Source: a bacterium UBP14_UBA6098 | GTDB taxonomy: Bacteria > UBP14 > UBA6098 | DNA: 64,000 nucleotides | Reading direction: 5' to 3' | Assembly (NCBI GenBank): GCA_002428525.1 | Contig: DIWU01000014.1 | Coordinates: forward strand, 16,637 to 80,636 | In this document: piece after piece, positions 1 through 64,000 of the stretch | Layout of the letters: each line of letters begins with the position of its first letter | Position numbering within the stretch: position 1 is the stretch's first letter | Translations under genes and position numbers: made by a program | The notes under the pieces: generated by a model | What the model saw: only the letters and a program-made list of their open reading frames with translations | Database searches by the model: none | Told to the model about the DNA's origin: nothing

Positions 1-1
1 G

Positions 2-451
2 CTCGGCGTCGGTATTACTCGTATAGGCTGTTTCATGAACGGCTGTTGCTACGGCAGGCCCACCTCGGGCCCGCTTTCGGTTGTTTTCCCCGAAGGCCCG
101 GCCGGAAGCTATTGGCAGTATTTCCTCGAAACCCACCCGACGACTACGATGACCGGCCTCATTCCGACGCAACTTATCGCCTCGGCGGCGGGTTTTGCGC
201 TGTTCATCCTCGTTATTTGGCTCGAGAGATGGCGCTATTTCGACGGTTTCTCCTCGTGGCTTGTCCTTATGCTCTATTCGATTGACAGGTTCGTTATCGA
301 CCAGTTCAGGATTTACGAGGCAGAGCAGGTTTTGGGGCATATCGGCCCTATCATGATTACTGTCAACGAGATAATCTTAATTGTTCTGTTCTGTTTCAGC
401 TGGGGACTTTTCGCGATTGGCACCTCGAGGGAGAAAAAAAGGCGCAAATGA
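2..451 (+). CDS. lgt: prolipoprotein diacylglyceryl transferase, C-terminal part (5' end lies outside the window)
   Basis: Frame continues open from the window edge. Motifs RIGCFMNGCCYG and IPTQLIAS resemble the Lgt signature (G-R-x-G-N-F-x-N / HPTQLYE). The C-terminus is hydrophobic. Confidence 0.65.
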   Translation, partial: LGVGITRIGCFMNGCCYGRPTSGPLSVVFPEGPAGSYWQYFLETHPTTTMTGLIPTQLIASAAGFALFILVIWLERWRYFDGFSSWLVLMLYSIDRFVIDQFRIYEAEQVLGHIGPIMITVNEIILIVLFCFSWGLFAIGTSREKKRRK

Positions 452-1134
452 CGGCTTTAAACATGATTCAAACCCTTGGCACGAGCCTTCGCGATCTGAT
501 TCTTCCGCCGCACTGCGCGCTCTGCGGTCGTAGAACCGGCGGCGCTCCGGTTTGTGACGACTGCGCCCAAAGCCTCACCCTCGATATGAATCCGAGGTCC
601 ATCGACTCCGATACCTTCCCGTTCTTCATCCCCGCATTTAAATTCGAGGACAACACTCGGGAACTTATCCATTTGCTTAAATACGCCTCGCGTCCGGATA
701 TCGGCCACTTCTTCGGGGCATCGATCTCGGAAAAGCTCGACCGAGATTTGCTCGAGGGCGTGGATGCTTGGCTTCCGGTGCCTTTGCATCATGTCAAAGA
801 ACGCTCGCGCGGTTTTAACCAAAGCCGCATGGTCGCGGAGCGGTTGGCCTCGGATTTGGGGATCCCGATCGCGAAGGGGGCTGTTCGCAGGATCAGAAAC
901 ACAAACACTCAAACAAAACTCGACGCAAAAGAACGCAAAATTAATGTTTCCGGCGCATTCCGCGCTACCCGGGACCTTAAGGGGCAAAGTTTCGTCATCG
1001 TTGACGATGTCATAACCACCGGCGCTACGACCTCCGAACTCGCAAGGGCTGTCCTCGACGCCGGCGGTGAGGTTCGTTTCGCGCTGGCGATCTCCGCCCC
1101 CGCCCTCTCGGATTCAAAAGAACACGAAATCTAA
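448..1134 (+). CDS. ComF-family protein (phosphoribosyltransferase domain, N-terminal CxxC..CxxC zinc ribbon)
   Basis: N-terminal CALCGRR...CDDCAQ motif and C-terminal VIVDDVITTGATTSE PRTase motif. Overlaps the lgt stop by 4 nt. Confidence 0.8.
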   Translation: MTALNMIQTLGTSLRDLILPPHCALCGRRTGGAPVCDDCAQSLTLDMNPRSIDSDTFPFFIPAFKFEDNTRELIHLLKYASRPDIGHFFGASISEKLDRDLLEGVDAWLPVPLHHVKERSRGFNQSRMVAERLASDLGIPIAKGAVRRIRNTNTQTKLDAKERKINVSGAFRATRDLKGQSFVIVDDVITTGATTSELARAVLDAGGEVRFALAISAPALSDSKEHEI

Positions 1135-1150
1135 ATCGAAAGGCAGTATC

Positions 1151-1480
1151 ATGTTATCACCACTACAAATGACTCTTATGGCCGCCGCCCCGCAGGAGGG
1201 CGCTCAACCGGTCAATCCTATCTTGTCATTTCTTCCGTTCATATTGATCTTCGTCGTTTTCTACTTCCTGTTTATTCGCCCGCAATCGAAGAAACAGAAA
1301 GAGCATAACGAGATGCTCAACCAGCTTCAAAAGGGCGATCGGGTCATCACCACCGGCGGGCTGATCGGCTCTGTTGTCGGGATCACGGACGATATCGTCA
1401 CACTCCGTTTCGGCGAGAACTTCAAGGCCGAGGTCGGCAGAAGCTATATCACGGGCAAGATTGGAGAGCCCAATGCCTGA
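1151..1480 (+). CDS. yajC: preprotein translocase subunit YajC
   Basis: Small protein with one TM helix (FLPFILIFVVFYFLFIRPQ) and the conserved GDRVITTGGLIGSV motif. The ATG at 1151 is preferred over the upstream ORF-track start. Confidence 0.8.
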   Translation: MLSPLQMTLMAAAPQEGAQPVNPILSFLPFILIFVVFYFLFIRPQSKKQKEHNEMLNQLQKGDRVITTGGLIGSVVGITDDIVTLRFGENFKAEVGRSYITGKIGEPNA

Positions 1481-2009
1481 TGAGTTTCCGGCGGAACTTA
1501 AGTTCTGCTACTGGGGAAATCCGATACTGCGGAAAATGGCTATCGCGGTCGAGAACCCCGAGTCCGAAGAGACCAACGACTTCATTCAGCGAATGCGCGA
1601 GAAGCTCAAAGAACACGACGGCCTCGGCCTTGCGGCCAATCAGGTCGGATGCGATCGGCGGGTTTGCCTCGTCGCGTTTCCGAAGGAAGACGATTACTCC
1701 GAGATTAAAGCCCTGATAAACCCTGAGATAATCGAGTCGAGCGACGAAAAGGCTATCTATGAGGAGGGCTGTCTGTCCTTCCCCGCTCTATGGCTGAAAA
1801 TCGAACGACCTTACAAAGTCAAGGTTCGGGCCTTTATCCACGGCGAGGGTGAGGCCGAATTCGAGGCCGAGGGCACACTTGCCGAGGTGCTCTCCCACGA
1901 GATCGACCACCTAAACGGAGTGGTATTCATCGACCACCTTCCGCAGATTCGAAGGGTGCTTCTGAGCAAAGAACTTAAGCGCATCGCAATGGAACACAAC
2001 GATTTATGA
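1477..2009 (+). CDS. def: peptide deformylase
   Basis: GLGLAANQVG, EGCLSFP and HEIDHLNG metal-binding motifs. Sits in a def-fmt arrangement. Confidence 0.9.
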
Positions 2010-2929
2010 GAATCCTATTCTTCGGGACAACCGACTTTTCCCGCGCAATGCTGAAGGCCCTTATCGAGGGCGGCCACGAGATCGCGGGCGTTGTCACCCT
2101 CCCCGACCAACCGGACTCGAGGGGGCACCGCGCAATCCCGACACCGGTCAAACTCCTCGCAAAGGACTTCGACCTCAAGGTGTTCGAGGCGGAAAACCTC
2201 AAGGATCCTTCATTTGCGGAAAGTCTCGAGGCCCTGAAGGCGGATATCGGCGTCGTGGTTTCATTTAAAATCCTGCCGAGGGCGGTCTTCACCGCGCCGC
2301 GCCTCGGGACACTTAATGTCCACCCCTCGCTTCTGCCCAAGCTGAGAGGGCCGGCGCCCGTGCGGTGGGCGCTCATCGAGGGCCTCGCAGAAACCGGCGT
2401 GACGACATTCATCTTGGACGAAAAGGTCGATACCGGCGACATTATTCTCGCCGAACCGATCGAGATCCCCCTCGATTTCAACTACGCCGAGCTTTTCGAG
2501 AGGATTATTCCGGTTGCGGAAAGGGTTATGCTTCACTCGCTCGAACTCGTCCAAAACGGAACATACTGCGGGAAGAAACAGAACCCTTCCGAAGCGACTA
2601 AAGCGCCTAAGCTCACCCCCGAGTTTTGTCGCATCGATTGGAACAAGCCCGCGAGCGAGCTACACAACCTTGTCCGCGCACTCTCCCCTGAACCCGGAGC
2701 TTGGACTGAACTCGACGGGACGAGGTTTAAAGTCTTGAAAGCCCGTCAAACAGACGAATCCGGCTCCCCCGGCGAAATCCTCTCCTGCTCTCCACGAACC
2801 GGCCTGATCATCGCATGCGGAAGCGGTGCGCTTGAGATTCTGCAGATTCAAGCGCCGGGCAAGAAATCCCTCGAGTGCGGGGCGTTTCTCTGCGGATGTA
2901 AGTTATCGAAAGGGAAGGTTTGCATTTGA
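2006..2929 (+). CDS. fmt: methionyl-tRNA formyltransferase
   Basis: MRILFFGTTDFS N-terminus and the formyltransferase core (HPSLLPKLRGPAPV). Overlaps the def stop, giving def-fmt synteny. Confidence 0.9.
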   Translation: MRILFFGTTDFSRAMLKALIEGGHEIAGVVTLPDQPDSRGHRAIPTPVKLLAKDFDLKVFEAENLKDPSFAESLEALKADIGVVVSFKILPRAVFTAPRLGTLNVHPSLLPKLRGPAPVRWALIEGLAETGVTTFILDEKVDTGDIILAEPIEIPLDFNYAELFERIIPVAERVMLHSLELVQNGTYCGKKQNPSEATKAPKLTPEFCRIDWNKPASELHNLVRALSPEPGAWTELDGTRFKVLKARQTDESGSPGEILSCSPRTGLIIACGSGALEILQIQAPGKKSLECGAFLCGCKLSKGKVCI

Positions 2930-3702
2930 GAAAAATCGGCGGAAGAGGCCTGTTTATAGGCCTTTCGTGGATTGCATTTCTCATCGTCGTCGCTTCGGCT
3001 CTGCTCGCGATCTATCTCGTCGCGCCGCGGATTCTGTCGATCCATCCACTGCTCATGATCCCCCTCAGGGCCGGATTTGCGGTCTTCGTCCTCGCCGTCG
3101 GCGGCGGCCTCCTGCTAATCACTATCGCCGCCTTCACCGGCCTCGATGTCCTGTATCCGCACAACGGCGAATCCATCACGATGCGTGTTCTCTTCCCGAT
3201 CACACTCGGACTGGGAAAGGTATTCGGTTTTAAGAAGTTGCGGCTGATGGAGGCCTTCGTCGATGCCAATAATTCACTCCTTTGGGCGCAAAGGAAGCGA
3301 ATCTCGTCGGATAGGATATTATTGCTTCTGCCGCATTGTCTGCAATTCCACGAATGCCAATGGCGGATCACGCACGATATCGAGAATTGCCGGCGTTGCG
3401 GAAAATGTGTTATCGCCGATATCGCCAAGCTCGGCGACGAGTTCGGCGCGGCGATTCGCGTCGCAACCGGAGGAACACTCGCGCGAAAGGTAGTCAGCGA
3501 TTATAAACCGACTCTCATCATCGCGGTTGCATGCGGCAGAGACCTTTCCTCCGGAATCATCGACTCGCACCCTATCCCCGTTTTCGGAGTCCCGAACGAG
3601 AGGCCGAACGGCCCTTGCTTCGACACTGTCGTCGATGTCGATAGGATAGCCGAGTTATTAAAAGAATTTATGCCTCCCAAGGGGCAAAACAAGCCCGATT
3701 AA
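2920..3702 (+). CDS. DUF116-family membrane protein (Cys-rich: CLQFHECQW..CRRCGKC)
   Basis: N-terminal TM helices and the LLLPHCLQFHEC...CRRCGKC...AVACGRDL pattern typical of DUF116. Apparent TTG start overlaps the fmt stop, so the start is uncertain. Confidence 0.5.
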   Translation: MHLRKIGGRGLFIGLSWIAFLIVVASALLAIYLVAPRILSIHPLLMIPLRAGFAVFVLAVGGGLLLITIAAFTGLDVLYPHNGESITMRVLFPITLGLGKVFGFKKLRLMEAFVDANNSLLWAQRKRISSDRILLLLPHCLQFHECQWRITHDIENCRRCGKCVIADIAKLGDEFGAAIRVATGGTLARKVVSDYKPTLIIAVACGRDLSSGIIDSHPIPVFGVPNERPNGPCFDTVVDVDRIAELLKEFMPPKGQNKPD

Positions 3703-3737
3703 TCGGGCGCAAGGTTTCACAGAAAGTTTTTCAAAGA

Positions 3738-5303
3738 ATGAACACTCAAGTAATTGTCAACAAACAAGTTCACGAATCGCGAATCGCGATTCTCGAAGAT
3801 GGAAAGATGGTCGAGCTTTTAGTCGAAAGGCCCGATCAGCGCCGTATGGTCGGCGATATCTACAAGGGCAAGGTCGAGCGCGTCCTGCCCGGAATTCAAT
3901 CCGCATTCATCAACATCGGCATCGAAAAAAGGGCGTTTCTGCACATCTCCGATGTCGCGCGATACGACCCCTTCGCCGACACCGAGACGGAAGACGAGGA
4001 CGAAGGCCAGCAACGAGGCCGCTCCAGAAGGAGAAGTTCCTATAAAAACGACAATATCAAGGAATGGCTCAACCCCGGCGACGAGATTCTCGTCCAAATC
4101 ACGAAGGAGCCGATGGGCGCAAAAGGCCCTCGTTGCACTACAGAAATCAGCCTCGCAGGAAGGTTTCTCGTTCTCATGCCCGGCCAAAAGCATGTCGGCG
4201 TCTCCCGAAAGATCAAGTCCCAGCGCGACAGATTCCGAATTCGGAAGATTATTCGCGATATGCAACCCGAGGGCGCAGGCCTAATCGGCAGATCGGTCGC
4301 CGAGGGACAAGACAAAGAGACCCTCGAACGTGATCTCGAATACCTCGTCAAAGACTGGGAGAAGATCAAGCAGAAAACCGAGGCCTTCGAAGCCCCCGCG
4401 CTTATATATCGCGACACGGGCATGGCCGCCGCAATGGTGCGCGACCTCTTCTCGATGGACATGAGGGAATTCGTCGTCGATTCGAAAACCGAATACGACA
4501 AGATTAAAGCCTACGCGCACAAAGTCGTGCCGAACCTCGAGGAGAGAATCAAGCTTTATAGGGGCAAAAAGCCGATCTTCGACGCCTACGATGTCGAACC
4601 GCAGATCGAGAATATGCTCAAGCGCAAGATTTGGCTGAAAAAGGGCGCATATATCGTGATCGACAACACCGAGGCCCTGATCTCCATCGATGTCAACTCC
4701 GGCCGCAATGTCGGCAAGGGGCATTCCTACGAGGACAACCTGCTTCAGGTCAACCTCGCGGCGGTGGACGAAATCGCCCGCCAAATAAGGCTTCGCGACC
4801 TCGGCGGAATTATCGTCATCGACTTCATCGATATGGAATACGAGCGCAATCGGCAAATCCTCGTGGACACCTTCCGAAAGGCCATGGCCGAGGACAGAGC
4901 CAAGCATAAAATATTGGATGTCAACGACTTCGGTCTTATTATTCTGACCCGCCAAAGGGTTCAACAAAGCGTCATCGAGAGGATCTCCGATACCTGCCCG
5001 ACCTGCGGGGGCCTCGGCGTAGTCTTCTCGGCCGTGACGATAATCGCCCGAATCGAACGATGGCTTATGCGCGCGGCCTCCTCATCCACAAAGAGTTTCC
5101 TGATCGTCGCCCATCCGGTTGTTGCGGGAGAGCTTTTCGCCGAACGCGCCGAGCGGCTCAAGGAGCTCGAGACGGCGTATCATGTCCGCCTCGAATGCTT
5201 CGCCGATCCGGTGCTCGTGCCCGATGATTTCATCATCCTCGATGCCGACACCGGCGAGGAAATGACCGACGAATTCACCGCCGGATCGAGCGATATGGCA
5301 TGA
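3738..5303 (+). CDS. rng: ribonuclease G/E family endoribonuclease
   Basis: N-terminal S1 domain (GDIYKGKVERVLPGIQSAFINIG) and the RNase E/G catalytic core (DFIDM...IIVIDFIDM). At 521 aa it is G-sized. Confidence 0.85.
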   Translation: MNTQVIVNKQVHESRIAILEDGKMVELLVERPDQRRMVGDIYKGKVERVLPGIQSAFINIGIEKRAFLHISDVARYDPFADTETEDEDEGQQRGRSRRRSSYKNDNIKEWLNPGDEILVQITKEPMGAKGPRCTTEISLAGRFLVLMPGQKHVGVSRKIKSQRDRFRIRKIIRDMQPEGAGLIGRSVAEGQDKETLERDLEYLVKDWEKIKQKTEAFEAPALIYRDTGMAAAMVRDLFSMDMREFVVDSKTEYDKIKAYAHKVVPNLEERIKLYRGKKPIFDAYDVEPQIENMLKRKIWLKKGAYIVIDNTEALISIDVNSGRNVGKGHSYEDNLLQVNLAAVDEIARQIRLRDLGGIIVIDFIDMEYERNRQILVDTFRKAMAEDRAKHKILDVNDFGLIILTRQRVQQSVIERISDTCPTCGGLGVVFSAVTIIARIERWLMRAASSSTKSFLIVAHPVVAGELFAERAERLKELETAYHVRLECFADPVLVPDDFIILDADTGEEMTDEFTAGSSDMA

Positions 5304-5392
5304 TAATCGCTAAACATACTTGCGAATTTTATGTTTAAACTATGGCTGTATAACCGCAAACAAAATAACTGCGGCTTTCTCGGGAGTTTCAT

Positions 5393-6061
5393 ATGAGCGG
5401 CTCGATGCTGAGCAACCTATGGCAGATGATCGCGACGTCCGGCTTCTTCGGCAAGGCTATTCTGCTTGTGCTTTTAGCCTTATCGGGTTATTCTTGGGCG
5501 ATTATAATCAGCAAGATCCGTCGGTTTAAAAAGCTTTCCTCCGGTAGCTCGAAGATTTTGCACCTCATCGGAAACCACCGCGGTGTCGAGATACTCCGCC
5601 TCAGCCTTCCCATGCGCGATCATCCCATCTCGATGGTTATCGAGGGGATTCGCCAAGAAATGACCTCCTCCGGCGAACGAGGCGAGGAGACCACCCGCGC
5701 CGCCTTTTTCGAGGGCCTTAGCCAACGAGCCGAATGCGCGATCGAGGAAGCCCTCGAACGGGAAGAACGTAGCCTCGATTTCTTAGCGATGACCGCCAGC
5801 ATTTCGCCGTTCCTCGGGCTTTTAGGCACAGTCTGGGGGATCACTCAGAGCTTCTGGGAGATCGGCCAACATTCGAGCGCGAATATCGCTATCGTCGCCC
5901 CCGGTCTCGCAGAGGCCCTTATCACAACTATAGCCGGACTTGTAGTTGCGATTCCGGCCGCAATCGCGTTCAATCTCTTCACCTCGAAACTCAGGGTAAT
6001 AGCCAGCGATGTTTCCAGCTTCGGCAAAAGATTTGTCAACCAATTGAAACGTGAGATTTAA
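5393..6061 (+). CDS. tolQ: Tol-Pal system protein TolQ (MotA/TolQ/ExbB proton-channel family)
   Basis: Three TM segments and a conserved C-terminal IAIVAPGLAEALITTIAGLVVAIPA region. First gene of a tolQRAB-pal-cpoB block. Confidence 0.8.
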   Translation: MSGSMLSNLWQMIATSGFFGKAILLVLLALSGYSWAIIISKIRRFKKLSSGSSKILHLIGNHRGVEILRLSLPMRDHPISMVIEGIRQEMTSSGERGEETTRAAFFEGLSQRAECAIEEALEREERSLDFLAMTASISPFLGLLGTVWGITQSFWEIGQHSSANIAIVAPGLAEALITTIAGLVVAIPAAIAFNLFTSKLRVIASDVSSFGKRFVNQLKREI

Positions 6062-6073
6062 CGATAAAACGAC

Positions 6074-6484
6074 TTGAACAACTACAAGGACAGGTATAAA
6101 ACACAGATCCAGATGAACATCACATCGATGATGGATATCGTTTTTTTGCTGTTGATCATGTTTATAATCGCCGCTCCGCTGATGCGCGCAGAGGTTGATG
6201 TCAAGTTGCCGAAATCCTCCGCGGCCATTGTGAAGGATGAATCTGCTATTACCATCACTATTACAAAAGAATCTATTATTTATATCGGAAATACCGAGGT
6301 ATCTATCGAGGCGTTTCCGCAGGAGATCGGCAAGATGGCCGGAACCGGCCGCGTTTCAAGCGTCTCCCTCAAGGGCGACGAAGGCGTCGATTACGGCATT
6401 GTGATGCGCGTTATCGGGCATATCAAAGACGCGGGCATCGAGAACCTCGGGCTGGTCGCAAACCCCGAGAAGAAAAGGAAATAA
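6074..6484 (+). CDS. tolR: Tol-Pal system protein TolR (ExbD/TolR family)
   Basis: N-terminal ITSMMDIVFLLLIMFI matches the ExbD/TolR EINVTPLIDVMLVLL pattern. Immediately follows tolQ. Confidence 0.8.
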   Translation: MNNYKDRYKTQIQMNITSMMDIVFLLLIMFIIAAPLMRAEVDVKLPKSSAAIVKDESAITITITKESIIYIGNTEVSIEAFPQEIGKMAGTGRVSSVSLKGDEGVDYGIVMRVIGHIKDAGIENLGLVANPEKKRK

Positions 6485-6487
6485 GCC

Positions 6488-7099
6488 GTGCGCCGCGAGC
6501 TGATCATTAGCTACGCAAGCCACGCTTTGCTCATTGTCATTTTTATGTTCATAAGTGCGTTTTCGAAGTCGAAGGAACCGCCGCAAAAGGTCTATTCCGT
6601 GAGGATCTTAGCCGCGCCACAGCCCGAGGTCGTTCAGCGGGTCGATCAAGCTCCGGAGGAGGAGCCGGAGCCGAAGGATGTTATCCAAGCAGTGCCGGAG
6701 CCAAAGGCAAAGCCGAAACCGAAACCAAAAACGGAACCAAAGCCTAAACAAGCCGAAAAACCGACCGTAAAACCAAAAGAAACAAGCACCTCCGGCGAGG
6801 GACATATCACAGTTGACGGCACCTTCAACGATGATTTTTATCTAAATCTAATATACATGAAGGTTTACAGAAATTGGATACCGCCTTCGACCTCGGCAGA
6901 GCTTAAAGCCACGGTTTTCTTTCGTATTCTGCCGAACGGCAATGTCGAAGGCGCAAAGGTGGAGGTGAGGAGCGGCATGTCATCCTACGACCAGTTGGCT
7001 CTGCGGACTGTTTTAGCCTCCGCGCCTTTCCCTGAGTTGCCCGATCATTATTCGAGCGACCACCTTGGGATCCATTTCGAGTTCGTCCATAACCCATGA
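6488..7099 (+). CDS. tolA: TolA-position protein with TonB-type C-terminal domain (proline/lysine-rich linker)
   Basis: GTG start, an N-terminal TM helix, a PEPKPKPKTEPKPK linker and a TonB_C-like C-terminus. Lies between tolR and tolB. Confidence 0.7.
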   Translation: MRRELIISYASHALLIVIFMFISAFSKSKEPPQKVYSVRILAAPQPEVVQRVDQAPEEEPEPKDVIQAVPEPKAKPKPKPKTEPKPKQAEKPTVKPKETSTSGEGHITVDGTFNDDFYLNLIYMKVYRNWIPPSTSAELKATVFFRILPNGNVEGAKVEVRSGMSSYDQLALRTVLASAPFPELPDHYSSDHLGIHFEFVHNP

Positions 7100-8412
7100 T
7101 GATTAAAAGATTTAAGATAATTTTACTCTTTGTTTTCTGCGCCGTGTGTTTTGCGCAGGGCGACGCCTATCTCAAGATTACCGATGTCGGTAGCGGCGTA
7201 GTCCGGCTGGCGGTTCCCAATATGGTTCCCCGACTCGAAGGCCTCGGCTCGGCTTGGGACACAACAATTACAACGCTTTCAGCCGTTCTGCGCGAGGATC
7301 TTCGATTTTCCCCCTTCATCGATGTCATCGATTCGTCGCTTTACCCCCAGAATGGAATCTCAGACCCAAGTAAAATCGATCCGTTCAAATGGAGCTCGGT
7401 TAACGCCCACGCCATTGTTCTCGGGCAGTTCGACACCGACGGCAGAAAGGTCTCGATCAAGATCGGGCTATATTCGGTGAACTCCCGTGCAAAGATTTTT
7501 AAGCAGGATTACCAGGCGAGCACAGTCCAAGCGAGGCGGCTTGTTCATCGAATCGCCGACGATATTCACAAGGCCCTCACCGGCGAAGAGGGCGTCGCGC
7601 AGACGCAGATAGCCTTCGTTTCGACTCGAGCCGGCGAGAACAAGGATATCTATATCTGCGATTACGACGGCTTTTCACCGCGAAGAATCACCGATTCCCG
7701 CTCGACGGTGCTTTCGCCGGACTGGTCTCCCGGCGGCGATAGGCTGAGCTATACAAGTTACAAAAACGACAATCCCGACCTCTATGTCTTTGATATATAT
7801 AAAGATAGGGAAGTCGTTCTCGCGAGCCACAGCGGTCCGAATCTCACCGGCAGTTGGTCACCCGACGGCAGAAGCATTTGCTATTCTCGAATCGCGGATT
7901 CCAACTCCGAACTCTATCTGCTCGATGTCCGCACCGGCGATGAAACGAGGCTCACATACACGCCTCTTTCAATCGAGAACTCACCGAGTTTTTCCCCGAC
8001 CGGAAGGGAGATCGTCTTCACCTCCGACAGAAGCGGAACTCCGCAAATCTATATCATGGATGTCCTCGGAACGCATTGCAGGAGGGTCACTTACGAGGGC
8101 AACTACAACGACGGCGCCGACTGGTCGCCTCGAGGCGATAAGATTTGCTATACTTCGAGGACGGATCAGGGCTTCCAAATTGCAGTGATCAATGTTGCTT
8201 ATGGCGACCCTGTTTACATTACGAGCGTTGGAAATAATGAGAACCCATATTGGGCGCCGGATGGCTATCATATTGTTTTCACAAGCAATCGAACGGGCAA
8301 GTATCAGCTCTACACAATGAACTGGGACGGCTCGGATGTCCGCAGAATAACGAACTCAGGAGCAAACACAGCGCCGGCTTGGTCGCCTCGATACCGCTGG
8401 TCGTTCGATTAG
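7096..8412 (+). CDS. tolB: Tol-Pal system beta-propeller protein TolB
   Basis: Signal peptide, an N-terminal TolB domain and repeated WSPDG / SPDGR propeller blades. Confidence 0.9.
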   Translation: MMIKRFKIILLFVFCAVCFAQGDAYLKITDVGSGVVRLAVPNMVPRLEGLGSAWDTTITTLSAVLREDLRFSPFIDVIDSSLYPQNGISDPSKIDPFKWSSVNAHAIVLGQFDTDGRKVSIKIGLYSVNSRAKIFKQDYQASTVQARRLVHRIADDIHKALTGEEGVAQTQIAFVSTRAGENKDIYICDYDGFSPRRITDSRSTVLSPDWSPGGDRLSYTSYKNDNPDLYVFDIYKDREVVLASHSGPNLTGSWSPDGRSICYSRIADSNSELYLLDVRTGDETRLTYTPLSIENSPSFSPTGREIVFTSDRSGTPQIYIMDVLGTHCRRVTYEGNYNDGADWSPRGDKICYTSRTDQGFQIAVINVAYGDPVYITSVGNNENPYWAPDGYHIVFTSNRTGKYQLYTMNWDGSDVRRITNSGANTAPAWSPRYRWSFD

Positions 8413-8506
8413 ATGAAAATAGTTGAAATATTTCTTGATTTAAACTTAGTTAAGCCTATATTCTACATGAATATGGCAAAACAACTCTATAGATAGGAGA
8501 AGGATA

Positions 8507-8998
8507 ATGAGAAAAAACTCGGTCGTCTTGATTGTTGCATTCTTGGTGTTGGCAGTCTTCATTACCGGATGCCCCAAGAAGACACCGCCTCCTCCGCCGC
8601 CGGTTGTGGCCCCTACTCAGCCGGTTATCGAGGAACCGGTCGTCGAGCCGAAGATCGAACCGAAAATCGAGCTTCGCACGGTCTATTTCGATTACGACAA
8701 ATACAATATTCGCGCCGATCAGAGCGCACGGCTGACCGACAACGCCGAGCAACTGATGAAGTTCTCGAATGTTAATATCATCGTCGAGGGCCACTGCGAC
8801 GAGCGCGGAACGGAAGAATATAACATGGCGCTCGGCGAGAAGAGAGCGCGCGCTGTTCTCAACTTCCTATCCGAGTACGGCATCGCGGCCACGAGGATCT
8901 CGACTCGCTCCTTCGGTGAAGAGCGCCCCGTCTGTAAAGAAACCGACGACAATTGTTATCAGCTCAATCGTCGTTGCGAATTCATCGAAGTGAAGTAA
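8507..8998 (+). CDS. pal: peptidoglycan-associated lipoprotein Pal (OmpA-family)
   Basis: Lipobox FITGC, a Pro-rich spacer, and an OmpA_C domain (YFDYDKYNIR...NVNIIVEGHCDERGTEEYNMALGEKRA). Confidence 0.85.
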   Translation: MRKNSVVLIVAFLVLAVFITGCPKKTPPPPPPVVAPTQPVIEEPVVEPKIEPKIELRTVYFDYDKYNIRADQSARLTDNAEQLMKFSNVNIIVEGHCDERGTEEYNMALGEKRARAVLNFLSEYGIAATRISTRSFGEERPVCKETDDNCYQLNRRCEFIEVK

Positions 8999-9759
8999 TG
9001 AAGGCCTTCGTTCGAATAGTCTTGGGAGCGGCAATTCTGTCGCTCCCACTCTTCTTTTTGACGAGTGGATGCGCTTCGAGGGCTGAAATAAAACGCTTTC
9101 AGGCCCAACTCGACTCGATGGAGACAGCGGATAGAGAACAAAACCGGAGCCTCGAAAGGCTCGACTCGCTTTTACTCGAAAATATCCGCCTTCTCCGCGC
9201 TATCCGCGCCGAAAATACCACGAATATGTCCGCGCTTCAAGAAGAGATGAGCATCATCGAGTCGATTCTGCGCGATTCCGGCTTCAAAGTCAACTCCCTT
9301 CGCGACCGTATCGAATCGCTTAAGGACGATATCGATAAAAAGGCCTCGACCGATACCGACTCCAGCGGAGCCGAAGTCGCCCCGAAGGCCGAGGAACTCA
9401 TTTCCACAGCGCTTTTAGACCTAAATCAAGGTAAATACGAGCTTGCAATTATGGGCTTCGAGTCCTATCTCGAGCAGTTCGAGAACGGCTCCCTTTCAGA
9501 CGACGCAAGGTATTACATCGGCGAAGCCCGCTTCGCACAATCAAATTACACCGAAGCCGCATTGAACTATCTCACACTCACTCGAAAATGGCCTCAGAGC
9601 GAGCTTGTCCCCTCCGCGCTTTACAAGGCCGGCCAATCCTATGAAAAGCTCGAGCAGGAGGACCTCGCGGCTACCTACTACCGCAGGCTGATAGAGGGCT
9701 TCAAATCCTCACAAGAGGCCGAACTCGCGAAGAAACGCCTCGAAGAGCTTAGCAAATAG
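8998..9759 (+). CDS. cpoB: Tol-Pal system protein CpoB/YbgF (coiled coil + TPR)
   Basis: Signal peptide or lipobox (LTSGC), an N-terminal coiled coil and C-terminal TPR-like repeats. Lies directly after pal. Confidence 0.7.
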   Translation: MKAFVRIVLGAAILSLPLFFLTSGCASRAEIKRFQAQLDSMETADREQNRSLERLDSLLLENIRLLRAIRAENTTNMSALQEEMSIIESILRDSGFKVNSLRDRIESLKDDIDKKASTDTDSSGAEVAPKAEELISTALLDLNQGKYELAIMGFESYLEQFENGSLSDDARYYIGEARFAQSNYTEAALNYLTLTRKWPQSELVPSALYKAGQSYEKLEQEDLAATYYRRLIEGFKSSQEAELAKKRLEELSK

Positions 9760-9768
9760 CCTTCCCAA

Positions 9769-10794
9769 ATGCGACTCGCTCAAAAAAATAGAGAATACCA
9801 AAATATTCTCGTCGTTCGCTTCTCCTCCCTCGGCGATATCGTCCTGACAACGCCGGTTCTCGAGGGTTTGAGGCGCCGTTTCCCGAACGCGAATATCTCT
9901 TATCTCGCGAAGGCCGAATATACTCCGCTCTTGGCCGATCATCCCTCGAAATGCCTCGCGATAGGGCTTTCCGAAGAGATCCGCGGCGACTCGAAAAAAT
10001 ACCTCGACTTAATCGAATCGCTCTCGAAACAGGCCTTCGACCTCGTGGTCGATCTTCAGGCCAACGGCCGCTCGATGGTTCTGCGCAAGCGTTTGGGCGC
10101 GGATTATTTGCTCGTAAAAAAAAGAACCCTCCGGCGAATAATGATCGTGAAATTCAAGATCGGCGCAAAGGGGCTTCCAAATATTCGCGACCGCTTCTTC
10201 GAGCCGCTCTCGAGGCTCGGGATTCCCTTAATTTCAAGGCCGACGACCTCCTTGCACATCGAGGAAGGCGAACTCCGAGAGGCCCGAGCGAGATTCAACC
10301 TCGATCGGATCGAGAGGCCGCTCGCCTTGATCCATTCGGGCGCCAGATGGCCGCTCAAGCAATGGGGCGAAGCTAAATTCGACGCGTTAGCCAAAATGCT
10401 ATTAAAAAACGGCTTCAGTGTAGCCTTCATCGGAACTTCGCGAATCGAAGGGGCCGTCTCGATCGAGGGAACCAACCTGCGAGAGCTTGTCGCATGCATC
10501 TCGCTCGCGGATATCTTCATCGGCAACGACTCCGGGCCTTTGCATATAGCGGAAGCGATCGGAACGCCCTCGGTGGGTATCTTCGGGCCGACACACGAGG
10601 TCTTGGGCTACTCCTCGGATCGCCCCGACTCCCGAATCATCGGGCTCGATCTGAAATGCCGCCCCTGTTCGCTTTACGGTGGCGGCCACTGCCGAACCGG
10701 TGGGCGCGAATGTATGGAAAAACTCACGCCCGAGGCGGTTTTCGAGGAAGTGAAGAAATGCTTAGACTGCGGGGGAGGCTGTCATGTTGAATGA
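9769..10794 (+). CDS. glycosyltransferase family 9 (LPS heptosyltransferase-like) with C-terminal Cys cluster
   Basis: ILVVRFSSLGDIVLTTP N-terminus and FIGNDSGPLHIAEAIGTP motif. C-terminus reads CRPCSLYGGGHCRTGGREC...CLDCGGGCH. Confidence 0.8.
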   Translation: MRLAQKNREYQNILVVRFSSLGDIVLTTPVLEGLRRRFPNANISYLAKAEYTPLLADHPSKCLAIGLSEEIRGDSKKYLDLIESLSKQAFDLVVDLQANGRSMVLRKRLGADYLLVKKRTLRRIMIVKFKIGAKGLPNIRDRFFEPLSRLGIPLISRPTTSLHIEEGELREARARFNLDRIERPLALIHSGARWPLKQWGEAKFDALAKMLLKNGFSVAFIGTSRIEGAVSIEGTNLRELVACISLADIFIGNDSGPLHIAEAIGTPSVGIFGPTHEVLGYSSDRPDSRIIGLDLKCRPCSLYGGGHCRTGGRECMEKLTPEAVFEEVKKCLDCGGGCHVE

Positions 10795-11383
10795 TCCCGA
10801 CATCAGGCGCGCGGCCTTCCTCGATCGCGACGGAACGATCATCGCGGATATCGGCTATTTGGACGATCCGGAGGATATAGATTTTATCCCGGGAGCGGCG
10901 ATGGCTATTCGCTCGTTGAACGAGGCCGGAATCGCCGTGATCATCCTCTCGAACCAGTCCGGCGTCGCGAGGGGATTCTTTTCCATCGAAAAGGCGAGGG
11001 AGATAGAAACAGCGCTTATCGAGAAACTCAAAGAACAGGGCGCACTCGTTGATGCGAGCTATTTCTGCCCGCACCATCCCGAGGGCAAAGTCCCGGAGTT
11101 CAGCCTGCGGTGCCGTTGTCGAAAGCCCTTACCCGGTATGGCCGAAACCGCGGCAACTCGATTCAATATCGATATGAGCAAAAGCTGGGTTATTGGCGAC
11201 AAGGCGAGCGATATCGGCCTCGCAAAGAATATCGGCGCCGAGGCCCTACTCGTTCGGACAGGGGTTGGCAAAGAGACCGAGACCGCCCTCGACCCGGGCG
11301 ACTCGATCGCTGTTTTCGATACGATCTCCGAGGCTGTGAACCGAATCATCGAAACAATTTCAAAGGAAAAACGGCATGCATGA
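10784..11383 (+). CDS. gmhB: D-glycero-beta-D-manno-heptose-1,7-bisphosphate 7-phosphatase (HAD-IIIA)
   Basis: FLDRDGTII HAD motif I, a CxH...CRCRKP zinc site, and WVIGDKASD motif. Confidence 0.8.
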   Translation: MLNDPDIRRAAFLDRDGTIIADIGYLDDPEDIDFIPGAAMAIRSLNEAGIAVIILSNQSGVARGFFSIEKAREIETALIEKLKEQGALVDASYFCPHHPEGKVPEFSLRCRCRKPLPGMAETAATRFNIDMSKSWVIGDKASDIGLAKNIGAEALLVRTGVGKETETALDPGDSIAVFDTISEAVNRIIETISKEKRHA

Positions 11384-12374
11384 AGCTGAGTTTTGGGAGA
11401 CCGAGGGCGATAAGATTCGTTGCCTTTTATGTCCTCACAGATGCCTTATCGCACCCGGAAAATCGGGGATATGCCGCGTCCGGACCAACCGAGACGGGCA
11501 TTTGATCGCAGACTCATATTCCGAGGTGATCTCCGTCTCCCTCGACCCGATCGAAAAGAAACCGCTATTTCACTTCTATCCGGGAAGCGGTGTCCTGTCG
11601 ATCGGCCCGCGGGGATGCAACTTCTCTTGCAGATATTGCCAAAATTGGCAAGTCTCGCAAAACTCCGGCGGGACGCTAAATATTTCGCCCGAAAGATTAG
11701 TCGAGGAGGCATCCGCCGAATCGGCCGTGGGTATTGCATATACTTATACCGAACCGATAGTCGCGTTCGAGTTCGTCAGAGACACGGCCAAGCTCGCGCG
11801 AAGTCGAGGCCTGAAAAATATCCTCGTCACGAACGGATATATCCTCGAAGAGCCGTTGAATCGGCTCATCGAGGTTACCGACGCCATGAACATCGACCTG
11901 AAATCGATGGATCAAGATTTCTATCGAAAGATTTGCGGCGGCTCGCTCGACCCGGTGTTAAATACTATCAGGACGGTGGCAAATTCTACAGTTCACCTCG
12001 AGCTAACCAATTTAATAATAACATGTTACAATGACTCCGAAAAACAGGTCGGCCGTCTCGTGGATTTCGTGGCCTCGGTCGATCCGGACATTCCCGTTCA
12101 TTTCTCGGGATACCATCCGGCCTACAGATTCAACGCTCCGCCGACACCCTTAGAAATCCTATTACGCGCAAAGGCAATTGCAGATCGATCGTTGAAGTAT
12201 GTCTATATCGGAAACCGCCAGACCGAGACCGGTCGGGACACCTTCTGCCCGAAATGCGGCAACATGCTCGTCTCGAGGGCGGGATATTCCGGTTCTATAG
12301 TGGGGATAACCCCCCTCGGAGTTTGCTCGCAATGCGGTTCCAATGTCGATATCGAGGGGCCGTGGAACACCTGA
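11376..12374 (+). CDS. radical SAM enzyme, AmmeMemoRadiSam-system (AmrS)/PflA-like family
   Basis: N-terminal CLLCPHRC..C and the radical-SAM cluster motif GCNFSCRYCQNW. Confidence 0.7.
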   Translation: MHEAEFWETEGDKIRCLLCPHRCLIAPGKSGICRVRTNRDGHLIADSYSEVISVSLDPIEKKPLFHFYPGSGVLSIGPRGCNFSCRYCQNWQVSQNSGGTLNISPERLVEEASAESAVGIAYTYTEPIVAFEFVRDTAKLARSRGLKNILVTNGYILEEPLNRLIEVTDAMNIDLKSMDQDFYRKICGGSLDPVLNTIRTVANSTVHLELTNLIITCYNDSEKQVGRLVDFVASVDPDIPVHFSGYHPAYRFNAPPTPLEILLRAKAIADRSLKYVYIGNRQTETGRDTFCPKCGNMLVSRAGYSGSIVGITPLGVCSQCGSNVDIEGPWNT

Positions 12375-12730
12375 GGCTCAAGCCCCGGCCTTCGGATATC
12401 ATCCCGATAGTGATAGTCCTCGCGCTTTCGATATTCCCGCTCAACCCCTCGCACGAAAAGCCCGAGAAGGCCGTTGTTTATTATCGAAACGAGATATTGC
12501 TCAGCCATCCCCTCTCGCGCGACACAACAATAGTCGTCGAAGGCGCTTGCGGGCCATGGGCGCTCGAGGTTTCAAACGGCGGGGTCTTCGTTGCCGAAAC
12601 TCATTGCCCAAACGGTTTCTGCCGTTCTATGGGAAAAATTTCCCGCACCGGCTCCGCGATTATCTGCGCGCCCGGAAAGATAGCGGTCGTTATCGAAGGG
12701 GGGAGCGATCTGGACGCGACCACAAGATAA
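12332..12730 (+). CDS. NusG domain II-containing (DUF1312-like) small membrane-anchored protein
   Basis: One N-terminal TM helix (IIPIVIVLALSIF) and a beta-rich C-terminus (AVVYYRNEIL...IVVEG...GKIAVVIEGG). An ATG at 12332 overlapping the rSAM 3' end is the most plausible start. Confidence 0.45.
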   Translation: MRFQCRYRGAVEHLRLKPRPSDIIPIVIVLALSIFPLNPSHEKPEKAVVYYRNEILLSHPLSRDTTIVVEGACGPWALEVSNGGVFVAETHCPNGFCRSMGKISRTGSAIICAPGKIAVVIEGGSDLDATTR

Positions 12731-12833
12731 GAACCGCAAACTCGCAACCTGCGCCCTTCTGACCGCAATCGGTTCGGTTATATGGATACTCGAGGAGTTC
12801 ATTCCGAGGCCCCTGCCGTGGCTCAAACCCGGG

Positions 12834-13226
12834 TTGGCTAATGTCGCCACGATTCTCGCAATGGCACTGGTCGGCCCGTTCGAGGCTGTCACTGTAGCCG
12901 CGCTTAGAGTCCTCGTCGGTGCAATTCTGATCGGTAAAATCGGTTCCGCGGGATTCATAATCTCGCTCAGTTCGGCACTGACCTCCTCCGCCGCCATGGC
13001 CGCCCTCGTGAAATCTCGAATCCCATTTTCAATTTACGGAATCAGCATTACGGGCGCGTTGGTTCACGCACTTACACAGCTTCTCATAGCCGGCATTATC
13101 CTATATAGCCCGAGCATAGCATACAAAGCCCTGCCAATAGTGGCTTTGCCGTCGATACTCACCGGTGCTGTCGTCGCATTTCTTGCGGGAATCGTCCTCC
13201 GAAACACCCGCTTTCCACGCGAGTGA
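12834..13226 (+). CDS. Gx transporter family protein (formerly heptaprenyl diphosphate synthase component I-like), start probably upstream
   Basis: Polytopic hydrophobic protein. The frame is open back to 12684 with Gx-family-like sequence (KLATCALLTAIGSVIWILEEF) but no canonical start codon, so the 5' end is unresolved. Confidence 0.5.
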   Translation: MANVATILAMALVGPFEAVTVAALRVLVGAILIGKIGSAGFIISLSSALTSSAAMAALVKSRIPFSIYGISITGALVHALTQLLIAGIILYSPSIAYKALPIVALPSILTGAVVAFLAGIVLRNTRFPRE

Positions 13227-13233
13227 CAAACCC

Positions 13234-13387
13234 CCGGGCGTCGGGCGCGCATGCGCGCGGCGTCGGGGCGGTAGAAAACCCTTCAATATTAGGAAGATTT
13301 CCTCCGCCCCGCCGCGGCCGCGCGCTCGAGACAAAAGCTCTGCACAACTGCACCCGTCATTATCGAGCGCGCGGCACCGACGCCCGG
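13234..13387. repeat. REP/MITE-like palindromic intergenic element (copy 1)
   Basis: Left end CCGGGCGTCGG-GCGCGCATGCGCGC-GGCGTCGGGG and right end GCGCGCGGCACCGACGCCCGG, with nested hairpins (CGGGGCGG...CCGCCCCG, AGGAAGATTTCCT). Confidence 0.5.
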
Positions 13388-13448
13388 AATTGTTGAAATG
13401 AAGATTTTGCTTGCCAATGGGCTGAAAAAGGTTAAACTTAGAAATACT

Positions 13449-14474
13449 ATGAGAATACTAATTATACAAACTGCATTCATCGGCGACTGCGTCCTGACAA
13501 CCCCCTTCATCCGCAGGACGCGGGAGGCTTATGGCGAAGACGCCGTCGTGGCCGTTCTCACAACCCCGGACGGAAAAGGGGTTTTCGACGGCAACCCGAA
13601 TATCGACGAGATAATCGTTTATGACAAGCGCAACTCGGACGCGAGGCTCTCGACGCATTTCGGGGTAGTCAACGACCTTCTCGCGCGCAAGTTCGACATC
13701 GCGTTTTTGCCGCACAGGTCGTTTAGAACCGGCCTTATGGCTATGATGGCGCGGATCCCCGAGCGAGTCGGTTTCACGAAATCCGGCGGATCGATTTTCT
13801 ACACGAAGAGCGTGCAAAAACAAATGGATTTGCCGGAACCGGAGAGACTCCTCGATTTGATCACTGTCTTCGGACATCGTCCTAAACCGTGCCCGCTGGA
13901 GGTTTTCCCGGGGAAGGCCCGCGAGAAGAAGGCCGAGGAGCTTTTAGCAAAGATCGGCCTTGCAGACAAACGCTTTGTCACAGTCGCTCCCGGCAGTGTA
14001 TGGGGAACGAAGCGTTACCCGACCGATCTCTTCGTCGAGGTGATCCGTGGATTGTTCAAGGAGAAGCTCGTCGAGAACGCAATCCTTTTAGGCGGCGAGT
14101 CCGATGCCGATCTCTGCGATAAGATCATCGCCAAGGCCGGTTCCGGAACATTCTCGCTGGCAGGCGAGACGGACATCCTAACCTCAGCGGTGATAATCTC
14201 CAAATCTAAGCTCTTCATCGGCAACGACAGCGGACCGAGCCATCTGGCCGCCGCAGTTGGGACCCCTGTTGTCACTATCTTCGGCCCGACGATTCCGGAA
14301 TTCGGTTTTATTCCATACGGCGACAATGTTACCATTGTTGAGCCGCCGATCGAGCTTAAATGCCGGCCTTGTAGCCCTCACGGCAAGATGGACTGCCCGC
14401 GGGGCGATCATGCCTGTATGATGAGCATCTTCCCGGATAAGATCATCGGGGCCGCGGCTAGGGCATTGCAATAA
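13449..14474 (+). CDS. glycosyltransferase family 9 (LPS heptosyltransferase-like) with C-terminal Cys cluster
   Basis: MRILIIQTAFIGDCVLTTP N-terminus and LFIGNDSGPSHLAAAVGTP motif. C-terminus reads CRPCSPHGKMDCPRGDHAC. Confidence 0.8.
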   Translation: MRILIIQTAFIGDCVLTTPFIRRTREAYGEDAVVAVLTTPDGKGVFDGNPNIDEIIVYDKRNSDARLSTHFGVVNDLLARKFDIAFLPHRSFRTGLMAMMARIPERVGFTKSGGSIFYTKSVQKQMDLPEPERLLDLITVFGHRPKPCPLEVFPGKAREKKAEELLAKIGLADKRFVTVAPGSVWGTKRYPTDLFVEVIRGLFKEKLVENAILLGGESDADLCDKIIAKAGSGTFSLAGETDILTSAVIISKSKLFIGNDSGPSHLAAAVGTPVVTIFGPTIPEFGFIPYGDNVTIVEPPIELKCRPCSPHGKMDCPRGDHACMMSIFPDKIIGAAARALQ

Positions 14475-14613
14475 ACGAAGCATAAGTTCTTGCCTTCGGG
14501 GAAATTCCCGATAGAGTTCACATCAAAGCGAATGGGCGTTGAATGTCCGTTCGCTTTTTTACGGTTTCACAAAATTGCGTGCTAAACGAAATCAGCGGAA
14601 GATTCAGGCTATT

Positions 14614-15297
14614 CTATATTCTGCTCAATGCCGCAATGTAACCGAGTTTCCTAAGTCCGGTGGGGTCGTGTGTCTCGCGGAGTCTGTTTAGGGCGCGTTC
14701 GATCCGCCCCGCGGAGTATCGCAACTCGATATCGGCCAAGGGGTGTTCGAGGCTGGCGAGTGTAAACACTGCATAGGCAAAGTGAAATCCCTGCCATCCA
14801 TACTTTTCGTCACGACACAGGCTCAAGGTCCTTAAACCGCGTTCGATAAAGGCTGTGCCTTCGGCAATCTGCGAGGCCGAGAGCGCTCGCCAAAATGCGA
14901 GACTACATGTTGCGCAACAGAAGCGACCTCTATCGGCCGAGGGCCTCGAACGGCCGGCTCTACCGAGCATCCCGATCATCCCCTCGCGAATACCGTGCTT
15001 TTCGGCACCGCGCCATTTGGCCAAGGCCCAAAAGGCCTCCTCGCCGAGCGCATGGGCAGTTCCGGCCCTCGAGCTGAGGCGCTCGCCTGTCGGGAGAATC
15101 GCGAAGGTATAATCGCCCTCGGTCGGGGCGGCAAAATTAAGGCCGTATCGGCCGGGTTCCTTCTGGCGTTTTACAATCCAATTCAAAGCCTCGTCGATCG
15201 ATTTTCGCTCGGCCTTTGCTCCCCCCAAACGAACCGATTCGAGTTTCCATAGGGTCTCCCCGAGGCTTTCGGAATTCAAGATCGCTTCGGACATCAT
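14614..15297 (-). CDS. hypothetical protein
   Basis: 227-aa ORF convergent with the GT9 gene and divergent from a membrane protein. No recognisable motifs. Confidence 0.45.
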   Translation of the reverse strand: MMSEAILNSESLGETLWKLESVRLGGAKAERKSIDEALNWIVKRQKEPGRYGLNFAAPTEGDYTFAILPTGERLSSRAGTAHALGEEAFWALAKWRGAEKHGIREGMIGMLGRAGRSRPSADRGRFCCATCSLAFWRALSASQIAEGTAFIERGLRTLSLCRDEKYGWQGFHFAYAVFTLASLEHPLADIELRYSAGRIERALNRLRETHDPTGLRKLGYIAALSRI

Positions 15298-15423
15298 CCA
15301 CCCGCCCTTGAAGATTATCGATAGGTTTTTCGGATACTTTCAATATAAATCATCAGGCGCGAAACGCAAGGATAGAATCTATTCTCCCAAAGTATTATCG
15401 AACTTTATGTTATATTATTCTAT

Positions 15424-16390
15424 GGACATCGGCACTTCATCGGTGTATTTTTTTAACAAAATCGAGGTGCAATTGAACAAACGGCGAATTATCAACTTAA
15501 TCTTAATGCTGATCGTCCTGACCGCGGTCGGCATGCTCGTTCATAGGAATTTCGGCGAACTGAAAAAATACAGCTTCGATTTTCGATGGGAGTTCATCCT
15601 CCTCGCATTTATCTCGGAAATCACGGCCTATATTGCCAAGCTTCTTATTTGGCAACGGCTATCCGGCTCTTATGGTTTGAAAATCCCATTCCTCCTTTCA
15701 GCCAAGGGATACCTTCTTTCTCAGTTCGGCCGCTATATCCCGGGCAAGATAGGGCTTGTTATTCTAAGGATGGAAGCCCTTCACGGCCATTCGAAAAAGA
15801 ATATCGCGATAGCCACCGGCGTGGAACTCGTATCATCGATCGGGGCGGCTTGCCTGTTGGTGCTCATAGGTATAATCTCAGCCTCGGATTACCTTCCCGA
15901 TTACGCAATCTGGATCGCAGTCATCGGGTTCGCGGGGGTGTTGGCCTTCCTGCACCCATCGGTGTTTCGGCCTCTGGGAAACCTTATATTCAAGCTGGCC
16001 AAGCGCCAACCGATGGAGGAAATCCCACCATACTTCTTAACCCTCAAATTTGTTTTCGTTTATATCCTCCCCGGGCTTATACACGGTCTCAGTCTGTTCC
16101 TCGTCCTGTTGTCACTTTCTCCAATTAGCTTCGGGTTCTATCTGACAATCACCTCCGTCTATTACGCCGCGGGACTTATCGGCCTCGCCGCCCTGTTCGC
16201 CCCCTCCGGAATCGGTGTTCGCGAGGGCGTCATGATGTTAGTCCTTCCGCTATTCATCGACGCACCCGTCGTTATCGTTGGAGTAATCATAATCCGATTA
16301 ATTACTACAGCCGCGGAGGTCTTCCTCGCCGGCGCCTTTACACTTTTGGCAAAACTATTTCAAAAACAAGACCCCGCAACCGAGGTATAA
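15424..16390 (+). CDS. flippase-like (lysylphosphatidylglycerol-synthase TM-region/UPF0104) membrane protein
   Basis: Eight or more TM helices and an FGRYIPGKIGLVILRMEAL motif. Start is uncertain: the ORF track gives 15308, but the ATG at 15424 leaves room for a promoter. Confidence 0.5.
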
Positions 16391-16448
16391 CCCCATCGAA
16401 TCCATTTATTGCGACTCGCAACATTGTCGTTATACACACCCTCTCATA

Positions 16449-16570
16449 GGGCGTCGGTATCACCTGCATCGATGATGCAGGTGATCGAACCGCGGCGCAA
16501 TGAGAGACAACCGCAAAAAATATAAACACGGGTTGCGCCGCGGTTGCCGCGCATGCGCGGACCGACGCCC
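16449..16570. repeat. REP/MITE-like palindromic intergenic element (copy 2)
   Basis: Outer IR GGGCGTCGG...CCGACGCCC. Inner perfect hairpins CACCTGCATC-GAT-GATGCAGGTG and AACCGCGGCGCAA...TTGCGCCGCGGTT, plus the palindrome CCGCGCATGCGCGG. Confidence 0.55.
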
Positions 16571-16677
16571 GAAGCGATGTCCGCAAGCGGGGGAGAAGCC
16601 GATACTACATTGATTATCAAGGAGATACAGCCATTGAGTGTTTGATAAAACATGAGGGCAAATTTTTTATTTTCGGG

Positions 16678-16707
16678 CTTGACAAATCGTTAAATAAAAA
16701 TATTATA
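16678..16707 (+). promoter_or_regulatory. sigma70-like promoter (TTGACA-17-TATTAT)
   Basis: TTGACA at 16678-16683, a 16-18 nt AT-rich spacer, and TATTAT/TTATAT at 16700-16707. Confidence 0.4.
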
Positions 16708-16712
16708 TCTTG

Positions 16713-16956
16713 ATCTTCGATAATGTTCTTTACGGTATTTGCCTACTCCTAAACGCGAAAGCGTTAACGCCGTTGGAAAATGCGGGATTAGTGAGTGCCG
16801 CTTTTGGGGGATAATCGTTGCATTTCCCCTCCTTTCCCCAACGATGTCCCCCCCTCCGACGGCTATGGAGCTTTTATCCCTTCTATTCCTGCCCCTTTGT
16901 CGAAGATTATAATCTCACTTAAAAGGCGCCGCCCCCCGCGGCGCTTTTGATTTTTT
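16713..16956 (+). ncRNA. candidate small RNA or long attenuator-type leader (promoter to intrinsic terminator, ~245 nt)
   Basis: Bounded by the promoter above and a strong terminator (GGCGCCGC-CCCCC-GCGGCGC plus TTTTGATTTTTT, 16925-16956). No ORF of 60 aa or more. Ends 58 nt upstream of the cbpA-like start. Confidence 0.3.
16925..16956 (+). terminator. Rho-independent terminator
   Basis: An 8-bp GC stem with a CCCCC loop followed by a T-tract. Confidence 0.6.
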
Positions 16957-17014
16957 GGACATTTGATTTTTGGCCCGCGGGTTGTTATATATTATGGTAT
17001 TCAGCGAGGTGAAA

Positions 17015-17902
17015 ATGGACCCGAGAAAAGACTATTACAAAATACTATCGATAAAAGAGGATGCCTCCGAGACCGAGATCAAGAAGGCATTCCACAAACT
17101 GGCAAAAAAATACCATCCGGATTTACATCCGGGGGACTCCGAGGCCGAGGCGCGCTTCAAAGAGATCAACGAGGCGTATAATATCCTGTCCGACTCGAAG
17201 AAACGCGCCGAATACGACCAACTCCGTAAATACGGTGCCGGCTTCGATATGCCCCCGGGATTCGGCGGCCGTCGTCCCGGAGGTCAGGCCGCCTATGAGG
17301 GCAACCTCGAGGACCTCTTCGGCGGAGCCAATCTCGGCGATGTCTTCTCGCAATTCTTCAACATGGGCGGCAAAAAGAAGCGAAATGCCCCGCAGAAAGG
17401 CAACGACTATAGCGCGGTCGTCGAGGTGCCATTCAGAACAGCGATCATTGGAGGCAAAAGCCGCGTCCAGTTTGAGATTCCAACCGGCGGAACAAAAACC
17501 ATCGAGATCAATATCCCCGCAGGAACAAAGCACGGAAGCAAGATCCGACTGCGCGGCCTCGGCGAACCGGGGCGAAACTCCCCACCCGGAGACCTCATCG
17601 TCACCGTCCGCGTCGCGAACGACCCCTTCTTCCGAAGAGAGGGCAACGACATCCTCGCCGATATAACAATCGGTTTGAAGGAGGCCATCGAAGGAACAAA
17701 GCTTCGAATCCGAACACCATCGGGCGAAAAAGCCGAGCTTACTATCCCCCCCGGAACACAGCCGGGGACACGATTTCGAGTTTCGGGGCAAAAAAACTCG
17801 TCGGTAGATTTCTTCGCGGTCATTAATATCAAAATTCCAACAAATCTGAACGAGAAATCGCGCGAGCTATTTAAAAGATTCGCCGAAGAAGCAGGTCTAT
17901 GA
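17015..17902 (+). CDS. cbpA: J-domain co-chaperone, CbpA-like (J domain + G/F region + DnaJ C-terminal domain, no zinc finger)
   Basis: DYYKILSI...[15 protein letters not shown] with the HPD motif, a G/F-rich linker and two DnaJ_C beta domains. There is no CxxCxGxG region. Confidence 0.8.
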
Positions 17903-18807
17903 AAAAGCCATTCGTCATTTTAACCGCGATAGTAGCATCCGCGGCGATCGCCGTCGTTATGGGTCCGGTCGATTCGATGCGCGATGCCATCGAGTTCACT
18001 TGGATTCAGCCGACGAGGACATTCATGGTCGGCGAACCGGTTTGTTTCGAGGTAATCGCCGAAAACATCGCGCCGGACTCCGCCCTCGTCGTCGAACTCG
18101 ACCCCGCGACGATCCGCTTGGATGGCGATCAACCGTTCGTGCTGGTTCGCCATGCCGAGCCGAAACTCGAGGACACACTCGCCACCGGCGCGAAGACCCG
18201 ATACCGCTATATCCTCACCGAAGGCCCGAACTCCCTTTACGATCCCTTTCGCGAGGTGCGCTCCTACGCTACAGATGTCGGCCTCTCCTGCCTGCCCGCC
18301 GGCGAATACCGCTTGATATACCGCAAAAGATGGAGTATCGCCGACTCAATCGATTTCAAGATCGTCGAGCCGCCGGCCACCGAGCGGGCGCTGTTGGACA
18401 CCCTCGCGGAGATGGCCGTCGCATATCAGGTTGGCAGGCTCGAAGACGCCGCGGCTTTGGGCTTTCGGTTGTTCGAGATGTCCTCCGGCTCGCCCTACAC
18501 AGCGCGCGGCCTCATCTTTGCCCGCGGCGCGGCTTGGGAAAAGGGCCTCTGCGATGAGGCACTTAAACTCGATTCGCTTTTCTGGGAATCCTTCGGGGAA
18601 CCTGCGATTAGATCGAACTTCCTGCCCTATCCCGGCCTGCTCCGCGCGACCGCGGGGATTTGGGGTAAATGCACAAGCAAAACCGAACGGCTGAACCGCC
18701 TCGACCGCCTCGCCGCAAAATTCGACGATCCCGAGATTTCGGCGGAAATCGATCACTACCGTCGGGTCTTCGAGGGCAAGGCTCAGTGTAGCACCTGCCC
18801 AAAATAA
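17899..18807 (+). CDS. hypothetical exported protein (signal peptide), translationally coupled to cbpA-like gene
   Basis: ATGA overlap with the upstream gene. N-terminal signal peptide [18 protein letters not shown]. No known motifs. Ends in CSTCPK. Confidence 0.5.
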
Positions 18808-18862
18808 AAGGACACCGGCTCTTTCCGCCGGCGCCCTCTATTCATCGAATGCTCTTGATCCT

Positions 18863-20576
18863 CTACTCGGATAGCTCCTCGAACAGCCTGTCCCAAAGAT
18901 CGATGATCGAATCCATCGCATCCTCGATGGAAACCTCGGTGGTCGTCTTCGTCTGGCGCTCGTAAATCTCTATCACACCGTTCTTTACGCCCTTGCCAAT
19001 CGTCACGCGGATCGGCACGCCGATCAGATCGGCATCCTTGAATTTAACCCCCGGGCGCGCGTCGCGGTCGTCGAGCAGAACATCGATGCCCTCATCGAGA
19101 AGCTCCTCGTAAATCGCAGTCGCGACAGACATAACCTCTTCATCCGCGACATTGACAGGTGTGATCACAACCTCGAAAGGCGCAATCGTGATCGGCCAAC
19201 GAATTCCGTCCCCGTCGGCGGAAAGCTCGATCGCCGCGGCGAGAATCCTCCCGACACCGATGCCGTAACTTCCCATCTGAATTGGCCTTGCGGCGCCCTC
19301 CTCGTCGAGGAAGGTCGCGCCCATCGGCTTGGAATACTTTGTGCCGAGCTTAAAGATATGACCTATCTCGATGGTTCTTATAAGGTTAAGAGGTTTTCCG
19401 CAATGAATGCAAGTATCGCCCTCGGCGACCATGCGAAGATCGACCTTTTTATACTCGCTAATATCTGTAAGCTTATATCCTACAATATGATAATCGACCT
19501 CGTTCGCTCCGGTCGCGAATGGAGCCTCGGAATCGACAGCCCTATCGACAAGGATCTCGAGCTTGGCATTTAGGCCGATAGGCCCCAAAAATCCTATCGG
19601 GACACCGGTGAGTTTGAGCACCTCTTCGGCCTCGGCGGGGCGAACCTTTTCTCCGCAAACGGCCTGAAGCTTCTCCTCGGAAAGCTCATGATCGCCGCGA
19701 AGGCATGCCATCACTGCCTTTCCGGATTGAGTGATATAGATTAACGATTTCAGAAGCTGTCCCTGAGGCAGTTTGAGGAAGCCTGAAACCTGCTCGATCG
19801 TGCGTTGTTCGGGGGTATGCACCTTGGCCTTCTCGCAAGAAACCCATTCGACGCTCGTCGGGAACGACTCGGCGATCTCGAGGTTCTGTGCAAAGCCGCA
19901 TTCACAGGTCGCGATGATATCCTCGCCGGATTCCGAGGGAACCATGAACTCCTCCGAGCCGGTGCCGCCCATCATTCCGCTCGACGCGCCGACAACGAAA
20001 TACTGCAGACCGCAACGCTCGAAGATCCGGCGATAGGCCTTTTCGTGGAGCTTGTAGGCCTCGTGAAGTTGGGCCTCGTCGGCGCAAAGTGTGTAGGAAT
20101 CCTTCATCAAAAACTCGCGAACACGGAGGATGCCGGAGCGCGGGCGCGGTTCGTCGCGGAATTTATTCTGAATTTGATACCATGTTTGCGGAAGCTCTTT
20201 GTAGCTCCGTATCTCGCCGCGCGCCAAGTCGGTGATAACCTCCTCGTGAGTCGGCGCAAGTGCCAGCTCCGTCCCGCGACGATCCTTGAAACGCGTCATG
20301 ATATCGCCCATGCCGACATCGCGGCCGGTCTCGGCCCATAGCTCCAAGGGGGTTGTCGAGGGCAGAAAGACCTCCTGCCCGCCGATCTCGTCCATCTCGT
20401 CGCGGATGATGTCCATCACGCGGAGCATGGAGCGCCAACCCAGCGGCAGATAGGTATAGACGCCGGCGGAGAGCTGGCGGATCATGCCGGCGCGGAGCAT
20501 GAGGATATGCGATTTCACCTGCGCGTCGGCGGGGACTTCTTTAAGTGTCGGTATAAATGCCTTTGACCAGAGCATA
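18863..20576 (-). CDS. proS: proline--tRNA ligase (bacterial type with editing domain)
   Basis: N-terminus MLWSKAFIPTLKEVPADAQVKSHILMLRAGMIRQ aligns with the E. coli ProRS N-terminus, and class II motifs are present. An alternative start lies 15 nt upstream. Confidence 0.9.
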
Positions 20577-20785
20577 ATGGTTTCCTTCATTTTGTGTAAA
20601 TTTCGAGGCTGAAAGATATACATAAAACCGTGTTTTAGCAAGCCCTTCGTTTTTTGGGGTTTCAATCGATTTCCTAATGAAATTTTCTCGACCCGAAAAG
20701 TTCAGAATTAGCTTTACTTTAAGGCCATCGGTCGATAATTTGTTCTTTCACACTTTTAGGCTTAAACAAAGAAAGGATAGTCGAA

Positions 20786-22027
20786 ATGGCATTAGTCAGA
20801 CCCTTCAAAGGGCTTCGCCCGAAACCCGCATTCGCGCAGAAGATCGCCTGCCTTCCCTACGATGTTCTCTCGAGCGAGGAGGCGCGAGAGCTTGCGAAAG
20901 ATAATCTGATCAGCTACCTTCATGTGGTGAAACCGGAGGTAGATCTCCCCGAACAAACCGACCTCTATTCCGACGAGGTTTACGAGATGGGCGCTGTCAA
21001 CCTGAAGAGGCTCATCGCCGCCGGATATATGATTCAAGATACCAAGCCGAGATTGTATGTTTACAAACAGGTTATGGGCGACCATTCGCAGATCGGCCTC
21101 GTGGCCTGCGCGAGTTGCGACGAGTATGACCGCGACATTATAAAAAAACACGAACTCACTCGGAAAAAGAAGGAAGACGACCGAACACGGCATATCTTAA
21201 CCCAAAACGCGCAAAGCGGACCGGTTTTCCTAATATACAAACATAAAGACCAAATCGATGCATTGATAAAGAAAGTCGTTGCCCAAAAACCCATCGTCGA
21301 TTTCACCGCCGAGGACGGAATCAAGCATACGCTCTGGATCGTCGAGGATTCGTCGATTGAATCGGCGATAGTCGAGGAATTCGCAAAGATCGACTACCTC
21401 TATGTCGCCGACGGCCACCATCGAAGCGCCAGCGCGAGCCGTGTTTGCGCCCAGCTGAAAGCGAATAATCCCAATCACACCGGCCAAGAGGAATATAACT
21501 TCTTCCTCTCGGTGATCTTCCCCGACAACCAGTTGAAGATACTCGATTACAACCGCGCGGTTAAAGACCTGAACGGCAATGACAAAGACGCCTTTATGGA
21601 AAAGATCGCCGAGAAATTCGATATCGCCGAAATAGGGCAAGAGCAATACAAGCCGAATGCGCTTCACGAATTCGGTATGTTCATCGACAAAGAATGGTAT
21701 AAACTCACGCCCAAGGCCGGTTCCTTCAACAACGCCGACCCCGTCGCCTCGCTCGATGTCTCGATCCTTCAAGAAAATCTCCTCGCGCCGATCCTCGGAA
21801 TCGGCGACCCCCGAACCGACGAACGTATCGACTTCATCGGCGGAATCCGCGGCCTCGGCGAACTGGAAAAGCTCGTCAATACAAAAAAAATGGCCGTCGC
21901 ATTCGCAATGTTCCCCACCGGAATCGACCAACTCATGGCCATCGCCGACGCGGGCAAGATTATGCCCCCAAAAAGCACTTGGTTCGAGCCTAAGCTCCGT
22001 AGCGGGATGGTTGTGCATCTATTGTAG
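20786..22027 (+). CDS. DUF1015 domain-containing protein
   Basis: N-terminal VRPFKGLRP....PYDVLSSEEAR is characteristic of DUF1015. Confidence 0.7.
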   Translation: MALVRPFKGLRPKPAFAQKIACLPYDVLSSEEARELAKDNLISYLHVVKPEVDLPEQTDLYSDEVYEMGAVNLKRLIAAGYMIQDTKPRLYVYKQVMGDHSQIGLVACASCDEYDRDIIKKHELTRKKKEDDRTRHILTQNAQSGPVFLIYKHKDQIDALIKKVVAQKPIVDFTAEDGIKHTLWIVEDSSIESAIVEEFAKIDYLYVADGHHRSASASRVCAQLKANNPNHTGQEEYNFFLSVIFPDNQLKILDYNRAVKDLNGNDKDAFMEKIAEKFDIAEIGQEQYKPNALHEFGMFIDKEWYKLTPKAGSFNNADPVASLDVSILQENLLAPILGIGDPRTDERIDFIGGIRGLGELEKLVNTKKMAVAFAMFPTGIDQLMAIADAGKIMPPKSTWFEPKLRSGMVVHLL

Positions 22028-22032
22028 CTTTC

Positions 22033-22181
22033 AACCGCCCCCGCCGGCGTCGCAGGCCTTCGAGGGCATAACCCTCGAAGGCCTCCGCATTTTCGCCGCG
22101 CACAATCGCTCTCGAAGATCGGCCGATTCATGCGGCGAAAATGCGTGGCGCGGAACGCGCGCGACGCCGGCGGGGGCGGTT
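22033..22181. repeat. REP/MITE-like palindromic intergenic element (copy 3) with 21-bp perfect terminal inverted repeats
   Basis: AACCGCCCCCGCCGGCGTCGC (22033-22053) is the exact reverse complement of GCGACGCCGGCGGGGGCGGTT (22161-22181). Nested perfect 13-bp hairpins lie at 22054-22084 and 22087-22144. Confidence 0.65.
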
Positions 22182-22234
22182 GGCGGAGTTCGATTTGGGA
22201 CATTGAAATTGGCTTTATATTTGCGTATTATTAA

Positions 22235-23896
22235 ATGATTATGGTATTGAGGTTTCGTGAAATAGGTCTTTTGCTTCTGCTGTCGGGGGCTTGCCTCACA
22301 GCCGAGGTTTCGCCGGCCGCCCTTAAGTATTACATCGACGGCATGGCCTTCGAGTTCGAGGGCGATTATGATCGCGCGCTGGGTAGCTATCTCATCGCTG
22401 AAACCTACGCCCCCGACAATCCGGAGATTCTGCTCACTTTGGCCGAGCTTTCTTTGGCCTATAACGAACCCGAACAAGCGCTTTCGTGGTTCACTCGGCT
22501 TGTGAATATCGACGACCAAAACGTCCATTACAGGCTTGGCGCGGCTGAGTCCGCGATTGAGGCACGTCAGATTCAGATCGCCTTCGAGAACCTCCAATGG
22601 CTGGTCGAGAATAAAAAAGCAGATTACGAAACACGTTTCCATTATGCCACTACTCTGTTGGCTCTTGGCAGAGAGCGAGAGGCGATCAAGGAATTGGGCC
22701 GCATTGCGAAGGATTTTCCGCAAAGCCCCGACCCGCATGGCCTTTTGGGAAGCATTCATCTCACAAATAACAACAACAAAAAGGCCATCGAGGCCTTTTC
22801 CCGAGCGATAGAAATAGACTCGAGCTATTCCCGCGGCTACTCCGGACTGATCGCGGCCTTGGAGGCCGAGGGTAGAATTGCCGAATCGCAGAGCTACCAG
22901 CTTCGTTATCTCGAGCTGAATCCCTTCGATCTCGAGGCGCACAGACGTTTGATCGGAAGCTTCATCGACACCGGCGACTTCGCCTCCGCCTACGAGATCG
23001 CCTCGTCATATATCCGAAAGATGCCGGAGGATTGGCCGATTGTCCGCCAGACAGCCTTCCTTGCCTTCACTGTCGGAGATTATGAGGAAGCCGTCCGACA
23101 TTTTCGAGACTATCTTGTGACCGCTCCAGACGATCGGGATGCGATAACATTCTTCGGTCGAGCGCTCTTCGAATGCGGCATGCCCCACGAAAGCATTGCG
23201 CAATACAAACTCGCCCTCGATATCCAACGGGACCCCGCCCTTTTTATCGATCTCGCCCTCGCGCTTTCGGAGGCCGATAGCGCAGACAGGGCATTGGACA
23301 TCCTCGAAATCGCGCGCACCGAGTTTCCGGAAAATCTCGCCGTGGTCTTTTACGAGGGCGTGATCTTCTCGCGAAGCCGCGAGTATAAGATGGCCATCGG
23401 AAGTTATTCGGAGGTCGTCACTCGCGAACCGGGCAATCTCCAAGCCCTATTTGGCCTAGGCGACGCACTCGAACGGCTCGGCCTCAGAGATTCCGCAATA
23501 TCGGTATTTCGGACAATTGTTAAAAAGGCGCCGGAAGACCCCCTCAGCGCCAACTACCTCGGCTATCTGCTCGTCGAGGAGAATCGCGAGCTTGCCCTCG
23601 CGGAAAAACTCATCTCTCTCGCAATCTCTAAGGATCCGTTAAATCCTTCATATATCGATAGTTATGGCTGGCTTCTTTATCGAAAAGGAAGGTTCCAGCA
23701 GGCCCTCGAAAAACTACTTTTAGCCGAGGAACTCGCGGAACCCGAAGACCCGGTTATTCTCGAACATATAGGCATTGTTCTCGAAGAAACCGGCGACAGC
23801 CTTAGGGCAATCGAATATTATATTCGAGCGATCGAAATCGACCCGCAACTTGAAAAATCACGCAAACGCCTCGAGGAGCTACAAAATGGGCAATGA
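22235..23896 (+). CDS. tetratricopeptide-repeat protein (signal peptide)
   Basis: N-terminal signal peptide and a multi-TPR architecture throughout. Confidence 0.7.
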   Translation: MIMVLRFREIGLLLLLSGACLTAEVSPAALKYYIDGMAFEFEGDYDRALGSYLIAETYAPDNPEILLTLAELSLAYNEPEQALSWFTRLVNIDDQNVHYRLGAAESAIEARQIQIAFENLQWLVENKKADYETRFHYATTLLALGREREAIKELGRIAKDFPQSPDPHGLLGSIHLTNNNNKKAIEAFSRAIEIDSSYSRGYSGLIAALEAEGRIAESQSYQLRYLELNPFDLEAHRRLIGSFIDTGDFASAYEIASSYIRKMPEDWPIVRQTAFLAFTVGDYEEAVRHFRDYLVTAPDDRDAITFFGRALFECGMPHESIAQYKLALDIQRDPALFIDLALALSEADSADRALDILEIARTEFPENLAVVFYEGVIFSRSREYKMAIGSYSEVVTREPGNLQALFGLGDALERLGLRDSAISVFRTIVKKAPEDPLSANYLGYLLVEENRELALAEKLISLAISKDPLNPSYIDSYGWLLYRKGRFQQALEKLLLAEELAEPEDPVILEHIGIVLEETGDSLRAIEYYIRAIEIDPQLEKSRKRLEELQNGQ

Positions 23897-24320
23897 TCTA
23901 TATTCTAAAAAGGTAATGGACCACTTCGCCGAACCGCACAATGTCGGCGAAATCCCCAACGCATCGGCCTCCGGTGATGCCGGAAATCCGCTCTGCGGCG
24001 ATATGATGCGGTTTTCGCTTAAAATCGAGAACAACATCATCGTCGATATCAAGTTTAAAACCTTCGGTTGCGCCGCGGCGATAGCCTCGTCGAGCGTGCT
24101 GACCGATATGGCAAAAGGGAAAACCCTCGAAGAGGCCTTCGCCCTCACGCGCGACAATGTCGTCGAGGAACTCGGCGGCCTTCCCCCCGTGAAGATCCAC
24201 TGTAGCATACTCGGGCTCGACGCGCTTCGCCGGGCGATATGCGAATATTGGCAGAAATCCGGAAAACTCTCCGAACACCCCGAGTGCATCAAGCTTTTTG
24301 GGGAACCATCCGAGCATTGA
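23886..24320 (+). CDS. nifU: Fe-S cluster assembly scaffold, NifU/IscU-type
   Basis: YSKKVMDHFAEPHNVG, GNPLCGDMM, FKTFGCAAAIASSS and HCSILGLDAL match the three-Cys plus His IscU signature. Confidence 0.8.
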   Translation: MGNDLYSKKVMDHFAEPHNVGEIPNASASGDAGNPLCGDMMRFSLKIENNIIVDIKFKTFGCAAAIASSSVLTDMAKGKTLEEAFALTRDNVVEELGGLPPVKIHCSILGLDALRRAICEYWQKSGKLSEHPECIKLFGEPSEH

Positions 24321-25375
24321 TGCCGCAGATTGGCGAATCGATAGATGCCCCGACCCTCGACAAATCGGTTCTCGTCGGCCTGTCCGGCGGAGTCGATTCT
24401 TCCGTGGCGGCCTTTTTGCTCAAGGAGGCCGGCGCAAACGTCACCGGCGTAACCTTCGATCTTAACGAAAACACTCGAAACATCGAAGAAGCTCAGGCTG
24501 TAGCCCAATTCCTCGGAATCGAACACCTCGTCGTCGATATGAGACAGCGCTTCGAGCATGCGATAATCCGCCCTTTCATCGCCGGCTATTCTAGGGCCTC
24601 GACACCGAACCCGTGCATCGAGTGCAACCTCCGAATGAAATGGGCCGGCCTCCTCGAAACAGCCGACAAGCACGGCATCGAGATGATTGCCACCGGCCAT
24701 TTCGCGAGGATCGAAAAGGGCTTAGTCCACCGCGGCATCGACCCCGATAAAGACCAATCCTACTTCCTATACCGCATTCAGCGCGAATGGCTCTCGCGGA
24801 CTGTCTTTCCGCTGGGCGAGTTTTTCAAATCCGATGTCAAACAACTCGCCCGACAGATCGGCCTGCCCCTTTCGGACAGGGCCGAATCGAACGATATATG
24901 CTTCATGAAAAAGGGCATGTTGGCGAGATTTCTCAGCGAGGCGGGTGTATCCGATAAACCGGGGGAAATCGTCGATGTGAACGGCAGAACCCTCGGCAAA
25001 CATAGCGGCTGGGCGTCCTTCACCCCCGGCCAACGCCGCGGCCTCGGGGTCGCCTCCGCGGAGGGTCGGCTTTATGTCGTCGAGATCGATCCGGCCGAGG
25101 CGCGTATAGTCCTCGGGCCGCGTGAAGCACTACTGAAAAGGACATTTGAGGTCGAAAACACAATCTTCCACGAGAGAGTTCAAATGGGCGACTCGATCGA
25201 TTGCGACATCCAAATTCGCCATCTCGGAGAGGTAATTCGAGGCAAGGTTCGCCGCACCGACGAACTCGCCGGAGAGGTTTCGCTGGAAAGGGGGATCTTC
25301 GCGCCCGCGCGCGGCCAGTCCGCAGTCTTTTACCGAGAAGATGCAGTCATCGGCGGTGGTTATATCCTCGTTTAG
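24320..25375 (+). CDS. mnmA: tRNA-specific 2-thiouridylase MnmA
   Basis: PP-loop LVGLSGGVDSSV, the catalytic NPCIECN motif and a C-terminal beta-barrel. Start overlaps the nifU stop (TGATG). Confidence 0.9.
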   Translation: MPQIGESIDAPTLDKSVLVGLSGGVDSSVAAFLLKEAGANVTGVTFDLNENTRNIEEAQAVAQFLGIEHLVVDMRQRFEHAIIRPFIAGYSRASTPNPCIECNLRMKWAGLLETADKHGIEMIATGHFARIEKGLVHRGIDPDKDQSYFLYRIQREWLSRTVFPLGEFFKSDVKQLARQIGLPLSDRAESNDICFMKKGMLARFLSEAGVSDKPGEIVDVNGRTLGKHSGWASFTPGQRRGLGVASAEGRLYVVEIDPAEARIVLGPREALLKRTFEVENTIFHERVQMGDSIDCDIQIRHLGEVIRGKVRRTDELAGEVSLERGIFAPARGQSAVFYREDAVIGGGYILV

Positions 25376-27117
25376 AAGTGCAAGTCCCCGATGAAGATAT
25401 CCTTTATCCTAAGCTGAAGTTGCGGGTAGCCGTAGTAGTCGTTGGATTCGACCACAAATGCCAAGTTGATCGGCTCGATCGCATTGTCGAGCGCATACTT
25501 CATCTCGCCAAATCCGAAGGCGATGGCGTCCAACGCTTTGCCCCCCGCGCGAATACGAAAGCGCAGATGGTTTTTGCCGACAATCCTCGCCGGCTCTAAA
25601 AGCTCCGCGTTCGTGATACAAAAGATAGGCCGCATATTCTTCGGGCCGTAGGGCGAGAAGAGCTTCAGCCAATCCAATAACTGCATATCGATTTCCGAGG
25701 CGTCAATCTTTGCGTCGATCTTCAGCTGTGGAACAAGGTCTTCCTCGGTCAGCCGTTCGTTGGCGACGCGCAAAAATTCGCGTCGGAAATCCTCGATCTT
25801 GTCGGGTTTGATACACAAGCCGGCGGCGTATTTGTGCCCCCCGAATTTCTCGAGGTGCTCGCTGGATTCCTTGATCGCGTCGAGCAGGTGGAAGCTGGAG
25901 ATAGTCCTCGCGCTTCCCTGTCCCTCGCCCTCGGCCGTCGAGATCAAGACAGCCGGACGGTGGTATTTCTCGACCAGTCGGCTCGCGACAATCCCGATAA
26001 CCCCGACATGCCAGTCGCCGGACTCGATCACGATAGCCTTGTCGTTATCGAGATCGACTGTTTTCTCGACCAGCTCGACCGCCTTCTCGAATATCTGCTC
26101 GTCGAGCTTCTTGCGCTTTTTGTTCTCCTCGTCGAGCAATCTCGCCATCTGTGCGGCATAAAAGGAATCGTTGGTTGTTAAAAGCTTAAATGCGCTCGAG
26201 GCGGAGCCTATACGCCCGACCGCGTTGAGCCGCGGCGCGAGGACAAAGACGATATTCCAGCTGAAAAGCTCCGTTCCCCATAGACTCGTCACCTGAAGCA
26301 GGCTTTTAAGGCCGGGCTTCTTAGTCGATTCGAGCTGACGAAGGCCGAACTTCGCAAGAATTCGGTTCTCGCCGGTCAAGGGGACAATATCGGCCACAGT
26401 GCCGAGCCCGACTAAATCGAGATGCTCGAAAAGCGCGCCTTTGTCCTCTCCAAGCTCGTTGAATATAGCCTCCGCAAGTTTGAAGGCCACTCCGACACCG
26501 GCCAATTCCCGCGAGGGCGAATCCTCCGCCCCGAGCTTCGGATCGACAAGGGCAACCGCGTTCGGAAGCCTTTCAGCGGGCTCGTGATGATCGGTGATAA
26601 CACAGTCTATGCCCTTCGAGGTGGCGTATTCGACCTCATCGACACCGGTGATTCCGCAGTCAACGGAGATCAGTAGCGTAACGCCCTTGCCGACCGCATC
26701 GTCGATACCGCCCTTGCTCAGGCCGTAACCCTCCTCGACCCTGTCGGGAAGATACCACTCGACATCGGCGCCGAACCGCGTCAAGACAAGATAAACAAGT
26801 GCCGTGGCTGTGATCCCGTCAACATCGTAGTCGCCAAAGATCACGATCTTCTCGTTATGAGCCAAAGCCGAAATCACCCGCTTGACAGCCTTCTCCATTC
26901 CGGGAAGCTCCATCGGGTCTAATAGGTCGTCCAGCGTGGGATAGAAGAAGGTCTTCATATCCTTGGCCGTGGTAACCTCGCGGTTGACCAGAATCTGGCT
27001 GATTATACGGGGAATATCAAGCTCTTTTGCAAGCTCTCTCGAAAGCCTCGGATTGATCTGCTCGGCGAGGGTCCAAATCATTGGATCCCCTTTCTGTGCT
27101 GTGCAGAAATCGGACAA
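25372..27117 (-). CDS. recJ: single-stranded-DNA-specific exonuclease RecJ
   Basis: DHH motifs (VIFGDYDVDGITA, DHH in VITDHHEP) and a DHHA1 domain. The real start may be the internal Met (MIWTLAEQ at 27081), because the first Met abuts rnpB. Confidence 0.85.
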   Translation of the reverse strand: MSDFCTAQKGDPMIWTLAEQINPRLSRELAKELDIPRIISQILVNREVTTAKDMKTFFYPTLDDLLDPMELPGMEKAVKRVISALAHNEKIVIFGDYDVDGITATALVYLVLTRFGADVEWYLPDRVEEGYGLSKGGIDDAVGKGVTLLISVDCGITGVDEVEYATSKGIDCVITDHHEPAERLPNAVALVDPKLGAEDSPSRELAGVGVAFKLAEAIFNELGEDKGALFEHLDLVGLGTVADIVPLTGENRILAKFGLRQLESTKKPGLKSLLQVTSLWGTELFSWNIVFVLAPRLNAVGRIGSASSAFKLLTTNDSFYAAQMARLLDEENKKRKKLDEQIFEKAVELVEKTVDLDNDKAIVIESGDWHVGVIGIVASRLVEKYHRPAVLISTAEGEGQGSARTISSFHLLDAIKESSEHLEKFGGHKYAAGLCIKPDKIEDFRREFLRVANERLTEEDLVPQLKIDAKIDASEIDMQLLDWLKLFSPYGPKNMRPIFCITNAELLEPARIVGKNHLRFRIRAGGKALDAIAFGFGEMKYALDNAIEPINLAFVVESNDYYGYPQLQLRIKDIFIGDLHF

Positions 27118-27472
27118 AGTGATTCGATTCTATAAGCCGGGTTCTGTCCCCGAATATCGGGGGGCGCCCATCTATCTAAATGCCGAATTGCTTCGACACT
27201 TCTGCGGCCTACCCGAGGGTCACAGGGGGAAGTCGCCCCTACCCTTCTATTTGGCCTTGCTCGACGCGGGGTTTTCCGCGGCCTTGCCTCTCGACAGACC
27301 GAGCGGTGTCTTACCTCCGCACTTTTCACCCTTACCCCCGAGGGGGCGGTATAGTTTCTGTGGCACTTTCCGTCCTTCGGAATAACCGAAAGCCCGGGAT
27401 TATCCCCGGCGCGCTGACTTCTCGAGCCCGGACTTTCCTCCCCATTGGGGCGGACGCCCGAATCGAATCATT
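27118..27472 (-). ncRNA. rnpB: RNase P RNA (bacterial type A)
   Basis: The minus strand contains GGAGGAAAGUCCGGGCUCGAGAAG (P4 strand), GGGUAAGGGUGAAAAGUGCGGAGGUAAGACACC, and ACAGAACCCGGCUUAUAG near the 3' end. P1 forms between 5'-GAUUCGAUUC and 3'-GAAUCGAAUC. Confidence 0.85.
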
Positions 27473-27685
27473 TAAGATATAAGGTCTCTTCCTTTCGTCA
27501 GATTTCTGCGCGTTAACGTTTACAATAAAAATTTATCAAAATTTTAAAGATAATATGAAAAATATTCTCTATTTCCATAAAAAGAAAGCGCCACGGTTAA
27601 TAACCCCGAGGCGATTTCATGCCGAGAACCTATACTCCCGTTGAATTCAAACCGCGAATAAAAACTTCAGGCCAAGATAAAAAAA

Positions 27686-27717
27686 TCGGGGAGGTCTATC
27701 CATGAAGGCCTCCCCGA
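27686..27717 (-). terminator. Rho-independent terminator (bidirectional-looking) for the 27740..29170 gene
   Basis: GGGGAGG...CCTCCCC stem flanked by an A-tract and a T-tract. On the minus strand the hairpin is followed by TTTTTTTATC. Confidence 0.5.
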
Positions 27718-27739
27718 AAATACTCACGAATCGCAAACT

Positions 27740-29170
27740 CTACTTTATCAGGACAAAGCTCGCCGCTTGAACCTCTGCGCCCTCGAGAGCGAGGACAGCG
27801 CTGTATATCCCGCTGGGCAGACCCTCCATCGACAGCGGAATACGATTCTCGCCGCGATAAATCCAAAATGAGTTCGCGGGGTTGGCAACTACCCGCCCAT
27901 TTAGGTCGAGTATTTGAACCTCCGCGGTTCCTGCGCGCTCGGAATGGAAAACAATATTCCCTGAGGCATTGAAGGGATTGGGGTAAACCGACAACCCCGC
28001 CTTCGAGGGCGTTTCTCTGCGGGATTCCTTCACAAAAAGCGAACGAATCTCCCAATACTTTGCTAAGATCGCCTCGGCGAACTGTGTTTGGAGGTTGCCA
28101 AGAACGGCCGGGTCGATGTCCGCGATCGAATCGGAACCGATTTCGGCGCGCACTCGGGCGCAGATCTCGGCCTCGACGGGCGCGAAGCTCGATAGGATAT
28201 TGGATAGGGCGTAAGTATCGATTGTGTAGGTTCCGGTATAGACAAGCGATTTCATATCGATGGCCATATCGCAAAGAGCACTGCCCTCGGTGCCGCAAAG
28301 CCCCTCCGGAAGGCTCTTCGCATGGATCCAAAGGGGGATAGGTATCGCGCAAATAGGCTGACCCAAAAACTGCCACATCGTCGGCGGGAAGGTGCCGTCG
28401 ATAACACAAGCGCTCGAGGTGTAAAAGCGGTTGATCGAGGTGCTTGCTTCGATGATACCCGTGCTGTATCCGCGAAAAACACCCTCGAAGGGGAGCGGGT
28501 ATGGATCGAGTTCCTCGGTTGTGAGATCGCGGGCAAGCCCGAAAAGAAGCATTTCCGGCTCGACGCCTTGGGCGGTCATCAGCAACGATTCAGCTCGCGC
28601 GCGCCTGTCAGTCCCTATCCGGTCGGATTCCCCGCCGGAGTCGGCGTAGTTCGTCCTGACAATAACCCCCTCGGGGGCCTCGCTCGCATCGTAGCGGACA
28701 TAGTAGTCTCTGCCGGCCTCGAAAAGAACCGCGGAGCCGGTCGCATCGATGAGGCCGTAGCAATGGGTCGATCGGCGAACCGTGGTATTCGTGCTGTCGA
28801 GGTAGGCCTGAAATTCATCGATTGTCGAGAAATTCCCCAGCGCATGAAACATAACGTGGCCGTCGTCGTCGCCGTAGGAGCCCCAAGGGCCTTGGTTGTA
28901 GGTATCCGAGTTGATTATCGCCAAACCGGCGGAATTAACGCCCGACCATACGCGGTCGAACTCGCCCTCGTAAACATTGGCGATGAACTCGAACGGTTCC
29001 GAGGTGAAATAGCGAACCTCTTGGTGAATCCCGAGGACATCGCGATTCTTCCAGAGCAACGGCCCGCGGCCCTCCGAGCCGGCAACGACCGCGATAGTGC
29101 AGGGGAGCACGGTTGCCGCAAGTATCGACAGGCCGAGAATAACTGCGAATTGTTTAAAAACGAGATTCAT
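27740..29170 (-). CDS. secreted Ntn-hydrolase-like protein (Cys-nucleophile, C45/choloylglycine-hydrolase-like) with T9SS-type C-terminal sorting domain
   Basis: Signal peptide followed by LPCTIAVVAGSEGRGPLLWKNRDV, i.e. Cys right after the predicted cleavage site and an NRD motif. C-terminal ~80 aa read YPNPFN...VQILDLNGRVV...LPSGIYSAVL (Por/T9SS tail-like). Confidence 0.6.
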   Translation of the reverse strand: MNLVFKQFAVILGLSILAATVLPCTIAVVAGSEGRGPLLWKNRDVLGIHQEVRYFTSEPFEFIANVYEGEFDRVWSGVNSAGLAIINSDTYNQGPWGSYGDDDGHVMFHALGNFSTIDEFQAYLDSTNTTVRRSTHCYGLIDATGSAVLFEAGRDYYVRYDASEAPEGVIVRTNYADSGGESDRIGTDRRARAESLLMTAQGVEPEMLLFGLARDLTTEELDPYPLPFEGVFRGYSTGIIEASTSINRFYTSSACVIDGTFPPTMWQFLGQPICAIPIPLWIHAKSLPEGLCGTEGSALCDMAIDMKSLVYTGTYTIDTYALSNILSSFAPVEAEICARVRAEIGSDSIADIDPAVLGNLQTQFAEAILAKYWEIRSLFVKESRRETPSKAGLSVYPNPFNASGNIVFHSERAGTAEVQILDLNGRVVANPANSFWIYRGENRIPLSMEGLPSGIYSAVLALEGAEVQAASFVLIK

Positions 29171-29222
29171 AACTAAGAAAATATAAATAATAATAACTTT
29201 TTCGTCAAGCCAAATCGACGAC

Positions 29223-31391
29223 TCATCTGAATTCGGAGAGTATCCTTCGAGCCTTGTCGGTGATCAGGTCCTTGCGAACTCCTAATATCGACTTGATCCC
29301 GCGGAGCAAATCGAAATCCTGCCATTCGCTGATGAACGACTTGAGGGCATTCTTGATGTCCTCATTCGGCTCGCATTTCGCAATCGAATCGAGAAGCGTC
29401 AAGATAAACTCCTCTTTTTCATAGCTGTTCATAGCCGAGGTATAGGAGTTCCAAAGGTATAGTGTGTCGATAAGGAAAGCCCGCGCCTGATCGCCGCGAA
29501 GCTGACCGACAACCCGAATAATATCGATCCATTGGTCTCTGCGAGTGTGAAAAAAGCGAACTAAAATCGGAACCGAGATCTGCGAATCGAGACGTTGCAA
29601 TAAAAGGAGTATCTGGGAATGCCATTTTTTATCGCTACTATACAACCATTTGACAAGGACTTTAATGGCCTCCTCGCTAGCGACCTGAGCGATAGCATCG
29701 AGCGCGGAATGCTTAATATCCTGATCGCGGTCGTCGGCCATGCGAACGAGCATGGGCAAGGCCTTGTCGCCGGCGACGATCGCAAGTGCGGTCATCGCGG
29801 AAGACAGCCGCCTTCGGCTCTCCTCCGCCAACAACTTGCCGGACATATCCCTCGGCATGGAGCCTATTCGAGAAAGCTCCGAGACGAAGACCCAAGCCGG
29901 TTTTTCGGGATTCCTCTTGAGGGCCTTCGAGATTTTAACGGTGTATTCTTGCGATTCCCTGCTCATCGCGTCCAGAAGCCGCTGATAAACCTCTTTGGAG
30001 TCTATCATTCTGATAAGCTCTTCAACCTCCATCGGCACGGAGAAGAAATCCTCGTTGATCGCCAAAATCAGCGACTCCAGCGGCGCACCGACCGACATGG
30101 AGGCGAAAAAGCTCTGCGCGTCGGCAACAAGGCCGTCCGAGAGGCGCGAATCCTTTCTGCGAAGATCGTATATTCGGGCTATATTCAATGCCTGCAAGGT
30201 CTTGCCGCGCGCAAGGTAATTCGTCACGAGCCAAACCATGGTTGTTGTGAGAAACTCGGTCTCGAGGCCCGAATTCACCTCGCGCACCTTCTCCGAAATC
30301 CTCTTCTTCGAGAAGTTATTTATCAGCCCCTGATCCGACCGCGCAAAAATCGAAGCGACAAAAACCTCGGGGATGATCAAGAAGCCGGGGATAGGATTCT
30401 TCGCGAACAACGACTTCAAATAGTGGTAAACTATCTCGACGCCCTCGAGATCGAGCGAGTCGAGGTTCAGCTCGAATAGCGACAAAAGGCGCTTTTTGGC
30501 TTCCTTGAGGTCAACTCCCCGTTTCAGCAGGAGGATAAAATCCTCAAGGCCGTCAACCAAGCCCTTGCGAAACTCCATCGCGACCTCTGAAGTCGAGGCG
30601 GGGCGCTCGAAAACACTGCGCTTACGGATTTTCCTATACCAGCTCTCGAGCTCGGCGCCACGTTCCGGCCCAAGTATCGCGCGATGCCTTTCGATCAGGG
30701 CGTCCAGCTCCTTCACCTCCGCGGGATCGATCGAGGAGGGTTGCCTCCTGAGGACATCCTCGACCCGCCGCAATATTCCTTGTTCTCCAAGATAGTAAAT
30801 AGTTTCTTGTGAAAGACCGGAGATATCCTGAAGTATCCTCGAAGCGGCGAGGGGCTTAAGCTCGTCGATTACAAAACGCTTGGGTTCGTCCGGCTCCCTA
30901 TTATCTACCTCCCTATTATCTTTCTCCGATGAAACGCGGCGATACTCGACGCTATTCGCCGCGATTGTCTCAATCCCACCGGACATCAGATATTCGGAAA
31001 GCCCTATCTCGCCTTGAGTTTCGGATCGAAGGAAATAGCCGAGAAGGTAATCGAAATCGGCCTGTTTTAATGCCTTCCCGAAAACTATTGAACTCACATT
31101 TTTGCGATTTAAAACCCCCGCGAGCATACGAGAGAAATTATCGCCTTTAAGCGAAGCGCCATTGGCAATGAGATTGCCGTCGTCCGCGACCGAAAGACAC
31201 AGCGATGATCTAAACTTGAGAGTCTTACGAATCGTAGTGTAGGCCTTCACCATCGTCTCTTTTGCCGCCGGATGTCCTTTGCCGTACATCTCGGACTTGC
31301 CGATAGCGACATGAAAGTCCTTCACTACCTCGCGAAGCACCCCTTCTGAGTATGAATCGTTTTTTTCGCTACCGCGCAAAAACCCCCGCAA
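29223..31391 (-). CDS. hypothetical protein with C-terminal HEAT/PBS-lyase-like repeats
   Basis: 722 aa. The C-terminal third has repeated ~30-aa helical units (ALDAIAQVASEEAIKVLVKWL...). The N-terminal region matches no known family. Confidence 0.5.
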   Translation of the reverse strand: MRGFLRGSEKNDSYSEGVLREVVKDFHVAIGKSEMYGKGHPAAKETMVKAYTTIRKTLKFRSSLCLSVADDGNLIANGASLKGDNFSRMLAGVLNRKNVSSIVFGKALKQADFDYLLGYFLRSETQGEIGLSEYLMSGGIETIAANSVEYRRVSSEKDNREVDNREPDEPKRFVIDELKPLAASRILQDISGLSQETIYYLGEQGILRRVEDVLRRQPSSIDPAEVKELDALIERHRAILGPERGAELESWYRKIRKRSVFERPASTSEVAMEFRKGLVDGLEDFILLLKRGVDLKEAKKRLLSLFELNLDSLDLEGVEIVYHYLKSLFAKNPIPGFLIIPEVFVASIFARSDQGLINNFSKKRISEKVREVNSGLETEFLTTTMVWLVTNYLARGKTLQALNIARIYDLRRKDSRLSDGLVADAQSFFASMSVGAPLESLILAINEDFFSVPMEVEELIRMIDSKEVYQRLLDAMSRESQEYTVKISKALKRNPEKPAWVFVSELSRIGSMPRDMSGKLLAEESRRRLSSAMTALAIVAGDKALPMLVRMADDRDQDIKHSALDAIAQVASEEAIKVLVKWLYSSDKKWHSQILLLLQRLDSQISVPILVRFFHTRRDQWIDIIRVVGQLRGDQARAFLIDTLYLWNSYTSAMNSYEKEEFILTLLDSIAKCEPNEDIKNALKSFISEWQDFDLLRGIKSILGVRKDLITDKARRILSEFR

Positions 31392-31672
31392 TCAAATTTT
31401 ATAGAAATATCCCCTTGGAACTCGCTTCCTTGGGGCATAAATATTCCCTTATAGCAAGCTCTTTCGGCTTCACTCCAAAAATTTCCCGCCCAACCGAAAA
31501 GATAACCCAAAGCGGAACTATCGATCACTCGAGGTAAGCGATTGTTCTGCATTTGGTTATATATGCCCGAGCGGCGCTCCTTTTCAGAGCTCCACTTGTT
31601 TTAACAACAAGACGCTTTGTTAAATTTTATTTAAGTGAAAGATATATGCAAAGATTTTTTTTATAAAAATCC

Positions 31673-32824
31673 CTAACCTACAACACTCGGTTCCACAACA
31701 AGTTCCCCGCGCGAGAACCTATCGACGGAAAGCGGTCGAATATCAACCGAGGTCTGCTCGCCGAGCATCGATTGCGCAATACATACAGCGGTCATCGGGG
31801 CGATCATAAAACCGTGGCCGGAAAAACCCACGGCGTTAAAGAAACCCTTCAGCGCGCTGTGCTCGCCAAGTATCGGCGCGGCGTCGGGGGTTTTATTATA
31901 GCTACCCGCCCATTGGCGAACAATCCTCAGGTTGCCAAGCGTAGGCAGGATTTCAAGAAGCTCGCCGGTGAGAAGCTCGAGCCATTGCCAGCTCGAATGA
32001 ATATTGTGGTTTGGTTCTTCCTTCTCGCCGATCCCAATGACAAAACTGCCGTGCGGGACCTGCTGAAGGTATATACCGATTTGAAAGCTAATAACCATGG
32101 TGTTAAAAGACGGCTCCACCGGCTCTGTGACGAGGCACTGATGGCGCTCGGGATAGGTCGGGAGCTCGATCCCCGCGAGGGCGGCGACCTCCTTCGACCA
32201 AGGCCCTGCGGCATTGACGACTAACCTTGTCGAGATCGTCCCTTTTTCAGTGACAACACCGGCTATCCTTTCCCCCTCGACGAGGATAGCCTTCGCCTCC
32301 GTCCGGCGGAAGATCCTCGCACCTCCGCGCTCCGCGGCGCGGGCATAGGCGAAATTCGTCTTAAAGGGATTTGCGTGACCGTCGGTCGGGCAATAGGTCG
32401 CCCGAATGAACTTTTCGGTGTTTATCGGAGGGCAAATCTCGCGTGCTTCATCGTGAGATACAAATCTACTGGGAATCTCAAGCGAATTTTGAAGCTTGAT
32501 ATTACGTTCGAACTGCTCGACCTGCTCCGGCGTATGCGCGAGGATCAAATATCCCCCCTGCCTGAATTCGATATCGCAATCCAGTTCCTCGGAAAGCCGC
32601 TCAAAGATATCGACCGAGCCTTTCGCAAGACGGCAGTTCATCTCGAGGCCCCATTGCTGGCGCACTCCAGCCCCGCATCTTCCGGTCGAGCCGCTGGAGA
32701 GATAGCCCTTCTCGAGTATAACGATATCCCTCATCCCGCGCTTGGTAAGCTCATAGGCAATAGCCGAGCCGACAACTCCTCCGCCGATAATAACAACCTC
32801 GGCACTCCGCGGAAAATCGCTCAT
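31673..32824 (-). CDS. FAD-dependent oxidoreductase (DadA/sarcosine-oxidase-beta-like)
   Basis: VVIIGGGVVGSAIAYEL dinucleotide-binding motif near the N-terminus. The start overlaps the stop of the upstream [2Fe-2S] gene. Confidence 0.8.
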   Translation of the reverse strand: MSDFPRSAEVVIIGGGVVGSAIAYELTKRGMRDIVILEKGYLSSGSTGRCGAGVRQQWGLEMNCRLAKGSVDIFERLSEELDCDIEFRQGGYLILAHTPEQVEQFERNIKLQNSLEIPSRFVSHDEAREICPPINTEKFIRATYCPTDGHANPFKTNFAYARAAERGGARIFRRTEAKAILVEGERIAGVVTEKGTISTRLVVNAAGPWSKEVAALAGIELPTYPERHQCLVTEPVEPSFNTMVISFQIGIYLQQVPHGSFVIGIGEKEEPNHNIHSSWQWLELLTGELLEILPTLGNLRIVRQWAGSYNKTPDAAPILGEHSALKGFFNAVGFSGHGFMIAPMTAVCIAQSMLGEQTSVDIRPLSVDRFSRGELVVEPSVVG

Positions 32825-33105
32825 CTCTTTCCCCTTTCGCTTCCGGATTCGACTGCGGTGAAGGTGGTCACCTGAGTCGGAGGCCTTTTTGTCGGAAGAC
32901 AAACCTCCTCGACCGAAACACCGAGGTGCTTCGCAAGCTCCTTACGTATCAGGGGAAGGCATGTCCTTCCGCCGCACGGCCCCATCCCGGCGCGCAGGAA
33001 ACGTTTCAATTCCTCGAAATCGGTATAGCCGGCGGCGATAGCCGATTTTATCTCGTCCAATGTCAGATCTTCGCACCTGCAAACAATTATTTTATCTTCG
33101 CCCAT
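32821..33105 (-). CDS. (2Fe-2S)-binding protein, BFD-like domain
   Basis: IIVCRCEDLTLDEIKSAIAAG...GMGPCGGRTC matches the BFD-like [2Fe-2S] CxC...CxxxxC pattern. Confidence 0.7.
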   Translation of the reverse strand: MGEDKIIVCRCEDLTLDEIKSAIAAGYTDFEELKRFLRAGMGPCGGRTCLPLIRKELAKHLGVSVEEVCLPTKRPPTQVTTFTAVESGSERGKR

Positions 33106-33295
33106 TTCAGCTCCTGAAAAAAAGTAGAAAGATATTATAAATAGCACACGCCCCAAGGTCAAGGGCATTTCGCGAATAGAGCTTTCAAAGAAGAATATCC
33201 CGACCTTCGCCTAACCTCACTTAGCCCTAACAAATCGATGGGAAAATATGATTTTTTCGCTTGAACTCGGCCGCCCGCGGACATATTCTTATCCT

Positions 33296-34255
33296 ATGTT
33301 TAAACCGCTCGAAAAAATCAAGCGCTTCGCGCTGAACCTCCGCTTCGAGGAGATTTTAGCATTGGCCTTTTTCTTCCCATCGGCCGCGGTCACTCTACGC
33401 GCCCACGCCTTTTTCTCCGAGCAGGGGCATATCCCGAAGTATATCCGCGGCGACCTATGGCGCATCTTCGCGGTCATCGGGCTTATCCTGCTCTATTTAG
33501 GCTTTCGAAAATGGAACGCCAAGGGAAAGATCGGGCGCTTTATCCGCGAGATAGCCCCCTTCGGGCTTGCAATCGCGATTTATACAAACCTGCACGACAC
33601 GATTCACTTCGTTAACCCCCACGATATTCACTGGACACTGATCGCCATCGAGGAATGGATCTTCGGTTGCCAACCTGTGCTTTGGGCGCAGAGGTTCTAC
33701 AGCCCGATCCTCACTGAGATATTCAGCTTCGCATACATGAATTATTATATTCTCCCCTTGGTAATTCCCTTCGTGCTCTATTTCAAGGGCGACTATAAGG
33801 CCTATCGCGAGACGATCTTGGGGATAATCCTCAGCTACTATTTCGGATATATTCTTTATATTGTCTTCCCCGCGGCACCGCCGAGGCTTGTCCTCGCCGA
33901 CCAGTTCACACGCGATTTCGGGGGCTTCTTCTTCGACTCCGCCCAGCGCAATATCATAATCAACGCCGCGAGTAGCCGCGGCGCCTTCCCGAGCCTTCAC
34001 TGCGCCACTACACTTTTAGCGATGATTTACGCCTTCAAACACAGCAAGCTCATGTTCTGGGTCTTCCTACCCATCTCGACCGCGCTTGTTCTGGGAACAG
34101 TCTATCTGCGCCATCACTATGTCGTGGATATTATCGCCGGGTTTATGCTCTCGATCTTCATCTATTTCGTCGCGCCGAAGATCGACAGGTGGTGGTGCGC
34201 AAAGCGAATCTCCGCCGGCACCGCGGATGAGTCTTGCGGATGGATCGACCGATAA
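33296..34255 (+). CDS. PAP2-superfamily membrane phosphatase
   Basis: Multiple TM helices and the PAP2 motifs SFPSLHCATT and RHHYVVDIIAGF. Confidence 0.7.
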   Translation: MFKPLEKIKRFALNLRFEEILALAFFFPSAAVTLRAHAFFSEQGHIPKYIRGDLWRIFAVIGLILLYLGFRKWNAKGKIGRFIREIAPFGLAIAIYTNLHDTIHFVNPHDIHWTLIAIEEWIFGCQPVLWAQRFYSPILTEIFSFAYMNYYILPLVIPFVLYFKGDYKAYRETILGIILSYYFGYILYIVFPAAPPRLVLADQFTRDFGGFFFDSAQRNIIINAASSRGAFPSLHCATTLLAMIYAFKHSKLMFWVFLPISTALVLGTVYLRHHYVVDIIAGFMLSIFIYFVAPKIDRWWCAKRISAGTADESCGWIDR

Positions 34256-34404
34256 GCCTGTGATCTCCCCGCTTAACTTGAAATAGCCAAAGCAGGACCG
34301 CAATCGCGAACCCGCATCGAACGGCCGCACGGGAAAAGCCTAATCGCTATTATATGGAGAGTTTTTTCGCTTTGATAAAACACCGAAGCGATCTGTATCG
34401 ATTA

Positions 34405-35700
34405 TTAAGCCTGATGCCTGATAATATTGCGCGAGAGCACAGCCTCCGGGGATCCGACGGCGCTTCGATCGGCCTGAGCCTGAAAAACCTCGAGCGCGAT
34501 CGGAACAATATTAGGATCGAACTGAGTGCCGCATCCTTTCTTGATCTGATCGAGCGCAACCTCTACAGGCAAGGCCTTTCGATAGGGCCTGTCCGTGCGC
34601 ATCGCGTCCCAAGCGTCGCATATCGCGATAATCCTTGCCCAAAGAGGAATCTCCTCGCCGGCAATATTGTCTGGGTATCCCTTGCCATCCCACCTCTCGT
34701 GGTGGTGACGGATACCCTTGTCATACCCCGGCAAAAAGCGCAGGCTGGCCACAAGCTCCGCACCGATAACCGGATGCTGGCGCATTATATGCCATTCGCC
34801 CTCGTCCAGAGAACTCTCCTTAAGAAGGATCGAATCGCGAATACCGACCTTACCAATATCGTGCAGAAGAGCGGCCTCATAAATCGCCTGAGCATCCTCC
34901 TCGAGGAAACCGAGCTTCTCGGCTATCTTCAAAGTATTGACCGCCACCTCGTGCGAATGCTTAGCGGTGTATGAATCTCGGGCGTCGATCATCTTGGCCA
35001 TGGAAAAAACCATATCCCGGACAGTATCGAGATACTTCTTCTGATTGCGCATGAAAACAAAAACAACCAACAAAAGCAAAACAAAGACTGAAGTCATCAG
35101 ATAGCCCGAATTTGCGAATATATACGAACCGACCATCCCCCAAATATAGAGCGGCGGGACGCTGAAGAGATAGGGCTTCAGCTGTTTGAAAAGACCGCGC
35201 ATCTTACGAACACCGGCGAATGAAAGCGTGGCGTAGGAGCAGACCCTATCGACCATCCATACGATGAGGCCGGCGGAGAACGCCGCGACAATATCGCGCG
35301 CCCCACCCGCAAGACCGGGCAGTGCGCCGAAAAGATCGTAATAGACCAACGAAGCGACAAAGAAATCGATAACCCCCACCGAGGTAAGGACTAACCGCCG
35401 AAAAACCGCATCGCCGGTGAATACTATTTGTATCACCATTCCAACTAAAAAGATCGATGCGGCGAAGGCGGGGCCATAGGTCAAAAGGGCCGCGAAACCT
35501 ATAGCATCGTTGAGGGCCATGATATTATTCCCGCCGATATCGATGCGAAGGAAGGAGCCGGCAGATATCAATAGCGCGAAGAAGGCAAATGGGGCAACAT
35601 TATCAAACAGCGGTTCCCAATCCGCGGTCAGCCCCAAGGCTATCGCCACGATGAAGAAAACAGCGGACAGAATATAATATTTCGCCGGCGATGATTTCAT
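34405..35700 (-). CDS. membrane-anchored HD-GYP domain protein (putative c-di-GMP phosphodiesterase)
   Basis: N-terminal polytopic membrane region. C-terminal HD-GYP motifs: HSHEVA, HDIGKVGI, HHERWDGKGYPD. Confidence 0.8.
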   Translation of the reverse strand: MKSSPAKYYILSAVFFIVAIALGLTADWEPLFDNVAPFAFFALLISAGSFLRIDIGGNNIMALNDAIGFAALLTYGPAFAASIFLVGMVIQIVFTGDAVFRRLVLTSVGVIDFFVASLVYYDLFGALPGLAGGARDIVAAFSAGLIVWMVDRVCSYATLSFAGVRKMRGLFKQLKPYLFSVPPLYIWGMVGSYIFANSGYLMTSVFVLLLLVVFVFMRNQKKYLDTVRDMVFSMAKMIDARDSYTAKHSHEVAVNTLKIAEKLGFLEEDAQAIYEAALLHDIGKVGIRDSILLKESSLDEGEWHIMRQHPVIGAELVASLRFLPGYDKGIRHHHERWDGKGYPDNIAGEEIPLWARIIAICDAWDAMRTDRPYRKALPVEVALDQIKKGCGTQFDPNIVPIALEVFQAQADRSAVGSPEAVLSRNIIRHQA

Positions 35701-35804
35701 CGATATTTACTTTCGTTTAAGTCCATAAGTATTTAAACATACCGTTCTTTTCAATTTTTTCAAGTTTTAAGTTAGATTTAAAAAACTGTCCCCCAACCGG
35801 CCGC

Positions 35805-36959
35805 TCAGCCCTTCGACTTGGGCCTCTGAAGCTCGTCCTTGAACTTGGAATGAAAATCCCTCTTAAAGGCCTCGAAGCGGCCTTCGAGAATCGCCTCGCG
35901 GATTCCATAGATTAGGCCTTTGTAGAAGTGTAGCGTATGAATCGTCGCGAGCCGCATCGCTGTGATCTCGCCGACCGAAAACAGGTGGCGAAGGAATGCG
36001 CGCGAGAAATGTTTACAGGTGTAACAATCGCAGTTCGGGTCAATCGGCGATTCGTCCTTTGCGAAGTAGGCGGCCTTCAGGGAAAGCTTGCCCTCGGAGG
36101 TAAACACCGTGGCCTTCCGCGCGTTTCGAGTGGGCAGGACACAGTCGAACATATCGACCCCTCTCCCGACAGCCTCGATAATGTCCTCCGGCGTTCCAAC
36201 CCCCATAAGATATCTCGGCTTGTTCACCGGCAACTCGGGAACACAGGCCTCGATCGCCGGCCAAGACAGCGCCTTCGGCTCACCGACGGACAGACCTCCG
36301 ATAGCGTAACCGGGAAAATCGAGCTCGACGGTTTTCGCCGCTGAGTATTTCCGAAGCTCGATATCGACTCCGCCCTGCACTATCCCGAAAAGGCTCGGCG
36401 GAGGCGACGAACTCGTATCGGCCTGAATAAGCATGTCCCACTCAGTTCGGCACCTGCCGGCCCAGTTCAAGGTCAATTCGACAGATCTGGCGATCTCGCT
36501 CTCGGTTGCCGGATAGCCTAAACACTCGTCGAAGGCCATGAAAATATCCGGCCGCATCCGATACTGAACCTCTGTGGCGATCTCCGGCGAAAGGAAATGA
36601 TAACTTCCGTCGATATGGCTCTGAAAACGGACGCCCTCCTCCTTGACCCTCGCAAGATCGGTCATCGAGAAGATCTGAAACCCACCGCTGTCGGTGAGTA
36701 TCGCCCGCTTCCAACCGATGAACTCGTGAAGTCCCCCCATCTCCTCGATGAGATCGACACCCGGACGAAGGTAGAGGTGATACATGTTGTTGAGGATAAT
36801 CCGATAATCCTCAGCCTCGAGATCGCGCGATTCGAGGGTTTTGACAGTCCCGCGCGTGCCGACAGGCATGAAAACCGGAGTGGGAATATCGCCGTGCGGG
36901 GTTTTCAGAATTCCCGCCCTGCAACCGCCGTCTGTTTTTATTACCTCAAAATCTATCAT
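35805..36959 (-). CDS. tgt: queuine tRNA-ribosyltransferase (tRNA-guanine transglycosylase)
   Basis: FEVIKTDGGCRAGILKTPHGDIPTPVFMPVGT N-terminus and a C-terminal zinc site CxCxxC...H (CDCYTCKHFSRAFLRH). Confidence 0.9.
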   Translation of the reverse strand: MIDFEVIKTDGGCRAGILKTPHGDIPTPVFMPVGTRGTVKTLESRDLEAEDYRIILNNMYHLYLRPGVDLIEEMGGLHEFIGWKRAILTDSGGFQIFSMTDLARVKEEGVRFQSHIDGSYHFLSPEIATEVQYRMRPDIFMAFDECLGYPATESEIARSVELTLNWAGRCRTEWDMLIQADTSSSPPPSLFGIVQGGVDIELRKYSAAKTVELDFPGYAIGGLSVGEPKALSWPAIEACVPELPVNKPRYLMGVGTPEDIIEAVGRGVDMFDCVLPTRNARKATVFTSEGKLSLKAAYFAKDESPIDPNCDCYTCKHFSRAFLRHLFSVGEITAMRLATIHTLHFYKGLIYGIREAILEGRFEAFKRDFHSKFKDELQRPKSKG

Positions 36960-37227
36960 GGGGATATAATGCCAATCCTTCGCCAAAATCGCAAGGCAAA
37001 AACTTCGGCGGGTATGTTTATCCGCTTCTCCGCAGGGATGGCCGACAATCGCCTTTCTGAAATATGGTATTTATCCGATTCTTATCAGGAAAATACTCAG
37101 AGTATAAGGGATTTTGAAGTCCGGTGTAAGATTTGCCCCGATTGAAGGAAGGCTTTTATTTTCTATACTATTAAATGGAAAACAAATATACAACTAACAT
37201 CATCCCCATGAGTCGGGCGGTTATGTT

Positions 37228-37764
37228 ATGCCTAAAGGAAATAGAAAAATAGCCGGTTTCTCGATGATCGAGGTCATGTCCGCGGTGCTTGTGCTGTCGG
37301 TCCTTGCGGCAATGTCTGTCATCAGTTTTCGCAAATCGATCAACCAACAAAAGCTAACCGGCGAGACCAATTCCGCGGCCTCGACACTCAAGTATATCGG
37401 CGCCGAAGCGCGAGTCAGCAAAACCAAGATCCGCGTCAGAGTCGATTTCGACAAGAATATAATTATCGGCTGGGTCGATAGCAATAAAAACAATCTTTAC
37501 GACACCTCCGAAAGAGTTATTGCACGCTTCGATTCTCCCTCCGGTGTCGATATTTACACTGGTTTCATCAACACTAAAAAAACAACTGGCTACGCCTATT
37601 TCAATTTTCTCCCCGACGGCAAGGCCTCCCTCGAAGCCACCCTCGTCATGCGGGGAACAGCGACGGGAATCATGAAGACTATCACTGTCAACCCCCAAAG
37701 CGGATGGGTCGAGGTTTTCGAGGGCGCGCCATCTGGCCTTGCGACCGGAGGTTCAAGTGCTTAG
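37228..37764 (+). CDS. prepilin-type N-terminal cleavage/methylation domain protein (minor pilin/pseudopilin, FimU/GspH-like)
   Basis: Class III signal G|FSMIEVM followed by a hydrophobic helix. First gene of a five-gene operon. Confidence 0.7.
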   Translation: MPKGNRKIAGFSMIEVMSAVLVLSVLAAMSVISFRKSINQQKLTGETNSAASTLKYIGAEARVSKTKIRVRVDFDKNIIIGWVDSNKNNLYDTSERVIARFDSPSGVDIYTGFINTKKTTGYAYFNFLPDGKASLEATLVMRGTATGIMKTITVNPQSGWVEVFEGAPSGLATGGSSA

Positions 37765-38152
37765 AATATACAAAAAAATCGCACGCGAAAACTCCGGTTT
37801 CACTATGCTCGAGGTGATGGTCGCAATCTCGATCACCGCGATCATTATGTCGTTCATCGGTATGTCTCTGGTCACCGCCGCGCGCATGAACACACTCAGC
37901 GAATCGCAGAACACAGCTATCAACCTCGCCGAGGAGAAGGTCGAACAGCTCCGAAGGTTCAGCTTCACAAATATTTCGAGCGGCGCGGACACGGTCGGCG
38001 AGTTCATCCGCGAATGGACTGTTATCGACAATATGGCCAAGCCGAGGATTAAGAATGTCGAGTTAAAGGTCAGCTGGCCGGATTCCAAAGACAATATTCA
38101 CGATGTCACGATTAACACTATCTTCTACCGCAATGCCTATCCATATAGATAA
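37739..38152 (+). CDS. prepilin-type minor pilin/pseudopilin (PilV/GspI-like)
   Basis: SG|FTMLEVMVAISITAII motif. The leader is long if the ATG at 37739 is used. An alternative GTG at 37757 gives a 14-aa leader. Confidence 0.65.
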   Translation: MRPEVQVLRIYKKIARENSGFTMLEVMVAISITAIIMSFIGMSLVTAARMNTLSESQNTAINLAEEKVEQLRRFSFTNISSGADTVGEFIREWTVIDNMAKPRIKNVELKVSWPDSKDNIHDVTINTIFYRNAYPYR

Positions 38153-39011
38153 TAAAGGCGTCACGCTCATCGAGCTTATGATAGCCATGGTCATCGGATC
38201 GATCATCATGGCCTCGCTTATCGGTATTATCTCAAGCCAACGCAAGGGATATATCACGCAACAAGCCCGCGCAGAGGCCGAAGAATCGGTCTCTCGCGTC
38301 CACGGCGAACTGCTCGACAAGATCCGCATGGCCGGCTATATGATACCAAACACCGTTCTAGCGATTACCCCCTACTACTCCGCAACCGGCTCCGACTCCA
38401 TACGCGTCGCGGGAAACTACGATAAATTCGCGGTGACAGCCGGACTGACTATCTCCGCGGGCGCGAGTTACTTTTTCGCCTACGATTCCGACGATTTTAA
38501 ATATACAAAAGGCATGAAGATCATGCTCGTCAGCCCTCCAGACGAGTTCGTCGATACATTCTGGGCTGAAGTCGATACCTTCTACCGCTTCACAATATTC
38601 ACAAAAAAATACCTTCAGATTAATCTGAAAAATATCATCCCGAAAACCTTCCCGATCGGAAGCAGAATAAGCACCTTCAATCATTACACTTTCAGGGTCG
38701 CACAAACAGTCTCAGGGGGCGACACAATTAAATACTTCGCAGTCCGCCCAAACAACCAGACAAGCCTCATCCGACTCGTCGATGGAGTTGACGATATCGC
38801 GATTTCCTATGAAACACGCACCGACACATTGAAAATGAACACCTTCCCCGCGAATTCACTCGAGTTCGTCTATGCCGTCAACCTCGATGTTCAGTCTCGA
38901 TCGAGGATCAAAGATAGAACCTATACCGACCCGATTTACAACGACCACTACCGGCGATCCCGACTCAACACGCAAATCGTAATACTGAATCTCGCGCTCG
39001 ACAAACGATAA
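38136..39011 (+). CDS. prepilin-type minor pilin/pseudopilin (PilW/GspJ-like)
   Basis: KG|VTLIELMIAMVIGSIIM N-terminus and a ~290-aa beta-rich body. Confidence 0.6.
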   Translation, partial: PIHIDNKGVTLIELMIAMVIGSIIMASLIGIISSQRKGYITQQARAEAEESVSRVHGELLDKIRMAGYMIPNTVLAITPYYSATGSDSIRVAGNYDKFAVTAGLTISAGASYFFAYDSDDFKYTKGMKIMLVSPPDEFVDTFWAEVDTFYRFTIFTKKYLQINLKNIIPKTFPIGSRISTFNHYTFRVAQTVSGGDTIKYFAVRPNNQTSLIRLVDGVDDIAISYETRTDTLKMNTFPANSLEFVYAVNLDVQSRSRIKDRTYTDPIYNDHYRRSRLNTQIVILNLALDKR

Positions 39012-39020
39012 GGGGGCACC

Positions 39021-39446
39021 TTGCAGGGAAACCGAAAAAATATCATTCTCGGAGTGATTTCGATTATCTGCCTCGTCGCGCTGGTAATCATAATTTTCCG
39101 TAGCGGAAAGCCGGTCGAGGTCGAATACACCGGCCGCCAGATCGGAACCGAAGCCTCCGCCGAGAGCGAGCTTTCCGAGGAACAAGTCAAGGCCCTCGCC
39201 GCGAAACTCCCCCCCGAAGAACCCGCGACGCGCAAGCCCTCTGCGCTTTACCCCGACGAAAGACCAAACCCCAAGACGGCCAATAGCGAAATAGCCAAAA
39301 TCCAAGCCGAGGCGGTTAAAAAAAACAGAGAATCGGCGATGGCCTCAAGAAACACATCGACCCAAAGTCTTAGCCCCGAAGAAAAAGCAAGGCTCGATCA
39401 AATCCGCGAAATGCGCAAAAAACAAGCCGAAAAGAAAAAAAGATAA
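39021..39446 (+). CDS. hypothetical small membrane-anchored, Lys/Glu-rich protein (pilin-operon member)
   Basis: One N-terminal TM helix (ILGVISIICLVALVIIIF) followed by a charged low-complexity tail. Confidence 0.4.
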   Translation: MQGNRKNIILGVISIICLVALVIIIFRSGKPVEVEYTGRQIGTEASAESELSEEQVKALAAKLPPEEPATRKPSALYPDERPNPKTANSEIAKIQAEAVKKNRESAMASRNTSTQSLSPEEKARLDQIREMRKKQAEKKKR

Positions 39447-39458
39447 TCGGGTGAAATT

Positions 39459-41195
39459 ATGAAGTCATTCAGAAAAACCATCGGAAACAACCGCGGTAGC
39501 GTGATGCTTATCGTCATTATGGTGGTTATCATCATCTCGATTATCTCCCTCTTGGTCCTCGCCGCAAGCCAATATAACACAAAACTTACCGCGAACGAAC
39601 GTCACCGCAAACGCGCCTTCTATATCGCCGAATCCGGCGCGATGATGGCCATCGACTCCCTGAACCGAAACGACCAAATCAATGGCGTTATCTACACAAA
39701 CGAACCTATGGATGGTGGAACATTCTCGGTAGAGGTTTACGATTCATCGAATTTCGCTTGGCTTGCACAAGATGAACGCTTGATCCGCTCCTTAGGCGTC
39801 TCCCGAAATGCGGTGCGTCGGCTCGAGTATGTCGTGAAGTTCGCGGTTATGGGATACGACCAAATACCCGGACCGCTTTATATCGAAGCCCCGACTCCCC
39901 ATTTTGCAGGCAATGTTTTCACAGTTCAAGGCGGAGACCACCACTGGGGCGATGCAATTTATAATATCCCCGTCCCCCCGGGCGACCACCGCCGGTCGGT
40001 TGCCACGATCCACGATTCATCGAGCATTATTTCCGCAATAGGCTCCCATAGCGATCAAATTTTCACTGTAGATGCCGCAGGGAATTATATAGAGGGCTCT
40101 GTCTGGCCTAACCGCGATACCCTCGACCTCGAGGCCCTCGCCGCGGCCTTCGCCGGCGAGCACGGCGAGCTTGCCGATACTATCGGATGGGTCATAGGCG
40201 CTTTCCCGAACGACTACAAAGTCAGCTACCTCGATGGAGATTTTACCATCGCCGGCGGTGGCCATACACCCTCTGGTGGTAGTGGACTATACACATGCCC
40301 GAATTGCGAGGGAACAGGCATTATCAACTGCTGGGGGTGTCAAGGAACCGGTTACGAATGGCTGGCTCGCGATTGCCCTAACTGCCTCGGCACAGGGAAA
40401 GTGGGTTGTGCTACTTGCGACAGCTTGGGCTATTTCACTTGCCCCGACTGCGGAGGCACCGGCGGCACTCCGGTCGCGTGCGATAGTTGCCTCGGCTCGG
40501 GAATCTACGGCTGTCTTGTTTGCGATGGAACCGGCGTTTGCCCGATCTGCAATGGAACTGGCATTTCGAAAACAGCTGGCGGTAACTATTGGTCTTGCTA
40601 CCGTTGCGGCGACGGCCAGAAAAACGGTGTCGTCGGAACAGGGCTTTGCCCCGATTGCGGCGGAACGGGTGGAATCCCTTGCCCCTATTGTAGCGGAACC
40701 GGTGTCGATCCATCCTCCGGTTGTGCGACCTGCGGCGGAACAGGGATTATTCCCTGTTCGGATTGCGCAGGCACAGGGAAAATCGACTGTCCGGTTTGCG
40801 GAGGAACGGGAGGAATCGGCTCGGACAGAATATGTCATGTTTGCAACGGAACCGGCACACAAGTTTGCCCATGGTGCATCGGCTCGGGCCTTGTGAGTGA
40901 AGAGGGCGGTGGTCACGGAGCGAAGGGCACTCTCGGAGCGGGCGTCCTCGTCGTCACGGGGAATCTCCATATCTCCGGTCAGTTCGAATTCTCGGGCCTC
41001 ATCATAGTTCTCGGCGAGGTCTCGGTAGATATCACCGGCGGCGGCCAAGGAGTGCATATATGGGGCTCTCTGCTCTGTAAGTCGGTCGATTTCAAAATAG
41101 CCGGAAACGCCGATATCTGCTGGTGCAGAGAAGCCCTCGAGATGCTTCCTACCAGACCCGCGGGTTTCCAAGTCATGTCCGTGATGGAGTATTAG
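39459..41195 (+). CDS. PilX_N/GspK-like pilus-tip-type protein with array of 16 CxxC motifs, 13 of them DnaJ-type CxxCxG[TS]G (putative Zn/disulfide module)
   Basis: N-terminus NNRGSVMLIVIMVVIIISIISLLVLAASQYNTKLTANERHRKRAFYIAESGAMMA matches the PilX N-terminal domain pattern. Residues ~275-480 carry 16 CxxC motifs, 13 of which are followed by xG[TS]G (CPNCEGTG, CWGCQGTG, CPDCGGTG and others). Confidence 0.7.
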   Translation: MKSFRKTIGNNRGSVMLIVIMVVIIISIISLLVLAASQYNTKLTANERHRKRAFYIAESGAMMAIDSLNRNDQINGVIYTNEPMDGGTFSVEVYDSSNFAWLAQDERLIRSLGVSRNAVRRLEYVVKFAVMGYDQIPGPLYIEAPTPHFAGNVFTVQGGDHHWGDAIYNIPVPPGDHRRSVATIHDSSSIISAIGSHSDQIFTVDAAGNYIEGSVWPNRDTLDLEALAAAFAGEHGELADTIGWVIGAFPNDYKVSYLDGDFTIAGGGHTPSGGSGLYTCPNCEGTGIINCWGCQGTGYEWLARDCPNCLGTGKVGCATCDSLGYFTCPDCGGTGGTPVACDSCLGSGIYGCLVCDGTGVCPICNGTGISKTAGGNYWSCYRCGDGQKNGVVGTGLCPDCGGTGGIPCPYCSGTGVDPSSGCATCGGTGIIPCSDCAGTGKIDCPVCGGTGGIGSDRICHVCNGTGTQVCPWCIGSGLVSEEGGGHGAKGTLGAGVLVVTGNLHISGQFEFSGLIIVLGEVSVDITGGGQGVHIWGSLLCKSVDFKIAGNADICWCREALEMLPTRPAGFQVMSVMEY

Positions 41196-41252
41196 GAAGG
41201 TTATAGGGGTTAGGTTATGGGTGCTGGGTTATAGGTTATAGGCATTACCCTA

Positions 41253-41281
41253 GGGGCGTATTGAATACGCCCTTTTTATTG
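41253..41281 (+). terminator. Rho-independent terminator (first hairpin of array, after pilin operon)
   Basis: GGGCGTAT-TGAA-ATACGCCC followed by CTTTTTATT. Confidence 0.6.
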
Positions 41282-41505
41282 GCAAATTGCCGTAGGGTTA
41301 TGGGTGCTGGGTTATAGGTTATGGGCATTACACTAAGGCGCTTAGGAAAGCGCCAACAAGCCTCTGCCGTCATTGCGAGAAGGGCGAAGCCCGACGAAGC
41401 AATCTGTTCCGATGAGGGGGGGTAAAAGGTAAAGGGTAAAAGCTGAAAGGCTTTACACGAGTGCGCTTATGAAAGCGCTTATTACCCACAGCATGCAAAT
41501 CCGTA

Positions 41506-41538
41506 GGGGCCGGTCTCGCGCCGGCCCTTTATTTTTCC
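41506..41538 (+). terminator. Rho-independent terminator (fourth hairpin of array)
   Basis: GGGCCGG-TCTCGCG-CCGGCCC followed by TTTATTTTTCC. Confidence 0.55.
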
Positions 41539-41768
41539 GTAGGGTCGAGGCCTGCCTCGACCACTTTGTTAGGTTATTGGTCTTGGGTTATGGGTTTTAC
41601 ACGAAGGGCGCGGGGAGCGCCCTTTATAACGAAGGCGTATCGAAACGACCGCCTCGCGAATATGGCTTCTATACCGGCTAAAACCCCACTCAGCCAAAGG
41701 TCTCAGGTCGTTTAGCAAAATCGAAACGCCGGTAGTTATTGCTTTTCGGATTTAGTTCAGCCAGAGAT

Positions 41769-44243
41769 TTATTTCGCCGCGCTCTCGGCCTCTTCCTCTT
41801 GGATCTCGTCGGTTTGAACCGCGGTGAAACTCAGTTCCGAGCCGTTCTCCGCGATATCGATCTGAACCACCGAGTTCCATGGGATAGTCCCCTCGACGAT
41901 CTTCGTCGAAATCGGATCCTCGATATACTGCTGAATAGCCTTTTTAAGCGGCCTCGCGCCCAAATTCGGATCGAAGCCCTTCCGCGCGATGAACATGCGC
42001 GCCGCGTCCTTGACATCGAGAACCATATTCCTATGACGCACGCGGCGGTTGACCTCGGCGATCTCGAGCGAGACAATCCTCTCGATCGCCGCAAAATCGA
42101 GCGGCTTGAAAACGACGATCTTGTCGATTCGGTTTAAAAACTCCGGGCGCATCGTCGACTTCAACTCGCGGAGCATATCGCGCTCCATCCCCTCGATATC
42201 GACGACATTATCCTTGGCGTCGAAGCCAAGCTGGCTGGAGATTAGGTGCTTGGTGCCGATATTCGAGGTCATGATAACGATTGTGTTTTTAAAGCTGACC
42301 CTTCGGCCGAAGCTGTCGGTGAGGATGCCGTCGTCGAGCACCTGAAGCAGGATTCCGAAGACCTCGGGGTGCGCCTTCTCGATCTCATCGAAAAGCACGA
42401 CACTGTAGGGGTGGCGGCGAACACTCTCGGTGAGGGTTCCACCCTCGTCATAACCGACATAACCGGGAGGCGCTCCGACCAGCCTGCTAACCGAGAATTT
42501 TTCCATATACTCGGACATATCGACACGAATGAGCGCCTCATCCGTTCCGAAAAGGAACTTCGTGATGATACGCGCCATATGCGTCTTCCCGACACCGCTG
42601 GGGCCCATGAACATGAAGCTTCCGACAGGCCTGTCCGGGTTGCCGAGACCGGCTCTGCTCCTGCGAATCGCCGATGAAACCGCATCGATGGCCTGATCTT
42701 GACCGATAAGCTCTCTCCCGAGGGTTTTTTCCATCTCGATAAGGCGCTTTGCGTCGTCCTTGCCTATCTCGGCGATGGGGATCCCCGTCATTCGGCTCGC
42801 TACCTTGGCAATATCGGCGGCGTTGACCGAGGGGCGGTTCTCCTCGCGTTGGCGGTGCCATTCCTCCTCTTCGCGGTTGAAACGAAGCTTCATCTCGCGA
42901 ATCTCGTCGCGAAGCTTGGCCGCGCGCTCGAATTCTTGGCTCGCAATCGCGGCCTCTTTGGCGCGTTCGACCTCGGCGATCTCCAGCTCGAGGTTAATTA
43001 AAAACTCGGGCTTGACATAACCCGCGAGGTTGACCATTGCGCCGGCCTCGTCGAGCAGATCGATGGATTTGTCCGGTTGATATCTGCCCTGAACGAATCT
43101 GTCCGAGTAGCGAACCGAGGCCTCGATCGCATCGTCGGTGATCTCGACCTTGTGGTGGTCTTCGTATTTTTTTCGAAGGCCGAGCAGTATCTCGATGGTT
43201 TCTTTCGAGCCGGGGGGATCGACCGTGACAGTTTGGAACCTGCGCTCGAGAGCGCCGTCCTTTTCGATATACTTGCGATATTCTTCGAGGGTTGTCGCGC
43301 CGATACATTGGAGTTCGCCATTGGCGAGCATGGGCTTGAGTATATTCGATGCGTCGAGGGCGCCCTCCGCGCCGCCGGCGCCTACTATCGTGTGGATTTC
43401 GTCGATGAAGAGGATAATCTTGGAGTCGCCGACGATCTCGTCGAGGACAGCCTTGATGCGCTCCTCGAACTGCCCGCGGTATTTCGTCCCCGCGACGAGG
43501 CCGGCCAAATCGAGGCTGACAATCCGCTTCGCTTGGAGCAGATACGGAACTTCCTTGAGAATAATCCTCTGCGCCAAACCCTCGACTATCGCGGTTTTGC
43601 CGACTCCCGGCTCGCCGATAAGCACAGGGTTGTTCTTCTTTCTGCGGCATAAAATCTGCGCAAGCCGCTCGATCTCCTTCTCGCGCCCGATAACCGGATC
43701 CAATCGCCCCTTAACTGCCAACTCGGTGACATCCCTGCCAAAATGGTCGAGCGAAGGGGTTTTCCCCGAGCCGGTGTTTTCCTTAGCCGGACGATCCTTC
43801 AGGCCGCCCGAGTTAAGATCGCCCAATATCCTGATCGCCTCGGAATAGGTAACATCATACATCATAAGGACTTGAGCGGCTAAAGACTTACCCTCTTTTA
43901 GCATGGCCAATAAAAGATGCTCTGTGCCAACCCTGCTCGAGTTCGTGTTTCGGGACTCGATCGCGGATTGCTCGATCGCCTTGTTCGCACGGGCGGTCAT
44001 AATGATATGCCCAAGAAAATAGGTCGATTCGCCGGCGTCGAGCATGTCCTCGATGGTCTTGCGAATATCCATCGGCTCGATCCGCGCCGCCCTGATTATC
44101 GAAATCGCGCCGCCCTCTCCCTCGCGAATAATCCCCAAAAGCAGATGCTCCGTTCCAATATAGGAATGCCCGAGCCGCGCGGCCTCCTCGCGGGCGAATT
44201 GAAGAATCTTCTTGAATCTATCCGAGTATGGGCTGTTTATCAT
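41769..44243 (-). CDS. clpC: ATP-dependent Clp protease ATP-binding subunit ClpC/ClpA-type (two AAA+ modules, Clp_N repeats)
   Basis: Two N-terminal Clp_N repeats, Walker A motifs GEPGVGKT and GPSGVGKT, and an NBD1-middle-NBD2 architecture. 824 aa. Confidence 0.85.
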   Translation of the reverse strand: MINSPYSDRFKKILQFAREEAARLGHSYIGTEHLLLGIIREGEGGAISIIRAARIEPMDIRKTIEDMLDAGESTYFLGHIIMTARANKAIEQSAIESRNTNSSRVGTEHLLLAMLKEGKSLAAQVLMMYDVTYSEAIRILGDLNSGGLKDRPAKENTGSGKTPSLDHFGRDVTELAVKGRLDPVIGREKEIERLAQILCRRKKNNPVLIGEPGVGKTAIVEGLAQRIILKEVPYLLQAKRIVSLDLAGLVAGTKYRGQFEERIKAVLDEIVGDSKIILFIDEIHTIVGAGGAEGALDASNILKPMLANGELQCIGATTLEEYRKYIEKDGALERRFQTVTVDPPGSKETIEILLGLRKKYEDHHKVEITDDAIEASVRYSDRFVQGRYQPDKSIDLLDEAGAMVNLAGYVKPEFLINLELEIAEVERAKEAAIASQEFERAAKLRDEIREMKLRFNREEEEWHRQREENRPSVNAADIAKVASRMTGIPIAEIGKDDAKRLIEMEKTLGRELIGQDQAIDAVSSAIRRSRAGLGNPDRPVGSFMFMGPSGVGKTHMARIITKFLFGTDEALIRVDMSEYMEKFSVSRLVGAPPGYVGYDEGGTLTESVRRHPYSVVLFDEIEKAHPEVFGILLQVLDDGILTDSFGRRVSFKNTIVIMTSNIGTKHLISSQLGFDAKDNVVDIEGMERDMLRELKSTMRPEFLNRIDKIVVFKPLDFAAIERIVSLEIAEVNRRVRHRNMVLDVKDAARMFIARKGFDPNLGARPLKKAIQQYIEDPISTKIVEGTIPWNSVVQIDIAENGSELSFTAVQTDEIQEEEAESAAK

Positions 44244-44295
44244 AATATGTTTCCTCCGAATACTTATTCTCGCATTCGATTCTGCACGAGATGAT

Positions 44296-44336
44296 GCAGT
44301 TTTAGTATAAATATCTAAATTACTTATGTCAATAGA
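44296..44336 (-). promoter_or_regulatory. sigma70-like promoter for clpC (TTGACA-17-TATACT)
   Basis: On the minus strand: TTGACATAAGTAATTTAGATATTTATACT, ~70 nt upstream of the clpC ATG. Confidence 0.4.
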
Positions 44337-44369
44337 AACAGGCTAAAATCGCGAGATTCCCCCGCGCAC

Positions 44370-44495
44370 CGGGCGGCGTCGGGCCGCGAATCGCGGCGGG
44401 GCGTGGCGCGCATTCGATAGCGGTTTATACATCTATTTCAGCGCGCGCCGCGCCCCCGGCGACCTGCCGAGGGCGGGTCGCACCGACGCCGCCCG
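44370..44495. repeat. REP/MITE-like palindromic intergenic element (copy 4)
   Basis: Perfect 13-bp IR CGGGCGGCGTCGG...CCGACGCCGCCCG ~100 nt apart. Nested hairpins GCCGCGAATCGCGGC and GGCGCGC...GCGCGCC. Confidence 0.55.
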
Positions 44496-44511
44496 AGCAT
44501 TGTCGAAATAA

Positions 44512-44545
44512 AAGGGCACCTCTCGCGAGATGCCCTTAACTTAGC
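44512..44545 (-). terminator. Rho-independent terminator downstream of pta
   Basis: AAGGGCACCTCTCGCGAGATGCCCTT hairpin immediately 3' of the pta stop. The plus strand shows an A-run, which reads as a T-tract on the minus strand. Confidence 0.5.
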
Positions 44546-44558
44546 GGATCAATTTGAG

Positions 44559-45545
44559 TTATGCTATAAGAAGCCCGATAGCGGCGACATTGACGATATC
44601 GTCAACGGAGCAACCGCGGGAGAGATCGTTCGCCGGTTTGGCGAGGCCCTGAATGAAGGGGCCGACCGCCTCGGCGCCGGCGAGGCGCTGAGTCAGCTTG
44701 TAACCGATATTTCCGGCATCGAGATCGGGGAAGACGAGGACATTAGCCTTGCCGGCGACCTCGCTACCGGGCGCTTTCGAAGCGCCAATCTTCTCGATGA
44801 GCGCCGCATCGGCCTGAAGCTCGCCATCGACCTTGAGATCCGGGCGGAGCTTTTTAACAATCTCGAGTGCGGCGAGGACCTTGTCGATGTCCTCGTGTTT
44901 GCTACTGCACTTCGTCGAGAAGCTGAGCATTGCAACATAAGGCTCGATGCCGAGGAGCTTCTTTGAATTGTCGGCGCTGGCTATCGCGATAGAGGCGAGT
45001 TGCTCGGGGTCGGGGTTCGGGATGACCGCACAATCTGCGAATATTATCGGATATTCTTTTTGACCGCGGAATTCGGGCATAACCATAATGAAATAGCTCG
45101 AAACAGCCTTGATCCCCTCGGCGACTCCGACAACCTGAAGCGCGGCCTTGAGGACATTGCCGGTGGAGTTCTTAGCGCCGGCGATATTGGCATCGACAAT
45201 CCCCTTGCGAAGCATCATCGCGCCCCAGAAAAGCGGGTCGAGCATTGTCTCGCGGGCCTGCTCGATCGTCACGCCCTTGTGTGCGCGGAGTCTGTGAAAT
45301 TCCGCGGCGAACTCCTCGTGACCGGCCGCGCCCGGTTCCACGATTTTCGCAAGCGATATATCGGCGCCCTCGCTTCGAGCCAGCTCATGAACCGCCTCCG
45401 GTTTCCCAACGATAAATACTTCACAGATCTTATTCTTTGTCAATATCTCGGCGGCATGCATCATCCGCGGCTCATCGCCCTCCGGAAGAACAACCTTGCC
45501 GCCCTTGGCCTTAGCTCTCGCCTTGAAATCTTCGAGCATTTTCAT
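44559..45545 (-). CDS. pta: phosphate acetyltransferase
   Basis: Pta core only (~330 aa) with motifs [17 protein letters not shown] and ADALI...[12 protein letters not shown]. Confidence 0.85.
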
Positions 45546-45639
45546 AGTGTCGCCCCTTATCTAAATTGCATGTTGATTTGGTCGAATAAATATATTGATA
45601 ATCGTCAAACGCGCAAACAAAATCAGAGCTTTCTTCGCA

Positions 45640-45740
45640 ACCCCGGGCGTCGGCCCGACCGATGGTCGGCGCGAGGCGGCCGATCGAAGATTTCCGCAAA
45701 ACCGACATTTTCTTCGGCCGCCTCGCCGGCGCCGCGCTCA
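45640..45740. repeat. REP/MITE-like palindromic intergenic element (copy 5, partial)
   Basis: CCGGGCGTCGG core at 45643, hairpin CCGACCGATGGTCGG, and a perfect 13-bp IR GCGAGGCGGCCGA...TCGGCCGCCTCGC. Confidence 0.45.
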
Positions 45741-45866
45741 CGACGGCCCTTTCCCCCGCACCGCCGACCACCACGACCGGCAGGCCCTTCAAGCTCGGCC
45801 TCATCATAATCTCGACCGAGGCGAAAAAGGCGTCCATATCGACAAGCATTATCTCGCGTGGCGCGC

Positions 45867-47126
45867 TCATATCGCCCTCGGGAGTTCGTCCCAATCGGTC
45901 GTGTAGGCGGGGGATTTCATCTCGCGCCGCATATGCCATGCGGCTCCGAGGCCGGTCGCGGCGGGCACGACCGTATCCCTTCCGAAGCGGTGGTTCAGCT
46001 CGTCCATAACGGAAATCGCGTTCTCGTTCCGGCCGCGCATCGCCGTGTCGAAGAGGTTTGTTTGAACCGAATCCGCGGGGACAACTCCGGTCGCGGTGAC
46101 CGCGGCCTTTTTGTAGCGATAACCCGCGCGGAAGATTCGCTCGAGGCCGCTTGCCGCATAGTCGATGATCTCCGATGTGTCCGATGTTGCGACCGGGAAG
46201 GTCCTTGTAAGGTGCGCCGAATACTGCGGGTCTTCCTCGCGAAAGCGGTTGGTTGTGATATATATATCGATCGCGCCGGCGACTGATTCTTGACCTCGGA
46301 GCTTCTCGGCGACGCGCGCGGAGTAGGACGCGACGGCCTCCTTCAGCTCCCGAAGTTCTTCGACAGGCCGTCCGAAAGAACGCGAGAAACATATCCCCTG
46401 CTTGGGCGGGGGCGCCATATCGAGCGGAATGCACGATATTCCTCGAAGTTCCAGCACGGTTCGGAGAAGCGTGACGCCGAACTCCTTGCGTATAATCTGC
46501 TCGTTCGCCCTCGAAAGATCGAGCGCGCTATTTATGCCCATATTTCGAAGTCGCTTGGACAGTCTGCGCCCGACGCCCCAAATATCGATGATGTCGGTCG
46601 CTTCGAGGGCCTTTTCTCGAAACCTCGATTTGAAAAGGTCGAGAACGCCGCCCGCCTTTGGCGATTTTTTCGCGATTCGATTTGCGATCTTGGCGAGGGT
46701 TTTTGTTTCGGCTATTCCAACAGATACCGGCAGGCCGGTCCATGTGTAGATTCGGCGCTTTATCCGCCTTCCTTCCGCGTCGAGATCGTCGGTGCCGTCG
46801 AGGCCGACGAAGGCCTCGTCTATCGAATAAACCTCGATGTCGGGCGAGAAGCCGCGGAGTATGTCCATAACGCGCGCGGACATATCGCCGTAAAGCTCGT
46901 AGTTCGAGGAGAACACCCTCACGCCCTTTCGGGCCAGCTCGGCTTTGATCTTGAAATACGGCCCCCCCATCTCGACGCCGAGGGCCTTGGCCTCCGCCGA
47001 CCGCGCGATGATGCAACCGTCGTTGTTGGAGAGCACGACTACCGGCCTGTTCTTGAGGTCTGGCCGGAAGACCTTCTCACAGGAGGCGTAGAAGCTATTG
47101 CAGTCGATGAGGGCGTATATCTTCAT
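45867..47126 (-). CDS. umuC: Y-family translesion DNA polymerase, UmuC-like (Pol V catalytic subunit)
   Basis: [30 protein letters not shown] and SIDEAF motifs. Lies downstream of an S24-peptidase (umuD) gene. Confidence 0.85.
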
Positions 47127-47234
47127 GCGCGGCTGTCACGGTTTTTGCTGAGTTCATTGGTTGCTTTTACAGGGATTTCGGGCGCAAAAACCCCCTCCGC
47201 GGCACCGCCCGACACCCGCGCCAGCCTGAGACTT

Positions 47235-47651
47235 TCATGGGGTCTCGCGTATCACAGCGGTGACCACTCCCCATATCTCGAAATCGTCGGGCTCGGCGAC
47301 ATGAATGGGCGAGAAACTCGGGTTTTCCGGGATCAGTGTGACCGTTTCGTTTTCGATGAGGAGCCTTTTGACAGTAAGCTCGCCGGCGAGTGAGGCTATG
47401 ATTATCTTTCCGGATCGGGGCTCGATCGACCTATCGACAATCAGGAGGTCGCCGTCGAGGATAGCGGCGCCGGTCATCGATTCGCCGGTGACGCGGACGA
47501 AGAATGTCGCCGAGGGGCGGCGGATGAGATGTTCGTTGAGGTCGAGGCGCCTTTCGATATAGTCTTGAGCCGGCGAGGGGAAGCCCGCGGCAACCCTCGA
47601 CAGCATCAGCGGCGGCCTCGCTATATTTTCTGAAGTGCGGAGATCTTCCAT
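47235..47651 (-). CDS. umuD: translesion-synthesis accessory protein UmuD (LexA-like S24 peptidase)
   Basis: Ser-Lys dyad context VTGESMTGAAILDGDLLIVD...LTVKRL. 138 aa. Confidence 0.8.
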   Translation of the reverse strand: MEDLRTSENIARPPLMLSRVAAGFPSPAQDYIERRLDLNEHLIRRPSATFFVRVTGESMTGAAILDGDLLIVDRSIEPRSGKIIIASLAGELTVKRLLIENETVTLIPENPSFSPIHVAEPDDFEIWGVVTAVIRETP

Positions 47652-47899
47652 TGCATCTTCTCGCTATCGAAGAGGATTTCGGCCATCTCGCCGCCCGGGA
47701 GGACGGCGGAGTAGTGATAGATCGGGTATGCCCCGCGGTGCGTCACCCAGCGGTAGGTAATCCTTCCGATATCGATCCTTCCGCCGTCGATCTTGATTGC
47801 CAGCGGAACCGGCCCGTTCTCGTCGAACCTGACGAGAGCGGAGACTTTGTTCGGGGAGAACTCTGCGCGCGGCCCTTGAAACATATGCACCTTTTGCAT
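47621..47899 (-). CDS. hypothetical small protein (overlaps umuD start by 30 nt)
   Basis: 92-aa ORF packed between the DUF72 gene and umuD on the same strand. No recognisable motifs. Confidence 0.35.
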   Translation of the reverse strand: MQKVHMFQGPRAEFSPNKVSALVRFDENGPVPLAIKIDGGRIDIGRITYRWVTHRGAYPIYHYSAVLPGGEMAEILFDSEKMQWKISALQKI

Positions 47900-47923
47900 T
47901 GCGCCCTTCGCGGAGGGCGCGGA

Positions 47924-48739
47924 TTATATCAGCCCCATCCGGCCGCCTTGCGGAAAGGTGCTCTGTCCTAAGAGTTCCTTCATCGCGAGGGCGTTTCGGA
48001 CCGCGCTTCCGCCGTGGCAGTTGTTGAAGAAGACGAAAACGCGGGTCACTGCGTCGGGCAGGCCGTGAATTCGGGAGATGATCTCGCCGAGCTCGGTTTT
48101 GTTGTAGTTGTAATCGTAACGGAGCTTTCCGCCGTCGGACCACCATTTGGAGGCGTCTCTGCCGTGAAGGCGGATATAGGCCGCCTCGCCGGAGGATATG
48201 ACCTTTCGGCTCATTAGCTGGGGCATCGCCGGTTCGTCGGGGGAAACCCAGCCGATATCGAGGCCTCGGATCAGCTCGACCGACTCGGGGTTGTCCCAAG
48301 AGGAATGGCGGAACTCGACGAACAGGGGGATATTCGGGAGGTTCTCGCGGGCGAAGGCGAGGTATTCCTCCGCGGCCTCGGAGCGCCGAAATCCGAAGGG
48401 GAACTGGGCTAAAAGGGCCTCGGCTCTATCGGTCTCGGTCAGCTCGGCGAGCCGCTCGGAGAACTGCTCGAAGGGGGCAAGGCTGTTGTCGCGCTTATGT
48501 GTAATCTCGCCGGGAACCTTGACCGAAAAGCGGAAATCCGGCGGTGTGATCTGCGCCATCCGCGCGAGCGCCCCCGGGCGCGGGACAGCGTAATAGGAGG
48601 AGTTTATCTCCACGGCCGAGAAGAACTGGGCGTAGTAGGGCAACCAATGCCTCTGCGCGATCTTTTCGGGGTAGAAAACGCCCTTCCAGTCGTCGAAGGT
48701 GAACCCGCTGGTTCCGATAATTATTTCCCGTTCGGTCAT
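47924..48739 (-). CDS. DUF72 (UPF0759/YecE-like) protein
   Basis: N-terminal IIIGTSGFTFDDWKGVFYP and C-terminal VFVFFNNCHGGSAVRNALAMKELL are DUF72 hallmarks. Confidence 0.8.
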   Translation of the reverse strand: MTEREIIIGTSGFTFDDWKGVFYPEKIAQRHWLPYYAQFFSAVEINSSYYAVPRPGALARMAQITPPDFRFSVKVPGEITHKRDNSLAPFEQFSERLAELTETDRAEALLAQFPFGFRRSEAAEEYLAFARENLPNIPLFVEFRHSSWDNPESVELIRGLDIGWVSPDEPAMPQLMSRKVISSGEAAYIRLHGRDASKWWSDGGKLRYDYNYNKTELGEIISRIHGLPDAVTRVFVFFNNCHGGSAVRNALAMKELLGQSTFPQGGRMGLI

Positions 48740-48841
48740 TTGCGCCCCAGTCGATAAATCGAACATTTGTTCGCTTATATTATGGAGACTTTATCGGAAA
48801 AGTCAAGGGCGAAAATCAACCGGCTTTTTTCGACATACAGG

Positions 48842-51800
48842 CTATCTCGCGATATGGACAGTCCCCTTGCAGAGAACCTCGCCGCCGCGGATAACGAGAT
48901 AGACATAGATGCCCTTCGGGAGGGGATTTCCGGCGAGGTCTCGGCCGTCCCAGCTCGAGATATCCTCGAGCTTCGCGGCCAATCTTCCGCGGGCGTCGTA
49001 AATCTCGATCTTTGCGCCCTCGAGCGACATCCCCGGATAGGTAAATTTGACCTCGTCGTTCACGAGATCGCTGTTGGGGGAGAAGGGATTCGGCCGCGCG
49101 GAGCAGTCCTTCGAGACGATATCGAGGCTCGCGCAGGCGGAGTTGTTGGCCTCGTTGGATTCGAAGATATTGTCGTAGGCGTCGAGGGCGAGACAGATCG
49201 GCGCGCCGGAAAGAATATTCGGCTCGAGGCTCGAGATGACGAGACTTTCGCGAATCGTGTCGCCGGGCGCGAGGCCGATATACTCGGTCGATTTGAGAAC
49301 CGAAGCGCCCGCGCGAATCTCCACGAAGGTGCCGGGCAAAACCCCTGTGCCGCTATAGAAACCGATTCCCTCGAAGACGAACGAGTCGCCCTCGGAAACC
49401 GTCGAGGGCGAGAGCGAGACGAACTCGCCGGAGGTCCATAGATCGGGGAGAAGCTCGACATTGTAGAGCCAGCAGGAATCGAGGGCGTTAGGCTCGCAGA
49501 GATCGGGCGAGTCGAGGATTGAATCGAGGCAAACAAGCACCTCCTCGCCGGGGACGAACGACGACTCGGGGATTAGGTTCAGCTCGGCGCCGTTCCAGCT
49601 GAGATAGCCGTCGCCGGGGAAATATCGACTGCCGTTGACGATAAGGCTCAGCGAGGATTCCGCGATGCCGGAACCGCTATCGGCGAGAAACACCGATATT
49701 GTGATGCCCGCGCCGATTAGGCTTCCCGGGGCGGGCACTATCGAGACAACCGCCGGCGGCGAGTAATCGACGAGGTAGGTGACGCAAACCGCGCTGTCGG
49801 AGGGGTTCCCGAGCATATCGGACGCGCGGACGCAGACAGTTATTGTATCGCCGTCCAAGGGGCCGCCCGCGGGCATGTAAAATAGGCTGTCGCCGCGGAA
49901 AACCCATTCGGTCGAGGCCTCGCCGTTCACAGTAAGCCCGATGCTCGCGGTATCGATCCCCTCGGGGTCGAAAAGCGTGAGGGCCGCGCCCTGCCCGAGG
50001 CACGCGCTCCAAAGCGAATCCGCCGCCGGCTCGACGACCGCGATCTCCGGCCCGCCGGTGACGATGAAGAACTCCCAGCAGAGCAAATCGGCGTTCGCCC
50101 CGCAGTAGAGCGCTAAATCCGCCGCTCGAACACACACCGTGACCGTGTCGCCGCCGAGCCAGAACATCCCGATGTCCGAGGGCTCGAAGCCAAGGGTATC
50201 GTCGCTAAGACTTGCGCCGACAACGGCACCGTCAATTGTCATCTCGATAGAGTCGCTATCGAGGCCGGCGATCTCGTCCCAAAGGCGAAGCCGAATACTC
50301 GGCGCGATTTCCGCGATCGCCCCTGTGGGCGTAGGGTCTGCGAAGACCGGCGGCGCGAGATCAACCACAAAAACGACGCAAACCGTATCCTCGATATGAA
50401 CCCCAAAGCTATCCGCGGCATCGACGAGGCAAAGCTCGATCGTATCGCCGTTTATCCATGGCGAAATCGGTGTGAAAAATAGGGAGTCCCCCGCAAAGCT
50501 AATCTCCGCGCTATGCGAGGTGAAATCGGAGGTGTCGTTCAAAACGACATGTATATAATCGCGCGTGGCGGCGCCGCTGAAAAACCAGACCGCTGTTTGA
50601 AGCGAACAGCTCGTCGCCGCGCCGTCGAGGGGATAAATTGCCTCGGCCGAAAGCGCGCTCAACTCGATATAGAACTCGCAACAAGCGAGCGTGTCGTTTT
50701 CGCCGGTGCAGAAATCCGCGGAATCGGCCGTATAAACGCAATATCGGACCGTGTCGCCGTCGCGCCAAACCGTGTCGATAATCGCCGGCGTGATCGCGGT
50801 TGTGTCCGAGGTGATCGGGAGGCTGTCTGCGCCGAGTATTAGCCATGTTCGGCCGAAATAGACCGGGGAAAGATCATCGGCGAGCGCAAAGATAATCCCG
50901 GCAAGGCTATCGCGGAGGACGCTCGAGCACGGCGGCTCGAGGAAAACGACCTCCGGCGGTGACAGGTCGATTGTGAAATCCGCGCAGACCGCCGCGGGAA
51001 GGGCGTTTCCGAAAAGGTCGTAAACCGAATCGAGACATACCGAATGCGCGCCCTCGACCCAATCCGACAGCGGGGTGAAAACCAGAACGCCCGTGAAATC
51101 TAACTCCAAGGCCGGATCGAGCGCGGAGAAAACCGCGCCGTCCGCGGAAACCCATATCCTCGTAGAGTCGATGCCGGTTTCGCCGTCCGAAAGGAACCAT
51201 TCGACCCGCTGATCCGCGCAGGCCGAACCCGCGCCGATAAAGGGCGAGAGTAAAATTGCCTCGGGCGGCACAGTGTCGGCGATTACAAAACTCCAGCTCG
51301 TGTCGAGGCGGTTTGGTTCGCAGTAATCGACTATGTCCCATATAGTTAGCTCGACGAGAACGGTGTCGCCATAGGCGAAGCTGTCCGGTGAGAGGCCGAT
51401 ATCAAAGACAATAGTATCGCCGGAAAGCGAGGTGTAGGGCGAACCCGCGCCGCCGTCGATCCCGCCGGCGGAAAGCGCGAAGCTTGTGAAATCGACGCCT
51501 CCGAGCAAGTCGTTCGGCAGAATCTTTATAATCGGGCTTCTCGAGCTTGTCGAGGGGAAGGGCGAAGCGAATTCCACGACCGGCGGCGAAAGGTCGATTA
51601 TCATCGTGTCGCCGATTGCCGCCGTGAAAGAGTCTCCGCTCTCATCGACCAGCAAAAGCAGATGGAACGGCACTATCTCGCCGTCATCGAAGCAAACCGA
51701 GCCATCAGCGTTCCAAACGAGCGATTCGCCGACTGCAAAGTATTGAAAAACCGAGTCCTCCGCCGTCCAAACCTCTTCGCCGACAAAAAGGGTGATCAGT

Positions 51801-54232
51801 GAGTCGATAATTGGTATTTCGGTACCAATATACCATATTATTTCGGGGCATTCGCAGGATGAAATAATTCTACCGTCTCCGTCAATATCTGTCGGGGCTA
51901 TGACATAAGCGGAAAAATCGCCGATCTCGACGAAGACATCGAAACACCGCTCGGAGATATTAGGGCCGCAATAGTCCGCGCAATTATCTTCCGCAAAGAC
52001 ACAGGCCGAAAGGCTGTCGCCATTTAGAAGGCTATCGAGGAAAACAGCCGAGGTCGAAAACGCGGTCGTGTCGTATAAGCCATTGCGGTATATGACGATA
52101 GAGTCTATCGCCGAGATCCCGCATAACGAGTCGATGGCCTCGAAGGCAAGCTCGAACTCCGATTCCGTGGCGGTTTCCGGCGAGGTCATCGAGATCGCCG
52201 GCTCGTTGTAATCGGCGATGAAGCGGCTCGAAACAACGCTAACCAACGGAGTCCCATGAACATCCTCCGCGGCGAGCAGGCTGAAATGCATCGTATCGCC
52301 GCTTTCCCAGCAAGGCGCGGTGGGCGTGAATACAAGTAGCGACTCGCCATCCCAGCTAAGTTCCGGCGTAGCAATATCATAGACTATCCCCTCGACCTCG
52401 AAGCGTATCGACGAGGTGTCGATTCCGTCCTCGTCGTGAATCGCGAGGATTATCGGCTGGCAATCGCAGGCGCTGACCGCAAAGCCGCTACTGTCTAAGT
52501 CCACCGGCTCGATGATCCGCGCGGTCGGGCCGCCGGAGAACTCGACATAGACCCACCAGCAGGTGTCCGGCGCGGTGTTCGGCGGGCAGTAGTCGTAACC
52601 GGGCCAATCGGCGATATCGATCACGCAGATGCGCAGGCTGTCGCCGTTTTCGGCGTAGTAGAAATCAACAAAAGTCGAGCGAACAAAGAAATAAATCCCT
52701 AAAAGTGAGTCTTCGCGCCAATGTTCAAGGGCAAATAGGCTCGTAAAGTGGGGGCAGATCGAGTCGATGACCTCGGCGCCGAGGGTGAAGCTCACCGGAT
52801 AATCCTCGAAAACAGTCCCCGGCGGAGGGGAAAAGCCGCCGAGCACGACCGGCGGGTCGAGATCGACGAGGAAGCTACATTCGATGGGCTTCTCGATCGG
52901 GCAACCTATATCGCTGTAAGCTGAAACGAGAGTGATTATCACTGTGTCCCAGCTCGCAAAGGCCATCGGAATCGCGGAGGGGTCGAAATCGAGGCGCGAG
53001 GCGCCGTCCCAAATAAGCGCGGGGTTTGGGGCGTGTATTATAGTGTCCAGAACGCCGCCTCGGCCGGAGACCTGAATTCGCAGGGTGAAGGTCGCCGGGT
53101 CGATCGCATGGCCGCTCGTGTCGAAAACCAGCCACGAAACGCCCTGATCGGCGCAGGTTGTGATATAGCCGCAGGAATCGGGATAGACGATCTGCGCCAT
53201 CGGGCCGGCGGCGCAGGCGAAGGTTCTAAATGAACAGGAGTCAAAGCCCCAATTGCAGAAGCCGTCGCGGACAGCGATGCGCGCCCATGCCGAATCGCAG
53301 GAGACCGGCGGCACAGGCCAAGTGAAAACAGTGTCGGTTAGGATAATAGTGTCGATTTCGCCGCAGAAGCCGATAAATAAAGAGCATTCGTCATGGGACC
53401 AGAAACTGTCGTCGATAGTCCAATGTAAAACCAAGGTATCGCCGTAGAAGACTGTGTCCGCAGGGCAAGCGATCGAAACGACCGGCGCGCGGGAGTCGAG
53501 ACAACCTATTGAAATTAAAGGCGTTATCGAATCGCCAACGATTCGCGTTTGAAAATTACAGCCCTCGAAATCGGGGAAATCGTCGGAAAGTAACCATTGG
53601 AAGCAGTGAATGCCGGTATCTGAGACAGTTCCGAGGTGGCCGAAATCTCCGATGAGCGAGGACATCGGCACCCCCCAACCGGCGCCGCCGTCGGAGGAGG
53701 CCGAAATACCGATATTCCACGGCGGCTCGCAGGTCGATTCGAGGCGGTAGCAAATCTCGACGATATTAATCGAGTCGCAGTCGGCTTCCTCGACGAACCA
53801 TAGGCTGTCGAAGCGGCTCGAACAGGCCGGCTCGATGAAGAATCGCCAGCATGTGTCGAGCTCGTTCGGCGGGCAGGTGCATGCGAGGGTGTCGAAGATC
53901 CGGTCGATAGCGCGGATGCATACCTCGACAGTGTCGCCGGGGGAGAAATCGCCGGGGATTAACGGAGTGGCCGGGTAATCGGTCGAATCGGTGCCGTTCA
54001 CGATGACGGTTGTGAGGACGCTGTCGCCCCAAACGCCCGCGCCGCGGTCGTCGAGGGCGAAAATGATTGTGACGAAGGTATCCGCTAAAGTCGTGTCCGC
54101 GGGCGGAAAGGCCGAGCCGGCGGCGATATAGGGCGGCGAATGGTCGATAATAAACGAGCATTCGAGGGCGCCGAGGCCGGCTGAGCACAGCGCCGCGATC
54201 ACGAAAATATATGCCGCAAAGCGCCTATTCAT
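48842..54232 (-). CDS. giant (1796 aa) secreted adhesin-like protein with repeated beta/Ig-like domains and T9SS/FlgD-Ig-type C-terminal sorting domain
   Basis: Signal peptide, a long Asp/Ser/Thr/Gly-rich repetitive body, and a C-terminus RPNPFSPNSDLVNDEVKFTYP...IEIYDARGRLAAKL...WDGRDLAGNPLPKGIYVYL. Confidence 0.75.
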   Translation of the reverse strand: MNRRFAAYIFVIAALCSAGLGALECSFIIDHSPPYIAAGSAFPPADTTLADTFVTIIFALDDRGAGVWGDSVLTTVIVNGTDSTDYPATPLIPGDFSPGDTVEVCIRAIDRIFDTLACTCPPNELDTCWRFFIEPACSSRFDSLWFVEEADCDSINIVEICYRLESTCEPPWNIGISASSDGGAGWGVPMSSLIGDFGHLGTVSDTGIHCFQWLLSDDFPDFEGCNFQTRIVGDSITPLISIGCLDSRAPVVSIACPADTVFYGDTLVLHWTIDDSFWSHDECSLFIGFCGEIDTIILTDTVFTWPVPPVSCDSAWARIAVRDGFCNWGFDSCSFRTFACAAGPMAQIVYPDSCGYITTCADQGVSWLVFDTSGHAIDPATFTLRIQVSGRGGVLDTIIHAPNPALIWDGASRLDFDPSAIPMAFASWDTVIITLVSAYSDIGCPIEKPIECSFLVDLDPPVVLGGFSPPPGTVFEDYPVSFTLGAEVIDSICPHFTSLFALEHWREDSLLGIYFFVRSTFVDFYYAENGDSLRICVIDIADWPGYDYCPPNTAPDTCWWVYVEFSGGPTARIIEPVDLDSSGFAVSACDCQPIILAIHDEDGIDTSSIRFEVEGIVYDIATPELSWDGESLLVFTPTAPCWESGDTMHFSLLAAEDVHGTPLVSVVSSRFIADYNEPAISMTSPETATESEFELAFEAIDSLCGISAIDSIVIYRNGLYDTTAFSTSAVFLDSLLNGDSLSACVFAEDNCADYCGPNISERCFDVFVEIGDFSAYVIAPTDIDGDGRIISSCECPEIIWYIGTEIPIIDSLITLFVGEEVWTAEDSVFQYFAVGESLVWNADGSVCFDDGEIVPFHLLLLVDESGDSFTAAIGDTMIIDLSPPVVEFASPFPSTSSRSPIIKILPNDLLGGVDFTSFALSAGGIDGGAGSPYTSLSGDTIVFDIGLSPDSFAYGDTVLVELTIWDIVDYCEPNRLDTSWSFVIADTVPPEAILLSPFIGAGSACADQRVEWFLSDGETGIDSTRIWVSADGAVFSALDPALELDFTGVLVFTPLSDWVEGAHSVCLDSVYDLFGNALPAAVCADFTIDLSPPEVVFLEPPCSSVLRDSLAGIIFALADDLSPVYFGRTWLILGADSLPITSDTTAITPAIIDTVWRDGDTVRYCVYTADSADFCTGENDTLACCEFYIELSALSAEAIYPLDGAATSCSLQTAVWFFSGAATRDYIHVVLNDTSDFTSHSAEISFAGDSLFFTPISPWINGDTIELCLVDAADSFGVHIEDTVCVVFVVDLAPPVFADPTPTGAIAEIAPSIRLRLWDEIAGLDSDSIEMTIDGAVVGASLSDDTLGFEPSDIGMFWLGGDTVTVCVRAADLALYCGANADLLCWEFFIVTGGPEIAVVEPAADSLWSACLGQGAALTLFDPEGIDTASIGLTVNGEASTEWVFRGDSLFYMPAGGPLDGDTITVCVRASDMLGNPSDSAVCVTYLVDYSPPAVVSIVPAPGSLIGAGITISVFLADSGSGIAESSLSLIVNGSRYFPGDGYLSWNGAELNLIPESSFVPGEEVLVCLDSILDSPDLCEPNALDSCWLYNVELLPDLWTSGEFVSLSPSTVSEGDSFVFEGIGFYSGTGVLPGTFVEIRAGASVLKSTEYIGLAPGDTIRESLVISSLEPNILSGAPICLALDAYDNIFESNEANNSACASLDIVSKDCSARPNPFSPNSDLVNDEVKFTYPGMSLEGAKIEIYDARGRLAAKLEDISSWDGRDLAGNPLPKGIYVYLVIRGGEVLCKGTVHIAR

Positions 54233-56972
54233 CGGCTGTTCCCCTCGTTTCGGTGATAACGACTACAACCCTGCGGTTGATCGTTCGGCCCTCGGGAAGT
54301 TCCTCGGCCCCTATCAGCCTCTTCGACAGCTTGCCATCCTCCCAAAACTCGATGGTATATGGCTCCGAGGCGGCATAACCCCTGCTCGAGATACTGACCT
54401 CGTTCTCGGCCATCCAGCGGTCGAGTGCCTCGCGGCTATCGAGGCCGAGAAGGCCCTTCATATAGGCGAAAAGCCTCGTCTCGACGGCCTTGGCCCTCTG
54501 CTCGGAAAGCTCGATATTTCGGCGATGTCCGCCGATCTCGTCTGTATGTCCTTGAAGCTCGGCGGAGATAGACACGCCGTCCTGCGCGCCCTTTTCGACG
54601 ATATGCCGCGCAACCCATTCGAGCCGATCCTCGAGGAAGCTCGACTGCGCCGAAGGCCCGTCGAATATGAATTGCACGAGAAGCAGTCTGTCGATTCGCT
54701 CCTCGCGAAGCATAACCTCCGCGCCGATCTCATTTTCGGTGCAAAGTTTCGAGGCCTGCCCGAGCTCGTCGAGCGCGGAGAGGCACAGGGAAAAGCGTTT
54801 GCCGAAGGGGATAATTCCGCCCTCGCGGTCTTTCCAATCCCAGCGAAGGGCCTTTTTCACAGGGCCTTTGCCGGTGGCGAGCTCGTGGAGGGTTCGGCCG
54901 GCCTCGTCCACGAGAGACAGGCGCCATTCGGAGATGCCCGCCTCGGAGGCCGCGGAGAGCGAGATCACGCAGTCGGGAAGCTCGCTCGGTTGGTAGCTCA
55001 GCGCCGAATGAACCTCTCGCGGCTTGAAGGCGATGGCGTCGCCGGTTAAGAAGATGAGCGCTGAGTCGGCGGGGATACTATCGTCGGCGCCGGCGAGGAC
55101 TCGATCGGAGTAGTATTCGGGGAGGTTCGCGAGCAGGAGTTCCTTGATCTTGAGCGCGCGGAGGATCGCCGCATCCAAGGCGTTGCCGGCTGAGGAGGCG
55201 CGAACGACGAGCATAGCCATCGGGTTCGCCCGAAGCGCTGTGATAACTGAATCTGCGATGATAGCGGCATCTGCGGTCGAGAATTCATCGGCTCGGGGCC
55301 GAAACTCGAGCCGGGGCATAACGACCGAGATCTCGGCCCTTCGGTTCTCGCTATCGACAAGTCGTTGATACTCTTGATATTGGCTTCGTCGTGGGATTCG
55401 CTGGCGATCGGGGGCATCAGCGCCAATTTTAACCCTATCGGCAGAGCCGGGCGCGAGCCTCGACAGCGCCGACCTCACGGCAGATGCTCTATTTTCGGCA
55501 ATCTCACGCAAGCCCGGCTCGGAAAGCTCGTCGAAATAGCCGTTGACGATAAAGACTGCATCGGGGTTACTGGTCAGCCTTTCGGCGAGCAATTCGAGAA
55601 GGGGGTCGAACCGCGGGTCAATCTGAGAGGAGGCGGCCTCGAAGAATACCGCCGGCACGATCGATTCGTCCTGATTGATATACTTAGCCGCGTCGATTTT
55701 TGCGGCCTTCGGGGAGGCCTCGATCGCGAGCTGTGGCGGCGCGAAGGCAATAGCGACCGCGCTCGAGCTATTATTGTCCTCGCTCGACTCGACGAATTCG
55801 TCCTTAGGATCGACGTTGACCTCGAAGCTGTAAACCCCCGCGGAATCGAAGGTGAAGGGGAGGCGGATCAGCGAGGGTTCCCCCTCGACTATCGAAATCT
55901 TCGTGAACGGCTCGAGTTCGAGGCTGTTCAAACTCAAGCCCACGAGGACATCGGAGAAATTCCCGCCCTCGGCAACGAGGCGGATCGTGAGGAAACCGGT
56001 ATCGCCCAAGGCGTATCTTTCCCTGTCGAGGGAGAGCGCCGCTGAGAGGTCGGGCAGTTCGAGTTTACGCTCGAAGAAGCCCGTGAGGGCGAGGTTGTGT
56101 CCGCTCGAGGCTTGTCCCAAATCGCCGCGATGGAGTTCGAAGCTATAATCGAATCGTAGCGGGATCCCCCAAGGGAATCCGAGGGCGATCCCGAAGGATA
56201 TATCGCGCTCGTCGAAGGCGGCGTTCAGCTTCAAGACCTCGGCAATAGGGGGGGTTTCATAGCCGAGTTTGTAGGCGATCTCGCTTCCATCCGGCGCGGA
56301 GGGGGAAAGGCCGGCCTCTGCGAAGAATAGACCGAGATTTCGCGGGTTGAATGAGGCGGTCGCGCCGAATGATCTGCCGATATTGGATTCGAGATTGTCC
56401 CTGAGGGCAAGATCGGGATCGAGGAGGTTTTCGGCTGATAAGCCAATAAGGAGTTCGTTCACCGGGGAGAAGGCAAGGCCGAGGTCCATTGAAAAGGCGG
56501 CCTTCGAGTATCCCTCCGAGAAAACCGGATCGTCGGGGAAATCCTCCGAGCCGAGATCGAATTCGCCCCTTTGAAAGGAATCGTAGAAAAGACGGCCTCT
56601 CGCGCCGATCGCGGCCCTCCCGAGCCGCCTCGACAGGACGAGGCCGAGGTTGTTCATCGAGTAGATATTCGATTGGAGCAAGCGCCATTCCGCGCCGGCC
56701 TCGAAGGCCCCGAGGCCTCGCCGGTATTCCGCGCCGGCGGAGCCGATATAATCGCCGATTCCCGCGAAGGGTGCCGAATATGCCAATGTGAAAAAATCGA
56801 TACCGGCGAGCGAGGCCGTCGCGGGATTGCCCGCGGAATAGACCTCCGTTCCGCAGAACGGGCGAAGGCCGCCGAGCCCCTCGAGCGCCGAAAGGTCTGT
56901 CGAGCCGATCAATGCGGGGGCAAGGCAAGCTAAGAAAAGAATACATCTCATCGCTCGTCGGAGTTTATACAT
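54225..56972 (-). CDS. large outer-membrane protein with putative N-terminal beta-barrel and two OmpA-like peptidoglycan-binding domains
   Basis: Signal peptide followed by Gly/aromatic-rich beta-strand-like sequence. Two OmpA_C-like segments: NGYFDELSEPG...ENRASAVRSAL and GHTDEIGGHRRNIELSEQRAKAV. Overlaps the giant gene's start by 8 nt. Confidence 0.65.
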   Translation of the reverse strand: MYKLRRAMRCILFLACLAPALIGSTDLSALEGLGGLRPFCGTEVYSAGNPATASLAGIDFFTLAYSAPFAGIGDYIGSAGAEYRRGLGAFEAGAEWRLLQSNIYSMNNLGLVLSRRLGRAAIGARGRLFYDSFQRGEFDLGSEDFPDDPVFSEGYSKAAFSMDLGLAFSPVNELLIGLSAENLLDPDLALRDNLESNIGRSFGATASFNPRNLGLFFAEAGLSPSAPDGSEIAYKLGYETPPIAEVLKLNAAFDERDISFGIALGFPWGIPLRFDYSFELHRGDLGQASSGHNLALTGFFERKLELPDLSAALSLDRERYALGDTGFLTIRLVAEGGNFSDVLVGLSLNSLELEPFTKISIVEGEPSLIRLPFTFDSAGVYSFEVNVDPKDEFVESSEDNNSSSAVAIAFAPPQLAIEASPKAAKIDAAKYINQDESIVPAVFFEAASSQIDPRFDPLLELLAERLTSNPDAVFIVNGYFDELSEPGLREIAENRASAVRSALSRLAPGSADRVKIGADAPDRQRIPRRSQYQEYQRLVDSENRRAEISVVMPRLEFRPRADEFSTADAAIIADSVITALRANPMAMLVVRASSAGNALDAAILRALKIKELLLANLPEYYSDRVLAGADDSIPADSALIFLTGDAIAFKPREVHSALSYQPSELPDCVISLSAASEAGISEWRLSLVDEAGRTLHELATGKGPVKKALRWDWKDREGGIIPFGKRFSLCLSALDELGQASKLCTENEIGAEVMLREERIDRLLLVQFIFDGPSAQSSFLEDRLEWVARHIVEKGAQDGVSISAELQGHTDEIGGHRRNIELSEQRAKAVETRLFAYMKGLLGLDSREALDRWMAENEVSISSRGYAASEPYTIEFWEDGKLSKRLIGAEELPEGRTINRRVVVVITETRGTADE

Positions 56973-57131
56973 CGTATAGTAATTATCTAAAATTATCCCC
57001 GCGGGTCAAGTTCAAACTTTATTAAAAAAACGAGTGTTCGATGACGATTTTCGGAAAAAACCTTGCAATAGCGAAGAATCTATTTATTTTAAAAGCAAAA
57101 TTTCAAGTTTTATCAAATTCGAGGAGGAAGG

Positions 57132-58304
57132 ATGAGAAACAAATTCGCCCTTATCGTTATGATTGCAATCGCGTTGGCGTTTTTGGCCTGCCAGAGCGCG
57201 GAGCTGACCTCCGCCAAGGTTTATGTCCAGCAAAACGACTACTCGAAAGCGCTGGAACAACTCAAAATAGCCGAACAAAAAGAGCCGACCAACCCCGAGG
57301 TCTTCATTATGCTCGGCAAACTTTACGCCGAGATGGACAGCTTCGCTCAGATGACCCGCGCCTTCGACCGCGCGCTGGAGCTGGACAGCACCGAGATAAA
57401 AGATATTCGCGCATGGCGCATCGATAAGCGCGCCGATGTCTTCCGCAAGGGGCAGAAGTCCGGCGAGAATCAGAAGTGGGACGAGGCGATTCGGCATACC
57501 GAGACCGCCGTCATGATCGATCCCTCCTACGCCGACGGCTGGTCGAATCTCGGCTTTTTTTACCAGAAGAAAGGCGACAAGGACAAGGCTCGCGACGCCT
57601 ATTACAAGGCCTTCGAGCTCGATAATACGAATGTTATGCTCGCGAAACAGGCCGCGGTCTTCAAATACAACGACGGCGACCTCGATGGGGCTATCGGGAT
57701 ATTGAATTCGGTAATCGAGGCGGGGAAGCCCGATGTCGAGACCTATACGCTCTTGGCCAACTTCTATGTCGCAAAGGGCGAAGCGGCAAAGGCCGACGAG
57801 GTCCTCGACCTCGCGCAGGCCCTCGATCCGAACAACGCCGATCTGCTTTTCGATCGCGGAGTGGCGAAATACAGCCAGAAGGATTACGAGGGCGCAATCG
57901 TTTATTTCGGCAAGATACTCGAGATCAACCCGACAAACCGCGACGCCCTGTATAACCTGTCCCTAAGCCAATTCAGCGCGGGCAAATACGCCGACGCAAT
58001 CGTCACCTCAGAGAAGCTCGTCAAAAACAACCCGCAGGACAAAGAGGGCTGGGATCAATATTCGCTTTGCCTTCTCCGCGGCGAGCAGGTTCAAAAGGGC
58101 AAGGACGCCAATCTTGTTGTCGAGTCGATTGGCGCGATGGAGGCCGGCGATCTCGACACCGCGATCAAGAATCTCAAGGGCGTCACCTCGAAGAATAAAG
58201 ACTGGTGCGCGGCATGGGCGGTTCTCAAGATCGCTTGCGATCAGAAGGGCGACGCCGAGGGTTCCGCGGCGGCCCAGAAGGGCCTCGACGGTTGCGGAAA
58301 ATAG
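57132..58304 (+). CDS. TPR-repeat lipoprotein
   Basis: Lipobox LAFLAC and multiple TPR units (ALEQLKIAEQKEPTNPEVFIMLGKLYAEMD and others). Confidence 0.7.
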   Translation: MRNKFALIVMIAIALAFLACQSAELTSAKVYVQQNDYSKALEQLKIAEQKEPTNPEVFIMLGKLYAEMDSFAQMTRAFDRALELDSTEIKDIRAWRIDKRADVFRKGQKSGENQKWDEAIRHTETAVMIDPSYADGWSNLGFFYQKKGDKDKARDAYYKAFELDNTNVMLAKQAAVFKYNDGDLDGAIGILNSVIEAGKPDVETYTLLANFYVAKGEAAKADEVLDLAQALDPNNADLLFDRGVAKYSQKDYEGAIVYFGKILEINPTNRDALYNLSLSQFSAGKYADAIVTSEKLVKNNPQDKEGWDQYSLCLLRGEQVQKGKDANLVVESIGAMEAGDLDTAIKNLKGVTSKNKDWCAAWAVLKIACDQKGDAEGSAAAQKGLDGCGK

Positions 58305-58332
58305 CTCGGATCGAGCCGATTGAAATCTTATT

Positions 58333-58361
58333 CGGGGAACCGCAGGGTTCCCCTTTTTTTG
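58333..58361 (+). terminator. Rho-independent terminator
   Basis: GGGGAACC-GCAG-GGTTCCCC followed by TTTTTTT. Confidence 0.6.
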
Positions 58362-58365
58362 GAAA

Positions 58366-60795
58366 ATGAACCCTAAATTCGCAGATATAGCTATTCCCTC
58401 CGGGCCGAATATGAGCCTCACCTATGAGGTTCCCGAGTGGGCCTCGGGGATTATCCTTCCGGGAATGCGGGCTGTTGTGCCCTTCCGGCAGAGGCATGTA
58501 GTCGGGGTTGTTGTGCGCCTTCTCGACGAGACCTCTGTGGCGAAAACCCGGGCAATCACCGAATTGCCGGATGAAAAGCCGCTTTTCACCCCCGAAATCC
58601 TGCGCCTTCTGAACTGGATATCGGATTACTACTCATGCTCCCGCGGCGACGCCTTTCGCGCGGCGCTTCCGGGGGGTATCGGCATCGATGTCGAGCGCGA
58701 GATCGCGCTCGCCGGCGAGGAAGCTGATCGCGAGGGTCTTTCGGCGAAGGCCGGAAGATTGCTCGAAATCCTCGAGCAAAGGGGCGATCTGAAGGAGGAA
58801 ATCCTCTGCAAGATCGCGGGCTCGCAGGGCTTCATCAAAGCCCTCGGAGAGCTTCGTTCGAGGGGGATCATCCGAATTCGCCTTAGAACTCGAAACAAAC
58901 AGAGGCCGCTTTTAGTCGAGGTTGCGAGGCCCAAACTCTCGCGCGCGGAGCTTATCGAGCTTCTCGAGACGATTCGCGGCAACGCCCCCAAGCAACGCGA
59001 GCTTCTCGAGTTCCTTGCGGAGGATACAAGCGCGGAGCATCCTCGCCGCGACCTGTCGGCCCGATTCGGTGCGGGCGCGGTGAAGACCGCAATCGAGCGG
59101 CAGTGGCTGAAGATCGAAACGGTGGAGGTTTTCCGCCGGCCGGAGAACGACCCCCGCTTGAAATCGAAGTATATCGGCCCGGAGCTTACCGAACTCCAGC
59201 TCGGTGCGGCCGCTCCGATAGTCGAAGCAGTCGAGGCGGAGCGCTTCGAGCCGTTCCTCCTTTGGGGCGTCACAGGAAGCGGAAAGACCGAGGTATATAT
59301 GCGCGCGGCCGCCGCGGCCAGAGACGCCGGCAAGGGAGTGTTGATCCTCGTGCCGGAGATCGCCCTCACTCCACAGCTTTGGGGGCAATTCGAGGGCAGG
59401 TTTCCCGAGGAGGTCGCGGTGCTTCATTCGGCGCTCAGGCCCGGCGAGCGCTTCGACGCATGGCGCAAGCTCGCCGGTGGCGAGCTTAAGATCGCTATAG
59501 GTCCTCGGAGCGCGGTTTTCGCGCCGGTGAGGGATCTCGGACTGATTGTCGTCGATGAGGAACACGAATCCTCCTACAAACAGGACGAGCCACCGCCCTA
59601 CTACAGCGCCCGCGATGCGGCGGTGGTTCGCGCCTCGATAGAGGGATGCCCGGTTGTGCTCGGATCGGCTACGCCCTCGGCGGAGAGTTACTACAATGCG
59701 ATCACCGGAAAATACCGACTCTTGGAGCTTCCCGAGCGAATCCCCGGGGCCGAGTTACCGGGGATTAGAATTGTCGATATGACCGAGGAACGCGAGCAAT
59801 TCAATAACTACAGCGTCTTCTCGCGGGTGCTCGAGGGCAAGCTCGTCGAGACTCTCGAAAAGGGATATCGCGCGATGCTTCTTTTGAATCGGCGCGGTTT
59901 TTCCTCCTATCTCCAATGCCCGGATTGCGGCTATATCCCGACCTGCGAGTCCTGCGGAATAGGGCTGACCTATCACAAGGCGGACTCGACACTCAAATGC
60001 CATTACTGCTCGGCCGAGTTCCCCGCACCGGATACTTGCCCTGTTTGCGGCTCGAGCAAGATCAAGTTTCGTGGGCACGGCACCGAGCGAATCGAGGAGG
60101 AACTTGCTAAGATTGTTCCGCAAGAGAAGATCTTCCGCCTCGATGCGGATTCCGCGAAGGCCGAGGGCGTGGCGAAGATACTCCGCGATTTTCTCTCGAC
60201 GCCGGCCTCGGTCCTTGTAGGGACGCAGATGATCGCCAAGGGGCACGATTTTCCCGATGTCGCGCTGGTCGGCGTGTTAAATGCGGATATCGGGCTGGTG
60301 ATTCCTGATTTTAGAAGCTCTGAGAGGATATTTCAGTTAATAAACCAAGTGGCGGGCCGCGCAGGCCGTAGCGATATCCGCGGAGAGGTGATAATTCAGA
60401 CCTACCGCCCCGATTGTCCGGCTATCGATTTCGCAGTCAATAGCGATGTCAAGTCCTTCTTCGAGTTCGAGTTACGCTCGCGCGAGGAGCTGAAATATCC
60501 GCCCTTCGGGAGGCTTGTGCGGGTTTTGGCCTTGGGCGAGGATCCCTCCGAGGTTCGGACGGCTATCTTCACACTCACGAGGGAGCTTGCGAGGGTCCAA
60601 GCCGCGAAGAGGGATTTTACACCACTCGGGCCGGCCTCGTGTCCGCTTTCAAAGTTGAGAAACAACTATCGCTGGCATCTGTTTTTAAAGACGGATAAAA
60701 TCAAATCGACGCTCGATACAGTTAAAAGAATAGTCGAAAAGATCCCCGGCGATGTCCGATATAAAATTATTGTCGATCCTCAAAACCTATTGTAA
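58366..60795 (+). CDS. priA: primosomal protein N' (replication restart helicase PriA)
   Basis: Walker A GVTGSGKTEVY, a DEEHE box, and a Cys-rich zinc region CPDCGYIPTCESCG...CHYCSA...CPVCGS. Confidence 0.9.
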   Translation: MNPKFADIAIPSGPNMSLTYEVPEWASGIILPGMRAVVPFRQRHVVGVVVRLLDETSVAKTRAITELPDEKPLFTPEILRLLNWISDYYSCSRGDAFRAALPGGIGIDVEREIALAGEEADREGLSAKAGRLLEILEQRGDLKEEILCKIAGSQGFIKALGELRSRGIIRIRLRTRNKQRPLLVEVARPKLSRAELIELLETIRGNAPKQRELLEFLAEDTSAEHPRRDLSARFGAGAVKTAIERQWLKIETVEVFRRPENDPRLKSKYIGPELTELQLGAAAPIVEAVEAERFEPFLLWGVTGSGKTEVYMRAAAAARDAGKGVLILVPEIALTPQLWGQFEGRFPEEVAVLHSALRPGERFDAWRKLAGGELKIAIGPRSAVFAPVRDLGLIVVDEEHESSYKQDEPPPYYSARDAAVVRASIEGCPVVLGSATPSAESYYNAITGKYRLLELPERIPGAELPGIRIVDMTEEREQFNNYSVFSRVLEGKLVETLEKGYRAMLLLNRRGFSSYLQCPDCGYIPTCESCGIGLTYHKADSTLKCHYCSAEFPAPDTCPVCGSSKIKFRGHGTERIEEELAKIVPQEKIFRLDADSAKAEGVAKILRDFLSTPASVLVGTQMIAKGHDFPDVALVGVLNADIGLVIPDFRSSERIFQLINQVAGRAGRSDIRGEVIIQTYRPDCPAIDFAVNSDVKSFFEFELRSREELKYPPFGRLVRVLALGEDPSEVRTAIFTLTRELARVQAAKRDFTPLGPASCPLSKLRNNYRWHLFLKTDKIKSTLDTVKRIVEKIPGDVRYKIIVDPQNLL

Positions 60796-60800
60796 ATATT

Positions 60801-62687
60801 ATGCCCTATGTTAATTTAGACAGAGTGACAGTCGATTTCGGCTCGGGGCCGATTCTCGACGAGATTGGTTATACTATCGAACCCGGCGATAAGATCGGCC
60901 TCGTCGGCCCCAACGGCGAGGGCAAGACGACTATGCTGTCGGTGATCGCGGGTGTTCTCAAGCCGCATTCCGGCGATGTCCATGTCCAGCGCGGAATACG
61001 AATCGGCTACCTGAGGCAGGAGCACGCCCTCGAGGGCGGGCTTTCGCTATTCGACGCGGTCTATCGCTCGCACCCGGAGGTCTATTCAATCGAGCGAAGG
61101 CTGGAGGAGCTTTCACTCGGCGGCCTTAAGGAATGCGACTTCGAGGAGTATCGCCGCCTCGAGAACCGGCTCTCACAGCTCGGCGGCTATAACTTCCAAA
61201 GTCGCGTCGAGGCGGTGCTTTTCGGCCTCGGTTTCTCGAAGGGGCAGTTCTCGACCGAGGTCGAAAAGCTCTCGGGCGGCGAACGCAATCGCGCGGCGAT
61301 AGCCTGCATTCTCCTCGAAGCGCCGGATATTCTCCTCCTCGACGAGCCGACGAACCATATCGACTACGACGGTCTGCAGTGGCTCGCGGAGTATCTTCAA
61401 AACTCCTGCAAGACCTATGTCGTAGTTTCGCATGACAGGTATTTCCTCGATGTTATCGCGAGGGAAACGGTGGAAATACGGGATGGCGAGGTCAGCAAGT
61501 TCGCGGGGAATTATTCTTTTTACGAGAAGGAGCGCAAGCGCCTCGACGAGGAGCTTATTGCCAAATATGAGGCTCAAAGGGCCGAAATCGCGCGCACTGA
61601 GGATTTTATTCGGAAAAATATCGCCGGGCAAAAGACCAAGCAGGCTCAATCGCGGCGCACAATGCTCGCAAAGCTCGAGCGGATCGCGCCGCCGCCGAAG
61701 GCCGAGGAGATAAGGGTTCGCTTTAAAACCGCCGCGCGCGGGGGCGAGGATGTTTTTCGAACTGAGGGCCTTTCGGTTTCATTCGGCGAGCGCAAACTCT
61801 TCGAGGGCTTCAACTTCCTCGCGAGACGCGGCGACCGGATCGGGGTCGTCGGCCCGAACGGTTGCGGAAAAACCACCTTGCTTTCGGCGATTGCCGGCAG
61901 GCTCGAGCCCTCCGCGGGCAGGGTGCGAATCGGCTCGGGAATCAAGAAAGGCTATTATTCGCAGGACTTTCAGGAGATCGACGAGTCGAATTCGGCCTTT
62001 GAGGAGATTCACGATTTCGACCGAACCATGACCGAAGAGGCGGTTCGAAGCTCGCTCGCGCTCTTTTCGCTCTATGACGAGGACATCTTTCGACCGCTTA
62101 GAACATTCTCGGGCGGCGAGGTCGCAAGGGTAGCGCTACTCAAGCTCTTGCTCGGCGGCGCGAACCTTCTTTTGCTCGACGAGCCGACGAACCATCTCGA
62201 TATAAAGTCCAGAATCACGCTCGAAAAAGCGCTATCTCATTTCGAGGGAACAGTTATTTTTGTAAGCCACGATCGATATTTCCTGCGCAATGTCGCCCAG
62301 AAGATAATCGCCTTCGAGCGCGGCCAAATCACCCTTTTCGACGGCGGTTTCGAGTATTATCTCGAGCGCAGGGCGGCGCTGAACAAACAGGAGTGCAGGC
62401 CCGAGGCAAAGGACAGGCCGAAAACCGCGGATGAACCGGCCCGATCGAGCCGAAAGAACCTCTTTCGACTGGAAAAGGAGCGTGCGCAGGCCGAAGACGC
62501 AATAGCCCGGCTCGAGGCCGACCTCACGAAGATCTCTCAGCTTCTATCGGAGGAGCATGTTGCCGGCGATTGGGGGCGGATGTCCGCGCTTCTGGCGGAG
62601 TTCGAGGCCTCCAGCAAACGCCTCGAGGGGCTTCTGGCCGAATGGGAGCGCCTCGAGGAGCAACTCGCCGAGGGCGAGGGTTGTTGA
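60801..62687 (+). CDS. ABC-F family ATPase (tandem ABC domains, no TMD; Uup/EttA-like)
   Basis: Two Walker A motifs (GPNGEGKTT, GPNGCGKTT), two ABC signatures (LSGGE, FSGGE) and a C-terminal coiled coil. Confidence 0.85.
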   Translation: MPYVNLDRVTVDFGSGPILDEIGYTIEPGDKIGLVGPNGEGKTTMLSVIAGVLKPHSGDVHVQRGIRIGYLRQEHALEGGLSLFDAVYRSHPEVYSIERRLEELSLGGLKECDFEEYRRLENRLSQLGGYNFQSRVEAVLFGLGFSKGQFSTEVEKLSGGERNRAAIACILLEAPDILLLDEPTNHIDYDGLQWLAEYLQNSCKTYVVVSHDRYFLDVIARETVEIRDGEVSKFAGNYSFYEKERKRLDEELIAKYEAQRAEIARTEDFIRKNIAGQKTKQAQSRRTMLAKLERIAPPPKAEEIRVRFKTAARGGEDVFRTEGLSVSFGERKLFEGFNFLARRGDRIGVVGPNGCGKTTLLSAIAGRLEPSAGRVRIGSGIKKGYYSQDFQEIDESNSAFEEIHDFDRTMTEEAVRSSLALFSLYDEDIFRPLRTFSGGEVARVALLKLLLGGANLLLLDEPTNHLDIKSRITLEKALSHFEGTVIFVSHDRYFLRNVAQKIIAFERGQITLFDGGFEYYLERRAALNKQECRPEAKDRPKTADEPARSSRKNLFRLEKERAQAEDAIARLEADLTKISQLLSEEHVAGDWGRMSALLAEFEASSKRLEGLLAEWERLEEQLAEGEGC

Positions 62688-62771
62688 GAGGATTGGTATG
62701 AAACTTTGCCGCGGGAGGGTTAATCGTTATTGTTCAAAGCTTTGTATTACAAAACTTTGACCGAAAGGGCA

Positions 62772-62802
62772 AATTAAAAGGGCGCACTCGATGCGCGCCC
62801 TT
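62772..62802 (-). terminator. Rho-independent terminator for the 62835..63224 gene
   Basis: AAGGGCGC...GCGCCCTT stem. On the minus strand it is followed by TTTTAATTTG. Confidence 0.5.
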
Positions 62803-62834
62803 GAAAGACCATAGCCCGATGCAATAATTCGAGA

Positions 62835-63224
62835 TCACTCAACGAAGATACTCACTCGGTTGGGGCCGTCGTCAACCGAGACTATCTCACCGTCGGCGCC
62901 GTCTTTGACGGCCTGCACTATCGCCTCGAGATCGATGTTGTGGCCGTCGAGTTGGGCGCGGGCGTCCGCGGGGAGAAGGCCCTGCATCTTGGTGAGTATC
63001 TGGACGAGTTTGAGCGGAAGGTTGACCTTCACCTTTTCGACACCGGCCTCGGTGATTCTGATTCTGAGCCACCTATTGGGTTTGCCGTTTTCGGCGACGG
63101 CCCGGGCTTGTTCGCGCTCGTTGTCGGTAACGGATCCGAGCGCGTCGAGAAGGCGTGCGGCTTCGGCGGCAGTGATCTTGCCGGCCTCGAGCATATTCAA
63201 GATTTGGTTTCTTTCGTCGGACAT
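62835..63224 (-). CDS. small helical protein resembling the YvlB/LiaX N-terminal domain
   Basis: N-terminus ERNQILNMLEAGKITAAEAARLLDAL resembles the LiaX/YvlB N-terminal helical domain. Adjacent to a DUF4097 gene. Confidence 0.45.
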   Translation of the reverse strand: MSDERNQILNMLEAGKITAAEAARLLDALGSVTDNEREQARAVAENGKPNRWLRIRITEAGVEKVKVNLPLKLVQILTKMQGLLPADARAQLDGHNIDLEAIVQAVKDGADGEIVSVDDGPNRVSIFVE

Positions 63225-63412
63225 AATCCCCCCTAAATCAATAGATATTTGATGAACAGCGAGCTTGTTTTCAGATCGGCCGATTTCGAGTTCTTCGATC
63301 CGGATTTTCCCCGACCCGAGATTTCATTTAATTCGGGTTTCTTTTCAGCCATGACGCCCTCGCTTTCAAAGGCCGATATTCGGCTTTTTTCTGCGCTTGG
63401 CATTTTGCCTCC

Positions 63413-63997
63413 TTATTTTTTTGAGATATTGATATCTCCGCTTTTGTTAGAAATCTCGATCATGATATCGGAAGCCTCTTGCCGCGCGCCGAGCGAGGAT
63501 TGGAGTTCGGGATCGATCGCGACCTCGCCCTCGCCGCGCTCGACAGAGATAGCGACCGATTTCCCGCTTGGAACCGAGACATCGATATCGCCGGAAAAGG
63601 TCTTCAGCGAATAGCAACCGTCGCCGGAGATTCCGAAGGAAATATCGCCGCTCTTAGTCGAAATCGCGAAACGGCCTTTCGATTCGGAGATTTGGGCATC
63701 GCCGGAAACGGTGCGGACAGTCCATTCGCCGGAGCACCTTGCGATATCGGCATCGCCGGAGACAGTCTCCACGATGATCGAGCCGTCGATCTCTTCGGCT
63801 GACAAATCCGCGCTGACAAGGTTCAGTGTGGCCGAGGAGTTTTCCTTGATTTTAAGCTCGATATCGCCATTGATCGCGTCGATTGCGAGGCAGTCTTTAT
63901 CCACCAAGGTTCTAAGCGGCCAGCCGGTGCCGTCGAACTCGACCTCGTCGGAAGCGGGTGTAAGCTTGAGGTTCCCGCTGACTATTTTGACCTCCAT
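63413..63997 (-). CDS. DUF4097-family beta-repeat protein (putative adhesin/LiaX-YvlB C-terminal-domain-like)
   Basis: Repeated short beta units (SGDI..., SGDADI, SGDAQI, SGDISF, SGDIDVSV) typical of DUF4097. Confidence 0.6.
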   Translation of the reverse strand: MEVKIVSGNLKLTPASDEVEFDGTGWPLRTLVDKDCLAIDAINGDIELKIKENSSATLNLVSADLSAEEIDGSIIVETVSGDADIARCSGEWTVRTVSGDAQISESKGRFAISTKSGDISFGISGDGCYSLKTFSGDIDVSVPSGKSVAISVERGEGEVAIDPELQSSLGARQEASDIMIEISNKSGDINISKK

Positions 63998-64000
63998 CCT

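Follow-up and report, generated by a model that had tools for sequence, protein, structure and literature searches.

REP, BIME and REPIN sequences, as described in E. coli and Pseudomonas, are GC-rich extragenic palindromes that occur in many copies, often past stop codons and in either orientation, and both of their strands fold. The known roles of REP and BIME elements include the protection of mRNA 3′ ends, the enhancement of termination and service as DNA–protein binding sites. Individual REPs are single imperfect hairpins of 20–40 nt with a conserved sequence (the GTAG head), and they are RAYT-linked. Integron attC sites are alike in structure and in a short box at the stem base, with little other shared sequence; they reside directly after ORFs, and long ones can branch at their ends. 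Bacterial MITEs such as Correia/NEMIS, ERIC and RUP are intergenic elements of 100–170 bp with inverted-repeat ends and long stems, whose copies are similar to one another, have conserved termini and are accompanied by target-site duplications. Intrinsic transcription terminators are gene-specific, near-perfect GC-rich stems of unique sequence that follow stop codons and are themselves followed by a T/U run. Among organellar sequences, the double-hairpin elements and GC clusters in the mitochondria of fungi and algae are small, structure-conserved, multi-hairpin intergenic elements.

We examined a 149-bp element (element A, 22033–22181) within a 64,000-nucleotide stretch of a bacterial genome, hereafter the window, to whose numbering all positions refer unless a contig is named. 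By folding, this element forms a four-way junction in which an outer stem encloses three perfect hairpins (HP1, HP2 and HP3), with junction linkers of 0–2 nt. Its parts, and the promoter that follows it, are:

22033–22053, + strand: 5′ arm of the outer stem, AACCGCCCCCGCCGGCGTCGC, 21 nt, the exact reverse complement of 22161–22181
22046–22052, + strand: conserved box GGCGTCG within the 5′ arm
22054–22084, + strand: HP1, a 13-bp perfect stem with the 5-nt loop CATAA
22086–22145, + strand: HP2, a 14-bp perfect stem with a 32-nt loop (22100–22131)
22148–22160, + strand: HP3, GCGCG-GAA-CGCGC
22161–22181, + strand: 3′ arm of the outer stem, with the conserved box CGACGCC at 22162–22168
22203–22231, + strand: sigma-70-like promoter of the TPR gene, TTGAAA-17-TATTAT, 21 nt beyond the element

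The 21-bp perfect terminal inverted repeats described by a sequence-only reading of this locus proved correct in all coordinates and in sequence, and the outer stem grows to 22 bp when C22032/G22182 is counted. The same reading reported two perfect 13-bp hairpins, which is accurate for HP1, whereas the HP2 stem is in fact one base pair longer. Structure prediction returns a strong four-way junction for RNA and for DNA, and on both strands. Folded as RNA, the element has a minimum free energy (MFE) of −124.1 kcal/mol, compared with −73.4 ± 4.1 for shuffled sequences (z = −12.5). The corresponding energies are −123.8 (z = −12.2) for the reverse strand and −81.2 (z = −12.7) with DNA parameters. 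When up to three mismatches are allowed, the 21-mer matches just the two arm sites, with a chance expectation of 0.01. The sequence of element A is the same in separate assemblies (Logan, JGI and ENA samples), demonstrating that it is not an assembly artefact. One Logan contig, ERR700194_761 (L005), stops within HP3 of the element, at window position 22156; palindromes such as this one may fragment short-read assemblies.

Element A has the setting originally proposed for it, between a DUF1015 gene and a TPR gene. Its start lies 5 nt past the stop codon (22025–22027) of the upstream DUF1015 gene (20786–22027; Pfam E = 1e-109), and it precedes the TPR promoter listed above. No T-run follows it on either strand, and the DUF1015 gene has no separate terminator behind it. 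Two minus-strand ORFs that overlap the element (22031..22942 and 21769..22203) had been suspected to be artefacts of it, and in agreement with this suspicion neither is predicted by gene callers.

Element A is not a unique locus. It is one copy of a family that comprises five complete elements and one truncated element in roughly 100 kb of this genome. Five further loci share its architecture; the sequence-only reading had recognised neither the four-way junction nor its recurrence elsewhere in the window. The copies were located by sliding-window folding of the whole window with correction for GC content. This search yielded five structure outliers, namely the intergenic elements A, B, C and D and a fifth in coding sequence at 58.7 kb. 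The other members of the family are:

13234–13387, − strand: member B, 154 nt, outer stem CCGGGCGTCGG/CCGACGCCCGG
16449–16570, + strand: member C, 122 nt, outer stem GGGCGTCGG(T)/(A)CCGACGCCC
44370–44495, − strand: member D, 126 nt, outer stem CGGGCGGCGTCGG/CCGACGCCGCCCG
45643–45726, + strand: truncated member F, in which the outer 5′ arm CCGGGCGTCGG, HP1 and HP2 are kept
L037:13972–14132: member E, a complete copy just past the window end

Each of the five complete copies, folded alone, independently forms the four-way junction. With copies oriented by the order of their modules (outer stem, HP1, HP2, HP3), a shared plan emerges for complete elements of 120–165 bp. The outer stem measures 9–21 bp, and its junction-side 7 bp (GGCGTCG/CGACGCC) are invariant. 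HP1 has a stem of 6–22 bp and a loop of 3–5 nt (33 nt in member B), HP2 has in every copy a stem of 11–14 bp and a loop of 30–33 nt, and HP3 is a GC-rich hairpin with a 5–9 bp stem and a 3–4 nt loop. Member B carries two hairpins with 33- and 32-nt loops, followed by an HP3 of GCGCG-CATG-CGCGC. In member C, HP1 is 12 bp with the loop GAT, HP2 is 13 bp with a 32-nt loop, and HP3 is CCGCG-CATG-CGCGG. The equivalent parts of member D are a 10-bp HP1, a 14-bp HP2 with a 31-nt loop, and an HP3 of GCCGCG-ATT-CGCGGC. The box occurs in two variants: GGCGTCGC in A and E, where the HP3 loop is GAA, and GGCGTCGG(T) in the remaining four copies (B, C, D and F). A covariance model derived solely from A detects E (E = 2e-6) and D (E = 9e-5), and the scores of both are higher on the strand that was assigned from module order.

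An exact-match or BLASTN search would wrongly make element A appear unique. BLASTN is blind to the family because the copies share just the 7–9 bp box plus the architecture.

Member F (HP1 CCGACC-GAT-GGTCGG; HP2 of 13 bp with a 30-nt loop) lacks HP3 and the outer 3′ arm, and is joined directly to the N-terminal remnant of a DinB/IMS-family gene. This remnant of about 50 amino acids (45724–45870, − strand; Pfam IMS, residues 11–50, E = 1.4e-8) lies directly downstream of a full-length UmuC-like gene (45867–47126), to whose N-terminus it is 48% identical. The remnant ends exactly where HP2 of F ends, suggesting that one end of a deletion fell at the palindrome. Over element C, gene callers predict a 69-amino-acid ORF (16444–16653, − strand). 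The palindrome is almost certainly responsible for this spurious ORF, as for the two at element A.

MAFFT gave no usable alignment of the copies, and pair statistics were therefore scripted on a module alignment, in which each copy was split into modules and the module strings were verified to map exactly onto the sequence. Across the family, 228 of 232 stem positions are Watson–Crick pairs, none is a G·U pair on the element strand and four are mismatches, a paired fraction that arises partly by construction because the module alignment derives from each copy’s own fold. Two of the four mismatches are C·A pairs in D, which correspond to G·T on the other strand, and member E has two bulges. When 3′ partners are column-shuffled, 60.6 ± 2.9% of positions remain paired (maximum 70.7% in 2000 trials), and when the partner is slid by 1–3 columns this value is 30–40%. 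At least two types of Watson–Crick pair are present in 30 of the 33 inner pair columns, and the seven outer pairs are invariant. The weight of the evidence is the independent recurrence of one architecture together with the conserved box.

Sequence identity between copies, taken from the structure-based alignment, is 70–100% in the outer stem, 8–55% in HP1 and 0–71% in HP2, and in the loops it is at chance level. Members C, D and F have ACC/GGT in common at positions 4–6 of the HP1 stem (HP1 base NCGACC/GGTxxx), with compensated pairs at positions 1–3 (ATC/GAT, GCG/CGC and CCG/CGG). These compensated stems indicate that the copies are diverged relatives that keep their pairing rather than independent inventions. 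No shared loop motif (GAARAT, AAYCGC or GGAAATCTT) is commoner than in shuffled loops (P = 0.1–0.96).

The lack of G–U pairs that had been noted for the stems of element A holds for all 232 family stem positions, whereas controls from the same window contain 8–11% (7.8% in the RNase P RNA folded by MFE and 10.7% in random 150-nt windows). A family under purely RNA-level selection would not be expected to lack G·U pairs at all 232 positions. The energies of the two strands also lie within about 4 kcal/mol of each other, with the exception of D.

Database searches place the family outside described classes. Rfam 15, applied at gathering thresholds to the whole window and with permissive E-values at the locus, contains no credible match to element A; the best match is isrG, with 13 bits against a threshold of 100. 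The sole passing match in the window is the class A RNase P RNA (RF00010, 27117–27469, − strand, 216.9 bits). Full-text literature searches found no description of such elements. The plasmid collection gave chance GC-rich matches only. In viral contigs scanned for both box variants, the matches fold no better than the GC-rich background, one single-hairpin perfect palindrome (L223) excepted, and none of them has the four-way fold of the family. Searches with the element loops found no match among 50,697 phage records, and their matches in the local 100 kb are not above chance. A role for the loops as CRISPR-like spacers or guides was rejected on these two results. A retron msr/msd non-coding RNA was also rejected, given the multiple copies and the lack of an adjacent reverse transcriptase.

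The source organism is an uncultured member of the Fibrobacteres–Chlorobi–Bacteroidetes (FCB) group. Its nearest DUF1015 homologues belong to Calditrichaceae and Cloacimonadales MAGs (60–67% identity), and one SbcC homologue carries a Zixibacteria label. An assignment to Hyd24-12 (Fermentibacter) was rejected on GC content, which is 64% in that lineage and about 55% here. The source genome encodes proteins with type IX secretion (T9SS) C-terminal sorting domains, and the organism is present in methanogenic enrichment and digester samples. A DUF1015 protein search of the genome collection and metagenomes returned relatives of at most 67% identity, none with the element; every relative retrieved has a plain intrinsic terminator after DUF1015, at the position of element A. 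No comparable structures are present in 38 kb from two syntenic relatives reached via SbcC homologues, adjacent perfect hairpins are found a single time across some 1.1 Mb from other genomes, and a further 10 kb of the genome holds no new copy. All same-organism contigs are 100% identical, that is, clonal, and six copies from one clonal genome therefore offer no between-strain sign of selection. The family looks previously undescribed and, in a thin sampling centred on one clonal source genome, looks lineage-specific.

All six copies occupy spacers between transcription units, and a promoter-like site is located 0–105 nt beyond five of them:

A: 5 nt past the upstream stop codon; promoter-like site 21 nt beyond
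B: 7 nt past the upstream stop codon; promoter-like site 23 nt beyond
C: 58 nt past the upstream stop codon; promoter-like site 105 nt beyond
D: behind the canonical pta terminator; promoter-like site 35 nt beyond
E: between two divergent promoter regions; promoter-like site 0 nt beyond

Element D lies between the pta intrinsic terminator (44537–44512, − strand) and the promoter of a clp ATPase gene (44332–44304, − strand). A weak promoter-like site ends 3 nt ahead of E, and no promoter is found ahead of A or C. Relative to transcription, A, C and D are oriented with it and B and F against it, and E is ambiguous; there is no bias. The elements are flanked by housekeeping genes on either strand (ProRS, DnaJ, Clp and Pta).

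A terminator scan that identified canonical terminators elsewhere in the window (44537–44512 and 16922–16948) found nothing terminator-like within A, B or D. Its one match overlapping C is a weak 5-bp minus-strand call within HP2. Because the copies lack a U-tract, they are not classical intrinsic terminators. Over about 100 kb, the annotation contains no gene for a transposase, an integrase, a reverse transcriptase or a Cas protein and no Y1_Tnp (RAYT) match, and no RVT domain is found in the neighbours. Direct repeats that could represent target-site duplications do not flank A, B, C or D, whether the full stem or the core is considered. Element E is flanked by TTGC on both sides, and TTGC is also part of its extended stem.

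Several other features were observed in and around the window. Between element C and dnaJ (16679–16948, + strand), a strong sigma-70-like promoter (TTGACA-16-TATTAT, 11 of 12 matches) is followed after about 215 nt by a strong intrinsic terminator (16922–16948). This interval contains no convincing ORF and no Rfam match, which marks it as a candidate for a small RNA or leader. At L086:3240–3470 and L087:3200–3470, some 17 kb ahead of where the window starts, there are tandem 41-bp units, each composed of two small hairpins, CCCCGGCCTTCGGCC and CCCCTCTTTAAAGAGGGG. Two assemblies have five and six copies of this unit, which is their sole difference in that intergenic stretch, and the array is followed by CCTATAA and CCCTTTA microsatellites. 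Just past the window end (L037:14140–15010 and L038:14140–15010) is a cluster of REP-like hairpins that end in CCCCTACAG or CCCCTACGG and have a GTAG head on the other strand. These hairpins are separate from the four-armed family, and the cluster also includes the double-hairpin unit of the 41-bp array. The L037 and L038 assemblies diverge in gene content after about 14750, which marks a rearrangement or misassembly point. Cumulative GC skew reaches a minimum near 40 kb, where gene orientation turns from mostly plus to mostly minus; the skew follows the coding strand, so the minimum is not readable as an origin or terminus.

By analogy, the family places nearest to REP/BIME-type palindromic elements among the systems described above. 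Its copy number and extragenic location agree with such kinship, with six copies in about 100 kb, all intergenic. In contrast to single-hairpin REPs, its members are four-way junctions of 120–165 nt with 7–9 conserved bp, near-perfect stems of unrelated sequence and no RAYT in about 100 kb; element A, for example, has 149 nt, four helices and no GTAG head. The four-way junction, the near-complete sequence turnover and the strictly Watson–Crick stems are what is unusual in the family relative to REP/BIME elements.

The likeness to attC sites, in shared structure, stem-base box and position after ORFs, is countered by the lack of RYYYAAC/GTTRRRY boxes, of extrahelical bases and of an unpaired central spacer. 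Furthermore, there is no integrase and no cassette array, and the flanks are housekeeping genes on both strands. Integron attC was rejected as an identity for these elements, whose ends depart from the consensus, whose stems are perfect and for which there is no Phage_integrase match. Members have the size, inverted-repeat ends, intergenic location and long-stem folding of bacterial MITEs, which the sequence-only reading had listed among the DNA-level options, but they fit that class poorly. Target-site duplications are absent, the interiors are not similar in sequence and the termini vary. It is the junction-side 7 bp that is conserved, and the distal outer stem (9 to 21 bp) differs in every copy. 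Intrinsic terminators share with the family gene-specific, near-perfect GC-rich stems after stop codons, yet the family has no U-tract, four helices rather than one, and a box common to its copies. Finally, the mitochondrial elements resemble the family in being small, intergenic and multi-hairpin, but they are organellar, shorter, conserved in sequence and without an enclosing outer stem.

We tentatively favour, as a possible though far from assured explanation, that the family members are lineage-specific relatives of REP/BIME elements: DNA-level palindromes that probably act as orientation-independent barriers between operons, a function we infer from structure and placement. Behaviour of the REP/BIME kind at the DNA level follows from the Watson–Crick stems, the equal folding of both strands, the intergenic location and the multiple copies. 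The same properties bear out the earlier preference for a DNA-level palindrome over a conserved non-coding RNA. If this explanation is correct, a DNA-level process, either template switching during replication or arm-to-arm conversion, may preserve the perfect complementarity of the arms, and selection for a stable fold on both strands might add to such maintenance or replace it. Template switching has been found to create and maintain perfect hairpin stems (PMC8794818). The elements would then be tolerated or selected structured spacers. Transcription from either side would produce a very stable junction, of roughly −100 kcal/mol, that could serve as a block. This block might shield the upstream 3′ end from exonucleases and limit read-through into the next promoter, as REPs do in enterobacteria. 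A barrier role is favoured by the fact that A and B abut stop codons, and by the DUF1015 gene, which is without another terminator at the site where its relatives have one. Against it stands the absence of a U-tract after every copy. The positions of D, behind a canonical terminator, and E, between divergent promoters, indicate that not every site requires a barrier role.

A simple stable structure does not account for the invariant junction box or for the constant loop length of about 32 nt, and both features hint at a specific partner. An unlikely alternative is accordingly a structure-specific DNA site, in which a branched cruciform, or a fold of single-stranded DNA at replication, is read through the junction box by a dedicated protein. 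Candidate readers include a recombinase, an HUH nuclease, gyrase or a nucleoid protein, by comparison with IntI/attC and RAYT/REP. Pairing restricted to Watson–Crick and equal folding of both strands suit such a site, as do a conserved box exactly at the junction where the rest varies, a constant HP2 geometry (loops of 30–33 nt with no common motif), mixed orientation with respect to transcription and the location of E upstream of divergent promoters. However, about 100 kb of sequence encode no integrase, Y1/HUH transposase or reverse transcriptase, extrusion of a cruciform with a 32-nt loop carries a high energetic cost, and the elements lack the extrahelical bases or asymmetries that usually set strand choice in folded-DNA sites. 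In its boldest form, which we regard as unlikely, the proposal is that the elements constitute a new class of sequence-hypervariable four-way junctions in an FCB-group lineage, in which concerted evolution through arm-to-arm conversion maintains the perfect pairing of the arms and a dedicated structure-specific protein reads the junction box of the folded form, in the manner of REP/RAYT or attC/IntI. If this is true, such elements would escape any repeat finder based on sequence similarity.

Mobility and RNA function would account for other parts of the data. A MITE-like non-autonomous element, whose core within 8-bp inverted repeats (GGCGTCGS/SCGACGCC) spread into inter-operon spacers or pre-existing hairpins, would explain the variable distal outer stem. 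It would also fit the multiple, exclusively intergenic copies, the Logan contig that stops inside element A and the abundance in this genome of small palindromic repeats of other kinds. The element is missing from the syntenic site in relatives, although this absence says little because those relatives are distant (at most 67% amino-acid identity). We consider this explanation improbable, given that neither the full stem nor the core is bordered by duplications, that no transposase is nearby and that the HP1 and HP2 interiors are almost unrelated, at odds with recent transposition. The strong fold and covariation could alternatively reflect a structured RNA family, either trans-acting or derived from 3′ untranslated regions, in which the junction would serve as scaffold and the variable loop, about 32 nt long, as guide or antisense module. 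Loops of constant length and variable sequence, and the weak promoter-like site that ends before E, are in keeping with this idea. It is nevertheless improbable in view of the missing G·U pairs (8–11% would be expected), the lack of an Rfam match and of a promoter ahead of A or C, the chance-level loop matches to phage records and the local 100 kb, the absence of a loop motif above shuffles and the mixed orientation to flanking genes.

Catalogues of bacterial repeats and non-coding RNAs rest on sequence similarity; with nothing but its architecture and a 7-bp box conserved, the family would escape BLAST and is outside Rfam. It also offers a clean natural example in which stems have turned over extensively while almost no G·U pairs or mismatches have arisen. 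It is thus useful for separating compensatory evolution at the RNA level from palindrome maintenance in DNA through processes such as template switching or conversion. Should the elements prove to insulate neighbouring operons or to bind a structure-specific protein, a little-known candidate lineage of methanogenic consortia would have supplied a new type of genome-organising element.

Follow-up and report, generated by a model that had tools for sequence, protein, structure and literature searches.

What a type IV filament touches is decided by the minor pilins at its tip, and the known tip modules include lectins, vWA domains, beta-solenoids and PilY1 propellers. Modular pilins, defined as a pilin module combined with at least one extra module that is not specific to pilus biology, have been collected in a census of 264 architectures for which the N_methyl signature was required (PMC8179133). 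PilB-vWA and PilC-lectin of Streptococcus sanguinis share the design described here, a pilin carrier with a grafted tip module, but their module is appended, whereas ours lies inside a second module (PMC8179133). PilX_N-type proteins lack the N_methyl signature demanded by the census, and the text portion of its supplement mentions no DnaJ-type module. ComZ, the competence-pilus tip pilin of Thermus thermophilus (PDB 6qvi), carries a beta-solenoid on a GspK-like module and has been shown to bind DNA; a GspK-like pilin that bears a beta-solenoid can sit only at the tip (PMC6561018). In the secretion pseudopilins GspK/XcpX (PDB 3ci0_K, 5vtm_X) the pilin module carries an alpha-helical insertion domain, and PilX is a core minor pilin of type IVa pili that is encoded with FimT/PilV/PilW-like partners. 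The DnaJ cysteine-rich domain (CR), BSD2 and the C-terminal domain of GRXCR1/2 contain four CxxC-type motifs and two Zn (one Zn in anti-TRAP) and reside in the cytoplasm or the plastid stroma. In the DnaJ CR and BSD2 the four motifs build two Zn(Cys)4 centres within a hairpin unit shaped like a V or a crescent.

The window, which is the whole stretch of 64,000 nucleotides analysed, comes from an uncultured bacterium that is probably related to Zixibacteria and encodes a protein with features of several of these systems. The ORF at 39459..41195 (+) yields a product of 578 aa with 35 Cys, and we conclude with high confidence that it belongs to the GspK/PilX/ComZ class of tip minor pilins, is modular and bears a Cys array inserted in its head. 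The features of the locus are as follows.

37142..37169 (+): sigma-70-like promoter match, 9/12 consensus positions, weak; the site count in the region is no higher than in shuffled sequence
37228..37764 (+): GspH/FimT-like minor pilin, 178 aa, G|FSMIE; GspH 32.1 bits (cut-off 21), N_methyl 23.4 bits
37739..38152 (+): PilV/GspI-like minor pilin, G|FTMLE; N_methyl 28.6 bits
38103..39011 (+): large minor pilin in the putative PilW/GspJ position, 302 aa, G|VTLIE; N_methyl 33.9 bits
39021..39446 (+): small 141-aa protein; TM helix at the N-terminus, charged tail of low complexity
39459..41195 (+): probable tip pilin, the Cys-array gene, last in the operon
39459..39863 (+): pilin module, residues 1-135, with a class-III-like leader, G|SVMLI, a long alpha1 helix and a four-stranded sheet
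39864..40274 (+): beta-solenoid part 1 ("Mid"), residues 136-272, conserved PGPLYIE...F.GN.F.V.G.DH
40296..40889 (+): inserted Cys array, residues 280-477, 16 CxxC, 14 CxxCxG[TS]G
40920..41195 (+): beta-solenoid part 2, residues 488-578, with terminal strand and stop, GAGVLVV.GNLHISGQFEF.GLIIVLG...GGGQG.HIWG...GNADI
41252..41274 (+): terminator-like hairpin at the operon end, 10-bp stem and then a T run; lies 57 nt past the stop; weak

The operon consists of five genes, its minor-pilin genes overlapping or lying 9-12 nt apart, and the minor-pilin cluster is conserved in the loci L001 and L004-L009. The GspH/FimT-like gene is present in all orthologous loci. The PilV/GspI-like gene, whose TTG start was assigned mechanically so that the true start may be later, matches both TIGR02523 PilV and GspI under their cut-offs and retains 44-67% identity across the orthologous loci; for the large minor pilin the range is 42-55%. 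Profile searches returned no significant family match for the small protein at 39021..39446, which has a counterpart of 35-41% identity in L004-L006, while L001 holds a 96-aa gene at that place. The four co-encoded minor pilins, the third a putative PilW/GspJ and the last without Glu5, correspond to a core minor-pilin set. The preliminary description had placed the array gene at the end of a minor-pilin operon, and the three upstream prepilin motifs together with G|SVMLI in the array protein support this. A PilY1 gene is absent from the operon and none adjoins the array gene; among the ten largest ORFs of the window that were scanned, none encodes pilus machinery.

The protein begins with a hydrophobic N-terminus containing ANERHRKRAFYIAESGA, and a short Gly-ended leader, a hydrophobic alpha1 helix and an alpha-beta pilin fold identify it as a type IV pilin or pseudopilin. 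As in PilX and GspK, Glu5 is absent from G|SVMLI. The PilX_N domain (PF14341) that had been proposed for it holds for the family, with matches at E<=0.01 in 15/16 members (best 3.2e-11) and a precomputed match in 14 homologues, and is marginal for the window protein alone, where 23.0 bits fall 2.5 bits short of the gathering cut-off of 25.5. The suggested membership of the GspK family had to be abandoned: model NF037980, whose cut-off is 130, gives 20.6 bits and covers only the N-terminal helix (residues 12-84), and the T2SSK Pfam model has no match in the window protein. In superpositions with GspK/XcpX, only the pilin module (99 residues) aligns, and the alpha-helical insertion domain is replaced by the solenoid and the Cys array. 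With PilX the protein shares the N-terminal signature and the operon partners, but classical PilX is far smaller, the window protein adds two modules, and no PilY1 neighbour occurs here.

An AF2 model built from a 47-sequence alignment that included array-less relatives reached a mean pLDDT of 81.7 and a pTM of 0.60 and resolved three parts; an earlier model from 16 sequences had a pLDDT of 61, and Foldseek against the PDB then gave nothing significant. Within the later model the head is an ice-binding-protein-type beta-solenoid on a GspK-like pilin module, as in ComZ, a solenoid fold that adhesins match as well. ComZ, however, has no Cys array, searches detected no sequence similarity between the two proteins, and the window contains neither ComEC nor a competence context. 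By analogy with ComZ, the window protein would be located at the filament tip. The only low-confidence internal segments of the model, residues 269-274 and 483-489, flank the array. In its nearest array-less relative (P0055, 38% identical in the N-terminal and 58% in the C-terminal part, no Cys array), encoded in a homologous minor-pilin cluster, Mid ends at residue 270 and the C-terminal part starts at 271. Because the two flanking domains adjoin each other in P0055, the array of the window protein is an insertion. The C-terminal solenoid domain is also the last domain of numerous PilX-like proteins without Cys, 320-440 aa long. With its pilin module (1-135), solenoid and DnaJ-type array, the protein is a modular pilin in the sense defined above. 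The preliminary description overlooked both the insertion of the array into a ComZ-like solenoid and the arrays in other tip-pilin lineages.

The motif count gives 16 CxxC units with 32 Cys within residues 280-473 (nt 40296-40889, +), starting at residues 280, 291, 306, 317, 328, 341, 352, 361, 380, 397, 408, 422, 433, 444, 459 and 470. The number of units had thus been described correctly, while the CxxCxG[TS]G form occurs in 14/16 rather than the 13 originally counted (the list given there also adds up to 14), and the pitch, put at 10-14 residues, measures 9-19 with a mode of 11 (8/15 spacings). The array is acidic (computed pI 4.3; K+R 7 vs D+E 13). Compared with the DnaJ CR and BSD2, it has 16 motifs instead of four, mostly at an 11-residue pitch, is predicted to be extracytoplasmic and lacks J-domain and client-binding domains. 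Its profile matches DnaJ CR (1exk, E 9e-5) and BSD2 (4e-4) in the PDB, and the AF2 model yields a fold match to BSD2, a geometry that may merely reflect recognition of the motif. DnaJ_CXXCXGXG (PF00684) scores 24.0 bits on the window protein, below the gathering cut-off of 32.7, and reaches E<=0.01 in 10/16 orthologues; the array resembles the DnaJ cysteine-rich domain without belonging to it at the curated threshold. Cytochrome-like haem binding was rejected, no CxxCH being present, and so was a rubredoxin-type knuckle (CxxCG): the motif Gly stands at +2, not +1, and the knuckles are therefore of the DnaJ type. Fe may be the metal of these knuckles instead of Zn.

A search for homologues retrieved 16 full-length proteins of 57-100% identity, all of them with the 16 units in register. 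The family is rare, with one 50%-identity cluster and six species genomes, and its sources include a Guaymas Basin MAG and MAG co-assemblies. In the alignment of the 16 homologues, 31/32 array Cys are invariant. The Cys/Gly skeleton is kept throughout, the remaining array residues being conserved at 0.60 compared with 0.70-0.82 in the scaffold; the C-terminal solenoid part (residues 488-578) is the best-conserved section of the whole protein (mean column identity 0.82). Exceptions are a 10-residue insertion between the Cys of unit 10 in one orthologue and CxxxC in unit 13 of two others. The array appears to be a fixed fold and not a recent tandem expansion, because all 16 units are kept in register down to 57% identity. 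Repetitive DNA and expansion by tandem duplication had been proposed earlier, and neither is upheld: Tandem Repeats Finder detected no tandem array, and the direct repeats are 60-88% identical over 24-30 nt, since coding for C-P-x-C-x-G-T-G gives as much. With copy number constant at 16 in all orthologues, recent tandem duplication in the lineage of the window protein was discarded. That the Cys-rich segment might be a frameshift, an assembly chimera or a non-coding repeat was suggested by long shadow ORFs in other frames (40287-41171, -, 294 aa; 40234-40896, +, 220 aa). The chance of this is negligible, as 16 independent metagenome or MAG homologues share frame, length and all 16 units and records from several sources, including a 172-kb contig, contain the identical 578-aa protein, which refutes an artefact.

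Arrays of this kind also occur in other pilins. In a second lineage (P0058, P0059, P0060, P0063, P0064, P0066, P0069, P0094, P0017 and P0032), 2-25 CxxC occupy a different solenoid loop from that of the window protein; in the two loci examined, those of P0017 and P0064, prepilin genes come immediately before the array gene, and P0202, 59% identical to P0064, is devoid of the array. A third architecture, found in Planctomycetota (P0138, P0205), places 15 and 28 CxxC before a DUF7305/ice-binding-like adhesive solenoid. Pilin-borne arrays are acidic, with pI 4.1-4.9 in 11/12 computed and P0017 (pI 8.4) as the exception. CxxCxGxG array proteins without a pilin module number 125 among the matches listed, with 8-34 CxxC each and a dominant 11-residue pitch; they include P0068, P0072, P0081 and P0088, which have the same repeat and pitch as the window protein. 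Basic pI values of 8.0-8.9 prevail among six sampled arrays of this non-pilin group, one of which has pI 6.2. A crude hydrophobicity heuristic, to which we give no weight as evidence, predicted mixed localisation, with an N-terminal hydrophobic segment in 55 of the non-pilin proteins, a TM-like segment elsewhere in 25 and neither in 43.

We propose that the pilin module (1-135) would seat the protein with the three upstream prepilins in a priming complex, which would bring it to the filament tip, whether of a type IV pilus or of a related structure. The ~210-residue module of 16 knuckles is inserted in a solenoid loop (residues ~272 to ~488) on two flexible linkers. Judging from motif chemistry and the resemblance to BSD2 and DnaJ, every two knuckles might supply the four Cys that hold one Zn(II), for a maximum of 8 sites, and this pairing would make the module compact, cross-braced, acidic and slim enough for passage through the secretin. 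The module could then be the part of the filament that meets its ligand, as an adhesin or receptor, a role suggested because of its position, the lack of PilY1 in the operon and the repeated independent grafting. Taken as a whole, this reading, in which a modular tip pilin presents a ligand-binding knuckle module probably stabilised by Zn, seems to us evenly balanced between right and wrong. Among its parts, binding of Zn rather than formation of disulfides is slightly favoured on the motif, and a ligand-binding role of the array is put forward tentatively, at somewhat less than even confidence.

The same tip pilin might instead carry a metal-free array, with up to 16 disulfides serving mechanical or protease stability. 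Many type IV pilins contain DsbA-dependent disulfides, and extracytoplasmic Zn(Cys)4 sites are, to our knowledge, uncommon. The periplasm, in which pilin heads fold, may oxidise CxxC pairs; the invariance of the array Cys is equally explained by disulfides, and the insertion in unit 10 and the CxxxC in unit 13 sit more easily with them than with tight knuckles. Yet Gly is conserved together with the Cys at positions +2 and +4 from the second Cys, a DnaJ/BSD2 signature for which a disulfide knot has no obvious use, and the profile and fold matches of the array are Zn-binding domains. If the source habitats, Guaymas Basin among them, are anoxic, exported thiolates could stay reduced. We regard the disulfide array as rather improbable.

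Greater doubt attaches to a competence-pilus tip receptor like ComZ in which the array contributes to DNA capture, a role we consider distinctly unlikely. Its head has the fold class of ComZ, a DNA binder, zinc knuckles often bind nucleic acids, and in both Planctomycetota loci examined a ComEC-type gene (DUF4131 + Competence + Lactamase_B) adjoins the array pilin. These ComEC genes are 62% identical, however, and the two linked loci count as one observation because they are orthologous; tblastn found no ComEC homologue in the 64-kb window or in the orthologous and lineage-2 loci examined, and the acidity of the pilin-borne arrays also speaks against DNA capture. It is very unlikely, in our view, that the protein, as an analogue of GspK, caps a T2SS-like pseudopilus that is not extruded, in which case its periplasmic array would act on cargo as a DnaJ-CR/BSD2-like holdase or thiol-disulfide oxidoreductase. 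The first operon gene does score as GspH, and plant DnaJ-like CXXCXGXG proteins feature in reviews of oxidative folding and PSII assembly, those of the thylakoid with zinc fingers having disulfide-isomerase activity. Against such a cap, the protein fails the GspK sequence model and has no GspK alpha-domain, the family signature is PilX_N, the head is a ComZ/IBP-type solenoid whose fold adhesins also match, and the ten largest ORFs of the window scanned contain no T2SS genes.

A tip pilin with an inserted DnaJ-type array, and with similar blocks at two other positions in related tip pilins, was found nowhere in the literature searched, which covered few subscription journals; no paper there combines a minor pilin with CXXCXGXG or DnaJ-like zinc with a pilus, so that the novelty claimed in the preliminary description stands within that scope. 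More speculatively, and in our opinion improbably, DnaJ-type knuckle arrays could represent an unrecognised pilus-tip organelle of anoxic habitats, a slender Zn- or Fe-braced acidic rod of 2-28 copies that persists outside the cell, contacts minerals or metal sulfides, a partner cell or, in competence pili, DNA, and has been grafted by selection at least three times into differing loops of ComZ-like tip pilins (Zixibacteria-related, Planctomycetota and other uncultured bacteria).

Since the organisms are uncultured, function would have to be studied in heterologous hosts, and in practical terms the tip pilin with its DnaJ-type array is well suited to expression and to the analysis of bound metal. 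The three insertion sites, together with presence or absence of the array and the variation in copy number, constitute a natural experiment on the role of the module, and the comparison points to a large, apparently uncharacterised bacterial class of CxxCxGxG repeat proteins with an 11-residue pitch. If the proposed reading is true, the pilus tip would gain a new kind of chemistry, with as many as eight putative Zn(Cys)4 knuckles, and a classic cytoplasmic zinc-finger motif would be seen in rare extracellular use.

A genuine ORF lies at 39459-41195 (+); its 578-aa product has 35 Cys, 32 of which form 16 CxxC units (residues 280-473, nt 40296-40889) with a start-to-start spacing of 9-19 residues and a mode of 11. 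Fourteen of these units have the form CxxCxG[TS]G; the preliminary description had counted 13, although its own list sums to 14. The frame kept among homologues is the + frame of 39459-41195, and the two long ORFs overlapping it are shadow ORFs:

40287-41171 (-), shadow ORF of 294 aa, overlapping the Cys array in another frame
40234-40896 (+), shadow ORF of 220 aa, overlapping the Cys array in another frame

They are apparently a by-product of the periodic Gly/Cys-rich codons, and an automatic gene caller could mis-call either of them. An artefactual origin of the Cys-rich segment was considered and is refuted.

A word-indexed search yielded 16 full-length homologues of the window protein at 57-100% identity, one named after candidate division Zixibacteria and one named "PilX N-terminal domain-containing pilus assembly protein"; the species-genome collection contributed six loci, whose sources include one MAG assigned to Zixiibacteriota and another from the Guaymas Basin. 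As to whether the array is conserved or variable in copy number among homologues, a check proposed earlier, the family alignment shows conservation: 16 units in all orthologues, all in register and with zero copy-number change. Of the 32 Cys in the array, 31 are invariant, as are most Gly of the motifs; unit 13 is CxxxC in two sequences, and unit 10 of one sequence carries an internal 10-residue insertion. Conservation of the array residues other than Cys and Gly is 0.60, versus 0.70-0.82 for the scaffold. Since the units are in register, with nearly all their Cys and most of their motif Gly invariant, the array represents an old fixed fold, neither recently expanded nor variable. Tandem Repeats Finder detected no repeat in the array DNA of the window protein, and the direct repeats present there (24-30 nt, 60-88% identity) are explained by the common coding of C-P-x-C-x-G-T-G, which yields such similarity. 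The proposed expansion by tandem duplication therefore fails for this lineage.

PilX_N matches 15 of the 16 family members, the sixteenth being without its N-terminus; DnaJ_CXXCXGXG matches 10 members, BSD2_CRD 6 and GRXCR1-2_C 5. The window protein itself scores just under the gathering scores of both PilX_N and DnaJ_CXXCXGXG; its array resembles the DnaJ CR domain, yet remains under the curated threshold. The GspK model reached only 20.6 bits (cut-off 130), over the N-terminal helix only. Judged by sequence, the protein is a PilX_N member at the family level and not a GspK member, and the original identification of a PilX_N-type pilin with a DnaJ-type array stands. Against the PDB, the family sequence profile found DnaJ CR (1exk) at E 9e-5 and BSD2 at E 4e-4.

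In an exhaustive profile search over 1.84 billion representatives, a single full-length cluster came first, followed by P0055, a protein of 364 aa (350 bits) without a Cys array, which is 38% identical to the window protein over residues 10-280 and 58% over residues 493-578. According to sub-profiles, residue 270 is the last of its Mid region (the first part of the beta-solenoid head) and residue 271 the first of the C-terminal domain. The scaffold of pilin, Mid and C-terminal domain is common to dozens more Cys-free proteins of 320-440 aa. The window protein is thus modular in build, and its array is an inserted, conserved DnaJ-type module in the solenoid head. This insertion, and its recurrence in other tip-pilin lineages, had been missed in the preliminary description. 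The start of the solenoid (residues ~136-168, window 39864-39960) carries the motif PGPLYIE..F.GN.F.V.G.DH, conserved in 47 diverse relatives, with G158 and D160 at least 90% conserved; it may be a metal site, a turn or an active site. Insertions favour the loop right behind this motif, a hot spot occupied by Cys arrays in a second lineage and by large Cys-free inserts in P0084, P0123, P0177 and P0192 (proteins of up to 1089 aa).

AF2 gave a pLDDT of 61 with the 16 orthologues alone, and a pLDDT of 81.7 and a pTM of 0.60 with 47 sequences (33 array-less relatives added, two truncated orthologues left out). Residues 2-131 were modelled as a long alpha1 helix and a four-stranded sheet, and internal pLDDT values below 50 occur only at 269-274 and 483-489, exactly either side of the array. 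The structure prediction proposed earlier is in line with a modular build, with low-confidence linkers flanking the array. The local geometry given by AF2 depends on the motif. ComZ is reported to be a GspK-like pilin into whose fold a beta-solenoid (nearest to an ice-binding protein) is inserted, to fit the tip position only because of this bulk, and to bind DNA (PMC6561018). From the model and this description, the window protein has the body plan of ComZ with one further module. In modular pilins of Streptococcus sanguinis, a pilin carrier displays a module at the tip (PMC8179133); by analogy with these, ComZ and GspK, the window protein, a GspK/PilX/ComZ-class minor pilin, would work alike.

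Arrays were found in two further groups of tip pilins:

Lineage 2, same scaffold: P0058, P0059, P0060, P0063, P0064, P0066, P0069, P0094, P0017, P0032
Architecture 3, Planctomycetota MAGs: P0138, P0205; PilX-like pilin module, 15 or 28 CxxC, DUF7305 / "ice-binding-like adhesive" solenoid

In lineage 2 the CxxC(xGxG) arrays (2, 4, 4, 4, 4, 14, 14, 14, 23 and 25 CxxC) lie at a site other than that of the window protein, ~30 residues into Mid, equivalent to the loop near window-protein residue 170, and the remaining Mid follows. P0202, 59% identical to P0064, has a Gly/Ser linker alone at this site. The P0017 and P0064 genes are both directly downstream of prepilin genes, and the architecture-3 genes also follow prepilin genes. 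A DnaJ-type array on any pilin was not found described in the open-access literature.

Among the matches listed, at least 125 non-pilin bacterial proteins (within the range P0067-P0200) carry 8-34 CxxC(xGxG) at a dominant 11-residue pitch, and 5239 library proteins match the profile at E<=0.001. Many of the non-pilin array proteins have signal-peptide-like or TM segments, their predicted localisation is mixed, and Pfam covers them through DnaJ_CXXCXGXG or BSD2_CRD only; no account of them as a family was found. Behind the CxxCxGxG array of the 593-aa protein P0203 comes a stretch (CLSGGTLITMADGS...) that, by eye, resembles a Hint/intein-type domain. The non-pilin arrays sampled (n=6) are mostly basic (pI 8.0-8.9, one 6.2); pilin-borne arrays are acidic in 11 of 12 computed (pI 4.1-4.9), the exception being P0017 (pI 8.4).

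The minor-pilin operon comprises five genes (37228-41195), whose neighbours overlap or sit 9-12 nt apart:

Gene 1, GspH/FimT-like prepilin (Pfam GspH 32 bits, N_methyl), cleavage motif G|FSMIE
Gene 2, PilV/GspI-like prepilin, cleavage motif G|FTMLE
Gene 3, 302-aa prepilin in the PilW/GspJ position, cleavage motif G|VTLIE
Gene 4, 39021-39446 (+), 141 aa, a single TM helix at the N-terminus, then a long tail that is charged and of low complexity
Gene 5, 39459-41195 (+), Cys-array pilin, motif G|SVMLI without Glu5
41252-41274, terminator-like hairpin 3' of the operon

Genes 1-3 have canonical prepilin cleavage motifs; Glu5 is absent from PilX and GspK too. The gene-4 product has no family match; it has counterparts at 35-41% identity in the retrieved loci L004-L006, a 96-aa gene takes its position in L001, and it may be a fifth, so far uncharacterised component of the minor-pilin set. 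All orthologous loci retrieved contain this operon. In L008 (Guaymas MAG; 1663-3402 vs 3536-5236) the three prepilin genes are divergent, on the strand opposite the tip-pilin gene; the P0055 cluster (L011) begins with the tip-pilin gene, and its homologues of these three prepilins are ordered differently. Gene order in the cluster is therefore flexible. The operon lacks a PilY1 gene, and the window's ten largest ORFs yielded no pilus machinery genes; the operon's flanks, read from translations, appear to be housekeeping-type genes (tgt-, ClpC- and pta-like). On the other strand, 1.5 kb upstream, a 431-aa multi-TM protein (34405-35700, -) has an HD-GYP-type motif (HHERWDGKGYP) in its translation and may be a c-di-GMP phosphodiesterase. 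The window also encodes a protein of 1796 aa that bears a type IX secretion signal of the CHU_C kind (48842-54232, -), adjoined by a 915-aa OmpA-family protein (54225-56972, -), and in L001 a 1293-aa VWA and CHU_C protein (3715-7596) is directly upstream of the operon; such T9SS cargo fits an FCB-group organism.

We propose that pairs of knuckles each bind Zn, giving up to 8 putative sites, since conservation of the motif Gly goes along with that of the Cys, and the profile matches are to zinc domains. A weakness is that the periplasm, in which a pilin head folds, may allow disulfides to form, and an array built as a metal-free disulfide-laced rod is a less likely alternative. ComEC-type genes (DUF4131, Competence and Lactamase_B) immediately adjoin the architecture-3 pilins (L012 2120-4648, L013 8811-11369), which counts as one observation because the loci are orthologous (ComEC 62% identical), and suggests a Planctomycetota competence pilus with a tip bearing 15-28 CxxC knuckles. 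That the window protein is likewise a ComZ-like DNA receptor seems doubtful, since ComEC is adjacent in the Planctomycetota lineage only and the array is acidic; we regard as more improbable still a pseudopilus cap that stays in the periplasm and acts as a holdase or oxidoreductase. The array module would be the ligand-contacting end of the filament, be it a type IV pilus or a T2SS-like pseudopilus, because its carrier is a tip-class pilin, a PilY1 gene is absent and such arrays have been grafted repeatedly.

Follow-up and report, generated by a model that had tools for sequence, protein, structure and literature searches.

What fills the space between a type IV minor-pilin operon and a convergent clpC gene in an uncultured Zixibacteria-like bacterium of an FCB-group candidate phylum, and is it anything more than an ordinary terminator? 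The spacer lies in a window of 64 kb, the whole stretch of DNA that was analysed, and measures 573 nt (41196-41768) from the stop of the pilin operon to the stop of clpC, a stop-to-stop figure that corrects the 565 bp given in a first-pass annotation of the region. That annotation had judged the spacer more elaborate than a normal terminator, and rightly so: its heptamer blocks and hairpins are real. The spacer is probably a mosaic cluster of multi-copy extragenic repeats, in which REP-like hairpins are fused to heptamer simple-sequence repeats. If this reading is right, the cluster is BIME-like and extends known classes of repeats rather than revealing a new mechanism. The features on which it is based are as follows.

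39459-41195, plus strand: gene for a PilX_N-like protein of 578 aa, the final gene of the type IV minor-pilin operon.
41196-41248, plus strand: heptamer block A, GGTTATR-type and 7-nt-periodic, with 20 G and 3 C, ending in GGCATTAC.
41252-41281, plus strand: hairpin A, AGGGGCGTAT-TGA-ATACGCCCTT and a T-tract (-13.8 kcal/mol, z = -3.9).
41283-41297, plus strand: linker CAAATTGCCGTAGGG with a GTAG tag, overlapping the mini-palindrome GGCAAATTGCC (41281-41291).
41295-41331, plus strand: heptamer block B, the second copy of a 37-nt repeat, ending in GGCATTAC.
41337-41354, plus strand: hairpin B, GGCGCTT-AGGA-AAGCGCC, without a T-tract (-11.9 kcal/mol).
41369-41408, plus strand: imperfect palindrome 'GTCATTGCGAG...CGAAGCAATCTGTT' with an inner GGGC/GCCC hairpin.
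41416-41456, plus strand: heptamer block C, a G7 run and GGTAAAA-type units, ending in GGCTTTAC.
41463-41478, plus strand: hairpin C, GCGCTT-ATGA-AAGCGC (-8.3 kcal/mol).
41501-41536, plus strand: GTAG-tagged hairpin, CCGTAG followed by GGGCCGG-TCTCGCG-CCGGCCC and TTTATTTTT, terminator-like (-18.6 kcal/mol).
41537-41562, plus strand: GTAG-tagged hairpin, CCGTAG followed by GGTCGAGG-CCTG-CCTCGACC, with a weak T-tail (-15.2 kcal/mol, z = -4.0).
41565-41600, plus strand: heptamer block D, TTTGTTAGGTTATTGGTCTTGGGTTATGGGTTTTAC.
41604-41624, plus strand: hairpin D, AAGGGCGC-GGGGA-GCGCCCTT (-17.0 kcal/mol, z = -4.8).
41626-41768, no strand assigned: clpC-proximal remainder, without heptamers or strong structure (z = -0.2 and -0.6).
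41769-44243, minus strand: convergent gene for a ClpC-type AAA+ chaperone with Clp_N, AAA, UVR, AAA_2 and ClpB_D2-small domains.

The TAG stop of the PilX_N-like ORF directly abuts the start of the repeat array. ORFs upstream of this gene carry N_methyl and GspH motifs, and the nearest named homolog of its product (75% identity) comes from candidate division Zixibacteria. Beyond the stop, four co-oriented modules were recognized, each consisting of a G-rich block with 7-nt periodicity, GGNNTTAC, a further 3-6 nt and a GC hairpin; the other elements of the spacer are two GTAG-tagged hairpins and one 'GTCATTGCGAG...GCAATC' palindrome. All modules share the direction of the upstream gene. The blocks hold 3-6 degenerate GGTTATR or GGTAAAR units (68-79% matches, mostly with GG runs), and TRF detects arrays with a period of 7 at 41198-41242 and 41421-41450. 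As the first-pass annotation had noticed, the spacer contains a 37-nt direct repeat, with one copy inside block A (41212-41248) and the other forming block B (41295-41331). The two are 35/37 identical, yet they are joined to different hairpins. TTAC ends 4/4 blocks, and in 9/9 modules examined among the arrays considered below it precedes the hairpin by 3-6 nt; the longer TTACAC, once thought to follow every block, is present in three of the four, block A having TTACCC.

Could such a pattern have arisen through faulty assembly, or through motifs that cluster by chance? Short-read Logan contigs do end inside the region, three of them within hairpin B at 41344 and one, coming from the clpC side, at 41510, although breaks inside hairpins are what repeats or variants would be expected to cause. 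Against this, all 573 nt are the same in the ENA assembly and in a JGI assembly contig, and three Logan assemblies from further runs match 41196-41344 (149 nt) exactly, which excludes the assembly artefact that the first-pass annotation had allowed for. Furthermore, shuffled sequences are expected to yield 0 copies of the 37-mer and 0.37 copies of GGTTATRGG, a motif found 10 times in the window, 8 of them within the spacer, and motifs of the spacer are found again at other loci. Artefact or chance therefore has next to no credibility as an explanation.

The hairpins show a similar concentration. Perfect GC stems of 6-8 bp are located at 41254-41272, 41337-41354, 41463-41478, 41507-41527, 41543-41562 and 41604-41624, and the folding energies of the seven spacer hairpins range from -8.3 to -18.6 kcal/mol. 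Counting perfect stems of 7 bp or more, the window holds 39, five of which are clustered within 370 bp. Judged by tags and T-tracts, all seven window hairpins have one orientation. Good T-tracts are present on just two of the seven, the same two stem-loops that had been singled out earlier (41252-41274 and 41505-41529); together with a weak site at 41543-41562 these give three terminator-like stem-loop and T-tract combinations, all on the plus strand, and no terminator-like site was found on the minus (clpC) strand of the spacer. The description of the stem-loops as perfect GC hairpins stands, but they are not all distinct, since hairpins B and C are of one type, GCGCTTA[G/T]GAAAGCGC. Likewise, the motif CCGTAGGG does recur three times in the spacer (41290, 41501 and 41537, with a further copy at 25646); its count alone, reached by 9/100 shuffles, is not significant, whereas the GTAG tag on hairpins (41503-41506 and 41539-41542 in the spacer) is. 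Hairpin A is headed by CTAG, a GTAG variant, at 41250.

Evidence on the nature of the spacer also comes from two other arrays of the species, one on the same contig (L130:13820-15012) and one in the JGI strain (L131:18834-19260). Three arrays were thus seen within the ~90 kb of the species that was read, and they share a common vocabulary in the same relative orientation, with just one or two inverted units in the other arrays. Each starts 1-4 nt past the stop of a gene on its own strand, in a convergent setting for the spacer and L131 and a co-directional one for L130. The first-pass annotation had made the recurrence of the repeat blocks elsewhere in the genome its own test, and both L130 and L131 contain them. 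In total, the spacer has 33 segments of 10-20 nt in common with the 1.9 kb of other arrays, where ~2 are expected. Terminator-like sites number four in L130, exclusively on the array strand, and three in the window. One of the arrays coincides with a synteny breakpoint between strains.

Near-identical copies of 5/7 spacer hairpins were found in these two intergenic arrays. The stem of hairpin A is found again in the second array, L130, where it reads GTAGAAGGGCGTATCGAATACGCCC, and in a Bacteroidales MAG, where it bears a GTAG tag. In L131, the third array, a 17-mer identical to one in hairpin B lies 3' of a GGGTAAAGGGTTTTACAC block, and hairpins of the B type follow GGTTATR, GGTAAAA and GGGTAAAGGG blocks. 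The 'GTCATTGCGAG...CGAAGCAATCTGTT' palindrome has copies in both arrays, with a 20-mer in common, and also lies 3' of heptamers at L089, a locus outside this species' contigs. The hairpin at 41501-41536 shares the 17-mer TCCGTAGGGGCCGGTCT with L130 and L131, and a 15-mer of hairpin D, GGCGCGGGGAGCGCC, occurs inverted in L131; for the hairpin at 41537-41562, no second copy was detected in the ~84 kb of the species sampled. The parts between the hairpins are repeated as well. The linker CAAATTGCCGTAGGG is present as an identical 15-mer in L130, as is an 18-mer of block C, GGGTAAAAGGTAAAGGGT; the 5' boundary of block D, TTTGTTAGGTTAT, and its junction, GGGTTTTACACGA, recur in other arrays; and CGTATCGAAACGA, the last of the four linker motifs repeated between arrays, lies at 41636-41648 in the clpC-proximal remainder. 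Over 82.2 kb of the species, hairpin density was 10.2/kb inside arrays and 1.4/kb outside (~7-fold), and a GTAG tag or TTAC linker accompanied 12/18 array hairpins vs 4/113 outside (Fisher p = 9e-10). The GTAG tag alone was found on 7/18 and 1/113, respectively (p = 2e-6), with a TTAC linker taking its place on the other hairpins. The modules are dispersed, lineage-specific repeats that have been recombined in differing block-hairpin combinations.

These copies also bear on the idea that one or several structured non-coding RNAs, whether sRNAs or a 3'-UTR element, are encoded in the spacer, with hairpins that vary by compensatory change. The first-pass annotation had described the hairpins as covariation-like, a view that did not hold: they belong to several separate, dispersed repeat types, near-identical copies of which lie in other intergenic arrays, and do not represent homologous sites within a single RNA. 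The hairpins are stable, and a search of Rfam (41100-41850, gathering score and E values up to 10) did return a Burkholderia sRNA 25 match, which is due to its two hairpins and reaches 21.4 bits (E = 0.23) against a threshold of 46 bits; the output was sub-threshold noise only, and the Rfam check that had been called for thus gave no family at gathering score. Moreover, the plus-strand fold of the whole region is unexceptional (z = -1.9), the spacer lacks a promoter-like site, and the region is missing from relatives. Relatives were found at 57-75% identity, and in the contigs of three of them (70-75% pilin protein identity) neither the array nor the clpC-pilin adjacency is present, the corresponding position being occupied either by a simple terminator or by a gene that overlaps; covariation analysis is therefore neither possible nor meaningful. 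A structured RNA is accordingly a very unlikely explanation. Elsewhere in the window Rfam matched RNase P, and a tRNA/tmRNA scan returned none.

Several other candidates were set aside. A 70-aa ORF at 41469-41681, called a gene by one pipeline, was taken to be spurious: it has no Pfam match and crosses four hairpins (the 3' arm of 41463-41478, then 41507-41527, 41543-41562 and 41604-41624). TTTACA does not mark a promoter, as no sigma-70-like site was found in the spacer and, on inspection, the spacing to -10-like hexamers is wrong. GTTAGGT at block starts recalls the GTTRRRY of integron attC sites, and inspection found no integrase and no R''/L'' partner. The transposon IS608 inserts 3' of TTAC, and the TTAC located 5' of the hairpin in every module examined resembles IS200/IS605-type ends; this is a resemblance only, as the transposase gene and a second end are absent and the units are just 20-30 nt long.

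Among known systems, the closest likeness is to GTAG-tagged REPs, which occur in eight phyla, chiefly 3' of ORFs whose neighboring genes are convergent or unidirectional; they form clusters in some cases, and RAYTs are believed to mobilize them (Di Nocera et al. 2013, PMC3733652). Shared features are GC-rich extragenic palindromes with a tag, GTAG or degenerate, left unpaired at one end, several families per genome, some large clusters interleaved with other repeats, and a proposed role as terminators or mRNA stabilizers. The super-family has palindromes of 20-40 bp with 6-13 bp stems, and the spacer contains tagged, GC-rich palindromes with stems of 6-8 bp in an extragenic 3' position; as in BIME mosaics, palindromic units and other conserved short motifs are repeated between arrays. 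As regards the high copy number of REP families, five hairpin types are repeated in the 1.9 kb of other arrays, within the ~90 kb of the species that was read. In contrast to the published families, in which head-to-tail dimers are rare, and to BIMEs, which alternate, the hairpins here are nearly all head-to-tail, and the alternating inverted orientation of REPINs and BIMEs was not found among the spacer hairpins. Further differences are the heterogeneous stems, several with T-tracts, and the joining of half of the hairpins to a heptamer block via GGNNTTAC rather than a GTAG tag.

The heptamer component resembles the Xanthomonas and Nostoc repeats GGGAATC and GGGGA(C/T)T, 7-nt G-rich intergenic tandems of about four units, placed on the sense strand at most 50 nt after stops (Rehm et al. 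2015, PMC4692102). The period of 7 in TRF, the 3-6 units and the position of block A right after the TAG stop agree with this type. The units differ in that GGG or GGGG runs are found there and degenerate GGTTATR/GGTAAAR units with mostly GG here, and in that each block here is coupled to a 3' GC hairpin. Heptamer LSSRs (Mrazek 2007, as summarized in PMC4679880) are related known repeats. Cyanobacterial STRRs and the TAACTGA repeats of Beggiatoaceae, Cyanobacteria and Bacteroidetes (MacGregor 2015, PMC4679880) are similar as heptamers at gene boundaries in distant phyla; the TAACTGA repeats, however, lie mainly just 5' of start codons, are not G-rich and have no described hairpin coupling. Finally, tandem Rho-independent terminators resemble the spacer in having GC stem-loops followed by T-tracts, here at 41252-41281 and 41505-41536 in the orientation of the upstream operon, but five more spacer hairpins are without proper T-tracts, and the elements are repeated elsewhere with non-terminator motifs.

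The likeness to the Xanthomonas and Nostoc repeats raises the question of whether the blocks form DNA or RNA G-quadruplexes that regulate transcription, replication or mRNA 3' stability. The G-quadruplex potential proposed in the first-pass annotation proves weak. G4Hunter scores of 1.2-1.68 and the fit of block B to G3-N4-G3-N4-G3-N11-G3 speak for it. Block B is the sole block with four consecutive tracts of at least three G, fitting a relaxed three-tetrad rule with its 11-nt loop, while the canonical G3N1-7 motif is absent and the prevailing GG runs would give two tetrads at best. Scores of 1.2-1.7 are not exceptional either, another 61 regions of the same window reaching at least 1.2. The G-runs are also missing from related blocks here (AATGTCA/AAGCTCA) and in other phyla (GAGTTAT, GGTTATT), and the model repeats themselves are without established function (PMC4692102). 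We regard the formation of G-quadruplexes by these blocks, on the model of the GGGAATC and GGGGAYT repeats, as rather improbable.

A different function could reside in the C-rich complement, (CCCAUAACC)n, which in RNA from the clpC 3' region might serve as a rut site, making the array a Rho-dependent terminator or insulator for clpC and, elsewhere, a 5'-leader attenuator. Sites of the rut type are generally C-rich, G-poor and unstructured. The complement of the blocks has this character, the plus strand carrying 11-20 G vs 2-3 C per block, and block A has the strongest G>C skew anywhere in the window; the clpC strand, moreover, is without a terminator-like site of its own. Across phyla, the C-rich strand also faces genes more often (44 antisense ends and 41 divergent starts) than does the G-rich strand (26 and 11). 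In this species, however, the adjoining upstream gene has the G-rich strand as its sense strand in 3/3 arrays. One of these is flanked by co-directional genes, a setting in which transcription of the C-rich strand would not normally be expected, and the clpC stop is ~170 nt from the nearest block and ~520 nt from the strongest. A rut function is thus doubtful, though conceivable.

How far does the coupling of heptamers and hairpins extend? Arrays of (GGTTATN)n occur in at least 10 phyla, including Bacteroidota, Cyanobacteria, Desulfobacterota, Chloroflexota, Acidobacteriota, Verrucomicrobiota and Myxococcota; 110/122 are intergenic and, where a sense gene precedes, they lie a median of 9.5 nt past its stop. 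GC hairpins do not generally follow them in other phyla (4/114), and the cattgcgag palindrome was found together with heptamers in one case in 883 kb of other phyla. The coupling is confined to this lineage and a few others. A metagenome scan with GGTKCTGGGTTATAGGT, a pattern too short for the database, so that about half of the matches listed are chance, intragenic ones, located the layout of stop codon, heptamer block and hairpin in high-GC contigs, with none of this species' hairpin motifs at metagenome loci among the matches listed. Unrelated high-GC contigs carry near-identical (GGTTATR)4 blocks, placed after a stop codon and ahead of a terminator.

A more far-reaching idea is that the unit of block, GGNNTTAC and hairpin is an undescribed non-autonomous mobile cassette that installs itself right after stop codons with a ready-made terminator. 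It would be moved by a hairpin-directed single-strand DNA enzyme cutting beside TTAC or GTAG, the 7-nt repeats being a by-product or a recognition platform. We hold both the cassette and this mode of movement to be improbable. On this view, one mechanism common to several phyla, or a conserved binding factor, would account for the (GGTTATR)4 blocks and the (GGTTATN)n arrays in place of independent slippage.

In the mosaic repeat cluster that we favor, three kinds of building block would be combined: block-GGNNTTAC-hairpin modules, GTAG-tagged GC hairpins and GTCATTGCGAG...GCAATC palindromes, the composite module comprising 3-6 degenerate GGTTATR/GGTAAAR units, GGNNTTAC, 3-6 nt and a GC-rich hairpin. 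The hairpin units may have spread as REP-like non-autonomous elements, through a RAYT/HUH-type single-strand transposase or through recombination, and replication slippage may have enlarged the 7-nt blocks; intergenic space that is convergent or lies 3' of genes presumably tolerates the build-up of repeats. Pfam annotation of the ORFs in the 82 kb examined revealed no RAYT/Y1 transposase. As judged from sequence, hairpin A is likely to be the primary intrinsic terminator predicted for the pilin operon, and the hairpins, two of them with U-tracts, could act together as stacked intrinsic terminators or 3'-end stabilizers of the pilin transcript and insulate the operon from convergent clpC. The block, its RNA predicted to be unstructured (z = +0.33 for block A), might provide a spacer or a binding platform between stop codon and terminator.

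Taken as a cluster of this kind, the spacer indicates that REP/BIME-style mosaics, described mainly in Proteobacteria and a few other phyla, are present in an uncultured FCB-group lineage. Since the arrays break short-read assemblies and one coincides with the strain breakpoint, they matter for MAG contiguity and for the analysis of rearrangements. The coupling of heptamers to hairpins after stop codons, finally, offers a testable context for the role of bacterial heptamer repeats, which may serve as an element upstream of terminators or as a binding platform, supply a rut site on the opposite strand, or be a slippage by-product of hairpins.

The 573-nt spacer between the convergent pilin and clpC genes is made up of clustered extragenic repeats of a dispersed, modular kind, all pointing the same way; the cluster begins at the stop codon of the pilin gene and carries terminator-like hairpins solely on the strand of that upstream gene. 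Four composite modules were recognized, all co-oriented and read on the forward strand. Each consists of a G-rich heptamer block (A to D, GGTTATR/GGTAAAR-type) whose 3' end is GGNNTTAC, with a GC hairpin 3-6 nt further on. The features of the region are as follows.

39459-41195, + strand: last gene of the type IV minor-pilin operon (weak PilX_N match of the product; N_methyl and GspH motifs in ORFs 5' of it)
41196-41248, + strand: heptamer block A, G-rich, 7-nt periodicity
41254-41272, + strand: GC hairpin of block A (hairpin A)
41283-41297, + strand: inter-module linker CAAATTGCCGTAGGG
41295-41331, + strand: heptamer block B, G-rich, 7-nt periodicity
41337-41354, + strand: GC hairpin of block B (hairpin B)
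41369-41408, + strand: inter-module palindrome GTCATTGCGAG...CGAAGCAATCTGTT
41416-41456, + strand: heptamer block C, G-rich, 7-nt periodicity
41463-41478, + strand: GC hairpin of block C (hairpin C)
41501-41536, + strand: inter-module hairpin with CCGTAG directly 5'
41537-41562, + strand: second inter-module hairpin with CCGTAG directly 5'
41565-41600, + strand: heptamer block D, G-rich, 7-nt periodicity
41604-41624, + strand: GC hairpin of block D (hairpin D)
41252-41274, 41505-41529 and, weaker, 41543-41562, + strand: terminator-like sites, each a stem with a T-tract; the clpC strand of the spacer has none
41769-44243, - strand: ClpC-type AAA+ gene

These patterns are not due to chance. Blocks A and B have in common a 37-mer identical at 35 of 37 positions (expected copies, 0); GGTTATRGG, with 0.37 copies expected, was counted 10 times in the window, and eight of these fall inside the spacer; and of the 39 perfect stems (7 bp or longer) in the window, five are packed into a 370-bp stretch of the spacer. 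Folding energies of the spacer hairpins range from -8.3 to -18.6 kcal/mol (z-scores -1.7 to -4.8), and block A, the sole heptamer block folded, was unstructured. Elsewhere in the window, a full-length bacterial class A RNase P RNA was found at 27117-27469 (- strand, 216.9 bits). A umuD-like (Peptidase_S24) gene and a umuC-like (IMS) gene form a pair at ~45511-47126 (- strand), downstream of pta. In the ENA and Logan assemblies the IMS gene is annotated as two pieces, of 419 aa and 119 aa, the smaller of which is uncalled in the JGI contig; the gene may be frameshifted or split.

The spacer sequence is real and not the collapsed-repeat artefact considered in the first-pass annotation: it is identical over all 573 nt between the ENA contig carrying the window (ERZ27315036 k141_327079) and JGI assembly 3300001567, and 41196-41344 is reproduced exactly in three Logan assemblies. 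The three Logan contigs all end at 41344, within hairpin B, and a Logan contig coming from the clpC side ends at 41510, within a GTAG hairpin. These breaks fit an assembly-graph branch at repeated or variable sequence; they may also reflect coverage loss at hairpins or G-runs.

The presence of the repeat blocks elsewhere in the genome was borne out by copies in two further arrays. One (L130:13820-15012) fills a 1.2-kb gene-free gap on the same ENA contig, ~0.6-1.8 kb past the right end of the window; it is a mosaic larger than the spacer, with the same motif vocabulary and at least 12 hairpins, four of them terminator-like on the array strand. The other (L131:18834-19260) lies within a JGI-strain-specific segment. 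Oriented by their G-rich strand, both begin 1-4 nt past the stop of a gene on the same strand, and both contain the following elements.

GGGTAAAAGGTAAAGGGTTTTAC then TGTAGGGG, a hairpin and a T-tract
GGTTATAGGTTCTGGGTTATAGG...TGTTACAC then a hairpin
CAAATTGCCGTAGGGG then a hairpin and a T-tract
TCCGTAGGGGCCGGTCTTGCGCCGGCCC
GTAGAAGGGCGTATCGAATACGCCC, the stem of hairpin A
GGGTTTTACACGATAGCGCTTAGGAAAGCGCC, which is hairpin B
hairpin D, inverted
GTCATTGCGAG...GCAATCTGTTTG

Comparison with these arrays, only 1.9 kb in all, gave 33 exact segments of 10-20 nt that the spacer shares with them (~2 expected), nearly all in the same orientation; with the remaining 81 kb, 10-mers of the spacer agree about as often as chance predicts. 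Across 82.2 kb of the species, hairpins (stem 6 bp or longer) reach a density of 10.2 per kb in two arrays versus 1.4 per kb elsewhere, and a GTAG tag at the hairpin end (7) or TTAC 3-11 nt upstream (5) marks 12 of 18 array hairpins versus 4 of 113 outside (Fisher p = 9e-10). Modules have been shuffled: the near-identical blocks A and B carry different hairpins, and hairpins of the B type are found after three kinds of block. The first-pass annotation was confirmed in its observation of repeats and hairpins and partly supported in its interpretation. Its covariation-like reading of the hairpins failed: they represent different dispersed repeat types with near-identical copies elsewhere, B and C being of the same type, and are not compensatory variants of one structure.

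Around 14700-15012 of L130, compared with L131, the ENA and JGI strains have the right part of the second array in common and differ in the genes to its left. The junction falls within a ~130-nt repeated element that is ~75% similar between strains (estimated by eye) and has the look of a synteny break within a repeat array; the gap also contains the end of a Logan contig. Both L130 (reverse strand, ~14840-14880) and L131 hold a 7-nt-periodic block that is not G-rich (units AATGTCA, AAGCTCA, AAGCTCA, AATGTCA, AATCAAC, then GCCTAAT GCCCTAAT GCCAAAT) and stands 5' of the GTTATTGCGAG/GTCATTGCGAG palindrome, so that the order of heptamer block, then hairpin, extends beyond GGTTATR units. After an ABC-F-like gene, at 62778-62802 of the window, the hairpin AAGGGCGC-N9-GCGCCCTT has the 8-bp stem of hairpin D with a different loop and neither heptamer block nor TTAC. 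This may be coincidental, or the hairpin may be a lone member of the family.

The closest named homolog of the pilin-operon protein is from candidate division Zixibacteria (75% identity), and the T9SS sorting domains encoded in the window are consistent with the FCB group. In contigs of relatives (ortholog 70-75% identical) the region is missing: after the pilin gene comes one plain terminator or, directly abutting it, another gene, clpC is non-adjacent, and 33 kb of their sequence yielded a single GTAG hairpin and not one G-rich heptamer block. This makes the spacer lineage-specific and young rather than a conserved RNA. An Rfam search of it had no match at the gathering score and, with E relaxed to 10, gave just noise; a tRNA/tmRNA scan found none.

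The heptamer component itself is a member of a very widespread class. Scanning one genome per species with GGTTATNGGNNNTGGGTTATNGG gave at least 120 loci, with ~17 chance matches expected in the whole collection by our estimate. The matches listed, mostly part of longer (GGTTATN)n arrays, include Bacteroidota, Cyanobacteria, Desulfobacterota, Chloroflexota, Acidobacteriota, Verrucomicrobiota, Myxococcota, Nitrospirota, Pseudomonadota and Poribacteria, among others. Among them 110 of 122 arrays are intergenic, with a same-strand gene end (26; median 9.5 nt past the stop) or a divergent gene start (41) 5' of the G-rich strand, and an antisense gene end (44) or, in only 11, a sense start 3' of it. 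A GC hairpin follows the array in only 4 of 114 of those listed, which makes the block-hairpin coupling a trait of this lineage and a few others. A metagenome scan found high-GC (65-69%) contigs with a spacer-like layout of stop codon, AGGTTATAGGT[T/G]CTGGGTTATAGGTTATAGG and terminator hairpin; four of that GC range (L168, L176, L236, L234) carry the near-identical AT-rich block AGGTTATAGGT[T/G]CTGGGTTATAGGTTAT[A/G]GG in that position. A ruminal Bacteroidales MAG, from a different phylum of the FCB group, has GTAGGGGCGTATCGCATACGCCCCTAC at ~1267 and 6754 of L048, with the stem of hairpin A and a GTAG tag on both sides. In a genome contig other than those of this species (L089, ~5924, reverse strand), a GGTTATN-type array precedes GTCATTGCAAGCGCAGCGAAGCAATCTGTT by 58 nt, in the order and orientation of the window, the only such case in 883 kb.

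The transposon IS608 targets TTAC, which the invariant TTAC junction of the spacer recalls; no other IS feature is present here. The GTAG tags match those of the GTAG-tagged REP super-family, which spans eight phyla and whose proposed movers are RAYT transposases (PMC3733652). In 82 kb of the species no RAYT was found. From classical REPIN/BIME organisation the spacer departs by its head-to-tail arrangement and heterogeneous stems. The cross-phylum placement of heptamer arrays matches the description of the GGGAATC/GGGGAYT repeats of Xanthomonas and Nostoc (Rehm et al., PMC4692102). It also agrees with the overall over-representation of heptameric simple-sequence repeats that Mrazek observed and MacGregor discusses (PMC4679880).

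The proposed potential for G-quadruplexes found weak support. Two-tetrad structures are possible on sequence grounds, but the blocks contain no G3N1-7 motif (a relaxed rule with an 11-nt loop fits block B only) and their G4Hunter scores of 1.2-1.68 are common, 67 window regions reaching 1.2. Other 7-nt blocks of the genome (AATGTCA/AAGCTCA) are not G-rich, and G4 formation is not the unifying trait of the spacer elements. The strongest C-rich tract of the window (16814-16863, G4Hunter -1.88), unrelated in sequence to the heptamer blocks, lies just 5' of a plain terminator (16926-16944).

By analogy with known REP and intrinsic-terminator behaviour, hairpin A and its U-tract would be the primary terminator of the pilin-operon transcript and the 41505-41536 hairpin a back-up, the other hairpins acting as 3'-exonuclease barriers or being passengers; the array would keep the convergent genes insulated from each other. 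Alternatively or additionally, the complement of the blocks could serve clpC as a Rho-utilisation (rut) site: it is C-rich, G-poor and unstructured, the skew of block A is the strongest in the window, and clpC has no intrinsic terminator on its own strand. Slippage, as proposed by Mrazek for heptamer repeats in the statements quoted in PMC4679880 and PMC4692102, is the most plausible way for the 7-nt blocks to grow. Because in this genome every such block has a hairpin 3' of it, one may speculate that hairpin stalling is tied to slippage. We consider it improbable that the spacer is a mobile "stop-codon-proximal terminator cassette" or that the heptamers form a cross-phylum functional element. 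The spacer combines REP/BIME-like mosaic repeats with heptameric simple-sequence repeats; its host phylum is uncultured, and the coupling of heptamer block to hairpin is an undescribed arrangement.
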